DNA from: an uncultured Spirochaetota bacterium
GTDB lineage: Bacteria; Spirochaetota; Spirochaetia; SZUA-6; Fen-1364
DNA length: 64,000 bases
Assembly: GCA_963734545.1 (NCBI GenBank)
Contig: CAVTHO010000007.1
Coordinates: 288,001 to 352,000, forward strand
Direction: 5' to 3'
Shown here: piece by piece, positions 1 to 64,000 of the stretch
How the letters are laid out: the number at the start of each line of letters is the position of its first letter
How positions within the stretch are numbered: position 1 is the stretch's first letter
The notes under the pieces: model-generated
The model's database searches: none
What the model saw: only the letters and a program-made list of their open reading frames with translations
Told to the model about the DNA's origin: nothing
Position numbers and translations under genes: made by a program

Positions 1-1260
1 AGATCGAGCCCCTCCGGGCCGAAGTCCATTACCCGTGCCGCCGCGTTTTTCACGACGCTCTCGACATTGTCTCTGTAGGACTTCAGCACCCTGTCGGTCG
101 TTACCGTGTCTCCGTGCTTGTCAGGGGTATGCAGCAGCGACCTCGCGGCGAGGGCCTGGAAAGCATCCTGACCAACCGGCCTGCAGCCGGCTCGATCCAT
201 TGAGCATGGCCAGGTGAGACGGGGCGCCCCTCACGTGCGTGCGAGAGCCCGGGAAGGAAAGGTCAAGTCCCGTCAGGAAAACCTCACCGCGGCCGATCTG
301 CAGGCCCGCGTGCACCGCCGCGACCCCGACCGAGCCGAGCGCGGGAAACAGGGCGGGATGAAGCTGGGCCCGCGCGAGCCGGTCGAACAGGCGGAGAGGC
401 GCGAAGCGCGAGGAGAAATAGTAGAGACTGCCCTTGAACAGTCTGTTGACGGCAGGGTGCGACGAGAGGTCGCAGGCGAGAGCGGTCCTGTCGCTGCGGA
501 AAGGGATGAAATCCTGCATGTTCGCTACCTGGGCTTCCAGCGCCACCACGATGTCCGGAATGACGCCTCGGGCAGCCAGAGCGGGAAAGGCGGTATCCAC
601 CGCTGCCAGGACAAAGCGCCCCCTCAGCCGGGTGAAAGAGGGCATGCACTCTTCCAGGGAAGGCCCCGCACCGGCCACAACCAGGGGCCGCGAGGTAGAC
701 AAGGCGGACAGGTCACGCGCGCCGGGAAGCAGGGAAAGATTGGAAAGGACGTTGCTCACCTGCAGGCTCCCGAGCGCAATGAGCGTGAGCCTGTTCTGCC
801 AGTAGCGCCGGATCTCCTCCTCCAGCCGCTGCCTGCACTGCGCGTACAGCTCGGGTGCGAGCCGGTACCCTGCGCTGAGCGGCAGCTCCACGACTCTGCG
901 GAATCGGTGAATCCCAAGGGTGCCAAGGGCTGCGGCTGCCCCGGCCGGATCGGCCGTGCGCACGATGGAGAGACGGGGATCGCCGGGCAGCCCCTGCGCC
1001 AGAGCGACCGCCATCACCTCCTGAAACACCTCGAGACACAGCACCGCGCATCCCTCCGGGAGGCGTTGCAGGAGCTCTGCAAGACCGTGGCCGAGTCCGA
1101 CTGACGGGACAAAAACCAGGCTGCGCGGCGGCGGCGAAAAAACGCGCGCTTTTCGGCGCGCGTATTCAAGCGGATTCCCCGATGGGTAGAAGGAGAGGCC
1201 CTTCCAGAGAAGGGTCCGGCCACTGCCAGTCTCAATAAGGAGAGGGTCCTCTCCCGGCAT
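1..1260 (-). CDS. Maf/DUF115 (MptE-like) motility-associated glycosyltransferase-family protein; frameshift near 180, runs off the window edge
   Basis: Motifs VAGAGPSLE, AVDTAF, GSVGVAA, LTGLDLSF. After a shift near 180 the frame continues as PVGQDAFQ...GDTVTTDRVLKSY to base 1. Confidence 0.75.
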
Positions 1261-1267
1261 TCGTAGC

Positions 1268-2818
1268 CTACTGTCTCAAGTTCGTGGAGAAGTTCCGGCT
1301 GAATGTCGCTGAAAAGTTGTCCGTCAGCTTGTCCGGGGCCATCAGAACCTGGGAGAGATCGGTCTGGATCGACTGGACCGCGATATATGAGATATAGCTG
1401 TCCAGGAGGTTCACGGTCGTGTCAGGAAGCTGACGCTCGGCGGTGAGCTTCAGCACGAGTATCTGGTTGTCCAGCAGCACGGGGGGTGATACCTGGTCCT
1501 TGCCCAGCGAGAAGGCGCGCAGAAAGAACTCGTCGCTGTATGATGCGCCGGTCGGAGTTTCCCCGTCGGGATTGGCCCTCACCGGCGCGAAAGAGAACAC
1601 ATTGGAGAGGTTCACCGGGAAGAACTCGGTGGGAACGACCTTGAGCCCCATGTCCCTGGCCGCCCTGTCGAAGCCTGTCTCCGCGGCGCGTCGGGAGAGC
1701 TGACCTGCTCTCTCGCTGAAGTAGTCCTCAACCTTGCCCTTTTCGTACTTGGTGATGTAGTTCTTCACGTCATCCAGGACCGTGGCGTTGGTGAAATCCG
1801 GGTCCAGAGCCTCTGAATCACAGCGGTAGATGATCGAGCCGAAGGTGACTTTCAAGACGTCACTCAGCTCACCGGCCTTGAGCGCGAACACCTTTTCCGC
1901 GGTATCCTTGGCCTCGAAATCAGCCTGAACGTCATAAGCGTAGCGCCAGCCCATGTCGCCGCCCTTGTCCGCGTACTCGTCCTTGGAATACGTTTTGGCG
2001 AGCTCCTCGAAGGTGCTGGTCTTGTCGAGAATCTTTTTGCGGATCTCAATGGCCTGGGACTCGCTCTTGACGAGAATCCTGCTCAGCTTGATCTTGATGA
2101 ACCGGGACTTGTTGGCCTCGCCGTACTTGCGCACCTCTTCCACGGGAAAGCTGGCAAACGGCCAGGATACGAAAGTGAAGCTTCTTTCCCGTTTGGCCAT
2201 TTCCTTGATGAACTCCGCCTCCTTGGAGCCGGTCTTGACGCCGGTCTGCAAGTCGGTTTCGAAGATGTTGGACTCGATGCTCTCACGCACCATCTTGCGC
2301 GTTTCGGCCTTGTCAGTGGCCGAAGTGGCCGCGTACCGGCTTTCGCTGAACACACCGTTCTCGTCCAGGTAGGCGGGATAGTTGAGCAGCGCCTTGTCGA
2401 CCGCGTCTTCGGAAACCTGGACGCCGGCCTGCTCTGCCTGCGTGAGCTTGGCGATGTGATCTGCGGTACTGTAGAACGCCTGGTACCAGACGGCCTGGGT
2501 TATCATCGCCTGGTTCTGGTTGGCAGAGGTGTTCCTGTACTGGTTCGAGATCCTCTCCACCTGCTGCGCGAAATAGCTGCCCGGATAATAGGTGATTTCT
2601 TTTCCCATGTACGAGCCGAAGACAAGGCTGCCGCCCCCGCCGATTCCCCCGGTCATCGGTCCGCCCGGGCCGGCCAGGACAAACGCGAAGACGACAATAA
2701 CGAGCACGACGACCGTGCCAACGTATATCAGAGGATGGGTCGCGTGCCTCTTCTCGATCGCGTCGGAGACGGTCTCTCCCTTTCTCTGTTTCGCTCTTCT
2801 CAACTCTCGTGATGCCAT
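1268..2818 (-). CDS. SurA N-terminal/PpiD-like parvulin peptidyl-prolyl isomerase, membrane anchored
   Basis: N-terminal TM helix, SurA-like segment (GVQVSEDAVD), parvulin motif FEELAKTYSKD..ADKGGDMGW. Confidence 0.85.
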   Translation of the reverse strand: MASRELRRAKQRKGETVSDAIEKRHATHPLIYVGTVVVLVIVVFAFVLAGPGGPMTGGIGGGGSLVFGSYMGKEITYYPGSYFAQQVERISNQYRNTSANQNQAMITQAVWYQAFYSTADHIAKLTQAEQAGVQVSEDAVDKALLNYPAYLDENGVFSESRYAATSATDKAETRKMVRESIESNIFETDLQTGVKTGSKEAEFIKEMAKRERSFTFVSWPFASFPVEEVRKYGEANKSRFIKIKLSRILVKSESQAIEIRKKILDKTSTFEELAKTYSKDEYADKGGDMGWRYAYDVQADFEAKDTAEKVFALKAGELSDVLKVTFGSIIYRCDSEALDPDFTNATVLDDVKNYITKYEKGKVEDYFSERAGQLSRRAAETGFDRAARDMGLKVVPTEFFPVNLSNVFSFAPVRANPDGETPTGASYSDEFFLRAFSLGKDQVSPPVLLDNQILVLKLTAERQLPDTTVNLLDSYISYIAVQSIQTDLSQVLMAPDKLTDNFSATFSRNFSTNLRQ

Positions 2819-2906
2819 TGCTTATTCCTGTGAAGTGATGAATTTCGACCAGTCGAAAATACCACGGCCCGGATCGGCATGTCAACGACCCGGCGCGCGC
2901 CGGCGC

Positions 2907-2935
2907 TTGACACCGCCCGCCCTCACTGCTACATT
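2907..2935 (+). promoter_or_regulatory. sigma70 promoter of the tRNA operon
   Basis: TTGACA-17 nt-TACATT with extended TG, 9 nt upstream of tRNA-Asp. A divergent TTGACA (2880-2885, minus strand) serves the PPIase gene. Confidence 0.75.
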
Positions 2936-2944
2936 CACCGTCAC

Positions 2945-3018
2945 GGGGGCGTGGCGAAGCTGGTTATCGCGCTGGCCTGTCAAGCCGGAGGCCGCGGGTT
3001 CAAGTCCCGTCGCTCCCG
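2945..3018 (+). tRNA. tRNA-Asp(GTC), CCA not encoded
   Basis: Acceptor stem GGGGGCG/CGCTCCC, discriminator G, anticodon loop CT-GTC-AA (2979-2981), T-arm GGTTCAAGTCC. Confidence 0.95.
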
Positions 3019-3114
3019 CTATTTTTCCTTCGAGTATTGCACGCGCGCGCCTTGGCGCACACGGTATTCCGTGTGATTCTGCGCACGGTGCGCCGTGCGA
3101 TGTGTGGCTTTCAG

Positions 3115-3187
3115 CGGGCTGTAGCGCAGTTGGTAGCGCGTTCGGTTCGGGACCGAAAGGCCGGCGGTTCAAACCCGCCCAGCCCGA
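3115..3187 (+). tRNA. tRNA-Pro(CGG), CCA not encoded
   Basis: Acceptor stem CGGGCTG/CAGCCCG, anticodon stem TTCGG/CCGAA with CGG at 3148-3150, T-arm GGTTCAAAC. Confidence 0.95.
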
Positions 3188-3361
3188 AATACACATACAT
3201 TCTGACCCTGTTCTTCTCGCACGGACGCCTGCTCAGTATTTGCATGGCCAGAAGTCCCGGTTTGGTGTTACAATGTATATGGGTACATGCAAAAATGAAA
3301 AAAACACGACTCGGCCCCTGTTATCTCTGAACCAAGGCCGCCTCGTATCGGGAGCAAGCGT

Positions 3362-5917
3362 ATGACAGTCACTTCCACACGTCGCCTCCTCGTCGCCCTG
3401 TTGCTGGGCGCGTTGTCGGCTCACGCCGCTCTCTGGGCGGACCCCCCGATTCAGGTGGGCAGAGTCAGCCTCATCAGCGGCGAGGTCTCGTTCCGGCCGG
3501 GGAGCATCGATGAATGGGTGCCGGCAACTCTGAACTACCCCCTGACCGCAGGAGACTACCTCTGGACCGATGCAGGGGGGCGCGCCGAAGTGCACGTCGG
3601 AGGCGCGGCAATCAGGCTGGATTCCGGCACGGAGTTCTCCTTCCTGGAACTGGACGACCAGACTGTGCAGGTAAGGCTTTCCCAGGGCTCATTGAATATC
3701 AGGCTGCGCACGCTCGAGGCCGGCGACGATTTCGAGATCGACACGCCGAATTCGAGCATTTCTCTCCTTACGGCCGGAAGCTACAGAATCGATGTCCAGG
3801 ATACGGGAGACACCTTTGTCATGGTTCGGCAGGGGGAATCGCAGGTGACAGCAGGCGAGGACGCGTTCAACGTTCCCGAAGGTCAATCCGCGACAGTCTC
3901 GGGTATGGGCTCGATCGCGTACTACCTGCAGGATGTCCCGGCTCAGGATGACTGGGACAGCTGGTGCGCACGCCGTGACCAGAGAGAAGACCGGGTCGCG
4001 TCGGTCCGATATGTCTCGCGGGATATGATCGGGATGGAGGATCTTGACGATCATGGGACCTGGCTCGTCGTTGCAGGCTATGGACAGGTCTGGGCGCCCG
4101 CGGGGGTGCCCCCGGGATGGGCGCCGTACCGTTACGGGCGCTGGGCGTGGATCGAGCCCTGGGGATGGACCTGGATAGATGACGCGCCCTGGGGATTCGC
4201 TCCATTCCATTATGGACGCTGGGCTTTTGCCAGCAGAGGATGGGTCTGGGTTCCCGGGACCATGGTTGCGCGCCCGGTGTACGCTCCTGCACTGGTCGTG
4301 TTTGTAGGGGGTGACAACTGGAGCCCCGCGGCGGGGAACGGCATCGGCTGGTTCCCTCTCGGCCCGCACGAGGTGTATATCCCGCCTTACACGGTGAGCA
4401 CCACGTACGTGCAGCGGATCAATATCACCCATGTGACGAACTTTCAGAGCGTGCAGCGATATGACGCGAGACGCGCCGTCTACGTCAACCGGAGCGTCCC
4501 GCAGGCGGTCACGGTCGTGCACCGCGATGACTTCGCGTACTCGCGGCCTACCTCCAGATACGCCATTGCGGTTCCCTACGCCGAAATGGGCAGGGCCCCT
4601 GTCATGGGCATGACCGCCGTCGTCGTGCCCCGGCGGGAGAGCGTCATCGCGCAGCCTCTTACCCCGCAATCCCGTATCGTCCGCCCGCCCGAAGATGTTG
4701 CGTCCCGAACGGTGTACTCGCGCCGTGCTCCTCCGCCGGCCCAGGTCCCGTTCGACGCGCGTCAGCAGGCGCATCAGGCGAACCCGGGGAGGCCTCTCGA
4801 CCGTGAAGAACTCGCGGCTCTGCAGAGAAACCGTCCGGGCAATCAGCCGCCGGTAACAGTGGTAAATCCAGGCTCGGTCAACAGGGTTGACAATCCCCCT
4901 GCGTACAGAGGCGGTCGACAGGCGCCCCCTCCGCGGGCCGCACCTGCTCCCGGCGGGACAATGATCGCGCCCCCTCCGCGGGCCGCACCTGCCCCGGGCG
5001 GGACGATGATCGCTCCTCCTCCGAGTGGGACTATGAGGGTTCCCCCTCCGCGGACCGCGCCCGCCCCCGGTGGCACCATGATCGCTCCACCACCAAGGAC
5101 CGCTCCTGCCCCCGGTGGCACCATGATCGCTCCACCACCAAGGACCGCGCCCGCCCCTGGCGGCACCATGATCGCGCCGCCTCCGCGGACTGTGCCTGCC
5201 CCTGGCGGAACCATGATCGCTCCACCTCCAAGGACCGCTCCTGCCCCTGGCGGATCAAGGATCGTGCCCCCGTCGAGGACCGCGCCCGCCCCTGGCGGCA
5301 CCATGATTGCACCGCCCTCGAGGATCACGCCCGTGGTTCCGCCTCAGGGTGATCGAGGCCAGCAGGATGACAGGAATCAACGGGTGGACCGGAACCAGCC
5401 TGGCGACCGAGGCCAGCAGGGCGATCAGAACCAGCAGGGCGACCGGAACCAGCAGGGCGATCGGGGCCAGCAGAGTGAGCGGATTCAATCGGGTGACCGG
5501 GGCCAGCAGGGCGATCGGGGCCAGCAAAGTGACCGGAATCAGAAGGTCGACCCGAATCAGAGCCGGGCAGCATCGCTCATCAGCACTCTCAAGACACAAT
5601 CACTTCCCCAGGCAGAAAGCGATCTCGCCGCGGCTCAAAAGGTTGCCGGCGTTCGGCTCGATTTCAATGCCGTTTCAAGACAACTCGCTTCGGCCCGGGC
5701 TTCTCTGACAAGCGCCGAAAAGGACCTTGCGAGCGGCAATGCGAGCCTCGCATTGCAGAAGGCAACGACCGTCCAGAAACAGATAAGCGACGCGGAAAAG
5801 ACGATTTCTGCTGCCATGAAATCGGGCGGGTCAGATCAAGGAGACAGGAAGGGCAGCGACAGGAACGACCAGGGGGACGACAATCGGATCAAGCCTCGCG
5901 GGGGCGGGGGCGGATAG
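3362..5917 (+). CDS. Secreted FecR-like + DUF6600 (Trp/Pro-rich) protein with low-complexity repeat tail
   Basis: Signal peptide; FecR-like segment (NYPLTAGDYLWT...RLSQGSL); DUF6600-type WAPYRYGRWAWIEPWGWTWIDDAPWGFAPFHYGRW. Confidence 0.8.
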   Translation: MTVTSTRRLLVALLLGALSAHAALWADPPIQVGRVSLISGEVSFRPGSIDEWVPATLNYPLTAGDYLWTDAGGRAEVHVGGAAIRLDSGTEFSFLELDDQTVQVRLSQGSLNIRLRTLEAGDDFEIDTPNSSISLLTAGSYRIDVQDTGDTFVMVRQGESQVTAGEDAFNVPEGQSATVSGMGSIAYYLQDVPAQDDWDSWCARRDQREDRVASVRYVSRDMIGMEDLDDHGTWLVVAGYGQVWAPAGVPPGWAPYRYGRWAWIEPWGWTWIDDAPWGFAPFHYGRWAFASRGWVWVPGTMVARPVYAPALVVFVGGDNWSPAAGNGIGWFPLGPHEVYIPPYTVSTTYVQRINITHVTNFQSVQRYDARRAVYVNRSVPQAVTVVHRDDFAYSRPTSRYAIAVPYAEMGRAPVMGMTAVVVPRRESVIAQPLTPQSRIVRPPEDVASRTVYSRRAPPPAQVPFDARQQAHQANPGRPLDREELAALQRNRPGNQPPVTVVNPGSVNRVDNPPAYRGGRQAPPPRAAPAPGGTMIAPPPRAAPAPGGTMIAPPPSGTMRVPPPRTAPAPGGTMIAPPPRTAPAPGGTMIAPPPRTAPAPGGTMIAPPPRTVPAPGGTMIAPPPRTAPAPGGSRIVPPSRTAPAPGGTMIAPPSRITPVVPPQGDRGQQDDRNQRVDRNQPGDRGQQGDQNQQGDRNQQGDRGQQSERIQSGDRGQQGDRGQQSDRNQKVDPNQSRAASLISTLKTQSLPQAESDLAAAQKVAGVRLDFNAVSRQLASARASLTSAEKDLASGNASLALQKATTVQKQISDAEKTISAAMKSGGSDQGDRKGSDRNDQGDDNRIKPRGGGGG
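4922..5320 (+). repeat. Intragenic 45-bp tandem repeat encoding APPPRTAPAPGGTMI (about 8 full units plus partials)
   Basis: Repeated cccc(c/t)ggcggcaccatgatcgc; visible in the translation. Confidence 0.9.
5345..5560 (+). repeat. Intragenic 18-bp degenerate repeat encoding QQGDR(G/N), about 12 units
   Basis: QGDRGQQDDRNQRVDRNQPGDRGQQGDQNQQGDRNQQGDRGQ... Confidence 0.85.
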
Positions 5918-6566
5918 GGGTCCTGTTTCCCCCTTTGCCGCCGCGCCTGAGCTTCTGGTAGTGCCGCTGCGCCTTGGCTCGGTTTCCGCAATCTCTCATT
6001 TCGCACCATCTGCGGCTGTGGTTCTTGCTCGTGTCGATGAACAGCCAGCCGCAGGTATCCCCGGCGCATTCCTTGATCCTGGCTGACGCCGGATCCCTGA
6101 GCAGCTCGGCAGCCGACCAGGTGATCGGCGGAAGCATGGCGTCGAGAGTCATGTCCTTGTCAAAGCCGACCGCGTAGCGGCCTTTCTCCCGGATCATGGA
6201 TGCACGTGACATCGTCATGGAGAAGTGCCGATTGAAAAGCGCCAGGTCCTCATCGGAGGGGCCGCGTCCTGCCGCCATTGCCGAGAACATCCGGAAGATC
6301 ACCTCGCGCAGCTCTATCGCCCTCCGGAGAATGCGCGCCGCTTCCTCGGGGTTTCGGCCGGCCTCGCTGTTCAAGCCGCGCGCGTGCTCCGCGGTGAGGA
6401 TTCCCGCATGGACGGCCCAATGGAGGAGATCTCCGTAGCTCGCGAGCCGGTCGCGGGACAGGTCGCTTTCACGCAGGTTCACCGTATTCGTGAAGTCGAG
6501 ACACGTGCGGCCTCCCACAAGGCTCAACTTCGAGATGGTATCGGCGTTCGGGCTCTCGAAATTCAT
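5889..6566 (-). CDS. ABATE/CGNR zinc-finger putative transcription regulator
   Basis: LDFTNT (ABATE) and C-terminal ECAGDTCGWLFIDTSKNHSRRWCEMRDCGNRAK. Confidence 0.92.
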   Translation of the reverse strand: MNFESPNADTISKLSLVGGRTCLDFTNTVNLRESDLSRDRLASYGDLLHWAVHAGILTAEHARGLNSEAGRNPEEAARILRRAIELREVIFRMFSAMAAGRGPSDEDLALFNRHFSMTMSRASMIREKGRYAVGFDKDMTLDAMLPPITWSAAELLRDPASARIKECAGDTCGWLFIDTSKNHSRRWCEMRDCGNRAKAQRHYQKLRRGGKGGNRTPIRPRPREA

Positions 6567-6574
6567 TTTCCTTG

Positions 6575-6651
6575 CTAACCTCCAAAATAAACTTGACAGG
6601 TTACTTGCCTCATGCTATATTCTAACCATCAATAATGTAATGACTGGTTTG
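6575..6651 (+). promoter_or_regulatory. sigma70 promoter overlapped by two copies of the inverted repeat CTAACC-N18-GGTT
   Basis: TTGACA (6593-6598)-17 nt-TATATT (6616-6621). Repeats: CTAACC 6575-6580 with GGTTAC 6599-6604, and CTAACC 6622-6627 with GGTTTG 6646-6651. Confidence 0.7.
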
Positions 6652-6680
6652 TGTAAGGTCAAGCTCAGGGGAGGGTCGCG

Positions 6681-6884
6681 ATGAACCATAACTTCTGGCT
6701 CATTGAGAGGATGATGGAAGAGCGCCAGGAAACGGTTCGCCGGGAGGCGGAAATCCGCAGACGCCTTTCCGAGGCACGACCACCAAAGCCCAGGCGCAGC
6801 CTGAAAGCGGCCGTGGGAAGGATGCTTGTGTCCTGGGGAGCGCTCCTCATGGGTGAACGCGACTGCGGCTGTCTCGAGGCGTAG
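6681..6884 (+). CDS. Small hypothetical protein (67 aa), divergent from the CGNR regulator
   Basis: SD GGGAGG upstream, consensus promoter, helical charged N-half and amphipathic C-half. Confidence 0.7.
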   Translation: MNHNFWLIERMMEERQETVRREAEIRRRLSEARPPKPRRSLKAAVGRMLVSWGALLMGERDCGCLEA

Positions 6885-6946
6885 GCAGGACGGGACCCCG
6901 GCCCGAGTTGCCGGGCGCAGCCCCCTGCGCTATCTTTGTGCTCAAC

Positions 6947-7471
6947 ATGACGGATCCAAAGTACCCGGTGGGAGAGTTCGCTTTCGACAGGAACATCACT
7001 CCTGAAAAGCGGATTGCGATGATCAACGAGCTTGCCGGATTTGCAGCCAGACTCCGGTCCCTTGTGCGCGGCCTCACGGACACGAACCTTGACACCCCCT
7101 ACCGCCAGGGGGGATGGACAGTGAGACAGCTCACGCATCACGTGGCCGATTCTTCCCTCAACTGGTACAGCAGACTGAAGATGGCGTTGACCGAGCAGAA
7201 CCCCGTCATCAAGCCGTTCGACCAGGACGCCTGGAGCCAGATGACGGACGCCAGGACCATGCCGCCCGAGGTCTCCGTGAACCTTCTGGAATCAGTGCAT
7301 GCCAGGATGGCGGCGGTCCTGCGTACGCTGAAGCCGGTGGATTTTTCCCGCACAATGATGCACCCGGAGCGGGGAGAGATATCCGTGGACTATACCCTGC
7401 AGACGCTGCACTGGCACACCCGGCATCACCTCAGCCATATCGAGAGATTGCGCACGGAAAACGGCTGGTAG
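6947..7471 (+). CDS. YfiT/BstA-like DinB-superfamily thiol S-transferase / metal-dependent protein
   Basis: KYPVGEF, LDTPYRQGGWTVRQLTHHVADS, WHTRHHLSHI; ATG at 6947. Confidence 0.88.
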   Translation: MTDPKYPVGEFAFDRNITPEKRIAMINELAGFAARLRSLVRGLTDTNLDTPYRQGGWTVRQLTHHVADSSLNWYSRLKMALTEQNPVIKPFDQDAWSQMTDARTMPPEVSVNLLESVHARMAAVLRTLKPVDFSRTMMHPERGEISVDYTLQTLHWHTRHHLSHIERLRTENGW

Positions 7472-7533
7472 AACGGAACACGCGCCCGGCCTGAGCGGGA
7501 GCGGCGGGCCCCGCGCCGTCCGAAAGGCGGAAA

Positions 7534-8682
7534 TCAGTCGATCGGTGTGTCCGCTGTCCGGCAGCGTTCGTCTATTCCGAGTCTCTCACATACCAGATCA
7601 GCGGTTTTCTCCGCCATGAGTCGGAAAATCGCGAGCTTTCCGCCCACGATGCTGACGATGCCCTCGACGCTGTCCGTGCGGGCATGGTCCAGGATAGTGA
7701 AGCCGCGGCTGCGCAGGCGCGTGTCGGTGTGATCGGCGCGGGCCTTGGGATCGTAGAGGGGACGAACTGCCGACCACGAATGCACTGCCCGGGCAGCACC
7801 GAGCGCGGGCACCAGCTCGCTGAGCCGGTCTCGGATGAGACTCGGTTCCCATTCCTCGACCCGGCGGTCACCGGGGTCCTGCGTCTCCACCTCGGTCGTA
7901 CCGGCAATGCTGACCATTCCGCGAGGCAGCATTGCGTCGGCGTCGTCGGGCGGTCTCATGCGCTGCACCGCGCTGTTGACCAGTCTGCCCTTGTATGCGA
8001 CCAGGGCGCCCCGGGTAAGGTCGAGGGAAAGCGGGATGTCTGCCATCGCGGCTACTTCGCCGGCCCAGGGGCCCGCGGCATTGACCAGGAATCGGGTCTG
8101 CACCTCCCATGCGGCCCCTGTCTGCAGATCGTTTACACGGACGCCCTCCACCCTGCCGTTGTGCCGGAGTATTCCCTCAATCCTGTGAAAGGGCAGGATC
8201 CTGGCCCCTTTCGAACGGGCCGCCATGGAGAGTGACGCGCACAGGGTCATGGAATGACAGACGGCGTCGGGGACCTCGAACGCGCCGAGCAGCTCCGGAT
8301 TGATGCCCGGCTCTTTCGCCTTCGCCTGGGCCGGGGTCAGCTCGCGTACGGAAATGTCGGCGGCCCGGCATCCTGCCATCCACCTTTCAACGAACGCGTG
8401 ATCGTCGCCCGGCAGAAGAACAAACATGCCTCCGGTGTCGTCAACGGAGCGGGCGAGTATTCTTCTGACGATCACGTTCTCCGCCATGCAGTCCCGCGCT
8501 GTCTCGAGATCGGACGTCGCGTAGCGCGCGCCGGAGTGAAGGAGCCCGTGGTAGCGGCCGCTTGTGCCGCTGGACAAGTCTCCCTTTTCCACCAGCATGA
8601 CGCGGAGCCCGCGAAGAGCCAGGTCCCAGGCGACACCTGATCCGGTGGCCCCTCCGCCAATCACCACGACATCAGCTTCCAT
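7534..8682 (-). CDS. FAD-dependent glycerol-3-phosphate dehydrogenase (GlpA/GlpD family)
   Basis: GGGATGSG FAD motif, SGTSGRYHGLLHSGARY, NAAGPW, AVRPL, IVGGKLAIFRLMAE. Confidence 0.85.
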   Translation of the reverse strand: MEADVVVIGGGATGSGVAWDLALRGLRVMLVEKGDLSSGTSGRYHGLLHSGARYATSDLETARDCMAENVIVRRILARSVDDTGGMFVLLPGDDHAFVERWMAGCRAADISVRELTPAQAKAKEPGINPELLGAFEVPDAVCHSMTLCASLSMAARSKGARILPFHRIEGILRHNGRVEGVRVNDLQTGAAWEVQTRFLVNAAGPWAGEVAAMADIPLSLDLTRGALVAYKGRLVNSAVQRMRPPDDADAMLPRGMVSIAGTTEVETQDPGDRRVEEWEPSLIRDRLSELVPALGAARAVHSWSAVRPLYDPKARADHTDTRLRSRGFTILDHARTDSVEGIVSIVGGKLAIFRLMAEKTADLVCERLGIDERCRTADTPID

Positions 8683-8835
8683 GGGTCACCGCGCGAGAAC
8701 AATGGCCGCGTCCAATCCTCATGTGCACAACAATACCCATGAAAACGCCCTCACTCAATACTCCACGACTTTTTTGCCACGCGAGGGGACATCCGTGCGA
8801 TTGACTCCCTCCGGTCGGCGGGTTAAGTTTTCGCC

Positions 8836-9765
8836 GTGCTCAGAACGACTCTGCTCGCCGCTTTGCTGCTCCTTCTGGCGCTCGGCAGCCCGTTGTCGAG
8901 GAGGCTCGTGGACGCGGCACCGCGGCCCGCGGCGGCCGAGTCATGGCCGGGAGAGCAGGAAGTGCAATCGCTCGCGGCCGCGTGGCCTGATCGGATCGTG
9001 GAGACTGCGCAGAGGGGCTCGGACTGGATGCTGCGCATAGGGGACGACTGGTTCGCCTGGGCGCACGGAAGGCTTCTGCCGGAGGAAGAGCAGGGGCGCT
9101 GGCAGGAGTTCGCTGCTTTGCCCTTCTATCGCTATCCGCTCGAAATGCCGCCGCTGCCGGAGCTCGATCAGCAGGCCGCCTCCCGGGTCCGGCAAAGGGT
9201 GCGTGACAACCAGGAAAACCCTCCCCGGAGGAACGAGGCGTTTCTCGCCGCGCTTCTCAAGGCCCCCAACAGGGCCGAAACCGAGGCGCGGCTCGTCAGG
9301 ATGGAGGTGGCGGGATTCACCGTGACGGTGCACGAGCGAATCAAGGAGCCACTCAGCCTCGTCGACAAGGAGCTTCGCTCGCTCCGTCTCACCGATCCAG
9401 TGATCGAATCCTTCCTCAGAAGAATCCAGGAGATCAACGGCTACAGCTATCGGTATGTGGAGGGTACCCGCTCGCGCAGCCTGCACAGCTACGGCCTTGC
9501 CGTTGATCTCATCCCGAAGACCTACGGGGGAAAGAAAGCGTACTGGATGTGGGCAATGACGGGCACCCCTGACTTCTGGACGATCCCTTATGCGAGGCGC
9601 TGGATGGTTCCTCTGCCGGTGGTGGAGGCATTCGAGCGCCAGGGTTTCGTCTGGGGCGGGAAATGGCTCTTTTTCGACACGATGCACTTCGAATATCGGC
9701 CGGAGATCCTGCTGCTTTCCCGTCAAAAGGCCGAAACTCCTACGGTTGCGGTGCCTCAATCCTGA
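8836..9765 (+). CDS. M15-family metallopeptidase (peptidoglycan hydrolase), exported
   Basis: Signal peptide; SLHSYGLAVD and WGGKW..FDTMHFEY zinc motifs. Confidence 0.88.
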   Translation: MLRTTLLAALLLLLALGSPLSRRLVDAAPRPAAAESWPGEQEVQSLAAAWPDRIVETAQRGSDWMLRIGDDWFAWAHGRLLPEEEQGRWQEFAALPFYRYPLEMPPLPELDQQAASRVRQRVRDNQENPPRRNEAFLAALLKAPNRAETEARLVRMEVAGFTVTVHERIKEPLSLVDKELRSLRLTDPVIESFLRRIQEINGYSYRYVEGTRSRSLHSYGLAVDLIPKTYGGKKAYWMWAMTGTPDFWTIPYARRWMVPLPVVEAFERQGFVWGGKWLFFDTMHFEYRPEILLLSRQKAETPTVAVPQS

Positions 9766-12311
9766 CGGGCGCCGGTGCGGCGTCCCAGATCTCACGGGCG
9801 TACTCACGAATCGTGCGGTCGCTGGAAAACCTGCCCATGTGCGCCACGTTGAGTATCGACATGCGCGTCCACGCCTCCCCGTCCCCGTAGGAGGCGCCCA
9901 CGCGCTGCTGGCACTCCGCATAGGCATCGAAGTCGGCGAGAAGCATGTACGGATCTCCCTGGTCCAGGAGACCATGCGCAAGAGGGGAGAATGTACCGGG
10001 CTGGCCAGGGCACAGCTCGTTGCCGGCAATCAGGTCGAGGACTTCCCTGAGTCGTGCATTTGATCGGTAGATTTCACGAGGGTCGTACCCGTTTCTCTTT
10101 TTCTCCGCTACCTGCGAGGCGGTGAGCCCGAACAGGAAAAAGTTTTCCGGGCCGACCTCTTCACGGATTTCGACATTCGCCCCATCCAGCGTGCCGATGG
10201 TCAGCGCGCCGTTCAGGGAGAACTTCATGTTGCCCGTGCCGGAAGCCTCGGTGCCCGCCAGGGAGATCTGCTCGGACAGATCGGCGGCCGGAATGATTTT
10301 CTCCGCAAGGCTCACCCCGTAGTTGGGCACGAACACCACTCTCAAGAGATCCGAGACGCCGGCATCGGCATTGACCTTCTCCGCCACGGCGTGAATCAGC
10401 CTGATGATGAGCTTGGCAACCGCATAGCCGGGCGCTGCTTTTCCCGCGAAAATGACCGTGCGGGGGACAAAGAGCTTCTCCGCGCCGGTCTTGAGGCCGA
10501 GGTATGCGTACAGGACGTGCAGCACGTTGAGAAGCTGGCGCTTGTACTCGTGGATGCGCTTCACCTGGCAGTCGAAGAGCGACTCAGTGTCGACCGTCAC
10601 ACCGGTGAGGCTGTGCATGGTTTTCGCCAGCGCCTTCTTGTTGTCCTGCTTGACTGCCTGCCACGCGCGTCGAAACTCCGCGCTCTCCGCCAGGGGAACG
10701 AGCCGGCCGAGCTGGTCGAGGTCAGTGACCCAGCCATCGCCGATTCGGTCCGTGATCAGCCCCGCAAGCCCCGGATTGCAGAGTTTCAGCCAGCGCCGCG
10801 GAGTGATCCCGTTTGTCTTGTTGTTGAACCGCTCGGGCCACAACGCGAAGAAGTCGCTGAAAAGCTGGTCTTTGAGGATCTGGGTGTGCAGACCCGAAAC
10901 GCCGTTCACCGAGTGACTGCCCACGATCGCCAGATGTGACATGCGCAGTTTCTTCTCCCCGTCCTCCTCGAACAGCGACATGCGCCGGAGACGTTCCGTG
11001 TCTCCCGGCCACCGAAGCGACACCCGCGCGAGGAACCTGCGGTTGATCTCATAGGCGATCTGCAGGTGCCGGGGCAGAACCCTGCCAAAGAGGCTGACGG
11101 GCCACTGCTCCAGCGCTTCCGGCAGGATCGTATGATTGGTGTAGCCGAAAGTCTTCACCGTCGTCTGCCAGGCTGCGTCCCAGTCCAGGCCCTCCTTGTC
11201 CACCAGGAGGCGCATCAGCTCGAGGATCGCCACGGCGGGGTGCGTGTCATTGAGCTGAACCGCGACCTGGTCGTGAAAATCTTCAAATCCGGGGGAGCCG
11301 CCCTTCTTGTAGCGGCGCATGATGTCGTGCAGCGTTGCGGCAACGAAGAAATACTCCTGCTTGAGGCGCAGCTCGCGTCCTTCGAACACATTGTCGTTGG
11401 GGTAAAGGACTTTGGAAATCGTCTCGGAGCGATCCTTTTCCGACACCGCGCGCTCGTAATCCCCGTGATTGAAATAGTCGAGGTCGAATTCGCGGTCGCT
11501 CTTTGCCGCCCAGAGGCGCATGTTGTTGACCGTGTTGTTCCGATAGCCGGGAACCGGCGTATCGTAGGCCATCGCCATGACTGTCTGCGTGTCTTCCCAA
11601 TCGAATACGAGCCGCCCGTTCCCGTCTTCTGTCTGTGTGACATGGCCGTAGAAATGCACCGGGTACAGGTGCTCGGGCCGCTCCACTTCCCACGGATTTC
11701 TGTGACGCAGCCAGTTGTCCGGCGTCTCCACCTGCGCTCCCTCGCGGATTCTCTGGAAGAAAATCCCGTACTCGTAGCGGATGCCGTATCCATACGCCGG
11801 GCAGAGCGAGGGTGGCCATCGAATCCAGAAAGCAGGCGGCAAGACGCCCAAGTCCGCCGTTGCCCAGGCCGGCGTCGTGCTCACGCTGTTCAAGGTCTTC
11901 AAGCTTATAGCCGAGATCCTTCATCGCGCGCTCCAGGTTCTGTTCGAGCCCCAGGTTGATCACGGCATTGCCCAGCGTGCGTCCAATGAGAAACTCCAGG
12001 GACAGGTAGTACACGCGCTTGGACTTGCGCGCGTAGTAGCTCTGCTGGGTCGCGATCCAGCGCTCGATCAGCCTGTCGCGGACCGTGAGGGCCAGGGAAT
12101 TGAAGAGGTCGCGCGGCGTTGCGCTGTACTCGTCCTTGGCCAGCGCGAACTCGAGATTGTGGACGATTGATTCTTTCAGTGAAGAGACGTCCATCCCGAG
12201 AAACGCATTCGTGGAAGGGCTGAGGGTCGCTCCCCGCAGTCCCGGCGCCTGCTTTTTTTTTGCGCCCGCAGGTGAGCTCTTCCGTGTGACGGATTTTCTT
12301 GAGACGGCCAT
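9740..12311 (-). CDS. glgP: Glycogen/alpha-glucan phosphorylase (frameshift near 11800)
   Basis: YYLSLEFLIGR and DAGLGNGGLGRLAACFLDS in one frame; YGYGIRYEYG, QLNDTHP, EASGTGNMK in the next. Confidence 0.95.
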
Positions 12312-12389
12312 ACGACCATAGTAGCGCATACCGCGGCGAGGTGGCAACGAAAATGATGCGCGGAAGACGGCCGCGACGCGCGGCGCCGT

Positions 12390-14018
12390 CTACTCGGCTT
12401 CGCCGATCGAGGCAAGAAGCCTCTCCGCGCCGTCCTGGAAGGCGAGCGCGGCCGATCGGTAATCGAACCCGACGATGACGCTCAGCCCGCTGTAGAGGGT
12501 CTCGTGCAGGAACGCGGCAAGGAGCTTGAGGTATGCGCGCGAATCGAGCCGGGAGGCGCCGTCCTTCAGCAGCAGGACGTCGAGCTCGAAAGTCTTTGCC
12601 ACGGCGGATATCTGCCGGCTGACGATGAGGTGCAGCGTGCGCATTGTCTTCAGGTACTGCGCGCGGTAGTCGGGATCCCGTTCCACGAGGATCTGGATCT
12701 GGCGGAACCGGTCCCGTACCTTGCGGCCTCGGGAGTTGATCCTGCGCGGGATCAGCTGCTTCAGCACGCCGACAAGCGTCCGGGACTGGAAAAGCTTGTG
12801 CAGGGAGAAATAGAAAAGGAGCAGGACGCCCTGGTTGCGGACCATGGCGCTGTGACGCGCCGCTTTGCCGAGAGTCATCAGGAACCGGGCGATCTCGCGG
12901 TCCATCTGCTTGTCGTGGCCCGCCTGCGGGCGGCTCGCGAAGGCCCCCCGGGCTTCCTCCATCCTGCGAATCTGCTCGGCCAGCAGATCCTGCACGCGCA
13001 GGATCTCCCCGCGCATTGCGCTCGCCTTGACACGGCGCAGGAAGCCGTCCAGGGCGCTGCGCTCTTCAGGCGTGAACATCTGCGATGCCGGCGGCGAGCC
13101 TTCGGGAAGAACGCTCTGCAGCACCGAGTTCAAGTATTCGCCCAGGCGCGCCAGATACTCATCCGTTTCCTCGATCTGTGTGTTCCGATGGATGTACGTC
13201 GTCACGATATCCTGCATGCGGGGCGGGATGCCCAGCCTCCGGGATGCCTGGAAAAGAAGCCGGCCATGCGCGTAGTCGAGGCTGTCCCGCATGCACTTCA
13301 GCACGTGGACCACGGGATTGGGCTCACCCTGCAGCAGGTCAAGCGCAGGGTCCTCCGGCACGAACGCAAAATCGCGCAGGAACGGTATTTCCGCCGGCGT
13401 CAGTCGTTCCGATTCCGAAACAAAGCGATTGTAGTTGCCCGCCACGTCGCGGGGATTGAAGCCCTGCTGCGGCCGAACGGAATAGCGGTTGTGCCAGAAC
13501 CGGATCGGCGTGCCGGGGAACAGCCGCTGTACCTCTTTCGCATACGCGCCGGCGGAAGCGTGGGCGGTCGGCTCCGGATTGGTCACCAGGATGATACGCT
13601 TCATGTAGGGCAGGTACACGAGGTTGTCCTCGTAGTGCATGCCCGCCGGCATATCGAAGAGCAGCACATTGAATCGGCTGTCGATCTCGGCCAGATACGG
13701 GCCGTAGATCTTTTCCATTACCCCGCTCACTTCGGCGCGGCCGAGCTTCTGGTAGGGAAACAGGACGGCCAGGCCGCGGAACACCGGCAGCAGGAACGCC
13801 TGCAGGCCATCCGCGGGACTCATCCGACCGGCGGTTTCGCCGGTCACGGCCTGCTCGGGCGCCTGGAGATCCAGCAGGGAGGCCACGTCGGACAGCGGGT
13901 CGATGTCAACCAGCCCGACGTTCAGGCCTTTTCTTGCGTAATAGATGGCCAGGTTGCAGGCGGTGATTGTTTTGCCCACTCCGCCTTTTCCGGAAGTCAC
14001 GGCGATGGACTTGTCCAT
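12390..14018 (-). CDS. MinD/FlhG-like ParA-family ATPase with long C-terminal helical extension
   Basis: Deviant Walker A SGKGGVGKT, LVDID, FDMPAG, LVTNPEPTA; ATG at 14018. Confidence 0.8.
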   Translation of the reverse strand: MDKSIAVTSGKGGVGKTITACNLAIYYARKGLNVGLVDIDPLSDVASLLDLQAPEQAVTGETAGRMSPADGLQAFLLPVFRGLAVLFPYQKLGRAEVSGVMEKIYGPYLAEIDSRFNVLLFDMPAGMHYEDNLVYLPYMKRIILVTNPEPTAHASAGAYAKEVQRLFPGTPIRFWHNRYSVRPQQGFNPRDVAGNYNRFVSESERLTPAEIPFLRDFAFVPEDPALDLLQGEPNPVVHVLKCMRDSLDYAHGRLLFQASRRLGIPPRMQDIVTTYIHRNTQIEETDEYLARLGEYLNSVLQSVLPEGSPPASQMFTPEERSALDGFLRRVKASAMRGEILRVQDLLAEQIRRMEEARGAFASRPQAGHDKQMDREIARFLMTLGKAARHSAMVRNQGVLLLFYFSLHKLFQSRTLVGVLKQLIPRRINSRGRKVRDRFRQIQILVERDPDYRAQYLKTMRTLHLIVSRQISAVAKTFELDVLLLKDGASRLDSRAYLKLLAAFLHETLYSGLSVIVGFDYRSAALAFQDGAERLLASIGEAE

Positions 14019-14325
14019 GACGCGCCGCAGTGTCGATTGATCCGGATGCGCGGAAATCGGATGCGCCGCCCCGGGGGAGCGCCGGCCTCGACTTCTTTCT
14101 GTCCGACTGATCCGTCCGCCATGCGCCTCTTCCATTCGCTCCCGGTAGCGTTCAGCTCGCGCATATCATAGCCCGGGCGGAAGGGTTCGAGTCAATGCGT
14201 CCGCGGCTCTCCCGAGGCGATTCCACCCGGCAGCCGCCAAATCGGCCCGTCGCAATTCGCTTGACCCCGAACATAAGATCGCGTATAGAATAGAGAAAAT
14301 ATAGCGAATGGTTAGGGAGGAAGCG

Positions 14326-15591
14326 ATGTCCACTCGGGGAATCTCGATCAAGTCACGGATCATCGTTGCCCTCGTGCTGCTGCCCCTGGTCTCACTTCTT
14401 CTCGTGGGCCTCATCGCCCTGCTGCAGAACCAGAACTCTCTGGCCTCCCAGGCCGAGCAGAATCTCAGCAGGATCGTGGCTGAGAAGACGCTGGGCTACG
14501 ACAACATCTTCCGCCGCATCCAGCAGGAGGTCGAAGCTGTCGGCCGCATATGCGGCGATGATGTATGCAATCCCGGCGCCCCGCGAAGATGTCGGATACC
14601 GCCTCCTCATGCCCTGGACGGGGAATGGCTACGGGACCAACGAGCAGAGGCGTGAACTGCGGGATGAGATCCTGCGCATGCAGAGAATCGGGCAGGTGCT
14701 GGAGCCCGTGGTCGCGAAGAACCCCTATCTCACGCTGGGCTACTACGCATCGGAAACGGCGATGACCGTGTTCGACCAGCAGAAGGTTGTCGACGTCATC
14801 GAAGCGATCAAGGCGTTCGATCCCCGCCAGCGGCCGTGGTACCTGCAGGCCCGGCCAGGGATCGGTTCCCATCTGGACCGACCTGTACGTGGATGCCAAC
14901 ACGAAGAAGCTCACCGTGACCTCGGCTGCCCCTGTCCGCGACCCCAGTGGTCGCCTTTTCGGCGTCGCCGGGCCTGGACGTGCTCCTGCAGACCCTGCAA
15001 AATGACATCCTCAGCATCCAGATCGGCTACGAGAACGAGCCGTTCATGATCAACAGGGACGGACACGTCATCGTCCGCGCGGAACATGGACCAGGAAAAC
15101 ACCCAGTGGGACAAGACCTATAGAGACCGACAATCTCATGGAGGCGACGAATGCCGGGTTCCGGAGCATCGTGACCGACATGGTGGCAGGCAAGGCAGGC
15201 ATCAGGACCTTCGCGGGAGACAACAGGCAGCAGAACTACGTCGCGTTTGCGCCCATCGCCACGGTCAAGGCGAGCCTCGGGAATCATCGTGCCGCGAAGC
15301 GAAATCGTGCGGCCCGTCCGGGAGAGCGGGAAGCTCGTGCTCCTGGTGATGGCGGTATTCGTGCTCTTTTCCATCGGCATCGGCGTCTGGCTCGGAAATC
15401 AGGTCAGCCGCCCCATCCAGGATCTGACGGTGCTTGTCGACAAGGCGAGCAAGGGCCTTCTGGAGGTGGAGGAGATCCCGATCCGCCGCCGGGATGAGGT
15501 GGGAGTTCTGGCGGTGGCGTTCAATCGCATGCTTTCCAACCTCGCCACGGTCCTCAAGGAGCTCGAGCAGAGGGAAAAGAAAAACAAATGA
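14326..15591 (+). CDS. Stand-alone membrane sensor: TM-dCache-TM-HAMP with no output domain (several frameshifts)
   Basis: Fragments FDPRQRPWYLQA, IWTDLYVDANT, YVAFAPI; TM; HAMP RPIQDL..RRDEVGVLAVAFNRML; stop overlaps the next ATG. Confidence 0.75.
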
Positions 15592-17509
15592 ACATCGGCC
15601 TCTTCCTGCCGAAGCTCGTCCCTGCGCTCTTCTGCATCGTGATGCTCGCGGCCGTCCGCCGCATCAGGCCCGTCGCCCGGCCTGCGCTTCGTGGCCGTCA
15701 TCGTGGCGCTCATGCTGGCGAGGGACATCCTGCACGCCTTCACCGGCCTCATTTCCTATTTTCCGCTGGCCGACCTGGCCATCATTACCCTCTACGTGTT
15801 CTGGCTGCGCGCGTACACGGGCCGCTCACGATTCGATTTCGTCTACCTGGCGCTGAACGCGCTGGTCTGCGCGGCGGGAGCGGTCAACATTTTCATTCCC
15901 TTCCTTCGCCCAGGGGGAGTTTTTCCTCGGCATCTGGCTCCTGGTCAACGTCGCCTACTTCGCGGTGTTGACCGGGCTCGTCTCGGCAATGGACACGGAG
16001 AAGGCTGACAATCATCCTGCGCAGCAGGGCAGTCGTCTCCGCCGCTCTTTTCATCGCCTCGATCGTGACCCTGCTGTACGGCTACGACCATCCACTCGTG
16101 CAGAGCCTGCTGCTCCCCGCTTCCTACCTCGTTCCCGGATGGCTTCTGCTGAGCTACAACGCCCTCCTGCACGCGCGAGGGAGCGCAGTCGATACAGTTC
16201 TACTCGTCCAATCTCGACGCGACCTACGGCTTCATGGAGAACCTGGGCAACGCCATCACGGCCAAGATCGATCTCGTCCCGCGTCCTGGAGATGATCATC
16301 ACCGCCGCCGTGAAGAACATCGGGGCGGACGCGGGGGCCATCCTCATGGTGGACGAGTACGAGGACATCCTGCGCGTGAGGGCCACCTACGGGATCTACC
16401 CGCCGCTGGGCCCCGTCCCGGAGCTCGTGCGGGTGACCCCCGCGAGCCTGAAGCGGTACTTCGCGGAGACGCCCATCCCGATCGGAGAGACGGTACTGGG
16501 AGAAACGGTGCGGAGCGGCAGGCCGAACCTGATACGCGATACCCGCCAGGACGAAAGGATGCGTCACAACACGGCGGACGACATCCTGTTCGTCAGCTCT
16601 CTTGCCGCCATACCGCTCGTGGTGCGGAACCGCGTCCCTCGGGGTCCTGTCCGTGCTCAAGCGGGCGGAGAACCAGTTCTTCGATGAGCGGGACTTCCAG
16701 CACCTGACGACGCTGGCCGAGTATGCCTCCATCACGATCGACAATCTCTACACCTACACGGAGGTGCTGGAGAAGAGGGAGTTCGATCGCGAGCTGGACA
16801 TCGCGGCCCAGATCCAGCGCAAGCTGCTGCCGGACCGCCTTCCCGAGCTGGAAACCGCCGAGATTGCCGTCTACAACATGCCGGCCAAGGGCGTCAGCGG
16901 CGACTATTACGACGTGTTCCGCCTGGAGCGATGACACCTCGGGGATCGCCATCTGCGACGTGGCGGGCAAGGGAATTCCCGCCGCACTGGTGATGGTGAT
17001 GATCCGCTCGATCCTCCACCTCATCGTCTCCACACAGCGGGACGCGGCAACCACGCTGAACTGGATCAACCGCGGCATCACCGGCAGGATCGAGCTCGAC
17101 CACTACGCGACCATCGCTTTCCTCATCTATGACCAGAAGAAGCGGGAGATCCTGTACTCCAACGCCGCGCATCTCCCTCTGCTGGTCCATCGACGCGGCA
17201 CGCGGGACCACCTTCAAGCTGGACACGGAAGGGCTGCCGATCGGGATCGAAAAGGACACGCGCTACGAGCAGAAGCGTTTCTCCGTGGAACAGGGCGACG
17301 TGATCATCCTGTGCACGGACGGCATTCTCGAGGCAATGAACCCTGCCGGGCAGCAGTACGGGCTCGGCGGGCTGAAGCGCATGGTGGAGAAGAACGCGGC
17401 GCTTCCCGCCGCGGAGCTGGTGGAGGCGATCCGCGAGGACCTGGTGCATTTCGTCGGAACGGCGCGGCAGCAGGATGACCAGACGCTGCTGCTCTTGAAA
17501 GCCCGATAG
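15588..17509 (+). CDS. Multi-TM + GAF + SpoIIE/PP2C phosphatase, RsbU-like (several frameshifts)
   Basis: Hydrophobic N-terminus; GAF (ADAGAILMVD...SLAAIPLV); ELDIAAQIQRKLLP, VSGDYYD, CDVAGKG, CTDGILEA, QQDDQT. Confidence 0.85.
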
Positions 17510-17524
17510 GAGACTGCTGCGACA

Positions 17525-17887
17525 GTGAGTGTAGAAATGGAAATAAAGCTCAGACGCGCGGGAACGATTTATGTGATCGACATCACCGGCGAGATGGACC
17601 TCTACAATGCCTTCAAGCTGAAGGATATTGTCATGAAGATGATCGGACGCCAGATCAAAGAGTACGTGATCAACCTCGAGAACGTGGAGTATCTGGACTC
17701 CAGCGGCATCGGCGCGCTCCTTTCGGTCCACGCCGAGCTCAAGAAACGCGGCATGCCGCTCGTCATCGCGAACGTCAAGGGGTCCGTCAAACGGGTGATC
17801 GAGCTGACCAAGCTCAACGGCTACCTGCCCATTGCCGCGGATGTGAACGAGGCGGTGATCCGCATCCGCGATATGACGCCGCATTAG
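17525..17887 (+). CDS. STAS anti-anti-sigma factor (RsbV/SpoIIAA-like)
   Basis: IDITGEMDLY, VEYLDSSGIGALL with the conserved phospho-Ser. Confidence 0.9.
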   Translation: MSVEMEIKLRRAGTIYVIDITGEMDLYNAFKLKDIVMKMIGRQIKEYVINLENVEYLDSSGIGALLSVHAELKKRGMPLVIANVKGSVKRVIELTKLNGYLPIAADVNEAVIRIRDMTPH

Positions 17888-17904
17888 CACCAGGAGAGAC
17901 ACGC

Positions 17905-18457
17905 ATGGATCAAGTGAAACAGATTCAGCTGGACGGAAAAAGCCCCCTCTTCAACAAGCACGGAATGTTCCACAAGACCTTTGCCAGCGACTTTCGCCAG
18001 ATCAGGTACTATACGCTCCTGATCGTGCAGAAGGCCCCGCTGGAGTTCAAGGAGATCAATCTCCTGGAGCAGCAGATCAGCGAGCTCATCAAGAACGCGG
18101 TGAAGCACGGCAACAAGAGCGACGCGCGCAAGAACGTCGACGTGTGGTTCCGATTCAGCGACGACAGCGCGCGCCTGATCGTGCAGGACGAAGGGGCAGG
18201 GATTCAAACGCATGGAGGAATGGAACGAGTTCAACCGCCATAGGACGGCGTGTTTTCAGACGCAGGATTTCGAGCGCATGGCCGAATTCGTCTCATTCAT
18301 CACGCCGGACAGCGACGAGCACGACAGCGGCAATGCCCTGTTCGCCGCGCTGGAATACTGGGACGGCGGAGTCGTGCTCAACGCGAGCCGCAATTGCATC
18401 GCGGTCGCCAAGAGCTTCCCCAAGCGCCGTCACGGGATTGCACTCAAGGAAGGGTAA
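17905..18457 (+). CDS. RsbW/SpoIIAB-like serine kinase/anti-sigma factor (frameshift near 18200)
   Basis: ISELIKNAVKHGN N-box, VQDEGAG G1-box; continues in the 18212-18457 frame. Confidence 0.78.
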
Positions 18458-18484
18458 GCGGCCGCGCGGCCGCGGCAGACGCCG

Positions 18485-19651
18485 ATGGCAAGGAACGAAA
18501 AGAAACCGATCATCAAGCTCCCCGTCAAGATCACGCTGACCTCCGAGGGGGTGGAGTGGTTCATCCGCAACAACAAGCAGCTCAAGCGGCTGCGCATGGC
18601 GGACAACCGCCTGGAGTACGGCATTTCTCTGGAAGAGTTTTCGGCCGCCTCCCTCCAGAAGATGATGAACATCGAATACATTTCTACCGTGGAGATCGCG
18701 CGCACCGAATTCGCCGACAAGCGGCGGGAGATCATCGACCTGAACAAGCTGATCGTCTACCGCATCCTCTACCGCTCGTTCGAGCGGGAGACCTACAAGC
18801 TCTTTCTCGATTCTCCCCTGATCAAGCGCTGGAATCGCGGCCACCCCACCAGGATCATCGATGAGAACTCCGTCTTCAACCGCAGCCAGCTGGAGAGCCT
18901 CTTCAACAGCTGCGCCCCGGACCTGCCCATGGTGTCGGAGGACATACAGAGCGGGCTGTTGAAGGAGCTGCAGGCGGATCCCCGCCTGAGCGCGGAAGAG
19001 AAGGAAGTCCTCGGGTTCCTCAGCGACAGATACGTGATCAGCATGCGCAACATCATGTGGTGCGTGCTGGCGAAGTCCCGCGGCGAGCCCGAGTACGTCG
19101 TCCTGGTGGCCAAGGTGGTCGGGCTGCTGCGCGGCTATCTGGAGAAGTCCAAGATCGCGGAGTACCTCTCCCTCATGGTCACGGAGCTGCTCACCTATGC
19201 CGAAGCCGTCCACGCGGTGGAAATTGCACGGAATCTCTTTCCGGAAATGCGCTCCCGGTCGGGGATCCTGCGCAACCCCAAGCTCCGCGAGGCCATCGTG
19301 CGCACCATGCGCGAACAGCAGGACTACCTCTATCTGACCTACCAGGTGAGCAGCAAGGTGCCTTCGTTCGGCACGGAGAACCGGCTGCGGATCGTCATCT
19401 TCAACCGCGCGCGCGAATACCAGAAGGTAAAGGAACAGATCGAAAACAAGGCAGGTCTCGACCTCAAGGAGAAAAGCCTCGTCGAGTTCTATCGCCGCAT
19501 ACCGCCGGAGGACATCGATACGGAGCTCGGGCTGTACTACCTTTCCTTCCTGCACGCCGAGTGCTCCCGCTGCAACGTGCACCTGGATTCGCGCGTGAGC
19601 GAGATCCCGGCGAGCGATCTGATCGTCATCAACCTGACTCTCCAGTTCTGA
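18485..19651 (+). CDS. Conserved-looking hypothetical protein (388 aa), possible degenerate GHKL C-terminal fold
   Basis: Intact ORF with typical codon usage; SLMVTELLTYAE and ELGLYYLSFL resemble N and G2 boxes. Confidence 0.75.
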   Translation: MARNEKKPIIKLPVKITLTSEGVEWFIRNNKQLKRLRMADNRLEYGISLEEFSAASLQKMMNIEYISTVEIARTEFADKRREIIDLNKLIVYRILYRSFERETYKLFLDSPLIKRWNRGHPTRIIDENSVFNRSQLESLFNSCAPDLPMVSEDIQSGLLKELQADPRLSAEEKEVLGFLSDRYVISMRNIMWCVLAKSRGEPEYVVLVAKVVGLLRGYLEKSKIAEYLSLMVTELLTYAEAVHAVEIARNLFPEMRSRSGILRNPKLREAIVRTMREQQDYLYLTYQVSSKVPSFGTENRLRIVIFNRAREYQKVKEQIENKAGLDLKEKSLVEFYRRIPPEDIDTELGLYYLSFLHAECSRCNVHLDSRVSEIPASDLIVINLTLQF

Positions 19652-19727
19652 CTTCCCCTCACGCTTGACGACGGAGACGGGCTGAACTACTGTAACCCTC
19701 GAAAGCTGACCGGAAAGGGGGAGATAC

Positions 19728-20642
19728 ATGATCAGAAGAATGGCTGTGGTGGCGCTCTCTTTGGCCGTGTGCGGGGTTGCCGTTTTTGCCGGTGGCAAGG
19801 CGGAAGCCGCTCTCGGCACGGAAGAACACCCCATCGTATGGGCGTTCGTGCCGTCAGGTGAGACGTCGAAGGTGTCCGCGGGCGCGCAAAGCGTGGCTGA
19901 CCTCCTGCATGCCAAGACCGGACTGTACTTCAAGACCCTCGTGGCCACGGAGTACGCGGGCGTCATCGAGGCGCTGCGGAGCAATCCGCCCACCGCGCAG
20001 ATGACCTCCCTGGCTACATTTGCATACGTGATGGCCGCCGACATGGGTGTGTCCAAGGCCGCGCTGATCTCGGTGAGGAACGGCAGCGCTTTCTACAATG
20101 GACAGATCATCACGAAGGCCGACTCAGGCATCAAGACGCTCGCCGACTTGAAGGGGAAGTCGTTCGCCCGGGTGGATGCCCTGTCCACCAGCGGATGGAT
20201 AATCCCCATGGTCACCCTGAAGGCGGCGGGGCTGGATCCTGAGCGGGACATCAAGGTCGTGGACGCCGGCAGCCACCCCGGTGTGGTATCCGCGGTGTAC
20301 AGCGGAGACGTGGACGCCGGAGCGTGCTTCGTCGACGCGCGGACCCTGATCCAGAAGGATCATCCGGATGTCATGGAGAAAGTCATAGTACTGCAAAAGT
20401 CCGCCAACATTCCCAACGACGGAGTCCAGTTTCATCCCTCCGTTGCCAAGGATCTGCAGGACAAGATCGTCGATGCGCTCCTTGAAATCGCTGCGACGGA
20501 TGAAGGAAAGAAGGCCATCAATACCGCGTATCAGTGGACGGCACTGGAGCGGCATGACGACACCTTCTACGATCCGTTCCGCCAGTTCCTGCAGGCGGCC
20601 GGAGTCAAGGCGGCGGACCTGCTCCCCAAGCCCAAGCAGTAG
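19728..20642 (+). CDS. phnD: Phosphate/phosphite/phosphonate ABC transporter substrate-binding protein
   Basis: AFVPS, EYAGVIEAL, DALSTSGWIIP, IPND; promoter TTGACG-17-TACTGT at 19665-19693. Confidence 0.88.
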   Translation: MIRRMAVVALSLAVCGVAVFAGGKAEAALGTEEHPIVWAFVPSGETSKVSAGAQSVADLLHAKTGLYFKTLVATEYAGVIEALRSNPPTAQMTSLATFAYVMAADMGVSKAALISVRNGSAFYNGQIITKADSGIKTLADLKGKSFARVDALSTSGWIIPMVTLKAAGLDPERDIKVVDAGSHPGVVSAVYSGDVDAGACFVDARTLIQKDHPDVMEKVIVLQKSANIPNDGVQFHPSVAKDLQDKIVDALLEIAATDEGKKAINTAYQWTALERHDDTFYDPFRQFLQAAGVKAADLLPKPKQ

Positions 20643-20669
20643 CCCTTCCGCGGCATACTGCGGAGTTGC

Positions 20670-20694
20670 GGGGGGACGGAAACGTCCCCCCTTT
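20670..20694 (+). terminator. Intercistronic hairpin / weak terminator after phnD
   Basis: GGGGGGACG-GAAA-CGTCCCCCC-TTT. Confidence 0.6.
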
Positions 20695-20712
20695 GCCGGC
20701 GCGGGGGAATGA

Positions 20713-21495
20713 ATGCTTGAAGTCAGGAATCTGACAAAGGTGTACCGGGATGGCACCGTGGCGCTGCGTGACGTGAGCTTCACGGTGCAGCCGGGGGACT
20801 TCCTCGTCATCATCGGTCTGAGCGGATCGGGAAAGTCCACGCTCCTGCGGTGCATCAATCGTCTCATCGACCCGACCGAGGGGCAGATCCTGTGGGACGG
20901 CGTGGACATCACGGCCGCTTCCGCGGAAGACCTGCGCGTGATCCGCCGGCAGATCGGAATGGTTTTCCAGCAGTTCAATCTCGTGAAACGATCGAGCGTT
21001 CTTACCAACGTGCTGACCGGCAGGCTGGGCTACGTGCGCCCGGGCTCCAGCCTGTTCTATCGCTTTCCGGCGCGCGACCGGGAGCTCGCGTGGAAAGCCC
21101 TTCAGCGGGTCGGGATCACCGACCAGGCGCGCAAGCAGGCGAGGGAGCTTTCCGGCGGCCAGCAGCAGCGCGTCGGAATCGCCCGGGCGCTCGTGCAGCA
21201 GCCGCGCATGCTCCTGGCGGACGAGCCCGTTGCGAGTCTCGACCCGGTCCTGGCGCATTCCATTCTGGGCTATCTCGAGCAGTTGAACCAGGAGGACGGC
21301 ATCACCGTTCTCTGCAGCCTGCACTACCTCGACCTGGTGCAGCGGTATGCGACGAACGTGATCGGCTTGCGGGGGGGGACGGTCGTCTACCGGGGGACCG
21401 GAGAAGACATCCGCACCATGTCCGATGCGCAGTTCAAAGAGATCTACGGAGAAGAGGCGGTGCGGGTGAACGCGGGCCGCCCGGCGCGAAGATGA
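20713..21495 (+). CDS. phnC: Phosphonate ABC transporter ATP-binding protein
   Basis: GLSGSGKST, LSGGQQQRVGIARAL, ADEPVASLDP. Confidence 0.92.
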   Translation: MLEVRNLTKVYRDGTVALRDVSFTVQPGDFLVIIGLSGSGKSTLLRCINRLIDPTEGQILWDGVDITAASAEDLRVIRRQIGMVFQQFNLVKRSSVLTNVLTGRLGYVRPGSSLFYRFPARDRELAWKALQRVGITDQARKQARELSGGQQQRVGIARALVQQPRMLLADEPVASLDPVLAHSILGYLEQLNQEDGITVLCSLHYLDLVQRYATNVIGLRGGTVVYRGTGEDIRTMSDAQFKEIYGEEAVRVNAGRPARR

Positions 21496-21501
21496 GAAGC
21501 C

Positions 21502-23014
21502 ATGGCCTCAGATAGCAGCGAAGATCGACCCTCCCGCGTCCCCCCGGCAGCCGCCGTTGCCGCTTCGATCCTCGTCCCGGGCGCGGGGCAGGTCCTCACC
21601 ATGCGCGTGCGCAGGGGACTCCTTCTCTTCGCGTCCATGGTTTCCCTGGTCGGCATGCTGATCTGGCGCGTGAAGCTCCTCGCACCCCTCGAACCGACCG
21701 TGTGGGGGATGCTGGGCAAGGCGCTGGGCAGGAGGCCGGGGTTCGTCGCGCTGGTTTTGGTCTCGATACTCGTCATCTGGGTGCTGAACGCCTTCGATGC
21801 CGGGCGGACGGGACCACGCCGGCAATCAGGCGGGTTCGGCATCTTCGCGCTCGTGCTCGGTGCGTTCTTCATCCTGGGATGGCAGCTCAGCGAGATCGAC
21901 ATTCCGAAAATGGTGCAGAAGTTCCCCGAGGCCACCAAGCCATTCGGCAAGGTTATCTGGCCGTGGCAGGCGGCAGTGACGCGGGACCCTGTCCTCCTCA
22001 CGGCAGAGGCTGAGATCCAGGTGCCGCGCGGTGCCGCTCCCCCGGCGGCCGTCCCCGAGGAACCGGGCAGGCCGTACCTGGCTGCGGAGCCGAACTACGG
22101 GGACCTCTCCAGCATGGATGCGAACAACCAGATCATTCCCGGCAGCCGCATCCGGTTCGACCGGACGCGGATTCCTGCCGGGAGCGGAAACCCAGATCTG
22201 GTGGAGGGACCCCCTTCGCAACGAGTTCCAGATCCGCCAGGCCGGCGCCTACCTGAGCGTGAAGACCGATTCTCACGGGTCCTTCACCCTGGAGATCTCG
22301 ATGCCGTACCGGACGTCTCCCCTGAAAGAATCGGGATCGGAGACGCACTGGGTGGAAGCGAGGCAGATCTCCGCAATGGGAAAGCTGCGGGCAAGCGAGG
22401 CGCTTCTGCTCACCCTCGAGCGGATGGTGGAAACGATCTTCATGGGCATGATGGCCACATTCTTCGGCATCATCCTCTCCATTCCGGTGAGCTTTCTTGC
22501 CGCCCGCAATATCATGTCCGCCTCGAAGGTCACCCTCGCGATCTACTACCTCACGCGCTCCGTTCTGAACATCATCCGTTCCATCGAGCCATTGATCTGG
22601 GCCCTCATTGCCGTTGTCTGGGTGGGGTTAGGGCCGTTTGCCGGTATCATCGCCCTGACGGTGCATTCGGTGGCCTCGCTGGGCAAGCTGTACTCGGAGG
22701 CGATCGAAAGCATCGATTCGGGCCCCATCGAGGCCATCCAGGCCACCGGCGCCACCCGGTTTCAGACGATCATGTTCGCCGTGGTGCCCCAGATGATCGC
22801 CCCCTTCGTGAGCTTCTCGATCTATCGGTGGGACATCAACGTGCGGATGTCCACGGTAATCGGTCTCGTCGGAGGGGGAGGGGTCGGCTTCATCCTGATT
22901 CAATATATCCGCCTGCTCGATTACCAGGCTGCCGGTATTGCCGTGTGGTTCATCGCGGTCACCGTGGCGGTGCTGGACTACGTGAGCTCGGAAATCAGAC
23001 AGCGCTTCGTCTAG
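21502..23014 (+). CDS. phnE: Phosphonate ABC permease with extended N-terminal and extracytoplasmic region (frameshift near 22160)
   Basis: C-terminal frame has GLGPFAGIIAL, LGKLYSEAIE, YRWDINVRMSTVIGLVGGGG. Confidence 0.85.
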
Positions 23015-23066
23015 GCCGGCTCCAGCTGCTCTTTACAGATCGAACGCCGCTCAGATACTATGCGGC

Positions 23067-24674
23067 ATGCGGGCAGGATCGATCACCGCGGTGCCTCGCA
23101 CGTTCCGGAATATGCTCTCTGCAGGGATCCTCGCTGCCGCCGTAGGATTCGCCCTCTGGTACGCCAGCACCCACAGCTACCTGCTTTTTCACAGCATCAC
23201 CGAGATATTCAGCATCGTGATAGCGGCCAGCGTGTTCATGATTTCCTGGAACTCGCGCGCCTATCCCGAGGCGCGGCCGTTCGTCATCCTCGGAATCGGG
23301 TTTCTCTTCGTCGCCGTCATCGACCTGTTCCATACCCTTTCGTACCGGGGAATGGGGGTACTCCCGACTGGGCAGGATTATGCCACGAAGCTGTGGGTGG
23401 CCGGCAGGGCAGTGCAGGTGGCGGCAACCGTCGCGTTCGCCCTTCTGCTGAGGCTGCGGCGCACGGTCCCCTCGGCAATGCTTTTTTGTTCTTTTGCCGT
23501 CATGACTACTGTCCTGTTGCTGTCGATTTTCGTGTGGGACGTGTTCCCTCTCTGCCTGGTCGAAGGCCGGGGGGTCACGCCATTCAAGGTAGCGAGCGAA
23601 TATGTCCTCTGCGCATTCCTTGCAGTGGCGATTGCCCTTGTGACAGGGGAGCGCGAAACTCTCGCCCCGCGGGTGCGCACGCTCCTTGTCCTGTCCTTCT
23701 CTGCCACCATCCTCAGCGAGATGGCGTTCACGCTGTATACCAGTGCCTATGGGACCCAGAACCTGATCGGGCACTATCTCAAGATCGCCGCCTGCGTTTT
23801 CGCCTACCAGGCGCTTTTTTCTGCCGAGGTGCGCAAGCGAATCGCGGTCATCGAGGCGCTCGAGAGGGCGAACGAAGCGCTGGCAAGGACGGAGCGGGAG
23901 CTCCGGAAGGCGAATGCATCCAAGGACAAGTTTTTTTCGATTATCGCCCACGACCTCAGAAATCCCATCGGGGGGCTGCTGACACTCTCCGAGCTGCTGG
24001 CGAAGAAGTTCGATGCCATGGAACCGCAGAAGGTCCGCGAGTTCTGCAGGTTGATCTACGACGGCACCCGGCAGGGATCCGAGCTCCTGGAGAGTCTCCT
24101 CCAGTGGGCGCGTGCGCAGACCGGGCGGATCGAATGCGAGCCGAGGCTGCTCTGCCTTTCCGCGCTCTGCCGGGAGAGCGTGGCGCTCGTCTTTGCCCAG
24201 GCGCAGCAGAAGGAAATCCGGCTCCTGTGTGATGTCTCGGATGAGGTGAAAGCGTTCGCGGATGAGAACATGGTCTTCACGATCCTGCGCAATCTTCTTT
24301 CAAACGCCGTCAAGTTCACTGCCCGCGGCGGGTGCATCGGGATTTCGGCCGGGGCCGTCGGGGAGTGCGTGGAGCTTTCCGTGGCCGACACGGGCGTGGG
24401 GATGGGTCCGGAAGACCTGGAAAAGCTCTTCAGAATTGACGTGCATTTCACCTGCAAGGGCACGGCCAATGAGCACGGGAACGGGCTCGGTCTGATTGTC
24501 TGCAGTGAGTTTGCCGAGCGGAATCGCGGGTCGATCAGCGTGAAGAGCAGGCCGGGCGAGGGAACGACATTCACGCTCCGTCTGCCGCGGGCAGCTCAAC
24601 CCATGTCGAGCGGCGGCGGCGGCGCGCCTCCCTCCCAGACTCCTTCCAGGCTCGGGTCGAACGGCTTGCCGTAG
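23067..24674 (+). CDS. MASE3-domain sensor histidine kinase
   Basis: SYLLFHSITEIFSI, DLFHTLSYRGM (MASE3); H-box IAHDLRNP, NLLSNAVKF, DTGVG, GNGLGL. Confidence 0.9.
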   Translation: MRAGSITAVPRTFRNMLSAGILAAAVGFALWYASTHSYLLFHSITEIFSIVIAASVFMISWNSRAYPEARPFVILGIGFLFVAVIDLFHTLSYRGMGVLPTGQDYATKLWVAGRAVQVAATVAFALLLRLRRTVPSAMLFCSFAVMTTVLLLSIFVWDVFPLCLVEGRGVTPFKVASEYVLCAFLAVAIALVTGERETLAPRVRTLLVLSFSATILSEMAFTLYTSAYGTQNLIGHYLKIAACVFAYQALFSAEVRKRIAVIEALERANEALARTERELRKANASKDKFFSIIAHDLRNPIGGLLTLSELLAKKFDAMEPQKVREFCRLIYDGTRQGSELLESLLQWARAQTGRIECEPRLLCLSALCRESVALVFAQAQQKEIRLLCDVSDEVKAFADENMVFTILRNLLSNAVKFTARGGCIGISAGAVGECVELSVADTGVGMGPEDLEKLFRIDVHFTCKGTANEHGNGLGLIVCSEFAERNRGSISVKSRPGEGTTFTLRLPRAAQPMSSGGGGAPPSQTPSRLGSNGLP

Positions 24675-25857
24675 AGGAACCGGAAGAGCACCTTGAAGTC
24701 CTCCTGATCGATCCGCAGGAAAAGCACCCCGAAGTATGCGTTCTCCGCGTCCTTGAACTTCCGCATGATCCGCGACCCGATCAGCATCGTCCTTTTCTCC
24801 AGCTTCACGGTCAGCTCCAGGTCGGTATGCACGATGAGATCCCGGATGAGGTCCGGGGAAGTGTGGGCAAACAGGAGCCCGGAAGCGCTCATGTCGATGA
24901 TCGGGGCCTCGTAGCGGCGCTCGGTGCTGCGCTCGACCTTGAAGTACCCGTTCGTGACGAGCGAATAGCAGAGCGTCCGGGCGAACTCCTGCACGTACTC
25001 GAATATGTCACGGGAGAGGCGTTCCCTGCGGGCCCCCGTGTTCCAGACGTGCACGTAGCCCACCACGTATTCGTTGTACAGCACCGGGCACCAGAGCTCC
25101 GACACGATGTCCTGCTTGGTCTTCTCATAAAGGATGTTCCCGAGCTTGCTGGTGATGACGTGTGCCTGCGCGCCGGCCTCCTCCTCCAGCTTGATCAGGT
25201 CCGATTTCGTGATGACCCTCTCGTCGGGGAAGGGGTCCCGGCTGGGAAAGTCCTCCGCGGTGGAGGGAATCCAGAGAGCACTTGCCGAGACGCACGATGA
25301 TCTTCTCCTCCCACGTGCGGGGCATTCTGTCGCGCATCATCACGATCTTGCTGTCGGAGACCAGGGATTCCATCCGGGTGCGGAAAGTCTGGACGACTTC
25401 TTCGATACGCTTCGGATCGAAAGCAGTCGATTCTTCCGGCGGCTCCACGGGGTTGAACCGGTCGGACTTTGGAAAATTCAATTCCACTTTTGTGCCGTGG
25501 AGGCTGAAAGAGACGTCCATGCCGCCCGCGACCCTGACCCGCTCGAACTTGCGCTGCAGGTTCTTGTACACTCCGGGCGGCTGGTCCACGATCATCTTCT
25601 CCCCGGCTGACCTCCTGCACGCGGGAGACGAAGGTATGATAGTTGTTCTTCAGATAGAAGAAGACACGGATTTCCTCTCCGGGCTCGAACCCCTCCAACT
25701 TCCCCTCGAGCGGAGACATGATCAGCCCCTTGTCACTGATTCCCGCGAAAAGGCACGTGAGCTCCTTTCTGCTTCCGTGAATATCGCAGGGTATGTTCTC
25801 GTCCACGAGGGTTTTGAACACGAACTCCTTTTCGATCCGCCCGACTTCCGTTCCCAT
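24596..25857 (-). CDS. PilZ/DUF1577-type c-di-GMP receptor (frameshifts near 25600 and 25280)
   Basis: RxxxR motif QRKFERVR, DxSxxG motif DMSASG, GAF-like middle (CPVLYNEYVVGYV). Confidence 0.78.
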
Positions 25858-25862
25858 CGATC

Positions 25863-26620
25863 TCACTCCTCCAGAAGCCAGCGATACGCAGAAGGGAAGT
25901 ACTTCTCCTTGGATTTCTCTCGTTTCACCGCCAATTGCGCAAGGCTGAGCTGCAGGTCCGACACGAGCCACTTTTTGCCCGCGCGCGCCATGTAGATCTC
26001 TCCTTCCGCGCTTCCCTCCGCGCCGAACAGCCGCACATTGGCCGCGATCTCTCCGTCGTCCTGCATCTTGGGCGTGCCCAGGCGGAAGGAGCGGGGAGCG
26101 TAGCCCTGCTTCAGCCCGTCTGTCAGCGTGTCGAGCACGGTCTTTTCCGATTCTGCGGCCAGGAGCGCGCGGTCGGGCTTGCCCGGCCACGAGACCCGCA
26201 AGGAAGGTTTCGGCAGTGGAAGCCGCGTCGTTCTCATCCTGGTTCTCCGCGCGGTCATCACCCAGGGGGCCGATCTTGAAATCCTCCGGCAGCGCGCGTG
26301 TCTGTCGGCCCAGTGCCATGAGTGTGGTCACGTTGGCAAGCGGCCGCGTACGAGCGAGCAGAGGTTCTGCCTGCTGGTCCGGGGCCAGGGTGATCGATCG
26401 AGCCGGACCGGGAGCGGGCTTCGGGTGCGCGGGCTCAGTTTTCGGCGCCTGCTCGGGGCCGGGCGGCCGGACCAGCGGAGGGGGCGCTTGCGCGAGCGCG
26501 GCCGGCTCGGCCGGGCTGCTGGACGGGCGCGGGAGGAGTGCCCTGCCGCGTGCTCTTGTGGCAGGCGAGAACCGTGAGAAAGATCAACAGAATTGCCGGG
26601 AAGAGCAGCCGCGTTCTCAT
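25863..26620 (-). CDS. Hypothetical lipoprotein (frameshifted)
   Basis: MRTRLLFPAILLIFLTVLA-C lipobox, Pro/Ala-rich tether, C-terminal domain in the 25863-26261 frame. Confidence 0.6.
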
Positions 26621-26766
26621 GACTCCTTGTATCATTCTCGGGAGAAATCGTCAAACAGCCGGGGAGTGCAGGCAGGGGCCGGGGGCTGCCGATCGGCCTT
26701 GCGGGTACGCCGTCCATGGCCCCTTTACACTGCCGCGTCCCGCCTTTTACTGTAGGGAGAATCTCA

Positions 26767-28057
26767 ATGGGTGAAAAAGAGCGCATCCTCGACCACCTGG
26801 AAAACGACTATACCGAGCCCATCCGGGACCCGGTCTGGAAGCACATCTACGTGTCCCGGCCTCTCCTGCGCATCCTGGAGCTCGAGCAGTTCCAGAAGCT
26901 GGATCGCATTCGCCAGCTCGGCCCGGCGTATCTTGTCTACCCCGGGGCCACGCACACGCGCCGGTCTCACAGCCTGGGCGTCTTTCACCTGGCGCGGCGC
27001 ATGATCACCACGCTCGTGCGGAAGAACCGTGTCGTCGATATCACCCTGGAAGGTGTGAAGTCGTTCCTCTGCGCGGCGCTTCTGCACGATATCGGCCATT
27101 ACCCCTTTGCCCATTCCCTCAAGGACCTCGAGGTGGAAGCGCACGAGGCGCTTGCTGCGCGCCAGATCCTGTCCGACTTTTCCGCGGCCATCCGCGCGCA
27201 CCTGCGTATCGAGCCGGAAGCGGTCGCTTCCATCATCGACCACCGGACGTCCTACCGCGGCGCGGAGAACGTCGCGTTCTACTGGAAGCTCCTCTCGGGC
27301 GTGCTGGATCCTGACAAGCTCGACTACCTCAACCGGGATGCATTTTTCTGCGGAGTTCCCTACGGAATACAGGACGTGGATTTCATCCTGGAGGAAGTCT
27401 ACCCGCACGTGGAAAACGGCGTGGCGATAAGCCCCAAGGGGATCACGGCGCTGGAGAACATCCTGTTTTCGAAGTACCTGATGTACAAGACCGTCTACTG
27501 GCACAAGACGGTGCGAATCGCGACCGCCATGATCAAGAAGGCAATCGGCATGGCGCTGGCGGAGGGCGCCATCAGGAGGCAGGATCTGTACGGGCTGGAT
27601 GATGAGGAGTTCTTCGCTCGTTTTTCGACTCGCCGCATCCCCGGCGCGCAGCTCATCGAGGACACGCGGAACCGTGTCCTTCACAAGCAGGTGCTGAGAC
27701 TGCCCTTCAAGGACGGGAATGCCGCGCACCGCCGGCTCGAGGATGTCAATGCCCGGCTCGCGCTCGAGCAGGAGATAGCGGCGGAGGCGGGGAGGGCGCT
27801 GGGCAGAACGGTGATGCCCGACTGCATCGTCGTCGACATTCCCGAGCGCATCTCCTTCGAGCTGAGCATTCCCGTAATCGATCCGGGCGTCCGAGTCGGA
27901 GGAGACGGATGCGGGAGATACCTCGTACGTGTTCAACCGGATGGGGCACGAGGACTTTCCCCGGTCGCTTCGCACGATAACGGTAAGCGCGCGTCGGGAC
28001 CCGGACCTGCTGGAAGCGCTGGCAAAGCTCGACCTCGCGCGTCGATTCGCGCCATGA
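26767..28057 (+). CDS. HD-domain phosphohydrolase (dNTPase/YdhJ-like; frameshift near 27890)
   Basis: IRDPVW, RIRQLG..VYPGATHTRRSHSLG, ALLHDIGH, DPDKLDYLNRD. The shifted frame ends ...LARRFAP-TGA, overlapping the ttcA ATG. Confidence 0.85.
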
Positions 28058-28878
28058 AGGACCGCTCGCGCGCAGACGCGCTGCTGCTGGAACGCTTCTC
28101 ACGTCACGCAGGCCGCGGAATCAACAGGTTCGAGATGATCGGGCCCGGTGATCGCGTCCTCATCGGCGTGTCGGGAGGCAAGGATTCGCTGGCCCTGAGC
28201 CTTGCCCTGCAGGAACGCCGGAAGTGGGTGCCGGTCACCTACGAGCTGTTCGCGGTCCAGGTCGAATGGCGCGAGTATCCCATGACGGACGAAGAAAAGG
28301 CGGCAATCGACGGATTTTTCGACGGCGTCGGAATCCCGTTCCGCCGGATACAGGCACAGATTGCGCCTCCCACGTTCGGAAAGAAATTCAGCTGCTACAC
28401 CTGCGCGCGCAATCGGAAGCGAATACTCTTCGACGAGGCGACGCGACTCGGGGCGCGAAAAATCGCGCTGGGCCACCACATGGACGATATCGCCCGTACG
28501 ACCCTCATGAACATGTTCTTCCACGGTGAGCTGTCGACCATGATGCCGGTGCAGCATTTTTTCGGAGGAACGCTGTCGATCATCCGGCCCTTGTGCGAGA
28601 TCCGGGAGGCTGAGGTGTCCCGGCTGGCGGCCCGGTTGGGGCTTCCCTCAGCCCCCAACAGGTGTCCACGCGCGGATAAGAATCGACGCCTGCTGATGAA
28701 GGAGATCCTGCGGCAGGCTTCCCACGTGGACAGACACGCGGTCTCCAACGTGTACGGGTCGGCGTGGAGGGTCAATTCCGAGTACCTTCCCTCGCCAGAC
28801 CGCGCCGATGAGGGTGGGCCCGTCGGCGAAGAGGAAGAGGAGGATCCGGACCCGCGCTTGCCGGAGGCCTGGTTGTAA
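28054..28878 (+). CDS. ttcA: tRNA 2-thiocytidine(32) synthetase TtcA family
   Basis: PP-loop SGGKDS, CYTCARNRK, ALGHHMDD, IIRPL, CP. Confidence 0.8.
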   Translation: MKDRSRADALLLERFSRHAGRGINRFEMIGPGDRVLIGVSGGKDSLALSLALQERRKWVPVTYELFAVQVEWREYPMTDEEKAAIDGFFDGVGIPFRRIQAQIAPPTFGKKFSCYTCARNRKRILFDEATRLGARKIALGHHMDDIARTTLMNMFFHGELSTMMPVQHFFGGTLSIIRPLCEIREAEVSRLAARLGLPSAPNRCPRADKNRRLLMKEILRQASHVDRHAVSNVYGSAWRVNSEYLPSPDRADEGGPVGEEEEEDPDPRLPEAWL

Positions 28879-28903
28879 CGTACATTAACGGCAACGGCTC
28901 GCC

Positions 28904-29653
28904 ATGCTCTGTGCCATCGTCAGCGACATTCATTCCAACCATGAGGCCCTTGCCGCGGTTCTCGGGACGATCGAAAAGCTTCCGGTGGATGTCCTGTACT
29001 GCCTGGGCGATCTGGTGGGATACAACGCGGACCCCGACGCGTGCGTCGAGGCAATCCTCCCGCGGGCAAAAGCCGTTGTGCGCGGAAATCACGACAAGGC
29101 AGTGGCCGGGTTGCTCAATCTGGACTGGTTCAACCATACAGCGAGGGAGGCTGTTCTCTGGACCCGCCGGAGCGCGAGCGCGAAGACGCTGGAGGAAGTG
29201 AAAAGGCTTCCGCCCGGGCCGCTCGAGGTGGAGGATGGAATCCTCCTCTGCCACGGCACGCCCTATGACGAGGACGCTTACCTTATGGACATCGGCACCA
29301 TCGAGGAGAGCTACCGTTTTCTGGAGGAAAGCCACCCGGAGACCAGGTTCTGCCTGCACGGTCACACCCACTATCCCCAGGTGGTCGTGCGGCGCGGGGA
29401 GCGAACGAAGCCCGAAGTCCTCCGCCGGCTGGAAGAAACAAGGCTGGAAAAGGGGGCAACCTACCTGATCAATCCCGGTTCAGTGGGACAGCCGAGGGAT
29501 GGTATAGCACAGGCATCTTTTGGTATATTAGATACCAACAGGCTGGTTTACAGGAACCTTCGGGTTGCGTACGGCGTGCAGGAAACGCAGAGGAAAGTCC
29601 TTCAGGCAGGGCTTCCTCCCGAGCTCGCGCGGCGCCTCGCGGAGGGCAGGTAA
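28904..29653 (+). CDS. Calcineurin-like metallophosphoesterase
   Basis: SDIHSN, LGDLVGY, GNHD, GHTH, NPGSVGQPRD. Confidence 0.9.
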   Translation: MLCAIVSDIHSNHEALAAVLGTIEKLPVDVLYCLGDLVGYNADPDACVEAILPRAKAVVRGNHDKAVAGLLNLDWFNHTAREAVLWTRRSASAKTLEEVKRLPPGPLEVEDGILLCHGTPYDEDAYLMDIGTIEESYRFLEESHPETRFCLHGHTHYPQVVVRRGERTKPEVLRRLEETRLEKGATYLINPGSVGQPRDGIAQASFGILDTNRLVYRNLRVAYGVQETQRKVLQAGLPPELARRLAEGR

Positions 29654-29692
29654 GATGGCGGCGTGCCGGCCCGCTCCAGCAGAGGAGAGTGA

Positions 29693-30130
29693 ATGAAATC
29701 GCAGCTCATGGAGGAAAGGATACGCCGCGTGACGGTGCTCTTTTCCGAGCTCAGCTTCCGCGTGACAGAGGACGAACGCTCGCACAATGCATACTCTGCC
29801 ACATTTGAGGACGACGACGCATTCCAGGCCGGCGTTCTCATCGAGAGGGGAAGCAGATTTCTTGAGCTGGCCTACGCCCTGACATTTCCCCCTTCCTACT
29901 CGCAGCTCATGAAGGGGAAGTTGGAGGAAATGCTGAAGACCTGCTACGAGTTCGGCTGCTACGTGAGCCTCCAGCAGACTACTACGGAGATCAGCTTCTC
30001 GGTATTTACGAAGATCTACTACTCGGGATTGAACTACTACTCTCTGCGCGACAGCCTTCGGGATTTCCGCGAGTGCGTTGCAGCTCTCATGGATCTCCTG
30101 GAGATGGGCAAGGACGGGCTGGAGGCGTAG
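29693..30130 (+). CDS. Hypothetical protein (145 aa), possible YbjN/chaperone-like fold
   Basis: SD GGAGAG, good codon usage, alpha-beta3-alpha-beta2-alpha-like pattern. Confidence 0.65.
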   Translation: MKSQLMEERIRRVTVLFSELSFRVTEDERSHNAYSATFEDDDAFQAGVLIERGSRFLELAYALTFPPSYSQLMKGKLEEMLKTCYEFGCYVSLQQTTTEISFSVFTKIYYSGLNYYSLRDSLRDFRECVAALMDLLEMGKDGLEA

Positions 30131-30164
30131 GCAAGGGCTCCCGGCGCGCAAGCGCGCCTGCCGC

Positions 30165-30262
30165 CCTATGGATGCCGAGGGCGAGCGAGTCCAGGGATGG
30201 ACGAAAGCGAGCCCGTACGCCGTCCATGGATGGACGGGAGCGAGCCCACAGGCAAGGACTAA
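30165..30262. repeat. REP-like intergenic repeat cluster (CC(A/T)(G/T)GGATG core)
   Basis: cctatggatgccg, gtccagggatggacg, gtccatggatggacg. The 15-mer gtacgccgtccatgg also occurs at 26705-26719. Confidence 0.6.
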
Positions 30263-30276
30263 GGCTGGGTCCGCTT

Positions 30277-30564
30277 CTAGAACGTTTCCGAGAAAATCTC
30301 CGCCTCTTGCAGTACGCCTTCGCAGTTGTTTTCGACGAATGCGAGGACCTTGTGCATCAGCGATTCGCCGAAGGTCTTTGAGTTGGTGACGAGAGCCGCC
30401 CCGATCTGCGCGTAGCGCATCGAATCCTGCATGTCCACCTCGGCCACGGAGAGGGGAAACTTGTTCGAGAGTTTCTCCTTCAATGAAGACACGATCCTCC
30501 GCTTGTCCTTGATGGATTGGAGGGGGGGAAGCTCGATACGGAACTGGATCATGCAGACGATCAT
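30277..30564 (-). CDS. DUF503 (YlxP-like) protein
   Basis: SIKDKRRIVSSLKEKL..KF.LSVAEVD.QD. Confidence 0.88.
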   Translation of the reverse strand: MIVCMIQFRIELPPLQSIKDKRRIVSSLKEKLSNKFPLSVAEVDMQDSMRYAQIGAALVTNSKTFGESLMHKVLAFVENNCEGVLQEAEIFSETF

Positions 30565-30575
30565 CCGTCCTCTAT

Positions 30576-30736
30576 CCCCTGCCGGCAAGGCCTTTTGATT
30601 TCATTCATGCTCGACCCTGAACCCCCCAGAAGAATACAATGCCTTCCTGAGCCGCGGCGCCGATAGTCATAGAGAGATGGGCGGCAAGGCGGACCCCGGG
30701 CGTGCACCGCGGGAGATCTCCGCGCCCGGCAAGGGG
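30576..30736. ncRNA. Candidate rod-shaped structured RNA (6S-like or leader); strand uncertain
   Basis: Terminal complementarity CCCCTGCCGG/CCGGCAAGGGG, an internal imperfect helix and an asymmetric bubble; no credible ORF. Confidence 0.3.
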
Positions 30737-30875
30737 CAGGGCGAGGCGCTGCGCCCGTAATACCCCGGCATATACGTGCTTCCTTCGCTCTCCAGCCCGC
30801 GAGATATACTTGTAGAAGGAGATTCGGTGCGTGCTGCCATTTTTCTTATTTTCGGCCCGGGAAATCATTTACATA

Positions 30876-33800
30876 ATGGCGGTTCCAGTGAATAATGGCC
30901 GCGACGTGGCGCGAAACCATGCCAATCTCCTCCTGCTCTCCTGCTGCCTGGCTTCGCTCTTCTGCGGAAGCCGGCTCTTTGCCGCTGACATATTTGTCCC
31001 GCCCAAGGAAGCTCCCACGACCATCTTTTCCACAAAGCTGGGTTCCGCCGATGTCGACCTCAGCCTCCTTGGATCCTGGACTGCCGGTGTCTCATTCGGC
31101 GCAGGCCTTCTTTTTGTGCCCGGGCTTCCCGCACAGGCCCTCGATTCATTCCCTGCGCTGGACCAGGGATTCATCTTCAACCAGACACCTGACATCACGA
31201 TCTCCCTCTGGCTGCTGAAAAGATTCTATCTGAACGTTACCGTGCTGGGAAACTTCGCGAACAACACTATCCAGCTCGGGTACAAGGGCGCTCCGGGCGA
31301 GACGATTCAATCCGTTGTTGTGGGGAACCAGGGCATCGCAATTCCCTCCAGTCAGCTCGTGCAGATACCCAGCCAGCCGTTCGGTTCGCTCGGGGCAATG
31401 GGCCAGTTCATCTCCGGCAACGCGACGAACGACCTGATGCTGCGTTGGGACCCTGCCCAGCGAAAAACCAAGACCTTTGTGGGAAAAAACGAGCTTGTTG
31501 AGAAAGAGATAGGCATCGATACCTATGTGCGAGGCAGATACTTCTTTCTGCCCGACACCGGGCTCGACGCCGGGAGCCTTCAGGTCTTCCTGGAGGACCC
31601 GGAGGGAACATTCACAAGCACGACGCCGCCTGATGGCCGGAAATACCGGCGGGCCACACTTGACGACGTGGTGCTGGATTCCACGAATGGGCTGGTATCA
31701 CTGAGAAATGCCTTCAAAGGCAGGGTCCTGGTGTATTACACGAAGGGCTCGCCAGTGGGAACAACCGGGGTCGGCACGCTGCCGAAGGAAGTGCTCTACG
31801 TGCCCCCGGCTCTGGGACCTTCTCGGGATCCGACCCAGTCGCAGGCGTTCAACTGGGCAATCACCTACTTTGGCCAGGCAATGACCGAGAGGCAGGTCAC
31901 GCTCCTTGCGGTGAGCGCTTCACCTTGTTTGCTTCTCTGGGAGCCCGGCGACAATTCACCGTTTGAAATCGACAACTCCTACGCGTTCGCCTCCGCGCCG
32001 CCTTCCGACCTGTCGAAGATTTCATATCGGTTCAATGCAAAATCTTCGAGCGCGGCGCTGCCCACCGGCCTCATTTTTCAAAGCATCCCCACGGAAGTCC
32101 GGTTCATGGTTCTTGTGGACCGCAATCTCACAGGCACGAACAGGTTCAGGAATTTCTTCCCCTTCGAGGACGCAAGCACGGATCCTGATGGTCTCCTGTA
32201 CGGCCCGAAAAGGGATTCGCTGACTGGCAGCCTTCCGTTCGATATCTTCTACCAGTTCCTGTCACCTGTCTCGGACATGACCCTCGAGGCAAACATTGTC
32301 CCCGGATCCGTCAGCGTGCAGGTCAACGGAACGTCCGAATCCCGTATTGAAGTGGATCCGGTCTCGGGGCGCCTTACCATACTTGCCGAAGTTCTTCCCA
32401 CGGACCGTATCGTCGTCACGTACAGCAAAGTCGAGCAGGGAGTTGCAGGCGGGGACATCCTGTTCGCGTGGCGGGACAAGATCCCTCTTTCCGATTCGGT
32501 GAACCTTTTCTTTTCAACCGGGATCCGGTGGAACGCCAATCCATGGACGTTCTCCCAGGAGGCCTATTCGAAGTCGGGGACCATCATCGCCACGGCAGGA
32601 ATCGACGGAAAGGGCGAGAACCTGTCGTACTCCGCGGAGGCGGGGATCGCGTACACAAACCCTGATACCACGGGAATCCTCAGGCTGTTCGGCATGGAAG
32701 GCAACTCCACTTCGATCGACCTTTCGGAGGAAAATGCTTTCCCCGCGAGCGCGCCCTATACCTCCCTCGTCACTGAAATACCCGGACTCACGCCGGCGAA
32801 TGCCCGAGGCTTGCTCTATTACCGCGATTATCGCTCGTATGGAGCGTTTGGCTCCTCGACACTCAATACGATCGACTACACAGGCTCGACGTTGATTCCC
32901 TATTCGAACGGCAATCGGATGGGTCCCTACAACGTGAAAGGAAGCAGTGGCAACCTCAATTCAGAGAGCCTCGTTCTGGATTACAGGCTCGCCAGTAACG
33001 AGTGGGTGGGCACGCAGCTTCCGATCTCGCCGGGGTCCGACGCGGATCTTTCAGGTGCCCGGGCAATCACGATCCGGTTGCGGGCGCTGAACATGTCGGG
33101 CAGCAGCGTGAACGTCTCCCTCCAGATAGGCAGTGTCTCGGAGGACCTCGACGGTTCAGGCGTGCTCAAGGCTGAGACATCCTCGACACAGACGGGATTC
33201 TCATTTGTCGATCAGTCCCATGCAGGGATAACGCTCAAGGTCGGCGCAGGCCCCAAGCTGGAAGGCAACAGCAGGCTGGACTCTGAGGACCGAAACGGGA
33301 ACACCATCCTCGACCTGGAGGACGCGACCCGGGTACTGACCGCGGCGTCTTCTTCGTTCCCTATTGCTTCCGGGTCACTGAGCTCAACCTGGGCACCCTT
33401 CACGCTGCAATTGAATGACGCCGACAGGCAGAAACTCCTCCAGGCGCGCGGCGTGCGAGTGATCATCCAGGAATCGGGCGGAGGCACGGCCACGGGCCAG
33501 ATCCTTATCGATTCGATCACGATCCAGGGAACGCCGTTCTGGCCGCAGACCGCTGCCGTGGACCGCCCCAATGTCCACGTGCAGGAAGTTTCTGAGAATT
33601 TGGTCGGAACTGCCGCGGACCTGGAATCCAGGTACCCGGACAGCCTCAAGCGGTTCCATCCCGACGGAGAGCCGAACCAGGTGCTGGAGACAAGCTGGGG
33701 ATCCCCTGCCGCCGTGACAGCGCCGTTCACCGTGCAGGGCTTCGTTCCGCAGGGCACGGGCGGAATCCAATACAACACCATCGTTTCGTATGTTCGCAGC

Positions 33801-35819
33801 AATACAGTGGGCGCGACGTACACGTTTTCTCTCCTGGATTCCCAGTCAACGCCGCGCGGCGTTTCCTGGTCCGTGGCCGTTTCCGACAATGTGTGGCACG
33901 AGATCAAGGTCTCCCGCAATGACGGCACGGTCCGCATGGACGGCACCGTCATTGGGAGCCCTCTCAGGTTCGATTCATCCTATGAAAACCTGGCTCAGCT
34001 TACCGTCGTGGTGTCGGGCGTCCCTGTCACCGACCCTCCGCCCGGGAGCGGTCTGCTCTACATTGACGAGATCTACTGTACGGACCCCCAGGGGAGCGTC
34101 GGTGTCGCTTTCGTCGGCAATCTTTCAGCCAAGTTCCCCGGCACCGTGCTCGCTGCCGGGAATGTTCCCCTGGTCTCGAATGTGGCGCTGCGCCAGGACG
34201 TATCCCTTGTGTCAGCGGGATTCGCGCCGCTCTATGGCATTCCTTCTCCTTCGGAAGATCTCTCATCGCGTACTCAGGCGGATGCGGACCTCCTCTTCGT
34301 GCGCACGAGCGTGGACGTCCGGCTGAGGGAGGCCGCGGGGTCATTCAGCGCATCGGGGGGCCACCGGGTGAAGATCCCGGCTGATTCCTTTCCCGTGACC
34401 GTGGTCGACGCCTTTTCTCTCAACTGGGCGGGCGGGTTCTCGCGGGAGAATATGCTCGTTCTCACCCCCGGTTCCTTCCTCACATTGTCCCTCGGTACGA
34501 CCGCCAACGCAGACCCGGATGAAAGCGTCGGCACGGGACTCCTCAACCAATCCTGGCAGGCGAGCATGGCGCTGAGTCCCTTTTCGCCCCTGACGGTCAA
34601 TTCCACCCTGTCATTCTCCCAGGCGGTATCCGGATACCGGCTCCCGCTCGAATGGTACGGCGAGCGATGGGCGAGGGAGGCGGCGCTTGTGGTCCCATGG
34701 TTCGGCGGCTCGGATGTTCTGCGCAGCGAGCAGCTCGGATTCAAGACCGGGATCCCCGCGGCCCCCTTCGGCTTCAGCCTCGAAGCGGAGGCGAACACGG
34801 CGAGGAAGGAGGACAGCACGCTGACCGGGCTCAGCCAGCAGAACGACCTGTCCCTCTCCGCGGCCCTCCTGCTGCGCCTTGCCCAGGGCGGGGCATCGGA
34901 CATGAGTCTGAGCCTTGCCTACAGGAGGTTCGTCTCCGTGACGACCTCTCCTGTGCCGGGGCCCCGATTCTCCGCGGAGGCAAATGAGTACTTCGACGTT
35001 CTCTCGTCGCAGGCATATCTGCTGACTGCACCGCCGTTCCAGGAGCTCCTCTCCAACAACTCCGACGGGGTGCTTGCCGCCTGGGAGTCTGCAGGCGCAA
35101 CCCAGGGAATCTACAGCCCCTCCGTGCTCCTCTCGTTCCAGCGCGGCTTCGGCGCGCGGCTCATCGACCTGGTGGTGCCTTCCACGGCCGAGGTCGCGGT
35201 CGGTCAGGACCTCAAGAAGATAGCGGACCTCTCCCAGACGACCATGTACGTGCGTCCCAAGATCGGAATGAGGGCAGTGAACCTTTTCGGGCAGCTGGGC
35301 GTGTATCCGCTGCTTCCGATGGTGCGTACCGATGAGTACAGCATCAGCATGAGCGGGTCAGTGGATGGAGGCCCCGGGCTTCCGACACGTCTCTCCACCA
35401 TCTCCGCCGAGGTGTTTGCCAGCCTGACGGGCACCGGAGACGGAACCCTCACCTTCGTGGAAACCTTTCGGAGAGACCAGGCCACCACCATCACCCTGTC
35501 CAACGACTCGCAGGTGCTTCTGGAGTGGACCACCCGTCCGGAGGGAGGAGTCATTCTGCCTCTCATTCCGAAGGACATCGGCAAGACAGGATACTTCGCG
35601 CACCGTGAAAGCGTCGATGCCACGGTCAGCTACAACGACACAGGTGCTTTCCACCCGTTTACTCTCGTGCTCGGACACTCGAGCTCGATCGTGTACGACG
35701 AGCACGGGTCCATCAAGGCGAGCCTCAATCTCGGCATGGACGTTGAAGACCTCGGCGGCGCGGGGATCGCCTGGCGCCTCGCCTTCCGCGCGGCGCTGGA
35801 GGCCAAATTGACGTTCTAG
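30876..35819 (+). CDS. Very large outer-membrane protein resembling the T9SS translocon SprA/Sov (start may be GTG 30906)
   Basis: Signal peptide, amphipathic beta-strands, terminal Phe (LEAKLTF), and collinear SprA-like motifs (see findings). Confidence 0.7.
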   Translation: MAVPVNNGRDVARNHANLLLLSCCLASLFCGSRLFAADIFVPPKEAPTTIFSTKLGSADVDLSLLGSWTAGVSFGAGLLFVPGLPAQALDSFPALDQGFIFNQTPDITISLWLLKRFYLNVTVLGNFANNTIQLGYKGAPGETIQSVVVGNQGIAIPSSQLVQIPSQPFGSLGAMGQFISGNATNDLMLRWDPAQRKTKTFVGKNELVEKEIGIDTYVRGRYFFLPDTGLDAGSLQVFLEDPEGTFTSTTPPDGRKYRRATLDDVVLDSTNGLVSLRNAFKGRVLVYYTKGSPVGTTGVGTLPKEVLYVPPALGPSRDPTQSQAFNWAITYFGQAMTERQVTLLAVSASPCLLLWEPGDNSPFEIDNSYAFASAPPSDLSKISYRFNAKSSSAALPTGLIFQSIPTEVRFMVLVDRNLTGTNRFRNFFPFEDASTDPDGLLYGPKRDSLTGSLPFDIFYQFLSPVSDMTLEANIVPGSVSVQVNGTSESRIEVDPVSGRLTILAEVLPTDRIVVTYSKVEQGVAGGDILFAWRDKIPLSDSVNLFFSTGIRWNANPWTFSQEAYSKSGTIIATAGIDGKGENLSYSAEAGIAYTNPDTTGILRLFGMEGNSTSIDLSEENAFPASAPYTSLVTEIPGLTPANARGLLYYRDYRSYGAFGSSTLNTIDYTGSTLIPYSNGNRMGPYNVKGSSGNLNSESLVLDYRLASNEWVGTQLPISPGSDADLSGARAITIRLRALNMSGSSVNVSLQIGSVSEDLDGSGVLKAETSSTQTGFSFVDQSHAGITLKVGAGPKLEGNSRLDSEDRNGNTILDLEDATRVLTAASSSFPIASGSLSSTWAPFTLQLNDADRQKLLQARGVRVIIQESGGGTATGQILIDSITIQGTPFWPQTAAVDRPNVHVQEVSENLVGTAADLESRYPDSLKRFHPDGEPNQVLETSWGSPAAVTAPFTVQGFVPQGTGGIQYNTIVSYVRSNTVGATYTFSLLDSQSTPRGVSWSVAVSDNVWHEIKVSRNDGTVRMDGTVIGSPLRFDSSYENLAQLTVVVSGVPVTDPPPGSGLLYIDEIYCTDPQGSVGVAFVGNLSAKFPGTVLAAGNVPLVSNVALRQDVSLVSAGFAPLYGIPSPSEDLSSRTQADADLLFVRTSVDVRLREAAGSFSASGGHRVKIPADSFPVTVVDAFSLNWAGGFSRENMLVLTPGSFLTLSLGTTANADPDESVGTGLLNQSWQASMALSPFSPLTVNSTLSFSQAVSGYRLPLEWYGERWAREAALVVPWFGGSDVLRSEQLGFKTGIPAAPFGFSLEAEANTARKEDSTLTGLSQQNDLSLSAALLLRLAQGGASDMSLSLAYRRFVSVTTSPVPGPRFSAEANEYFDVLSSQAYLLTAPPFQELLSNNSDGVLAAWESAGATQGIYSPSVLLSFQRGFGARLIDLVVPSTAEVAVGQDLKKIADLSQTTMYVRPKIGMRAVNLFGQLGVYPLLPMVRTDEYSISMSGSVDGGPGLPTRLSTISAEVFASLTGTGDGTLTFVETFRRDQATTITLSNDSQVLLEWTTRPEGGVILPLIPKDIGKTGYFAHRESVDATVSYNDTGAFHPFTLVLGHSSSIVYDEHGSIKASLNLGMDVEDLGGAGIAWRLAFRAALEAKLTF

Positions 35820-35823
35820 GGCG

Positions 35824-35917
35824 CCGCGGTATTCCGCGGATTAAGGGCATTGTGGTACACCACGGATTTCCAGCACCGCGGTATTCCGCGGATTTAGCGC
35901 ATCGCGGCACTCCGCGG
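35824..35917 (+). repeat. Four 26-bp units, each a 6-bp-stem/4-nt-loop hairpin
   Basis: CCGCGG-TATT-CCGCGG, TTGTGG-TACA-CCACGG, CCGCGG-TATT-CCGCGG and TCGCGG-CACT-CCGCGG, separated by 10-nt ATT..GCA linkers. Confidence 0.85.
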
Positions 35918-35988
35918 ACCCGGTATGCCGCGATAGCTTTCTGGGGAAGCGGGAGATATAATATTCACGGGTTTTCAAGGAGGTCTCC

Positions 35989-37322
35989 ATGCCTGCAGTT
36001 CTCAGACGTTGTGCGGTCATTCTGGTCCTTTGCGGTTTCGCAGTCGGACCGGCCTTCTCCCAGGAAACGCCTCCCGCCGACAGCCTCGGGTTCAAAATGT
36101 CCATGGGCATCGGTATTCAGAACTTTCACGGCCCGGTAGAGCCGGGCACGTTTTCATCGATCGGGCTCGCGCCGGATATCTCATTCGGTAAATTCGGGAT
36201 CGGCCTGGACCTGACGATCAACTACAACACGGAAAACGGCTCGCTCTATATCCGGAGGGCCGACTGGGTCGTCAACAGCTTTCAGAATTTCCTGGAGGTG
36301 TATCTCCCCAAGATCGCGTACATCCGATACGGCGTGAAGGGCGATCCTTTGTTCCTGAAGCTCGGCTCTTTCGCGGATGCGACCCTCGGCGATGGTTTCA
36401 TCATGGGAAACTACAATAACATGCTGTTCATGCCCGGACCAGCGCCACTTCGGTCTGCAGGCGGATCTGGATGGAAGACTTTTCAACGCGCCCTTCTTCG
36501 GCTTCGAATCTGTCATCGGAAATCTCGCCCGGATGGACGTGATGGGCGGGCGCTTGTATGTGCGGCCCCTTGCCGGTACCGGACCTGCCGGTTCTGAACA
36601 ACCTGGAAGTCGGTTTCACCGCAGCGATGGACACCGACCCTTTCTTCGGCACCATGTCTGTCGGCAATCCTTCCCCGATCGGCGTGATGGGCGGCGATAT
36701 TCGCGTCCCCATCGTCGACATCAAGGACGCGTTCTCTCTGCTCGCGTTCACCGATGTCGCCACCATCCAGACCAAGAGCTGGGGCGGCATGGTAGGGGTG
36801 AGCGGCAGGATCATCAGCATCTTCACGTACGGTCTCCAGCTGCGCGCGCTCGGTGAGGACTTCATCCCCGACTACTTCGGTCCCACGTACGACCTTCTGC
36901 GGGACCAGCAGTACCTCATCGTGCGGACCGGAGGATTCTCACCGGCCATGCTGGGGTGGCTGGCAAGCGTGGGCACGTCCTTCCTTGGGGACACGATTGT
37001 GTTCAGAGTCACCCTCGATGGCCCGTTCGCCCCGAGCCCCTTCACCAATCGCCTTCTGAGATACCCTCACCTGCGTGGTATATTCACAATCGCGGAGGGG
37101 GTCGTGCCGGGGATTTCATTCGATTTCAGCTACGACAAGAAAGCCCTCGCGACGCTCCCTGACCTGGTCAGCGCAGAAGATGCCGCCATTCAGGCGCAGC
37201 TCAACTTCAGGACGGGCCCCGCGGTCATATCCTTCCTCTACAAGATCGTATTCGACCCGACCCAATCCCCGCACCCGTGGCGCGTCACTTCCGGGCTGCA
37301 GAGCTCGATTGCGCTCTTCTAG
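35989..37322 (+). CDS. Predicted outer-membrane beta-barrel protein (frameshifts near 36435 and 36580)
   Basis: Signal peptide (AFS-QE), alternating hydrophobic strands, ends SSIALF; paralog of the next gene's C-terminal domain. Confidence 0.72.
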
Positions 37323-37337
37323 GAAACGGAGGACAGT

Positions 37338-39545
37338 ATGAGGATCAGAGCCACTCTCGCGGTACTGGCAGCCCTCCTGGCGCTGCCGGGCCTGCTTTTT
37401 GCGCAGTCGGCACCTGCGGCGGCAAAGCCGCCGGCCATATCCGTGACCCTCGCCTATCACGAAGACAACAGCGGCACGTTCGACGTCAAGGACGGGAAGG
37501 GCGCATCCGTCACCATGCAGGACGGGGACGACATGCAGCTCGGCTGGACCGTGGTCACCGGCAAGGGAGACCTGGCCGAGCTGAAACTGAACCATACGGG
37601 CACGATCATCAAGATCGCCCAGAACACCAATTTCACTCTCACGCAATTGCGCTCAGAGACGGGAGGCCAGGATGTGTTCAGCCTGGCCTTCGGAAAAGTC
37701 CGTACGGTTGCCGGCAGGGCGTCCGGCAAGGACCAGTACCAGATCAGGACCCAGTCGGCGGTGTGCGGTGTGCGCGGTTCCGACATCGTGTTCGAGTACC
37801 AGGAAGGTGCTTTCGCCCGGCTCTTCACCCTCGAAGGGACGGGCTGGATCCAGAACGCCGCGGGAAACGCGATCGACGTGGCGCAGGGACTGTTCGCGGA
37901 CGCGCTGGGCGCCGCATTCACCGCGGTGCAGATCGCTCCGGACGTGCTCGGCGGTCTGGTCAGCGAGATGAAGTTCAACAGGCTGGATGTGAACGAAACC
38001 ATGGCCGTCAACAAGGCTTACCAGGAAACGCTCGGGACCCCGGCAACGGAGCCGGCACCGGGCCCGACCACGCCCCCGGCGCCGAAGACCAACTCGGCCC
38101 TGGACAACTTCATGACGGCGCTGCGCGACATCATGGGCCTCGAGATCGGCTCCGTCACCATTGGCGGCACCACGTGGGCAAAGGTGGTGCTGCAGCCGAC
38201 ATTCAAGACGGGCAATCTGAAGGCCGCGCTCTATCTGCCCCTCATCTACCACGACGACATGTTCAATCCGAGCGACTACTACAGGCCGGCGGGCAACAGG
38301 GAGTGGAGCTTCGGAACGGATCAACCGAATACCATCGCCGGCGTCGAGGACTTTGCCGTGGACGTCCTTCTCAAGATCAAGTACATCGAGTGGGGACGGC
38401 AGAGAGATCCCTTCTTCTTCAAGGTAGGAAACCTCAACGACATCACCATCGGGCACGGCCTGATCATGCGTGATTTCGCCAACGACGCCGACTTCCCCTC
38501 GGTGCGCCGCATCGGCGTGAATCTCGGCCTGGACCTCGGCGGCTTCGGAGTGGAGGCGATGGTCAACGACGCGGCAGATCCCGAGGTCTTCGGCGGCAGG
38601 ATGTACATCCGTCCGATTCCGGGCGTCAGGGCGGCTCTCGGCTTCTCGACTCTTGTGGACATCAATCCCGCCCGGGACTTCATCGATATTCCCGCCGGCG
38701 CTGTCGGTCCGGTCCCGGCGGGAAGTCCCATCTTCATCAGTCCGGGCATCGACCTTGACCTGCCGTTTGTGGAGAGTGATCCTTTCAGCCTGGTGGCTTT
38801 TGCAGACGGAGCGCTCATGCTGCCGTACTTCCGCTCCTCCCCGAGCATCGGCCTCACGGGCGGCACGGTGATCAATTCGGGGTTTGCCTCCGACGCGGTC
38901 TATGACAAGTCGGCTGCCATGCCCTTCAAGAACTGGGGATTCGCCACGGGGCTGTTTGGAAACCTGATCATCCGCGACTTGACCTGGCGGCTGGAGTTCC
39001 GTGACTACACCGGCGTATTCGTCCCGCAGTTCTACAGCTCCGGCTATGAGCGGCAGCGGAACACGCTCGTGCACAATGTGCTCGCCTACCTGCACGACCC
39101 GGCTGACCCGGTCTGGAATACCCAGAATATGGGCATCTTCGGCGAAGGCGGCATCTCGCTGGACCGGCTCTTCAGCCTCAAGCTCAGCTACTTCTGGCCC
39201 TGGGACAGGAACTCGGCGGGCGATTTCACATTCCTGAATGACGATTTCGCCGTGAAGTTCATCCTGCAGAAGGGCGTCATCCCTGTGGTCAACATCTGGG
39301 GATCCATCTCGTACGAGAGGACGAACTTCGTCCGTTCGATCCAGCACGGTGTGAATCTGTTCGATGCAAACACGGTGGTGAGCACATCGATCAATTACCC
39401 CGTGACGGATAATCTCGACGTGACGCTGCTGTACACCACCACGGCGCAGCGGGACTCGTCGGGCAACCTGGTCTATGCGAGCGCGGGAGACCTGCTGCCG
39501 AAGCTGGACACGTCGCTCTCCATCCAGATGCAGGTCCACCTCTAG
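37338..39545 (+). CDS. FecR-like domain + Pro-rich linker + predicted beta-barrel outer-membrane protein
   Basis: Signal peptide; FecR-like VVTGKGDLAEL..IKIAQNT..IRTQSAVCGVRGS; barrel homologous to the upstream gene. Confidence 0.78.
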   Translation: MRIRATLAVLAALLALPGLLFAQSAPAAAKPPAISVTLAYHEDNSGTFDVKDGKGASVTMQDGDDMQLGWTVVTGKGDLAELKLNHTGTIIKIAQNTNFTLTQLRSETGGQDVFSLAFGKVRTVAGRASGKDQYQIRTQSAVCGVRGSDIVFEYQEGAFARLFTLEGTGWIQNAAGNAIDVAQGLFADALGAAFTAVQIAPDVLGGLVSEMKFNRLDVNETMAVNKAYQETLGTPATEPAPGPTTPPAPKTNSALDNFMTALRDIMGLEIGSVTIGGTTWAKVVLQPTFKTGNLKAALYLPLIYHDDMFNPSDYYRPAGNREWSFGTDQPNTIAGVEDFAVDVLLKIKYIEWGRQRDPFFFKVGNLNDITIGHGLIMRDFANDADFPSVRRIGVNLGLDLGGFGVEAMVNDAADPEVFGGRMYIRPIPGVRAALGFSTLVDINPARDFIDIPAGAVGPVPAGSPIFISPGIDLDLPFVESDPFSLVAFADGALMLPYFRSSPSIGLTGGTVINSGFASDAVYDKSAAMPFKNWGFATGLFGNLIIRDLTWRLEFRDYTGVFVPQFYSSGYERQRNTLVHNVLAYLHDPADPVWNTQNMGIFGEGGISLDRLFSLKLSYFWPWDRNSAGDFTFLNDDFAVKFILQKGVIPVVNIWGSISYERTNFVRSIQHGVNLFDANTVVSTSINYPVTDNLDVTLLYTTTAQRDSSGNLVYASAGDLLPKLDTSLSIQMQVHL

Positions 39546-39553
39546 GCGGGCGC

Positions 39554-41248
39554 ATGCCAGTCAACACCCCTCAGCCCCGGAGGATCCGGATCCTCCGGGA
39601 CGAGGTCTCCCGAAAGATAGCGGCCGGCGAGGTGATCGACCGGCCGTTTTCCATTGTGAGGGAGCTCCTCGACAATGCAATCGACGCGGGCAGCCGTGCC
39701 GTCGACGTCCACCTGGAGGCGGGCGGACTCTCACGGGTGCGTGTCGTGGACGACGGAGCGGGCATGCCTCCGGATGACCTTGCGCTCTGCTGGCAGCCGC
39801 ACGCGACCTCGAAGATCGAAACGGAAGACGACCTGCTGCGCGTGTCCAGCCTCGGTTTCCGGGGGGAGGCGCTTTCCAGCATCGCGGTCTGCAGCCGGCT
39901 CGAGGTGGTGAGCTGTCCGGGAGGGGATGAGCCGGCGCACCGCCTGGAGGTCCGAGGCGGCAGACAGGTGCGCATGGAAGCCTGCCAGGGCCGGAAGGGG
40001 ACCGTGGTCGATGTGACCGAGCTCTTCTACAATTACCCCGCCCGGAAGAAATTCCTGCGCAGCGTTTCGGCCGAGTCCGGTCTCTGCAGGGCCATGTTCA
40101 TCGACAGGGCCGTGGCCCACCCGGGAATCGCGTTTCGCCTGGTCATCGACAATGAAATGAAGCTTTCCCTTCCCGTGGCGGAGACGGTCGACAGGATCGG
40201 GCTCGCCTACGCACAGCTCCTCGATTCGCGGATGCTGGGGCATGCGCGCGTGGACGGAGACGGTTTCAGCGTGAGGCTCGTCGCAGGCCGGCCGGAGCTG
40301 CGTCGCAGGGACCGGAGGCTTCTGCAGTGTTTTGTCAACGGGAGGCGGGTGTCGGAGTTTTCCCTCCTGCAAGCCGCCGAATACGGCTACGCGGGCTACG
40401 TGCCCGGCGGCTGGCATCCGGTGGCGTTTGTGTTCGTGGATGTGGATCCCGGGCTCATCGACTTCAACATCCACCCGGCCAAGAAAGAAGTCAGGTTCCG
40501 CAATCTTCCTGAGGTGCACAAGGCGGTCGTCGAAGCGGCCCGCATTCTGCTTGCGCCCGAGCCGGGGATGCCTGCCACGGGCGGCACGCCTTCGCGTTCC
40601 CCGTACCCTGCCGCGCAGCCGATCCGCGCCGCACAGGGGTTTTCGCTGCCTGTATCGCGTAATGCTGCGCCCGCGCCGATGCCGCAGGAAGACGGCATCA
40701 GGTTCCTCGGACAGGTTTTCGGCGTCTTTCTGGTCTTCGAGCTACCCGGCCGGCTCCTGGTTCTGGACCAGCACGCGGCGCACGAGCGGATCATTTTCGA
40801 GCGCCTCAGCGCGCGCGCGCCCGCGATGCAGGAAATGCTCTTCCCCCTCTGCTTTGACGTGTCGGAGGAGGAGGAAGCGCGCATTGTTGGCGCCGCGCAG
40901 GAGCTCGAAGAAATGGGAATCGCGGTCAGGCGCGCGGGCGCGCGCGCGTTCGAGCTGACGGCGCTCTCCGCGGACTTCCAGGCGCTGGCTGAAGAGCGGC
41001 TCGTAGAGCTCGTGCGCGGCGCGGGCGGGGAGCAGTGGCAGCACGCGTTCCGCGCCATGGCGGCCTGCAAGCTTGCCCTCAGGGAGGGAGACCGCGTGGA
41101 TCCGGTCACCGCTCATGAGCTGTGCGCGCAGGCCCTGCGGCTGCCCGTGCCGCGCTGCCCGCACGGCCGTCCCATATGGCACGAGCTGTCCGAGGAGACC
41201 CTTCTCCGCCTGGTCGACAGGCCGGCGCGGGAGAAGCCTCGAGACTGA
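39554..41248 (+). CDS. mutL: DNA mismatch repair endonuclease MutL
   Basis: KIAAGEVIDRP, HATSKI, GFRGEAL, DQHAAHER, ACK, CPHGRP. Confidence 0.97.
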   Translation: MPVNTPQPRRIRILRDEVSRKIAAGEVIDRPFSIVRELLDNAIDAGSRAVDVHLEAGGLSRVRVVDDGAGMPPDDLALCWQPHATSKIETEDDLLRVSSLGFRGEALSSIAVCSRLEVVSCPGGDEPAHRLEVRGGRQVRMEACQGRKGTVVDVTELFYNYPARKKFLRSVSAESGLCRAMFIDRAVAHPGIAFRLVIDNEMKLSLPVAETVDRIGLAYAQLLDSRMLGHARVDGDGFSVRLVAGRPELRRRDRRLLQCFVNGRRVSEFSLLQAAEYGYAGYVPGGWHPVAFVFVDVDPGLIDFNIHPAKKEVRFRNLPEVHKAVVEAARILLAPEPGMPATGGTPSRSPYPAAQPIRAAQGFSLPVSRNAAPAPMPQEDGIRFLGQVFGVFLVFELPGRLLVLDQHAAHERIIFERLSARAPAMQEMLFPLCFDVSEEEEARIVGAAQELEEMGIAVRRAGARAFELTALSADFQALAEERLVELVRGAGGEQWQHAFRAMAACKLALREGDRVDPVTAHELCAQALRLPVPRCPHGRPIWHELSEETLLRLVDRPAREKPRD

Positions 41249-41284
41249 CCCTGCGGCCGGCCCCGCTCTCTCCGGCTGGTTCCT

Positions 41285-43192
41285 CTACTTGAGCTGATCC
41301 AGTAGTTTCTGCGCCTCGTCCTTGACGTCCGGCTTGGGATTCTTGGCGAGCAGCCGTGTGAGAAGGTCCTTTGCGTCCCTGTTGTTGCCCTCTTTCACGA
41401 ATATCCGGGCAAGCTTGATGTACACGTCCTGGTTGGTGGGATCCTTTGACAGCACGTTCAGAAACGCCCTTTTCGCCTCCGGGAGCTGGCCGGTTTCAGC
41501 GTATGCGAGGGCGAGATTGTACTCGGTGACCTTCGAATCTGGCTGGATGGACAAGGCCTTCGAGAGGTGCGTGATGCTGTCCTGGTACTGCTGCTGGTGC
41601 AGATAGACATTGCCCAGATTGTTCTGCACTTCGTAGGACTCGGGAAGAACCTCCTGCGCCGTGAGGAGGAGGGGAAGCGCCTTGTCCGGCATGCCGCGGC
41701 TGTCGTACATCCCTCCGAGATTGATCAATGCAGGCGCGAACCTCGGGTCCTTCTCCACCGCAATGCCGTAGTATTTCAGCGCGTCATCCACGTTGCCCAG
41801 TTTTTCGTTCGCCAGCCCGAGGATGTAGTTGCCGGATGATGAATTGGGGTCGCGGTCCACCGCTTTCTGCGCGAAGGCGAGGGCCTCCCGCGGCTTTCCC
41901 AGCTTTATTTTCACTGATGCCATGTTGTAGTTGGCCACGGTGCTGTCAGGTTCCTGCGCAAGGGCACGGGTGAATGTGCTCTCCGCGCCGGCGAAATCGC
42001 CGCGCGCCATGTAGGTGGCGCCCAGCTCGCGCATGTACCCGGCGTTGTCCGGCGCGTACTGCGCGGCGAGCTTGAACTCATCCAGCGCGCCGGCAATGTC
42101 GCCCTTGTCGCGGAGGAGGTAGCCGACCATGTAATGGGAGTCGGCGTCGTCTTTTTTCGTCGCGATGGCGGATTTGAAAGCGTCCACTGCCCGCGCCTTG
42201 TCACCGAGCTGCACAAGACTCATGCCGCGGTTGAAATGAGCACGGGTGAAATCGGGACGCAGCGCCACGCATCCCTCGAAAGATTTCTGGGCGTCCGAAA
42301 AAAGCCTGGCGCGATACTGCAGCTTGCCGAGCGCGTACAGGGCGTCCGCGTCGCTGGGATTGAGGCGCGCGGCGGCCTTGTATTCCCGCATGGCGTCCTC
42401 GGAGAGCTTGCGGCTGTCATAGATCTCTCCCAGCGTCTTGTGCGGGAGCCAATTGTCGGGATTCTTGTCGATGGCCTTCTTGGAGAGATCGACCGCTTTC
42501 TGCACGCCTGCCGAATCCGAAGGATTCTCCCTCCACCAGGAAAGCCCTGCAAACGCAAGAGCGTCCGAGTTGTCGGGAGCCAGGGCAACGGCCTGCTCGA
42601 AGGTCTTCCGCGCCTCGTTATACCGGCCCGCATTGAAGGCGGCGGCGCCCTTTTCCATCAGGTCATGGATCTTTTTCTGCAGCTCCTTTTCCTTCGTGGA
42701 GGCGCCTTCGGGCGGCGGCGTGGTCGTCTGCTGAACCACGATCTTCTGCTGCTGGTTTTTCAGCGTGTCAGTGAGTTGCGCGAGCCCTGCCTTGAGCTGG
42801 TCCTGCTGCGCTTTCAGCGCGGCAAGCTCGTTCTGTTTTGCCGCTTCCGCCGCGGCCTTTTTCCGTGCCAGGACATCGTCCAGGGCCGCTTTCACTCTCG
42901 GATCATCGATGCTGAGCTCGTTCAAGACCTTGAGCGCTTCCTCGAACTCGCCCTTTCCGGCGTAATAATCGGCACGCTTCAGGCCCTCAACCACGTTTGG
43001 TCCCGCGGGGGCGGAAACGGGAGGGCGGGTGACCAGGTAAGTCCCGACTGCCACAAGCAGGCAGATTGCCACGATGAGGCCGACCAGCAGAGGCGTGGAG
43101 AGTCTTCGGCCGGATTGGGTGTCCCGTCTCGGTGCGCGCGGCGCGGGGGAGCGGCCGGTGGACCGGCCTTTGTCGTGCGAGGGTGTCTGCAT
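41285..43192 (-). CDS. Membrane-anchored multi-TPR protein
   Basis: Single N-terminal TM, coiled coil, more than 10 TPR repeats. Confidence 0.85.
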   Translation of the reverse strand: MQTPSHDKGRSTGRSPAPRAPRRDTQSGRRLSTPLLVGLIVAICLLVAVGTYLVTRPPVSAPAGPNVVEGLKRADYYAGKGEFEEALKVLNELSIDDPRVKAALDDVLARKKAAAEAAKQNELAALKAQQDQLKAGLAQLTDTLKNQQQKIVVQQTTTPPPEGASTKEKELQKKIHDLMEKGAAAFNAGRYNEARKTFEQAVALAPDNSDALAFAGLSWWRENPSDSAGVQKAVDLSKKAIDKNPDNWLPHKTLGEIYDSRKLSEDAMREYKAAARLNPSDADALYALGKLQYRARLFSDAQKSFEGCVALRPDFTRAHFNRGMSLVQLGDKARAVDAFKSAIATKKDDADSHYMVGYLLRDKGDIAGALDEFKLAAQYAPDNAGYMRELGATYMARGDFAGAESTFTRALAQEPDSTVANYNMASVKIKLGKPREALAFAQKAVDRDPNSSSGNYILGLANEKLGNVDDALKYYGIAVEKDPRFAPALINLGGMYDSRGMPDKALPLLLTAQEVLPESYEVQNNLGNVYLHQQQYQDSITHLSKALSIQPDSKVTEYNLALAYAETGQLPEAKRAFLNVLSKDPTNQDVYIKLARIFVKEGNNRDAKDLLTRLLAKNPKPDVKDEAQKLLDQLK

Positions 43193-43197
43193 GTGTC

Positions 43198-43887
43198 TCA
43201 GTCCTTGATATCGACGTCCACCGGATCGGTCCGGCCCTTGATTGAATCCACTGACAGGTTTTTCGTATCTTCCCCGGCATTGTTCAGGCTGTTCAGCACT
43301 TCGTTCATCAGCGCCTGCTGCCTGGCAAGGGCGGCCTGCCGGGCCTGCTCCTGATCATCCTGGGCCTGACGGAGGAGGGCGATCAGCTTCTCGATGCTCG
43401 GCCTTTGCGGATCCTGGGGGAGGAGCTGGAGAAAAAGGGTGTAGTCGGCAACGGCACCGCTGTAATTCTGGAGCTGCAGGCGAGCCTGGGCCCGGTTGAG
43501 GTAGCCTTTTGCCAGATCCTTGTTGGCCGCAAGAGCGCTGTTGTACATTTCCTCCGCGAAGGCGAACTCCTTGCGGCTGAAGAAGTCATTTCCCATGTTG
43601 TAATAGAAAAGGTCCTTGAAGGAGGTGGCGACGTTCAATCCCCTCTTGAGGATATCGATTGCCTTCTGCGGGTCTCCGAGCTGCTGGTAGATGATCCCGA
43701 GGTAGAGGTAGATCTTCTCGTTTGAAGGATCTTCATTCAGGGCGCTTTCGAGGAGCGGCTGGGCGTCCCGGGGCTTGTTCTGGACGAATAGCGCCTCGCC
43801 CTTGTCGAAAAAAGCGGAAACGGCGAAGACTGCCCCGCAGGAAAAGAGAAGAAAACCGGCCAGGGTCAATCGCTTTGTCATCTGCAT
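43198..43887 (-). CDS. Exported TPR protein
   Basis: Signal peptide, TPR repeats (YLYLGIIYQQLG, YYNMGNDFF). Confidence 0.85.
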   Translation of the reverse strand: MQMTKRLTLAGFLLFSCGAVFAVSAFFDKGEALFVQNKPRDAQPLLESALNEDPSNEKIYLYLGIIYQQLGDPQKAIDILKRGLNVATSFKDLFYYNMGNDFFSRKEFAFAEEMYNSALAANKDLAKGYLNRAQARLQLQNYSGAVADYTLFLQLLPQDPQRPSIEKLIALLRQAQDDQEQARQAALARQQALMNEVLNSLNNAGEDTKNLSVDSIKGRTDPVDVDIKD

Positions 43888-44033
43888 GTCCCCTTAGAGT
43901 ATACCGCGCCGCAGGGCACGCGTCGCGCGCGATGATGCACGGAATGCCCTCGTTTCTATCGTCGGTACGGGGTGGGAGAGCTTGACCGTTTTCAACGGGC
44001 GGACAGGCTCCGGGAGGGCCAGGTGCAGGCTTG

Positions 44034-44312
44034 CTACTGCTCCTGGGCGCGCAGATGATCCTGCGCTGTGGCCTGCATGCGCTCATGGATGAAGTCGACC
44101 GTGTCGGATATCTTCTGGATCTTCTCGCCTGCGTCATCCGCGATCGAAATGCCGAATGCTGCCTCGATTTCGTAGACAATCTCGGCAACGTCCAGTGAAT
44201 CCAGGCCAAGGTCGAATTTGAGATGCTTGTCGGGACTCAATGATGCCCGCTCCATCGAGGTGTGTTTCGAGAGGATATCGATCAGTTTCTCCTGAATCTC
44301 AATTTTATCCAT
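44034..44312 (-). CDS. acpP: Acyl carrier protein
   Basis: DLGLDSLD phosphopantetheine site, EAAFGISI. Confidence 0.9.
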   Translation of the reverse strand: MDKIEIQEKLIDILSKHTSMERASLSPDKHLKFDLGLDSLDVAEIVYEIEAAFGISIADDAGEKIQKISDTVDFIHERMQATAQDHLRAQEQ

Positions 44313-44427
44313 AAACTGACTCCTCGACTCTGATCTTCTGCATGTATATACGAGTTCCGCATCTTTGTCAAAGGCCGCGCGGCGCGTTGCACCAGGGTGC
44401 CCGATTCACTATATTCGTGAGCAAGCA

Positions 44428-45099
44428 ATGAGACTCCTCTGCATAGCCGACCATGTGGACCCGCTGATCTACAGCACGGGCCTCAAGACCCGGTACGGCA
44501 ATGTCGACCTGGTCTTGAGCGCGGGAGACCTCACGCTCGACTACTATGACTTCATCGTCAGCACGCTGAACAAGCCGCTGTACTTCGTGTACGGAAACCA
44601 TCACCTGGAAGGGCGGAATGAGGAAGGGATTGCAGCGGATCCCTTCGACAAGAACCGAAACTGCGAGCCGGGGACAGCCTCGGCATGCGGGGCGACATGC
44701 CTGGAGGGAAAAGTCGTGCGGAAGAAGGGGCTCATCCTGGCCGGACTGGGAGGGAGCATCTGGTACAATGGGGGAGAAAACCAGTACACCGACTTCACCA
44801 TGTTTCTCGTCATCCTGCGGATGGTGCCCCGCCTTCTCTGGCACAGGATCATGCACGGAAAGTTTCTGGATATCCTGGTCACCCATTCGCCTCCGTACGG
44901 GATAAATGACCTGCCCGATCCCTGTCACACGGGGTTTCGTGTCTTTCTCTGGTTCATGAGGACATTCAAGCCGAGCTACCTCGTGCACGGACACGTGCAT
45001 TTGTACGACAGGAACGCTGCCCGGGAGGCGCATTACGGAGCAACGACGATTATAAACGCGTATGACCACATCATGATCGATCTGGGGAACACAACATGA
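44428..45099 (+). CDS. Metallophosphoesterase
   Basis: IADH, SAGDL, YGNH, LVTHSPP, VHGHVH. Confidence 0.85.
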   Translation: MRLLCIADHVDPLIYSTGLKTRYGNVDLVLSAGDLTLDYYDFIVSTLNKPLYFVYGNHHLEGRNEEGIAADPFDKNRNCEPGTASACGATCLEGKVVRKKGLILAGLGGSIWYNGGENQYTDFTMFLVILRMVPRLLWHRIMHGKFLDILVTHSPPYGINDLPDPCHTGFRVFLWFMRTFKPSYLVHGHVHLYDRNAAREAHYGATTIINAYDHIMIDLGNTT

Positions 45100-46028
45100 G
45101 CGACCGAATGTACCAGACCCTTGCGCGCAATGACTTCAGCAAGCTGCGGACGCAGCAGTCCTTCAGGAAGATACTCTCCCTGCTCAAGGCGCAGAAGGAC
45201 GAAATGCTCTCCCTGGGGGACGTACGCTCTCTGCTGCGGCCCGATTCGGAGGTCTACCGGGGAATGCAGACCGTTGCCATCGCGAAGATCATTGGCAGCG
45301 AAGGGCGGTACAGGGATTTCGACAGGGCGTTCCTGCCCCGGCACGACAAGCTGATGGGCCGCTGGATGAGGGTGGACCTGGCGCACTACCAGAATGTCCC
45401 CCTGCCGCCGATACAGCTTTTCGAGATTGGCGGCGTGTACTTCGTGCGCGACGGCAATCACCGGGTGTCCGTGGCCAAGTCGCAGGGGGCGGAGTTCATC
45501 GACGCCGAGGTGATCTCCCTTTCATCGGAGATTTCTCTCTCCTCCCACATGACGCTGGAGGAGCTCAAGCGCGCCGTCATCGACTTCGAGAAGCGCAGGT
45601 TCTTCGAGACCACCCGGCTCGACATCCATCGGCCGGACTGCGTCCTGGAGTTCACCGAGGTAGGGCGCTACGATGAGCTGCTCTGTCACATCAGCGAGCA
45701 CAAGTGGTACATCAATCTCAAGAAGACCGAAGAGATCCCCTTCGAGCAGGCCGCGGTTTCCTGGTACGACCATGTGTACTTCCCGATCATCTCGATCCTG
45801 CGCGAGGCGAAGCTCCTCGCCGCCTGCCCGCAGGCCACGGAGGCGGACCTGTACGTGTTCATCGGCAAGCACTGGAGCGAGCTGAACAGGCGCTATGGAC
45901 CCCTCTTCACGCTGGAGGAGGCGGCCGAGGATTTCACGGTGAGCTCACAGAAGTCCGGTCTCCCGGGAAGGGCCCGCGTGATGTGGGGAAGGCTGAAAAG
46001 CGCGCTGCGGCTCCTCTTCCGCCGCTGA
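45096..46028 (+). CDS. ParB/Srx-like N-terminal domain + DUF4032-like domain protein
   Basis: IIGSEGRYRDFD, LPPIQL, YFVRDGNHRVSVAK; HKWYIN, SWYDHVY.P, TEADLY. Confidence 0.78.
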   Translation: MSDRMYQTLARNDFSKLRTQQSFRKILSLLKAQKDEMLSLGDVRSLLRPDSEVYRGMQTVAIAKIIGSEGRYRDFDRAFLPRHDKLMGRWMRVDLAHYQNVPLPPIQLFEIGGVYFVRDGNHRVSVAKSQGAEFIDAEVISLSSEISLSSHMTLEELKRAVIDFEKRRFFETTRLDIHRPDCVLEFTEVGRYDELLCHISEHKWYINLKKTEEIPFEQAAVSWYDHVYFPIISILREAKLLAACPQATEADLYVFIGKHWSELNRRYGPLFTLEEAAEDFTVSSQKSGLPGRARVMWGRLKSALRLLFRR

Positions 46029-46032
46029 CGCG

Positions 46033-46407
46033 TCACCCTCCCTGGACGTAGGCCTCGTATTCCTTTTCCGTCAGCAGGTTCTGAAGCTCGTCCGGGTTTT
46101 TCATCTCGAGCACGATCAGCCAGCCTTCGCCGAGGGGATCCTTGTTGATGAGGGCGCAGCTTTCCTCCGAAGCGAGAACTGCATTCACCTGGGCAACGGT
46201 GCCCGAGACCGGGGCGTAGATCTCGCTCGAGGATTTCAGGGAATCCACCGTGCAGGCCACCTCTCCACGCTCGAGGCGCCGGCCCGGCGCGGGGAGCTCG
46301 ACATAGGCGATATCGCCCAGCTCCCGCTGAGCGAAATCCGAGATGCCGACCTTCGCGCGGCTGCCTTCTGTGAGCACCCAGGTATGGTCTTTCGTGTAGA
46401 ACAGCAT
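46033..46407 (-). CDS. gcvH: Glycine cleavage system H / lipoyl carrier protein
   Basis: YTKDHTW, GISDFAQRELGDI, VDSLK(lipoyl)SSSEIYAPVSG. Confidence 0.92.
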   Translation of the reverse strand: MLFYTKDHTWVLTEGSRAKVGISDFAQRELGDIAYVELPAPGRRLERGEVACTVDSLKSSSEIYAPVSGTVAQVNAVLASEESCALINKDPLGEGWLIVLEMKNPDELQNLLTEKEYEAYVQGG

Positions 46408-46416
46408 GTGTCTGCC

Positions 46417-48900
46417 TCAGTCGAGCAGAGGATTGCCGCCGGAAGCGCCCCCCGGCTCTGAACCGGGACCTCCCCCGTCCAGCGGCTGGCCCGCCATGCC
46501 GCCTCCCCCCTGGAGGTCCGGATTGGCAAGCAGGGAGTTCTTCAGATTCTCCAGCGTCGAGGTCGCCTGGGTGGAATTGTATTCGTCCAGCTCGTCAAAG
46601 GTCTTCGGTTCCGTGCCGGCGAGGAAGACCTCGGTGATGGTTTTCTTGGTGTAGGCGGTCGGCAGGAGCCCGGAGGTCGCGCTGACCACCATGTCCACGA
46701 GCCCCGTTTCGGGCCGGGAAAACCTCTTGGGCGGCAGGTCCTTGTGTATTGCCTTCATGAATCTGGCCCAGGTGGGACCGGCGATGGCGGCTCCCGTCAG
46801 CGCGGTGCCGAGGGACCGGTTTCCCTGGTCGAACCCGTACCAGACAGCGGTGGTGACGTAGGGGGAGAAGCCGACGGTCCAGGCGTCCGACCAGTTCTGG
46901 GTGGTTCCCGTCTTGGCCGCAAAGGGCTGGCCCTTGTCGTTCCAGATGTCGAGCATGCCGCCGACGCCGCCGAGTGTCCCTTCCTTGATGGTGCTTTGCA
47001 GGATGCTCGTCATGATGTAGGCCGTCTGCCTGCTCATGATCTGCGCCGAATCGCCCTTCCTGCTCTCTTTGGCCAGGATCTCCTTTGCCGGCTCCAGGAT
47101 GATTTTTCCATTCCTGTCTTCTATGTACCGGATGGACACCGGCACGACCTCGCGGCCGCCCGTGGCGAAAACAGAGTACGCGCGCGCCATCTCGAGCGGG
47201 GAGACGGTGATGATCCCCAGGCCGAGGGGATAGTACCGCGGAAACCGGCGATCGATCTCCGCCGGGTCCGTGACACCCAGCATCCGGCTCGCTCTCTGGA
47301 TTGCCGCGTCGAACCCGATGCCGTCCAGGACCCTGAGGGAGGGCACATTCATGGATTCCGCCAGGGCGTCACGCAGCAGCACCCTGCCGTGCCATTGTCC
47401 CTTGTAGTTGAGGGGCTCGTAGAGTGTCCCGTCGGCGTTGGTGAACACCACGGGAGCATCCATGATCATCGTCGCGGGCGTGAATTTGCGGGAGTCGATG
47501 GCCGCCGAATAGTAGAGGGGCTTGAAAGCCGATCCCGGCTCGACCTCCGACTGCGTGGCCCGGTTGAACTGGTCCGCGCTGGAGAACTGCCGTCCTCCCA
47601 CCATGGCGAGGATGTATCCATTGGAGGGGTCGATGGAGACCAGCGCACCCTGCACCTGGGTCTTGCGCGTGACGGCGAGGCCCGAATCGATTCCCGAGGA
47701 CACGATGGCCTGCGCCTTCTGGAGGGAGAAAAGCGACGCGACCATCTCCACGACAGGCCCCATCTTCCTGGCATAGTCCCGCTTGGCGTTCCCGGTGGCG
47801 TTCCGGTTGCGGTACATCAGGTCATCGATGTCGAAGGAAAGCCCGAGCATGTCGATGAGCGGAAGGTATGACGCGTTGGAAGCCGCGATCTTGGCCCCGG
47901 AGCTGGAGAGATAGAGGGAGTTCACCTTGTCGATGTCTTCCGCCATTCTCTTGTCCGCTTCCCTCTGGTAGTCGAGGTTGAGCGTGGTGTGCACCACCAG
48001 GCCGTCGGTGAGATAGTTGTACGATCCGACCAGGAGGTCCTCCAGCTGGCCCCTGATGTACTCGCTGAAGTACGGTGCCTTGTCTTCCCTGTCGAGAAAC
48101 GCGCTGCTGTTGGACCGCGTATAGTCGTACTTTGTCCAATACTCGTCGAAGGAGTCGTCCGCCTCCTTCTTTGCCACGTAGCCCAGCTTGACCATCTGGT
48201 CGAGAATTTCCCGCTGGAGACGCCGCGCCCGCTGCGGGTTCTTGATGGGGGAGTTGACCGACGGGCTGGCAAGCTGGATGACGAGCATGGCGGATTCCGC
48301 GACCGTGTCCTCCTCGACGGGATGCTTGAAAAAGAACTTGCTGGCCGCCTGAACGCCCTGGGTCCCGGCCCCGAAGGGCATCTCATTGAGGTACATCTCC
48401 ATGATCTCTTGCTTGGTGTAGCGCCGCTCCATCTGGATGGCCCACCACAGCTCCACCAGCTTGCGCTTGATGGAAATGTCCGTCCTGTCCGCATAGAGCC
48501 TGCCGGCGAGCTGCTGGGTGATGGTGCTCGCGCCGGAGACGTATCGGCCCGTCATGATGTTGAAAAGCGCCCGGGTCAGACCACGGAGGCTGAACCCGTG
48601 GTGGGAATAGAAGTTCCTGTCCTCCCGGGTCAGCAGGGCGTCAACGAGGTGCTGGGGCACCTGGTCGATCGTGATCGGCTCCCGGCTCTGCTCGCCGAAG
48701 AACTGCGTAATCTCCCTGTCGTTGATGTCGAGTATCTTCGTGGGGAGGGCGGGCTGATGCTCGCCGAACTGCTCTTTCACGGAAATGTTGCGCGTGGCCG
48801 CCAGGGCGATGCCCAGTGTCACTCCCAGAAGAATGGCCACTGCAAAAGACACTATCAACAATGTCTCGAAGACCGTGTTCTTTTTCGGGTTCAGATGCAC
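46417..48900 (-). CDS. Class A penicillin-binding protein (PBP1A family)
   Basis: EDRNFYSHHG, GASTITQQL, PGSAFKP, SMN, AKTGT. Confidence 0.95.
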   Translation of the reverse strand: MHLNPKKNTVFETLLIVSFAVAILLGVTLGIALAATRNISVKEQFGEHQPALPTKILDINDREITQFFGEQSREPITIDQVPQHLVDALLTREDRNFYSHHGFSLRGLTRALFNIMTGRYVSGASTITQQLAGRLYADRTDISIKRKLVELWWAIQMERRYTKQEIMEMYLNEMPFGAGTQGVQAASKFFFKHPVEEDTVAESAMLVIQLASPSVNSPIKNPQRARRLQREILDQMVKLGYVAKKEADDSFDEYWTKYDYTRSNSSAFLDREDKAPYFSEYIRGQLEDLLVGSYNYLTDGLVVHTTLNLDYQREADKRMAEDIDKVNSLYLSSSGAKIAASNASYLPLIDMLGLSFDIDDLMYRNRNATGNAKRDYARKMGPVVEMVASLFSLQKAQAIVSSGIDSGLAVTRKTQVQGALVSIDPSNGYILAMVGGRQFSSADQFNRATQSEVEPGSAFKPLYYSAAIDSRKFTPATMIMDAPVVFTNADGTLYEPLNYKGQWHGRVLLRDALAESMNVPSLRVLDGIGFDAAIQRASRMLGVTDPAEIDRRFPRYYPLGLGIITVSPLEMARAYSVFATGGREVVPVSIRYIEDRNGKIILEPAKEILAKESRKGDSAQIMSRQTAYIMTSILQSTIKEGTLGGVGGMLDIWNDKGQPFAAKTGTTQNWSDAWTVGFSPYVTTAVWYGFDQGNRSLGTALTGAAIAGPTWARFMKAIHKDLPPKRFSRPETGLVDMVVSATSGLLPTAYTKKTITEVFLAGTEPKTFDELDEYNSTQATSTLENLKNSLLANPDLQGGGGMAGQPLDGGGPGSEPGGASGGNPLLD

Positions 48901-48906
48901 TCAAAA

Positions 48907-48936
48907 AGAATAAGAAGCTTGGGGGGGGCATGTCAA
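48907..48936 (-). promoter_or_regulatory. PBP1A promoter with an 8-nt homopolymer in the spacer
   Basis: TTGACA-18 nt (contains C8; G8 on the plus strand)-TATTCT, 6 nt before the GTG start. Confidence 0.6.
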
Positions 48937-48975
48937 TGGTGCGAGGGCCCTGTCACGCCCTTCACTGTGTGCGGA

Positions 48976-49083
48976 GTACCGCTCAAATCACCGGGAGCGG
49001 CCTCCGGCCGCGGTCGTGATTTGTGCGGGTACCGCTCAAATCACCGGGAGCAGCCTGCGGCTGCCGGTCGTGATTTGTGCGCG
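48976..49083. repeat. Two tandem 53-54-bp palindromic elements
   Basis: gtaccgctcaaatcaccgggagc...ggtcgtgatttgtgcg at 48976 and 49029; CAAATCAC/GTGATTTG arms. Confidence 0.88.
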
Positions 49084-49085
49084 AC

Positions 49086-49119
49086 AAAAAAAGAGGCCGA
49101 CTCCCGAAGGAGCCGGCCT
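49086..49119 (-). terminator. Rho-independent terminator
   Basis: AGGCCGGCTCC-TTCG-GGAGTCGGCCT followed by C-T7 on the minus strand. Confidence 0.85.
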
Positions 49120-49183
49120 GCCTGATGTGGTGCCTTTCGACATAGTAAACTGGGAGGGGAACTACATCTAGGACACCAACACC
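49086..49183 (-). ncRNA. Candidate ~98-nt sRNA with a C-rich (anti-SD) loop
   Basis: 5' stem-loop exposing UUCCCCUCCC, then a strong terminator; TAAA-N17-GACGATAA lies directly upstream. Confidence 0.45.
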
Positions 49184-49213
49184 TTTCTTATCGTCATTAA
49201 GTTCCCGTCAACT

Positions 49214-50134
49214 TTAATTCTTTTTCATGGCGAGCAGCTGGTAGGGATCCCGCGTCCCTGCCTTTGTCCGCATTTCGAAGTGCAAATGGGGACCCGTTGC
49301 GCGCCCCGTCCGGCCCACGGATCCGATGATCGCTCCTGTGGTGACCTTCTGTTTCATAGTAACACAAATCGAGGAAAGGTGTCCATAGACCGTCTGATAG
49401 CCGCCGGGATGGGTAATGACCACGAAATTGCCCAGAACGTCGTTTGCGCCCACCTCATCCACGGTTCCGTCGCGCGCCGCATGCACCCCGGTTCCATCGG
49501 AAGCTCCGAAATCCATGCCGCTGTGAAACTCCGGGCTCCCCGTGAACGGGTCCTTGCGCCAGCCGTACATCGAGGTGATCTGCGGCTTGTCAATGGGAAG
49601 CCGGAAGAGGATACCTAGGAAATAGGATCGCTCCATGGGAGTAAATGCTTCTCCCGGGAAGAAATACACGGCATCCGCCCGCCCGTCCCGCATGACGACC
49701 AGCGACTGGGCCTTTTTCCCGTCGGCGATCCGGGTGGCGAGCATCATGTTCTCGAGGTCTCCGCGCGGGGGGTTGCTGAGGAACAGGCCTTCCTGGCTGG
49801 GAATCAGAATTCGTGATTTTGCCCCGAATGCGGCTTTTCCCGCCGTTCCGTTCAGGGTCGCAAGAGTGTCATAACGCATCCCCATCCGGGCATTGAGGGA
49901 GAACAGATCATCCGCGCCTCTCTTGGGATACTCGAAGATGTCCACCGGAGGGAAAACCACCTCGCCCCTGATCTGGGAAAGCCTGCGAAACTCCTCCAGC
50001 GCCGACTGCTGCTGGACGAAAAGGGCGTCATCCCGGCTCAGCGCGCGAATCTCGGGGTACTCATGCGCGGCGGCGCCTGCGGACGCGATCTGGAGACAGC
50101 AGAACAGGGTGGTGAGGGCGACCGTGCGTTTCAC
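49214..50134 (-). CDS. M23-family metallopeptidase
   Basis: TSMYGWRKDPF, HSGMD, YGHL, ATGPHLHFE. Confidence 0.9.
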   Translation of the reverse strand: MKRTVALTTLFCCLQIASAGAAAHEYPEIRALSRDDALFVQQQSALEEFRRLSQIRGEVVFPPVDIFEYPKRGADDLFSLNARMGMRYDTLATLNGTAGKAAFGAKSRILIPSQEGLFLSNPPRGDLENMMLATRIADGKKAQSLVVMRDGRADAVYFFPGEAFTPMERSYFLGILFRLPIDKPQITSMYGWRKDPFTGSPEFHSGMDFGASDGTGVHAARDGTVDEVGANDVLGNFVVITHPGGYQTVYGHLSSICVTMKQKVTTGAIIGSVGRTGRATGPHLHFEMRTKAGTRDPYQLLAMKKN

Positions 50135-50602
50135 TCACTTCCATTCTCGGCAGGATTCAGCCCCTCCTTGTGTCTCTTCGAAGCGCGCCGCGCGAGCCCG
50201 AGGGCCCAGAGCAGGCCCGCCCACACGGCGAGCGCCGGGACCGCCAGGATCCACATTCCCCTGTAGAGCAGAACGGCAGCGACATATCCGCCCGCAAGCG
50301 CGACGATTGTGAGCAGGATCGTCAGAATCACGGAAAGAACCGTGCGCCGCGGCCTGCCCGGGTCCCGGGGGGACGCGCGGCTCCTGATGAGTCTCCTGAC
50401 TGCCAACGCGAGCAGGCCCCCGCCGGGCAATGCAGAAAGCGAAGATCGTATATGCCTGTCGCTGTGAAGTTGCGAAAAGCCACAGCGGCCAGGCTATTGC
50501 GAACCCGAACACGGCGCTGCCGACCAGGAGGAGAATCAGGAACCCGACCTTGCGGAGGGCCTCGAGCCAGCTCTCGAGTCTCTTTTGCAATCCTCCTCTC
50601 AC
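50131..50602 (-). CDS. Hypothetical 4-TM membrane protein (frameshift near 50430)
   Basis: Hydrophobic segments in two overlapping frames; translationally coupled to both neighbours. Confidence 0.6.
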
Positions 50603-51525
50603 GGCGTCCCCAGGTCGGCGAGGGATTTGCGGTACCCGTCGGCTTCGGTGGATCTTCCAAGGGCGTCCGTGGCTGCAATGAGCTCTACCAGGGCTTTTCG
50701 CATGCCGGGCTTGGATCCGAGGGTGACGAACACCAGGTATGAGCGCCGGAAATAGTCGTATGCCGCGGCCTGGTCCTTGCGCCGCGTGGCAATCAGGCCC
50801 AGCGCGTAAAGATCCTGCGCGATACCGGGCGGGCTTTCGATCTTCTTGTCGAGCGACAGCGCAGTCTCCGCGCTCTTCACCGCTTCGTCATACCGTGCCT
50901 GCAGGGAGTACACGGAGGCGATCATGTAGTGATCCGCCGCCGCTGATTCGACAAGCTTGTTGGCCGTGTTGATTTCCAGCGATTTGTTGAAATACTCGAG
51001 GGCCCCGGCGAGGTTGCCCAGGGTCTTCTGGGCAGTGCCCAGGTTGTGGTAGAGCTGGGCCGTCTGGGCGGGTGTGCGGGAGCTCGCCGGCTTTGCGAGC
51101 GCCTCCTCGAAAACTGCCAGCGCCTTCTGCGGATCCCCCTTTGCGAGGTACAGCTCCCCGAGACTGCCGGACGCCAGGAAGAAAAGGGAAGGGCTGGCTG
51201 TCCGGGCGCGTTCCCGGGCTTTGAAAAGAATGTCTTCCGCCATGTCGAGGGAGCCCATGGCCATGTAGGTTTTCCCGATGGCCACGTACGACTGAGTGAT
51301 CCCGTCCCCGTTGTCGATCGAGGTGTTCTGGTTCAGCGACTGGGTGAAGAACTGCAGGGCAAGGTCGTACCGTCCCTGTCGGAAATAGGCCTCCGCGTAG
51401 CTGCTGTTCTGCGCCGCCTGGTCTCTCACGGTCGTGACGGTGTCCGATTTCGGCGGCGCGGACGAGCAGGAGACAATCAGGGAGAGGCACAGCCCGATGC
51501 CCGCCCGGAGAAGCTTCTCTTTCAT
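50599..51525 (-). CDS. TPR lipoprotein
   Basis: LIVS-C lipobox, TPR repeats (YHNLGTAQKTLG). Confidence 0.85.
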   Translation of the reverse strand: MKEKLLRAGIGLCLSLIVSCSSAPPKSDTVTTVRDQAAQNSSYAEAYFRQGRYDLALQFFTQSLNQNTSIDNGDGITQSYVAIGKTYMAMGSLDMAEDILFKARERARTASPSLFFLASGSLGELYLAKGDPQKALAVFEEALAKPASSRTPAQTAQLYHNLGTAQKTLGNLAGALEYFNKSLEINTANKLVESAAADHYMIASVYSLQARYDEAVKSAETALSLDKKIESPPGIAQDLYALGLIATRRKDQAAAYDYFRRSYLVFVTLGSKPGMRKALVELIAATDALGRSTEADGYRKSLADLGTP

Positions 51526-52654
51526 CAGAAGTTTTCGTCCCTGTAGCTGTTCAGCGGCGATGTCTGCTGCGGCCGGGGCGGCACGCCCCCTTTGAGAAGG
51601 GGATTGTTCTTCGCCGCCTGGAGCACGTCAGTTGCATTGTCCAGCGTCGTGCTGCCCTTTTCCAGGATGCTCGAGACCTGCGGCTGGGTCTGGTTGATGA
51701 ACTCGGCGAAACCGCGAAGCTGCGCGATGATGGCGTTTGCGTTCTTGAGCGCCGTGTCCACCTGGTTGTAGAGCTCATTCGAGTCGTTGAGGAAAGTGTC
51801 GATCGAACCCTTTGGATCCAGCAGTCGTTTCGCCAGCCCCTGCGTGTTCTTCAGATCCGCGGTCATTGACTTCAGGTTCTGCGAGATTTCGTCCAGATTC
51901 GTCGAAAGGTCACCGACGACCCCTCGTGTCTTCACGGAAATGTCGGCGATGTTGTCCGAGATGACGGTGATCCTGTCCAGCAGCGTGTTGATCTTCGCGC
52001 TCATGTCGTCGACGGCGCGGTTCACCTTTCCGGGGGTGACCGACAGGTTGTTCACCATGGTTCCCAGGGGCCCGCTCCTGCCTTCGATTGCGTCATCCAC
52101 GGAGGTCGCCACCCTCCTGATCTCACCCACCGTCAGGCGCGCCTCGTCCAGCAGGGGATTGAGCTTGGCGATGACGGATCCGATCACGTCCTCTCCCTTG
52201 GGAATCTCCACAAGGTTCTGTTCGACGAGACGGCGGCCCTCTTCGCTGTCCAGGGCGGGTATGAACGCGCCCTCGGGCTGCGGCGGCAGACTGGTTGCTG
52301 CCGGGGTGGAACCTGAGCGACACGCCCAGCCCGATGGAGCTGGATGTCAGCTCCAGGACCGAGTTGGGCTTCACCCTGTCGTAGTACGTGTCCTGCACGT
52401 AGAAGCGCACGTCCACCTGGTTCTGCGCATTCGAGCGATATGCGCGAGATCTTGCCGATCTCGAAGCCCTTCAGCATGATCGGCATGCCGGATGTCAGGC
52501 CGTCCCCGGAGGCGAACCGGCTCGTGAAGGAGTAGTTCTTGGCGAACCACCGCTGGTTGATCCCGATCGAAATGAGAATCACCGCGACACAGACAATCGC
52601 GACAAGCACGAAGATGCCCACGATCTGGTCTGCGAATCGGATCTTGAACTTCAT
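51525..52654 (-). CDS. MlaD/MCE-domain protein with long helical tail (frameshifts near 52432 and 52290)
   Basis: IVGIFVL TM, GDGLTSGMPIMLKGFEIGKI MCE motif, helical repeat region. Confidence 0.8.
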
Positions 52655-52690
52655 TCGCTTTTCGATCCTATCCTTCCCGTGCGCCCGCTG

Positions 52691-53494
52691 TCAATTCTGG
52701 CCGTCCTGCTGGTCCCCGCCCAGCAGCTCGAGGAGGTCGGTATCGTAGGAAGCGATCTCTCCCAGGACCTGGGAAAGGATCGCGCGGGCCCGCACGTTCC
52801 GCGTTCTTTTCACCTCGTCGAACTCACCCGTCACGAGGACATTTCCCTGGTCCATGACCACGAGCCTGTCCGCCAGGGTGGCCGTGAGCTGCGGGTCATG
52901 GGTCACGGCGATGATCGTGCTGCCGCGCGCCTTGAGGTCATGGATCATGCGGATGATTCTTTCGGTCATGCTGAAGTCGATGGAAAGCGTCGGCTCGTCC
53001 AGGAACACGAGGGAGGGCTCGGTCACCAGGGCGCGCAGGAAGGAGGCGATCTTTCTTTCCCCGCCGGAAAGGGCGGCAGGCCGCTGGCCGGCTGATTCCT
53101 CCATGCCGACCCTCTCCAGGGCGCGCGCGACCCGCTTCGTGATATCGGTGCGCGAAAGCCCTGGAAAATGAACTTCGAGGGGAAGGGAAAGATTCTCGAA
53201 CAGGGTCTTGTTCTCCCAGAGCGCGCCGTCCTGGAACACGAACCCGTTGGACTTGCGCAGCTCGCGGACTCCCCGCTCGGAAAGGAGGAAAATGTCCTGT
53301 CCCCGCAGGAGAACCTTGCCCGTGTCGGGAGGGATGAGGCCGGCGGCAACCTTCAGCAGGGTGCTCTTTCCGCAGCCCGACGGTCCCATGATCACCGTGC
53401 TCCTCCCCTCGGGGAAAGCCACGTTGATGCCGCGCAGGGCTTCATAGGTGCCGAGGGTGAGCCGCACGTCGACCAGGCTGATCGCATCATCCAT
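52691..53494 (-). CDS. MlaF-like ABC transporter ATP-binding protein
   Basis: GPSGCGKST, FVFQDGALW, LSGGE, FLDEP. Confidence 0.88.
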   Translation of the reverse strand: MDDAISLVDVRLTLGTYEALRGINVAFPEGRSTVIMGPSGCGKSTLLKVAAGLIPPDTGKVLLRGQDIFLLSERGVRELRKSNGFVFQDGALWENKTLFENLSLPLEVHFPGLSRTDITKRVARALERVGMEESAGQRPAALSGGERKIASFLRALVTEPSLVFLDEPTLSIDFSMTERIIRMIHDLKARGSTIIAVTHDPQLTATLADRLVVMDQGNVLVTGEFDEVKRTRNVRARAILSQVLGEIASYDTDLLELLGGDQQDGQN

Positions 53495-53506
53495 GCCGCG
53501 CCGTCC

Positions 53507-54283
53507 TCATACGTAGTAGATCAGCGTGATCAGGGCGTCGGCCAGGAAGCACAACACGAAGCCCTGGCCGACCGCCTTGATGGCGGCGCGGGGTATCTCC
53601 GTGACGGACGTGCTCACCTTGAAACCCTGGAAGGTGGCCACCACGGAGATGATGACCCCGAAAACGAAGCTCTTGACCACCGTGGACACGATGTCGCGGA
53701 GCTGGATCGTGGCGAGCAGCGCCCGGAAGTATTCGACGAACGGCACCGGCTTGATGAGCTGGGACACGAGGAACGAGCCGAACAGCCCGAAGAAGTTGAA
53801 GTAGATCGTGAGCGCCATCACGGAAATCGTCACCCCGAGGACCCGGGGCACGACGAGGTACGAGACGGGATTGATGCCCACCGATATGTAGGCCTCGATC
53901 TCGTGGGACACCACCATGTTGCCCAGCTCGGTCGCGATGGCGGTGCCCGAACGCGCGATGATGATGAACGCGGTGAGGATCGGTCCCAGCTCTCGCGTGA
54001 TCACGACGATGAGGATCGAATAGAGAAGGCTCGTCTGGCCGAATCGCGGCAGGATGCTCCCGCCTTCCACGATGATGACCGCGCCGATGGACAGCGCGAT
54101 CAGCGACACGATGCTCAGAGCCTCGACGCCGGTGAAGAGAATCTGCAATACCAGGACCTTGAAGGCCACCTGCCTGCGGCGGACGAAAAGGATCGTCTCC
54201 TTCAGGACCTGAAACAGGAACCCCAGAGCGTACGCGTAGTCACGGGTCTTCCTGTTGGCCCACCTGCCGAGCGTCGCGACCAT
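53507..54283 (-). CDS. MlaE-like ABC transporter permease
   Basis: RELGPILTAFIIIARSGTAIATELGNM, YLVVPRV. Confidence 0.92.
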   Translation of the reverse strand: MVATLGRWANRKTRDYAYALGFLFQVLKETILFVRRRQVAFKVLVLQILFTGVEALSIVSLIALSIGAVIIVEGGSILPRFGQTSLLYSILIVVITRELGPILTAFIIIARSGTAIATELGNMVVSHEIEAYISVGINPVSYLVVPRVLGVTISVMALTIYFNFFGLFGSFLVSQLIKPVPFVEYFRALLATIQLRDIVSTVVKSFVFGVIISVVATFQGFKVSTSVTEIPRAAIKAVGQGFVLCFLADALITLIYYV

Positions 54284-54299
54284 CGCCGGCGAGTATAGT

Positions 54300-55142
54300 T
54301 CAGGCGGCAGGGTGATGCAATGGAAGCGCCTCGAGAAAGGCGTCGGGAATCTCGCGGCCCCCCGCGCTGCGGCCGAGCACCCGCTGCGGTATGTGTTCTC
54401 CGTGAAAATCCGACCCGCCGGTGACGATCATGCCGAGGCTGCGGCCCAGACGGTCAAACCGCCTGCACTCTCTGACCGGCTGGTTGGGATGCCATGCCTC
54501 TATCCCGGACACGCCCTGCTCCTTGCAGGCGGCAAGGTGCGTGCGGAGAGCGGGCCCGCGCAGACCCAGGGAAATCGGGTGGGCGATCACCGCCACACCG
54601 CCCGCGGCCCTGATAAGGTCGGTTGCTTCCCTCAGCCCGAGACACTCGCGCGGCTCGTAGAACTCCATGCCTTTGCCGATGAACCGCTTGAACGCGGCGT
54701 CGATCGAGTGCACGACCTTTTTCCGCACGAGAAGCCGGGCAAAGTGGGCCCTGCTCACGATGTCGCCGCCCGCCACCTCGGCCAGCTCCTCCATGGTCAG
54801 CGGAATGCCCGCCCGCTGGAACTTCTCCACCATCCGACCATTCCGCCCGCGCCTGCCGGTTTGCACCCGGGTTAGTGCCGCTTCCAGATTCTCGCGGTGC
54901 GCGCCCAGTGCGAGGCCGAGCAGGTGGAATTCTCCCACTGCGCTCTCGATCTCGATCTCCACGCCGGCGATGAAGATCATCCCCGTGCCCTCGGCAGCTC
55001 GGCGGGCCGTTTCCACGCCCGCCAGCGTGTCGTGATCCGTGAGCGCCAGGGCCTTGAGCTCCAGAGACAGCGCAAGCTCGACGAGCCGCTCCGGCGTGCA
55101 GGAGCCGTCGGACGCCGTGGAGTGCGTGTGGAGATCTATCAT
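54300..55142 (-). CDS. PHP-domain phosphoesterase (TrpH/YciV-like)
   Basis: DLHTHSTASDG, LTDHD, SRAHFAR, IAHP, TGGSDFHG. Confidence 0.92.
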   Translation of the reverse strand: MIDLHTHSTASDGSCTPERLVELALSLELKALALTDHDTLAGVETARRAAEGTGMIFIAGVEIEIESAVGEFHLLGLALGAHRENLEAALTRVQTGRRGRNGRMVEKFQRAGIPLTMEELAEVAGGDIVSRAHFARLLVRKKVVHSIDAAFKRFIGKGMEFYEPRECLGLREATDLIRAAGGVAVIAHPISLGLRGPALRTHLAACKEQGVSGIEAWHPNQPVRECRRFDRLGRSLGMIVTGGSDFHGEHIPQRVLGRSAGGREIPDAFLEALPLHHPAA

Positions 55143-55179
55143 TTGACATCAATATAACTCATTGCGTAATCTCAGGTCC

Positions 55180-56475
55180 ATGGACCCGACCTTCCGTGCT
55201 CCCCGCGGGTTGGGCGGGCTGTACATCCCGCCGCCCGATAAATCGATCACGCACAGGGCGCTCATGCTTGCGGCCGTCGCTTCGACGGCGAGCCGGATCG
55301 GGAACCCGCTTGCCACCGGTGATTGCATCTCCACGCGGCGCTGCCTGGAGGCCCTCGGCGCGGTCTTCGACGCGGTGGACGGCAGGTGGGAGGCGCACGG
55401 CGTCGGCCTCCGCGGTCTTCACGAGCCGCGTCGCGCGCTGGACGCGGAAAACTCCGGCACGACCACGCGCGTCATTTCCGGCCTGCTCGCCGGGCAGCCG
55501 GTGTTCGCCGTGCTGACAGGTGATGACTCGCTGCTGGGCAGACCGATGATACGCGTGGTGGACCCTTTGCGGTCAATGGGCGCGAGAGTGGAGGGCAGGG
55601 AGGGCGGCAGATTCGCTCCCCTCTGTTTCCTGCCCGGCCCAGGCACCTTGAAGCCCCTCTCCTGGACCCTCCCCGTTGCCAGCGCGCAGGTGAAGAGCTG
55701 TCTGCTGCTCGCCGCGCTCCGCGCGGCGGGCCCCAGCAGGATCGGAGGGCGGATCGGGTCACGGGATCATACGGAGAGAATGCTCCGGGCGCTTGGAGTG
55801 CGCGTGGAGGAGATCGACGGAGGCTTGTCCATCGAGCCGGTGGAGTCTCTGCCCGGATTCGACATGGAGGTCCCGGGAGACATCTCCTCCTCCGCTTTTT
55901 TCATCGCGGCGGCCCTCATATCGGGCCGCGATCTCAGCATCCGTGACTGCGGCGTCAATCCCACCCGCTGCGGATTCCTGGAGGTCGTGCGCCGCATGGG
56001 CGCAACCGTCGACGTGCAGGAGGAGCGCACTTCGCTCGGAGAACCCGTGGGAACGATCACCGTCGCGCCCGGAACCCTTCGGGGGACCCGGGTCACGGCG
56101 CCGGAGATCCCTGATTTGATAGACGAGGTGCCCCTCATCGCCGTTCTCGGCCTCTTCGCGCAGGGCGTGACCGAGGTGAGAGGCGCGGAGGAGCTTCGTC
56201 TCAAGGAGAGCGACCGTCTTGCCATGATCGGGCGCATGGCGGCAAGCCTGGGGGGAAAAGTGGAGCTGTTCGAGGACGGCTTTTCGGTCGAAGGCCCGCA
56301 GGCGCTCCGCCCGGGTCACGTGGATCCCCGCGGTGATCATCGCATCGCAATGGCGGCCGCGGTCGCATCGATCGGTATCAGGGACGGGGTGCGGATCCGG
56401 GGCTTCGAGTGCGCGCAGGTCTCCTATCCGGACTTCATCCGGGATTTTGCCGCGCTCGGCGGGGAGAAAGCGTGA
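55180..56475 (+). CDS. aroA: 3-phosphoshikimate 1-carboxyvinyltransferase (class II)
   Basis: DKSITHR, ENSGTT, ASAQVKS, RDHTERML, ELRLKESDR, DHRIAM. Confidence 0.96.
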   Translation: MDPTFRAPRGLGGLYIPPPDKSITHRALMLAAVASTASRIGNPLATGDCISTRRCLEALGAVFDAVDGRWEAHGVGLRGLHEPRRALDAENSGTTTRVISGLLAGQPVFAVLTGDDSLLGRPMIRVVDPLRSMGARVEGREGGRFAPLCFLPGPGTLKPLSWTLPVASAQVKSCLLLAALRAAGPSRIGGRIGSRDHTERMLRALGVRVEEIDGGLSIEPVESLPGFDMEVPGDISSSAFFIAAALISGRDLSIRDCGVNPTRCGFLEVVRRMGATVDVQEERTSLGEPVGTITVAPGTLRGTRVTAPEIPDLIDEVPLIAVLGLFAQGVTEVRGAEELRLKESDRLAMIGRMAASLGGKVELFEDGFSVEGPQALRPGHVDPRGDHRIAMAAAVASIGIRDGVRIRGFECAQVSYPDFIRDFAALGGEKA

Positions 56476-57492
56476 GCAGCACGCTCTCCTTCACCATCGG
56501 CGGCGTACGGACGGAGGTTGTCTTCAGCTCGCGCGTCGCGTTCGGCAATCCTTCCGTGACGGTTTTCGATTCGCACACGTACCCGCTGTTCGGCGCCGGC
56601 ACGGCGAACCCTGTCACCCTCCCTGCCGGGGAAGCGTCGAAGAGCTGGCTGAGCGTCCAGGCGGTCCTCGAGGGGTGCACCGCGAGCGGCATGGGCCGGG
56701 ACGAGGAGATCGCGGGCGTGGGCGGCGGTGTGGTGTGTGATATCACCGCCTTCGCGGCCTCTCTCTACATGCGGGGATGCGGGCTCACCCTGGTGCCCAC
56801 CACTCTGCTTGCCATGGTGGATGCCGCACTCGGCGGCAAGACGGGTATCGATTTCCTGGGATTCAAGAATCTCGTCGGCACATACTATCCGGCTTCGCGA
56901 ATCATCATTGCCGCCTCCGCGGTGCGGAGCCTTCCGGACCGCGAGTACCTCTCGGGTCTGGCGGAGGTCATCAAAACGGCGCTGGTAGGGGACAGTGAGC
57001 TCTTCGCGCTTCTTGCGGCCGAACGACCTGCCGTGATGGCGCGGGAGCCGACAGATCGTGGAGGAGATGATCCGCCGGAGCCTGCTCGTCAAAGGAAAGA
57101 TCGTGGAAGAGGACCCGAGAGAATCGGGCATCCGTGCCGTCCTGAATCTGGGGCACACCTTTGGACATGCCCTCGAGACGGCCACCGGGTTCAACGGGTG
57201 GACACACGGGGAGGCGGTTGCGTGGGGCATGGGAAGGGCGCTGGCTGCCGGCGTGCGCATGGGGATCACGGATCCCGGGTTCGCGCACCAGGTCCAGTCG
57301 CTCCTGCGGGCGTACGGGTTCAGGCTGGAGGCGCCGGTGACCTACGAAGCGCTTCTCCCCGGTCTTCAGCACGACAAGAAACGGCGCGGGGGCGGCCTCA
57401 GGCTCGTCATCCCGTGCGGCGCGGGCGATGTGCGGATCCGCGAGGCGGTCGAGGAGGATCTTGCCGCGGTGCTGAAGGACGGACACGCATAG
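56472..57492 (+). CDS. aroB: 3-dehydroquinate synthase (frameshift near 57050)
   Basis: [29 protein letters not shown]; then [20 protein letters not shown]. Confidence 0.92.
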
Positions 57493-57514
57493 GGAAAAAG
57501 GAGCGGGCGGATTC

Positions 57515-58150
57515 ATGAAAATCGACAAGAGCACATTCGACAGGCACGTGCGCTTCTTCGGCCAGGGAGCGGTGATCTTCAAGGAAGACGAGGAAGGCAA
57601 CGAGATGTTCATCATCATCCAGGGCGAGGTGGAGATCCGCAAGGCCACGGGTACTTCCTCCAGCAAGATCCTGACCACGCTCCACAACGGCGACATGTTC
57701 GGAGAGATGGCCGTGATAGAAAAGCAGTCCCGGTCGGCAACCGCGGTGGCCGTGCAGCCCACCAAGGTCCTCGTGCTCAACGAAAAGCTGTATGAATCGA
57801 TGGTCGGCACCAATCCCGATTTCGCGCGCAAGATGAACCGCGTCCTCTCGGAGCGGATCCGAAGGGCGGACGCGATCATCCAGAATATCATGACCACGAA
57901 CAGGCAGAACCAGCTCTGGTCCGGCCTGGTGCAGTACGCGCGGGAGCGCGGCGTTTCGACATTCAAGGGGAGCAGGGTCAATGCAGCCGAGTTCACCGTG
58001 TGGGCCGTCGAGCACCTGGGGATCAGCGAAAAGGACGTCCAGGCCCTCCTCGCCCAGCTCATCAAGCGCGAGGCGCTGACCTATTCCGCGCGGGGCAAGG
58101 ACGAGATACTCATCGAGCTCAAGGAAGGCACGGTCTTCCCGGAGAGCTGA
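57515..58150 (+). CDS. Cyclic-nucleotide-binding (Crp/Fnr-like) protein
   Basis: IFKEDE.GNEMFII..GEV, GDMFGEMA....RSATA; possible C-terminal wHTH. Confidence 0.85.
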   Translation: MKIDKSTFDRHVRFFGQGAVIFKEDEEGNEMFIIIQGEVEIRKATGTSSSKILTTLHNGDMFGEMAVIEKQSRSATAVAVQPTKVLVLNEKLYESMVGTNPDFARKMNRVLSERIRRADAIIQNIMTTNRQNQLWSGLVQYARERGVSTFKGSRVNAAEFTVWAVEHLGISEKDVQALLAQLIKREALTYSARGKDEILIELKEGTVFPES

Positions 58151-58206
58151 CAGCAATCCGCAGCGCCTTGCACGGGGTACGGTGCAAGGCGCAGCGGCGC
58201 GAAGCG

Positions 58207-60675
58207 CTACTGCTCCAGCATGTCAGAAATGAGGTGGTAGAGGCGGGACGCCGTCTCCCGGTCCTCCGGGGAAAGAATGTCACCCGGTTCGTCGGCAAGA
58301 TTCTCCAGGCTCGCCAGGGTTTCCGTGCGCGCAGTGAGGAGACTTTTCTCCGACTTGAACCAATAGCTGGTCTTCCAATCCGTGTACAGCGTGAGAAATC
58401 CCAGCCGCCTCGACTTCCTCTGAAGCGGGCAGAGGCAGAGCAGGCGCGGCAGGTGGGAGCAGAGCTCCTTCCCCTCCGAGGCGAAAGAGAAGGTCCTGCC
58501 CTCCGGCCACTCCTCCCACACGCCCTCCTCGGTGTGCAGAAACGGCGCGAGCGTGAGAACGGTGCCCAGCTTCATGCCCGCGAATATTTCGCGCCCCGAC
58601 CAGACGATGGTCCCCCTCAGGTTTCTGTAGCTCGGGAGGTTCGCCGGCGATATCTCCTGCAGCACCGGCCGCAGGCTCTCCCATTCCATGGTCACCAGCT
58701 TCCTGCCGCCCTTGATCGTGCGGATCGGGAATACGCGCTCCCCGATCTTGATCTGGTTCGTGAAATCCCGCGCTCTCTCCTTCTCCGCCGGCGCGGCCAC
58801 GCCGCGGACAAAGGCACCGTGCAGGAGGGGTGAGATCCGCGCCAGCATCTGCTTCTTCAGGGGCGAGACGGAGCGGGCGTACATCCGGGAGGTGCGCACG
58901 ACCTCTCCGGCGACGATGTAGGGCGGGTTCTCGCGGAACATGAGGGAGCCCGGGTGGATCTGGATGCGGTCCGCCGTGAGGCTGCGGTAGATCCCCTTGC
59001 CGGTGCGCTCGCAGACGAACTGGATGAGGCCGCGTGCCACCGCGCACAGGAAATCGTCCCAGGAGCCGCCGGATCCGATGGGTACCCCCATTGCGCTCAC
59101 GATCTCCTCGAGCTGGCCCCTGATGTTTGCGATCTCGTTCATCGTGCGCAGATCGAGGTAGTAGTTGTCGCAGAACCGGCCCTTGTTTCCCGATCGGAGA
59201 AACGCCTCGAAGATCCGCTGATAGGACACGAAGTCCCCCAGGGGATCGCGGAAGGTGTGGTGCGCGCGCCGCGCCTCCAGCTCCTCGCCTGCCGGGAGCA
59301 GGAACGGGGAGTTCACGGAGAGGAACGTGGCGGCGATGATGACTTCCGCCGTCACCGAGGGGTATGCGCGGATGGCCTCCACGATCATGCGCGCGTGCTT
59401 GGGCAGGATGGGGAACTTGCACATCATCGTGCCGATTTCGGTGAGGCCGCGCTCCTCGTTCAGGGCATCCAGCAGGCGGAGGGTCTCGACCGCCGCCCGG
59501 ATGCCCTCCTGCCCCGGCGGGGAAAGGAAATCGAAGGACTCGAAGTCGCGGATGCCCAGCTCCGCCATGCGCAGCACCACTTCCGAAAGGTCGGTGCGCA
59601 GGATTTCTTCCATCGTGTACATCGGCCGGGCTTCATAGTCCTTGTGCGTATAGAGCCGATGGCAGACCCCGGGGGCGGTGCGGCCCGCCCTTCCGCGGCG
59701 CTGATTGCAGGAGGCCTTGGAGACGGGCACCTCGATCAGTGACTCCGTGAAAGTGCGGGGACTGTAGAAGTTCACCTTGCCGAGGCCGGAGTCGATGACG
59801 TGCACCACGCCGTCGATCGTAATGCTCGTTTCCGCGATGTTCGTGGACACGATGACCTTCCGTTTGCCCGGGAACTCGAGGAAGACGCGTCCCTGGTCCT
59901 CGTGGGAAAGCCGCGCGTACAGGGGGAGAAGGGCCAGCTCATTGCCCGTGTCCAGGTCCGCCAGCATCTGCACGCAATCCTTGATCGCCAGCTCGCCGGG
60001 AAGAAAAATCAGGATGTCGCCCGCCTCCTTCTTCCGCATGATCTGGGCCACGATGTCGCGGATCCTGAGCTGCAGGCTTTCGTTGTCTCCCTCGATCTCG
60101 GGGGGCGTGTAGCGGAGCTCCACGGGGAACATGGGGGCATCGATGCCCACGATGGGGCACCCGTCGAAGTACTCCGAAAAGACCTCCACGTTGATCGTTG
60201 CGGAGGACACGATGACGCGGAACTCCGGCCGGGCCTCGAGGATGCTTTTCAGCATTCCCAGGATGAAATCGATGTTGAGGCTGCGTTCGTGCGCCTCGTC
60301 GACCATGAGAACGCCGTACCGTGAGAGGAGCCGGTCCCCCTTCAGCTCCTGGAGCAGGATGCCGTCCGTCATGATCTTGATCTCGGTGCGCGGGTCCGTC
60401 CGATCCTCGAATCGCATCGTGTAGCCGATCGTGTCCGGAATGGTTTTTCCCATCTGGCGCGCGATGAACTCGGAAACGGATACCGCGGCGATCCTCCGCG
60501 GCTGCGTGACTCCCACGATGCCCCGCCGCGTGTAGCCCGCCTCGTGCAGGATCAGGGGAATCTGGGTCGTCTTGCCGGATCCCGTGGGGCTCTCCACGAC
60601 GATGACCTGGTGGCTCTCGAGGGCGGCCAGGATCTTTTCTCTCTGCTGGTAGACCGGCAGCTGGTAGGGGTCCAT
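58207..60675 (-). CDS. hrpA: DEAH-box ATP-dependent RNA helicase HrpA
   Basis: SPTGSGKTTQIP, TQPRRIAA, DEAHERS, SAT, QRRGRAGR. Confidence 0.9.
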   Translation of the reverse strand: MDPYQLPVYQQREKILAALESHQVIVVESPTGSGKTTQIPLILHEAGYTRRGIVGVTQPRRIAAVSVSEFIARQMGKTIPDTIGYTMRFEDRTDPRTEIKIMTDGILLQELKGDRLLSRYGVLMVDEAHERSLNIDFILGMLKSILEARPEFRVIVSSATINVEVFSEYFDGCPIVGIDAPMFPVELRYTPPEIEGDNESLQLRIRDIVAQIMRKKEAGDILIFLPGELAIKDCVQMLADLDTGNELALLPLYARLSHEDQGRVFLEFPGKRKVIVSTNIAETSITIDGVVHVIDSGLGKVNFYSPRTFTESLIEVPVSKASCNQRRGRAGRTAPGVCHRLYTHKDYEARPMYTMEEILRTDLSEVVLRMAELGIRDFESFDFLSPPGQEGIRAAVETLRLLDALNEERGLTEIGTMMCKFPILPKHARMIVEAIRAYPSVTAEVIIAATFLSVNSPFLLPAGEELEARRAHHTFRDPLGDFVSYQRIFEAFLRSGNKGRFCDNYYLDLRTMNEIANIRGQLEEIVSAMGVPIGSGGSWDDFLCAVARGLIQFVCERTGKGIYRSLTADRIQIHPGSLMFRENPPYIVAGEVVRTSRMYARSVSPLKKQMLARISPLLHGAFVRGVAAPAEKERARDFTNQIKIGERVFPIRTIKGGRKLVTMEWESLRPVLQEISPANLPSYRNLRGTIVWSGREIFAGMKLGTVLTLAPFLHTEEGVWEEWPEGRTFSFASEGKELCSHLPRLLCLCPLQRKSRRLGFLTLYTDWKTSYWFKSEKSLLTARTETLASLENLADEPGDILSPEDRETASRLYHLISDMLEQ

Positions 60676-60747
60676 TCTCTTGTTGCCTCACTTGTCCGCG
60701 CGTTCGCCGGGACAGTACACTATAGTACGGAGGGAAGGAGGACGGCT

Positions 60748-61887
60748 ATCCTCACACCGGGCAAGAAAGGGGCGCGCACGGAGCGCTTCGACCAGGAAGT
60801 CGCATCCTTCGTGCGCACCATTCCCGTCATGCTTCCCCGCGAGATCGAATCCCACGTCGCGGCGTGCGGGTACGTGGGCCAGGGAAAAGCAGTCCGCGCG
60901 ATCGCCCTGGGCGCGTACCGGCACGTGAGCCGCCTGCGCAAAGTCTGGCTGGAGGGGGCCCGCAGGGAGAGTCTTCCCCCCAAGACCACCATGCTGTTCG
61001 TCGGTCCGACGGGCTGCGGCAAGACCTATCTCGTGGAGATACTCTTTCGTGACATCCTGCGGCTGCCGACGGTCGTGATCGACATGACCGGATTCTCCGA
61101 GACCGGATATGTCGGCCAGGATGTCAATTCCATCCTCACCCGTCTCCTGTATGCGGCCGACATGAGCCTCGCCTACGCGGCAATCGGGATCGTCTGCCTG
61201 GACGAGTTCGACAAGCTGGCCTCGGGTCAGAACAGCGCGGTCTTCTCAGGGGCAGGCACGACAAAGGACGTATCGGGGCTCGGCGTGCAGCGCGAGCTCC
61301 TGAAAATGCTCGAATCCATCGAGATACCGGTGCCCCTGGAGTACACACATTCGGACTATGCGCCCAAGGCCATGATGTCCACGCAGGATGTCGGTTTCGT
61401 CGCCTGCGGCGCTTTTTCCGGTCTGAAAGGCATGATCGAGCAGACGGGGACCGAGCACATCGGCTTCGGCCGCGCGCCACTCTCCGGCGAACAGGAGAGG
61501 ATCGCGGTTTCCTACACGGAAGAGGACGTGATGCTCGCCCGCAACTTCATGAGCTACGGTTTCCTCCCCGAGCTGATCGGGAGATTTCGCAGGATCGTCC
61601 CCTTCGAGGCCCTGACCCGGGAGCAGCTCGCGCTGATCCTCCGCACGACCCTTCTGCCGCAGTACACCAACGAGTTTCTGCTGGAGGGGAAGGAGCTCGA
61701 GGTTTCCGACGCTGTTCTCGACCGGATCGTGGAGGAAAGCCTGAAGAAGGAGACGGGCGCGCGCGCCCTGGAGGCGAGCTTCATGCGCTACCTTGAGGAT
61801 GCCGCATTCGAAGCGTTCTCCGAACCGGCCGCCCGCAAGGTGTCCTTGAGCGTGCGCGAGAACGAAATTGTCCACGACATCTCCTGA
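60748..61887 (+). CDS. ClpX-like AAA+ ATPase lacking the N-terminal zinc-binding domain (start uncertain, possibly ATC)
   Basis: GPTGCGKT, ETGYVG pore loop, LDEFDK, DVSGLGVQRELLK, IGF loop, TGARAL. Confidence 0.82.
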   Translation: MLTPGKKGARTERFDQEVASFVRTIPVMLPREIESHVAACGYVGQGKAVRAIALGAYRHVSRLRKVWLEGARRESLPPKTTMLFVGPTGCGKTYLVEILFRDILRLPTVVIDMTGFSETGYVGQDVNSILTRLLYAADMSLAYAAIGIVCLDEFDKLASGQNSAVFSGAGTTKDVSGLGVQRELLKMLESIEIPVPLEYTHSDYAPKAMMSTQDVGFVACGAFSGLKGMIEQTGTEHIGFGRAPLSGEQERIAVSYTEEDVMLARNFMSYGFLPELIGRFRRIVPFEALTREQLALILRTTLLPQYTNEFLLEGKELEVSDAVLDRIVEESLKKETGARALEASFMRYLEDAAFEAFSEPAARKVSLSVRENEIVHDIS

Positions 61888-61922
61888 TCGGGAGACGGAG
61901 CCCCCGGGCCCCTCCGCGGCCG

Positions 61923-62792
61923 ATGATTTCCCGGATCTCGGCGGCGGGCCGCGAGATCCTGAGCCTCGTGGAGGATCAGGTGGCCCTCGGACCGCGCGCG
62001 CCCGGAACAGAGCCGCACGATCAGCTTGCCCGGCGGTTGGAGCTGCACCTGCGGGAGAATGGCGCGGAAGTGACGGTGCAGGAGTTCGCGGTCAGTTTTC
62101 GGGAACGCACCCTGCACTGCGCGAATATCGTGGGAGTCTTCAGGGCGCGCCTGCACCTGTCGGGCGGGGGCCCCCCGATCCTTGCAGGCACGCACTATGA
62201 CACGCGCATCCGAGCGGACCGGGAGGCTGACCCCGCACGGCGGGAATGTCCGATCCCCGGGGCGAACGACGGTGGATCCGGCACGGCGGTCCTTCTCCAC
62301 ATGCTGCCGTGGCTTTCTCGCGCGGATCTGGCGCGCGATGTGGCCATCGCATTCTTCGACGCGGAGGATCTGGGGAATATCGACGGGAAAGACTTTTCCC
62401 TTGGAGCGGAGTGGTGCGCCGCGCATCCGGTGGCCGGCTTCGCGCCCATGGAAATGGTGGCCCTGGACATGGTGGGCGGACGGGACATGGTGCTCGACAT
62501 CGACGCGTACTCTCTCGAGCACCAGGCCAGCCTGAATCTGACTAGGGACATGTTCCGGCTGGGGCTGGCCCGGGGGTGGGAACCGTTCACCCGGGACAAG
62601 CCGGAGCGCGTCAAATACATCGTCTCGGACCACTATCCGTTTGTCCGCCGGGGGACCGCTTCCTGTATTCTCATCGATATCGACTACCCTCAGTGGCACA
62701 CGCAGGAGGACCTGCCGGGGGCGCTGTCCGCGGATTCCCTCGGGATCATCGAAGCAGCGCTGCGGCTTTTTCTGTCGCGGCCGCCAGGCTGA
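61923..62792 (+). CDS. M28-family peptidase / glutaminyl-cyclase-like protein
   Basis: HYDTR, GANDGGSG, FDAED, LDMVG, SDHYPF, WHTQED. Confidence 0.85.
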   Translation: MISRISAAGREILSLVEDQVALGPRAPGTEPHDQLARRLELHLRENGAEVTVQEFAVSFRERTLHCANIVGVFRARLHLSGGGPPILAGTHYDTRIRADREADPARRECPIPGANDGGSGTAVLLHMLPWLSRADLARDVAIAFFDAEDLGNIDGKDFSLGAEWCAAHPVAGFAPMEMVALDMVGGRDMVLDIDAYSLEHQASLNLTRDMFRLGLARGWEPFTRDKPERVKYIVSDHYPFVRRGTASCILIDIDYPQWHTQEDLPGALSADSLGIIEAALRLFLSRPPG

Positions 62793-64000
62793 GCCGATCG
62801 TAGGTCTGCCGGGACCGCAGGTCTTTCAGGTTGACCACGCCGACCTTTTCCTCTTCCTCTCCGCACACCAGAGCGAGCGGGATTCCCTTCTTTTCCGCAT
62901 AGGCGAACTGGATCGCAAGCTTCTTTTTCTCCGGAAAGACTTCGGCGGCCACGCCGGCGGTACGAAGGGCTTCGGCGAACCGATGATAGGTGCCCAGGAG
63001 ACGCTCCTCCAGGTTCAGGATGAGCACGGACGCGGCGGTCCCCGGCCCGGTCAGCAGGCCTAATTCCTCCATGGCGGTCATGAGCCGGTCCACCCCGATT
63101 GATGCGCCCACACCCGGCACGCTCTGCCTGGTGTAGAGGGCGGCGAGGTCGTTGTACCGTCCGCCCGAGCACACTGAGCCGATGTCGGGCAGGTCGGAGA
63201 GGAAAGTCTCGAACACGATCCCCGTGTAATAGTCGAGCCCCCGGGTGATCGAGGGATCAAGGACATAGGAACGGGAGACGCCAAGCTGGTCCAGGCAGTC
63301 AGCGACCGTGGTGAGGCGCCGCACCGCTTCGTGCGTTTCACCCACCGCGGCGCCCAGCTTTGCCACCGTCAGCGCGGAGGTTGGCTCGACCCGCGTGAAA
63401 TCGAGGATGCGCCCGGCGTTCTCCTCACCGGCAATCTCCGCGAGCATCTCCCGTGCCTTTTCCTCTCCGACCTTGCGCCGCTTGTCGATTGCGCGCAGCA
63501 CGTCCGTGGAGCGCGCCTCGAGGCCGTGACGCGCGAGGAAGGCGTTGAATACGCCCCGATGCGCGTAATGGATGGCGAACTTTTCGATTCCCAGCATCCT
63601 CATGCTCTCCCGCATCAGGAGGAGAATCTCCAGGTCCGCCGACGCAGTGTCCGTGCCGACCACGTCGAAGTCCACCTGCATGAACTCCCGGTAGCGGCCG
63701 CGCTGCGTGTTCTCGCCTCTCCAGACCTTTGCCGCATGCCATCTGCGAAAGGGGAGGGCGAGCTCCGAAAGGTGGGCCGCGATGAACCGGGCAAAGGGGA
63801 CGGTGAGATCGAACCGCATCGCCAGCTCGCGCCCGCCGTGATCCGTGAACCGATAGACCTCTTTGTCCGTTTCACCGCCGCCCTTGCCCAGCAGCACTTC
63901 GGCGAATTCGAGCACCGGTGTGTCGATGGGGGCGTAGCCGAACAGGCGGAATGCCTGCGACAGGCGCTGGATGATCGAGAGCCTCCGCGCTTCCCTGTCG
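62746..64000 (-). CDS. hisS: Histidine--tRNA ligase (5' end outside the window)
   Basis: LAMRFDLTVP, RGENTQRGRYREFMQVD, RGLDYYTG, GGRYN. Confidence 0.96.
   Translation of the reverse strand, partial: DREARRLSIIQRLSQAFRLFGYAPIDTPVLEFAEVLLGKGGGETDKEVYRFTDHGGRELAMRFDLTVPFARFIAAHLSELALPFRRWHAAKVWRGENTQRGRYREFMQVDFDVVGTDTASADLEILLLMRESMRMLGIEKFAIHYAHRGVFNAFLARHGLEARSTDVLRAIDKRRKVGEEKAREMLAEIAGEENAGRILDFTRVEPTSALTVAKLGAAVGETHEAVRRLTTVADCLDQLGVSRSYVLDPSITRGLDYYTGIVFETFLSDLPDIGSVCSGGRYNDLAALYTRQSVPGVGASIGVDRLMTAMEELGLLTGPGTAASVLILNLEERLLGTYHRFAEALRTAGVAAEVFPEKKKLAIQFAYAEKKGIPLALVCGEEEEKVGVVNLKDLRSRQTYDRLSLAAATEKAAALLR

Follow-up and report, generated by a model that had tools for sequence, protein, structure and literature searches.

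The gene at positions 30876..35819 (+ strand) of this 64,000-nucleotide stretch of DNA (the window) raises the question of whether spirochaetes possess a relative of the SprA/Sov translocon and what such a relative would do there. SprA of Flavobacterium johnsoniae (PDB 6H3I, 6H3J, 8GL6, and 8GL8) and Sov of Porphyromonas gingivalis, represented by the models TIGR04189 and PF14349, are the outer membrane translocon of the T9SS (type IX secretion system), and SprA is described in PMC10994853 as a capped barrel of 36 strands that opens laterally. In PMC4793230 and in abstracts of the T9SS literature, the system is regarded as confined to Bacteroidetes/Bacteroidota or the FCB group. Our literature search, which covered sources outside subscription journals and supplementary files, found no paper describing a SprA homologue in spirochaetes.

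Relationship of the window protein to SprA

The open frame spans 30831-35819 (+), and translation from the ATG at 30876 gives an intact protein of 1,647 amino acids (aa), a SprA/Sov-family giant outer membrane β-barrel protein of a short (∼1,600-aa) spirochaetal subfamily whose members range from ∼1,530 to 1,720 aa. Its N terminus, read from the translation, is of the Sec signal peptide type (MAVPVNNGRDVARNHANLLLLSCCLASLFCGSRLFA/ADIF...), with a predicted signal peptide of about residues 1-37 (30876..30986, +) and putative cleavage after ..LFA; in the family alignment, the conserved mature start ..P.PEAPTTIF comes after it. The C terminus reads ...EAKLTF, so that the preliminary description, a ∼1,650-aa protein that starts with a signal peptide and ends in Phe, is borne out. 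An alignment of 45 family sequences spanning 26 to 84% identity contains 96 invariant columns, distributed along the full length.

The preliminary description had quoted nine motifs as matching those of SprA. All nine are present in the translation in the order stated, and eight of them were aligned in order by hhalign, while the first, FIFNQTPDITISL, lies N terminal to the aligned range. The partner in this alignment was a protein scoring 1,017 bits on the curated SprA model (TIGR04189), and the motif pairs (window protein/SprA protein) include NTIQLGYKGAPGETIQSVVVGN/NQLKIKYTGYEDEIVQSVEAGN, NIVPGSVSVQVNG/NIVPGSVRVFLNG, LRLFGMEGNS/AYLDDFEGS, LQIGSVSEDL/VDLGKISEDV, and LDSEDRNGNTILD/PDTEDLNNNGILD. 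When the family profile was compared with SprA, hhalign returned a probability of 98.5% (E value of 2.4e-15 over 693 columns), and a second comparison gave 95.8% (E value of 7.3e-9); the conserved sequence blocks stand in the same order as in SprA/Sov over ∼700 residues. With the C half, only its first ∼330 residues aligned to SprA. The N-half family profile, run against proteins of 1,944 to 5,000 aa, found three matches at an E value of ≤10 (best, 8.8e-6), all of which carry PF14349 and are bona fide SprA proteins with 482 to 1,017 bits on TIGR04189.

The profile check proposed earlier succeeded from the side of the family, whose profile reaches bona fide SprA, whereas TIGR04189 itself scored the window protein at just 12.2 bits (E value of 0.018, residues 126-225 only), failing its cutoff of 200. 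Among the relatives scanned (28 close, 30 distant), TIGR04189 matched 5/28 and 6/30 weakly (best, 3e-5), and Pfam SprA_N (PF14349) matched none; SprA_N was also not found in the window protein at an E value of ≤1. Searches of the PDB by sequence, using the protein and two family profiles, found no SprA; the relation is visible to fold and profile-profile methods only. The Atlas groups the window protein with SprA_N-carrying clusters (25 of 30 matches), and a minority of proteins of this kind, 12% in one Atlas cluster, already bears the SprA_N tag in Pfam.

For the fold comparison, we used AlphaFold models of two overlapping halves, residues 38-1110 (N half) and 560-1647 (C half), so that the whole barrel is not contained in one model. 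Foldseek searches of the PDB placed SprA chains first for both halves. The N half matched 8gl6_A (1.5e-31), 8gl8_A (3.4e-31), 6h3i_A (7.2e-28), and 6h3j_A (1.3e-18), the first match after the SprA chains being at 2.5e-7; the C half matched SprA chains at 4.9e-24 to 7.3e-21, followed by a match at 5.4e-7 and by LptD at 2.7e-5. In these half models, a predicted giant barrel and β-sandwich cap domains can be superposed on solved SprA, with the overall fold shared over the whole length. The many amphipathic strands noted earlier fit the models, in which 25 long strands follow one another over the last ∼590 residues, with further long hairpins at residues ∼48-124 and ∼527-595, suggesting that the barrel may have 30 or more strands. 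The SprA likeness of the C-terminal barrel is supported only by the structures of these predicted models.

Given the hhalign E value of 2.4e-15 and the Foldseek E values of 1.5e-31 (N half) and 4.9e-24 (C half), the motif, profile, and fold match to SprA is far beyond chance. Fold, profile-versus-sequence, and profile-versus-profile comparisons agree on a true, shortened SprA/Sov homologue; the reading of the preliminary description is supported at this level of homology, whereas protein export and a FadL/PorV-like partner barrel would be putative. The homology and the fold make it very probable that the protein is a Sec-exported, BAM-inserted, shortened, and strongly diverged SprA/Sov member, forming a very large outer membrane barrel with extracellular β-sandwich caps. 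It shares with SprA/Sov the combination of a signal peptide and a terminal aromatic residue, but it is ∼750 residues shorter than these proteins of ∼2,300 to 2,400 aa and only 16% identical in the structural alignment.

Two kinds of SprA relative in Spirochaetota

The SprA-like protein of the window belongs to a separate clade of ∼1,600-aa proteins found in spirochaetes only, whose members are named “hypothetical” wherever a name was given. A total of 1,033 cluster representatives match the family at an E value of ≤1e-3, and of the 401 Spirochaetota genomes sampled, 187 carry a SprA relative, representing 104 of 153 genera. These relatives are of two kinds. That in the window is more strongly diverged and less firmly linked to cargo with the T9SS C-terminal domain (CTD). 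In a quick FastTree tree that took in five bona fide SprA rows from three clusters, the window subfamily forms a clade of its own on a long branch, distinct from bona fide SprA.

The second kind comprises proteins of ∼1,800 to 2,000 aa from the same superfamily and phylum, which match the window family profile at E values of 1e-34 to 1e-84. In contrast to the window protein with its 12 bits, four of the five tested reach 47 to 121 bits on TIGR04189, the fifth ORF being a miscalled fusion with dinB. They cluster with bona fide SprA in the tree, are without the two downstream barrels of the window subfamily (see below), and are found in the genomes richest in CTD and PorV-family genes; the CTD-rich genomes (13 to 14 scored matches) have this ∼1,900-aa form and not the window subfamily. 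The 20-kb loci retrieved for the ∼1,900-aa forms contained no gene for a PorV-like protein, a CTD protein, or the 450-aa barrel.

Secretion components, cargo signals, and neighboring barrels

All component searches in the genome of origin refer to an assembly that is 89% complete with 4.9% contamination. The preliminary description had noted no PorK/L/M/N genes in the window, which we confirmed, and GldK/L/M/N equivalogs were not found genome-wide either: there was no GldM, no GldN (a model that matched no control genome either), only noise for GldL (best E value of 0.017), and only generic FGE-sulfatase-type matches for GldK (88 bits versus a cutoff of 350). Across the phylum, GldM appears in 1 of 401 genomes, as a fragment below the cutoff (G273, 81.6 bits). 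According to PMC10994853, the CTD binds inside the SprA pore, and it is release, not loading, that requires energy; with GldM absent but for this one sub-cutoff match, the energy source behind substrate release by SprA is thus lacking. PorP/SprF had no match in the genome of origin, and the PorU model matched there by its Ig-like tail only, at no more than 21 bits versus 420. The proposed search for PorV-like barrels was met by a single weak and distant match, in that the PorV equivalog NF033710 was not found in this genome, whereas the family model PorV_fam (NF033709) gave 46.2 bits (cutoff of 90) at G000:C7:743113-743982, ∼420 kb from the SprA-like gene. Since PorV_fam also exceeds its cutoff in B. 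thetaiotaomicron, it is not specific to the T9SS. The genome thus differs from those with SprA/Sov in that the PorV equivalog, PorU, PorP, and GldKLMN were not found at 89% completeness. A precedent is that of Melioribacter and Ignavibacterium, which have SprA, PorV, and Plug and no other T9SS protein in the available text of PMC11705866; like them, the present genome combines a SprA-family translocon with a lack of other T9SS components, but as described there those FCB group members have full-size SprA with PorV and Plug, whereas here a short, divergent form occurs in Spirochaetota with no PorV equivalog found.

A further suggestion, to look for proteins sharing a C-terminal Ig-like (T9SS CTD/FlgD-Ig) domain, proved productive, and the presence of proteins ending in a type-A-like CTD is a feature shared with SprA/Sov genomes. 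The type A model TIGR04183 exceeded its cutoff of 23 twice in the genome of origin (30.2 and 28.7 bits) and in 0 of 14 control genomes, and an iterated HMM retrieved three CTD frames, all ending exactly at the C terminus and each belonging to a protein of >1,800 aa. The CTDs of these three giant proteins also match the general Pfam model FlgD_ig, while Por_Secre_tail was not reported for them at an E value of ≤0.001. No type B CTD (TIGR04131) was found in this genome, with a model that matched no control genome either. Among the 401 phylum genomes, a SprA relative is present in 97 of 113 with a CTD match versus 90 of 288 without one, and by a hand count the same class has 15 CTD-positive genomes, 14 of them with a SprA relative; these co-occurrence counts are inflated by shared ancestry. 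Conversely, 90 of the 187 genomes with a SprA relative have no CTD match, including G030 and G094, the complete genomes with the protein most like that of the window.

The conserved neighbor genes of the window subfamily differ from those of SprA/Sov. Directly 3′ of the SprA-like gene, at 35989..37322 (+), lies a conserved gene for a predicted outer membrane β-barrel of ∼450 aa with a signal peptide and the ending ..SSIxLF. It occupies three frames in this assembly, split by two single-base insertions near 36433 and 36579 (located against L013), and the extra base is absent from all metagenome contigs covering these sites (six contigs from four runs at 36433 and two contigs from two runs at 36579); in relatives, it is a single ORF of 444 to 469 aa. 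Of the related loci, 21 of 23 have this barrel gene directly after the SprA-like one, and of the distant genomes, 3 of 13 do. The next gene, at 37338..39545 (+), encodes a 735-aa protein with an N-terminal FecR domain (residues 71-167; Pfam E value of 4.6e-8) and a C-terminal domain of ∼440 residues that is paralogous to the 450-aa family (hhalign, 99.6%, E value of 6.3e-24, residues 265-702). The FecR-barrel protein is conserved in 21 of 23 loci, and the order of the three genes is retained where the SprA-like proteins are only 26 to 35% identical.

The Atlas model of the 450-aa barrel (pTM of 0.81) has porin-like features, and according to the Atlas the same fold occurs in FecR-domain proteins (TM of 0.80). 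With its signal peptide, terminal ..LF, and these features, the family looks like an outer membrane barrel. A PorV-like identity was ruled out (hhalign probability of 0.4%), and a PDB profile search with the family gave nothing meaningful. The leptospiral ImpL63 model (NCBIfam NF047543) matches 8 of 12 members weakly (best E value of 1.3e-5) and partially matches 561- to 587-aa proteins of four genomes of family f20; the match to the 450-aa family is partial and weak, and ImpL63 is named a cytoplasmic membrane protein, whereas the 450-aa family looks like an outer membrane barrel. Distant relatives of the neighbor barrels occur in 4/4 f20 genomes, and a SprA relative in 0/75 of that family. 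The TPR protein at 41285-43192 was considered as SprE/PorW; phmmer against the PDB gave generic TPR proteins, with no SprE among the best 60 listed.

Proposed role and its significance

The window protein is a reduced SprA-family variant that is probably a motor-less protein exporter. Most likely it would work as SprA does, as a water-filled outer membrane conduit by which large periplasmic proteins, folded or partly so, would leave the cell. Its candidate cargo would be the three giant proteins with a type-A-like C-terminal Ig domain, and, unlike in Bacteroidota, the route would run without the GldKLMN/PorKLMN motor and ring, the PorU sortase, and canonical PorV. Judging from gene order, the two downstream paralogous barrels, one with a periplasmic FecR domain, may be the best candidates for the roles of PorV, as a carrier at the lateral gate of SprA, and of Plug. 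To this explanation as a whole, a SprA-superfamily conduit exporting CTD giants without a motor and with the downstream barrels as candidate partners, we assign a probability of roughly 0.55.

A less likely competitor is that the SprA fold serves another job, the protein and its two neighbor barrels forming an outer membrane complex not dedicated to CTD-dependent export, e.g., for the export of cargo without a recognizable CTD (surface lipoproteins or outer sheath components), the uptake of large substrates, or envelope biogenesis. This would fit the conserved cluster of three genes, whose barrels come from a family not known from the T9SS, the failure to find canonical partners and motor in the genome of origin, the separate long-branched clade, and the lack of CTD matches in every second carrier, among them the nearest complete genomes. 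However, protein translocation is the sole known function of the SprA fold in the available text of PMC10994853, the genome of origin does encode giant CTD proteins, and CTDs and SprA relatives co-occur both phylum-wide and within the class.

We regard it as improbable that the protein is a relic of a once complete T9SS, still made but no gated translocon and serving, e.g., as a structural outer membrane protein. The missing ∼750 residues and the motor, sortase, and PorV equivalog not found here would agree with decay, but the full-length conservation across the 45 aligned sequences, the 1,033 cluster representatives, and the synteny kept with two barrels argue against it, as does the SprA-like gene itself, which is intact while the frame errors of the assembly fall in other genes. 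Least probable by far is a large barrel of another family with a generic barrel resemblance. The SprA chains lead both Foldseek lists by 15 to 24 orders of magnitude, SprA is the sole structural match to align with ∼900 of the C half's 1,088 residues, and the nonbarrel cap region aligns to SprA by profile at 98.5%. An LptD, TamB(-associated), or TonB-dependent receptor identity, named at the outset as the outcome that would speak against SprA, was thus rejected on the Foldseek results for both halves.

Beyond the conduit proposed for this genome, we tentatively consider a wider reading, in which Spirochaetota, described as a phylum without the T9SS, would widely harbor a motor-less descendant or cousin of the type IX translocon, present in two forms. 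The ∼1,900-aa form would accompany numerous CTD cargo genes, with a separate PorV-family barrel gene after each, whereas in the ∼1,600-aa form PorV and Plug would have been replaced by two novel barrels paralogous to each other, and the periplasmic FecR domain of one of them may couple this form to an energy source at the inner membrane.

Protein transport across the spirochaete outer membrane is largely an open question. A 2025 paper on a secreted virulence factor of Treponema denticola states that the factor leaves the cell by an unknown route and that the genome in question has no T3SS, T4SS, T6SS, or T9SS genes (PMC11833123). SprA relatives together with CTD giants and PorV-family genes, but without a GldLM motor, would provide a concrete candidate for a spirochaetal export channel, which is testable because named carriers include the cultivable, nonpathogenic Treponema primitia, Breznakiella homolactica, and Oceanispirochaeta. 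The same set would bear on how a SprA channel can release substrates without the known motor and would broaden the evolutionary distribution of the largest single-chain barrel known. If the wider two-form reading is true, this would be a so far undescribed outer membrane protein export route of spirochaetes, and the SprA translocon would be older and more widespread than the FCB group.

The SprA-like protein and its fold

A single open frame spans 30831-35819 (+) of the window, and its ATG at 30876, the start also found in the closest relatives, yields a protein of 1,647 amino acids. Read from the sequence, it begins with a putative Sec signal peptide (a basic stretch, LLLLSCCLASLF, and ..LFA/AD) and ends in ..EAKLTF, an aromatic terminal residue being typical of outer-membrane barrels; this agrees with the giant protein with signal peptide and terminal Phe of the preliminary description. 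A Pfam scan of the protein returned nothing over threshold, and PDB searches by sequence and profile did not reach SprA, the outer-membrane translocon of type IX secretion (T9SS). Its sole NCBIfam match was faint, with the curated SprA model TIGR04189 scoring 12.2 bits (E 0.018, cutoff 200; residues 126-225 against model positions 162-256); similarly faint matches to this model came from 5 of the 28 close relatives and 6 of the 30 distant ones (best 3e-5). Failing this cutoff, the protein is outside the curated SprA equivalog.

We folded the protein in two overlapping pieces with family alignments from related loci, obtaining a mean pLDDT of 74.5 for residues 38-1110 and 80.5 for residues 560-1647. 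Foldseek against the PDB placed four SprA entries on top for both pieces. For the N half these were 8gl6_A (1.5e-31), 8gl8_A (3.4e-31), 6h3i_A (7.2e-28), and 6h3j_A (1.3e-18), the next match being at 2.5e-7; for the C half, the SprA chains ranged from 4.9e-24 to 7.3e-21, followed by a next match at 5.4e-7 and LptD at 2.7e-5. The last ∼590 residues of the C-half model form 25 consecutive long strands, and the N-half model has more long hairpins around residues 48-124 and 527-595, suggesting a barrel of perhaps 30 or more strands.

Profile comparisons led to SprA as well. The N-half profile was run against proteins longer than 1,944 amino acids only, which shut out the family itself; three matches appeared at E ≤ 10, all with Pfam SprA_N, the best at 8.8e-6 when scaled to a database of 5.8 billion. 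With 701, 1,017, and 482 bits on TIGR04189, the three are bona fide SprA, and one of their clusters includes Gemmatimonadales records. With a 45-sequence family alignment, hhalign matched query 124-874 to template 236-1158 in these proteins over 693 columns at 98.5% probability (E 2.4e-15), and the C-half alignment gave 95.8% (E 7.3e-9). In the language-model Atlas, 25 of the protein's 30 matches were clusters with SprA_N, the best of which carries the domain on 12% of its members. Eight of the nine motifs listed in the preliminary description face SprA counterparts in the hhalign alignments, while motif one precedes the aligned range. The protein is a conserved and intact outer-membrane protein of the SprA superfamily; it is homologous to SprA, almost certainly a barrel of that superfamily, and very probably built like SprA.

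Two kinds of SprA relative in Spirochaetota

A first search yielded 66 relatives, each named record being a "hypothetical" protein of a Spirochaetia MAG, and a survey with a single genome for each species turned up 33 loci, every one in a spirochaetal MAG. An exhaustive profile search returned 1,033 cluster representatives at E ≤ 1e-3 (553 at ≤1e-30); among the best 150 of these, full-length members have ∼1,530-1,720 amino acids. The best 120 of 343 matches from a distant-member search include Treponema primitia, Breznakiella homolactica, Oceanispirochaeta, and many Treponema sp. MAGs, all titled "hypothetical protein." At E ≤ 1e-5, a relative is present in 187 of 401 sampled Spirochaetota genomes (104 of 153 genera) and in 152 of the 335 high-quality ones; at this threshold it was found in 0/75 genomes of family f20, 1/38 of f25, and 0/8 of f5, and a 1.1-Mb genome from the window's class likewise gave no match. 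The SprA model also matched the Thermus thermophilus control genome weakly (E ≤ 1, under cutoff).

Outside the window's class, many matches sit in frames of ∼1,800-2,000 amino acids. Of five such ORFs, four reach 47-121 bits with TIGR04189, and the remaining one was a mis-called fusion with dinB. In a quick FastTree analysis with midpoint rooting and SH-like support, where branches are long and SprA contributes just 5 rows from 3 clusters, the ∼1,570-1,720-amino-acid forms, the window's among them, group in a clade of 19 rows. Bona fide SprA falls in the other clade (13 rows), nested among spirochaetal forms of ∼1,800-2,000 amino acids. Spirochaetota therefore have two kinds of SprA relative, the window's being the more divergent.

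Gene neighborhood and the two downstream barrels

The SprA-like gene is preceded by genes for an HD/PP-loop protein, a metallophosphoesterase, and a strongly conserved 145-amino-acid ORF, and followed by two Pfam-less ORFs, a 735-amino-acid FecR-domain protein (37338-39545, +), and, on the opposite strand, MutL and TPR proteins. Seen against 23 related loci, the Pfam-less ORFs and a third overlapping frame prove to be fragments of one gene (35989-37322, +), which in relatives is a single ORF of 444-469 amino acids and which we call the 450-aa barrel. Relative to the related locus L013, its three frames arise from two single-base insertions, near 36433 and 36579. Since the extra base is absent in all covering wetland metagenome contigs (6 contigs from 4 runs at the former site, 2 contigs from 2 runs at the latter), the breaks are most likely an assembly error and not the mark of a pseudogene.

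The 450-aa barrel has a signal peptide, ends in ..SSIxLF, and has an Atlas model (pTM 0.81) that, among named clusters, lies closest to porins (score 0.90-0.91). Its fold reappears in FecR-domain proteins (Atlas, TM 0.80), and residues 265-702 of the neighboring FecR-domain protein, or FecR-barrel, are its paralogue (hhalign 99.6%, E 6.3e-24). The order SprA-like gene, 450-aa barrel, FecR-barrel, MutL holds at loci whose SprA-like proteins share only 26-35% identity with the window's, and it recurs in three of the 13 distant genomes compared (G036, G323, and G380); it is absent beside the ∼1,900-amino-acid forms and in two Treponemataceae-type loci. In f20, a family without a SprA relative in our scan, 4 of 4 genomes have partial relatives of the 450-aa barrel, so that the link between this barrel superfamily and SprA is not a strict one. 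Eight of 12 of the 450-aa barrels weakly match the leptospiral ImpL63 model (best 1.3e-5); hhalign shows no relation of the barrels to those of the PorV family (0.4%).

The 145-amino-acid ORF (29693-30130, +), separated from the SprA-like gene by ∼745 bp of noncoding sequence, matches no Pfam family. It is 95-98% identical at loci whose SprA-like proteins share just 49-72% identity with the window's, and still 55-58% identical at the most distant loci, which is unusual for an unknown small protein. The TPR proteins (41285-43192, −, 635 amino acids; 43198-43887, −, 229 amino acids) are syntenic in 16 related loci, distant ones included. SprE/PorW, which binds SprA, is a TPR protein; a sequence search of the PDB with the 635-amino-acid protein gave only generic TPR proteins among the 60 matches listed. 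Upstream, a 720-amino-acid ORF (26716-28878, +) joins an HD domain to a PP-loop (TilS-like) ATPase, and may be a real fusion or a frame artifact; counterparts in the related loci L013, L002, and L004 have about 430-460 amino acids. Overlapping frames at 24596-26331 (−), and in the same genome (G000) at G000:C4:322000-336000 (L061) and G000:C4:379000-393000 (L062), correspond to single ORFs in relatives. Indel errors thus seem common in this 10-contig assembly, and other ORF calls in the window need care.

T9SS parts, CTD proteins, and a candidate export role

The window's genome, 5.14 Mb long and assembled into 10 contigs, is 89% complete with 4.9% contamination. At this completeness, model searches found no PorV equivalog, PorP/SprF, GldM, GldN, or type-B C-terminal sorting domain (CTD), the last two likewise without a match in any control genome. 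GldL gave nothing beyond noise, GldK generic FGE-type matches only (88 bits versus 350), and PorU a match of its Ig tail alone; the broad PorV_fam model reached 46 bits (cutoff 90) at C7:743113-743982, with further weaker matches. The type-A CTD model TIGR04183 had two matches over cutoff here and none in 14 control genomes. An HMM iterated on the genome recovered three CTD frames, each stopping exactly at the C terminus with the shared end ..GIYFI[RK][VI]V.PG.DE[MI]RKVLVV[RK]. Of the parts that the preliminary description had proposed to look for, proteins with a shared C-terminal domain were found and the motor genes were not, and for a PorV-like barrel there is the weak PorV_fam match. The CTD-bearing genes are giant (one of 1,814+ amino acids that runs off its contig, one of some 2,150, and one of >3,000 in several shifted frames), with almost no Pfam domains except a tail FlgD_ig (2/3 tails at E ≤ 0.001). 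A 1,333-amino-acid frame at G000:C7:762829-764142 (−; L071/L072) has two internal domains weakly resembling the Ig-like C-terminal part of PorU (E 1e-4 and 9e-4) and may be another Ig-rich surface protein.

CTD matches over cutoff occur in 113 of 401 Spirochaetota genomes and 0 of 14 controls. Of these 113 genomes, 97 also have a SprA relative and 16 do not; 90 carriers of a SprA relative have no CTD match, and 198 genomes have neither feature. Relatedness of the genomes inflates the resulting odds ratio of 13, so that a Fisher P value is not quotable as a probability. By hand count in the window's class, 14 of 15 CTD-positive genomes have a SprA relative, with 42 carriers among about 78 genomes. 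A single genome among the 401 gave a GldM match, under cutoff: a 239-amino-acid frame at G273:C89:2051-2593, which resembles the C-terminal part of GldM (81.6 bits) and may be contamination.

PorV_fam matches are present in 236 of 401 genomes, 102 of them over cutoff. CTD-rich genomes have up to 90 first-look candidates, often directly 3′ of a CTD gene, as at G034:C199:858-2087, G079:C121:6761-9642 (and on C323), G004:C123:2119-3265, G046:C87:6771-7932, G069:C21:6516-7851, G086:C59:34162-35335, and on G020:C81; one such locus, L066, was rechecked with a purpose-built HMM. Some lineages have dozens of PorV-family barrel genes and 13 or more scored CTD genes, and the pairs stand in genomes without GldM. 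The pairs resemble those of cargo and cognate-barrel genes in the Bacteroidota T9SS.

Searches of the main texts of openly available papers turned up no account of a spirochaetal SprA homologue. A Brachyspira preprint mentions a PorV/PorQ-family annotation (10.1101/2025.01.03.631275), and TXSScan placed T9SS solely in Bacteroidetes (PMC4793230). SprA itself forms a capped barrel of 36 strands that opens laterally, and its pore binds the CTD alongside PorV loops; motor energy extracts the carrier-substrate complex but is not needed for loading (PMC10994853). Melioribacter and Ignavibacterium are reported to have a SprA-PorV-Plug set without the motor (PMC11705866).

Given these data, we put the probability that the SprA-like protein exports CTD cargo at about 0.55. 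The two complete genomes whose protein is closest to the window's, G030 and G094, have no CTD match, which counts against the link between SprA relatives and CTDs, and the genomes with 13-14 scored CTD matches (G004, G006, G020, G034, G046, and G058) carry the ∼1,900-amino-acid form. That the same SprA fold does another job with its own two barrels, the neighbors kept beside it at divergent loci, is less likely; the CTD/SprA co-occurrence and the three CTD frames of the window's genome speak against it. Under CTD export, the three giant CTD proteins would be the best cargo candidates, the 450-aa barrel and the FecR-barrel might take over the gating or carrier roles of PorV and Plug, and release could be driven by something besides GldLM, or by nothing. 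The short spirochaetal form of SprA would then be a conduit for large periplasmic proteins.
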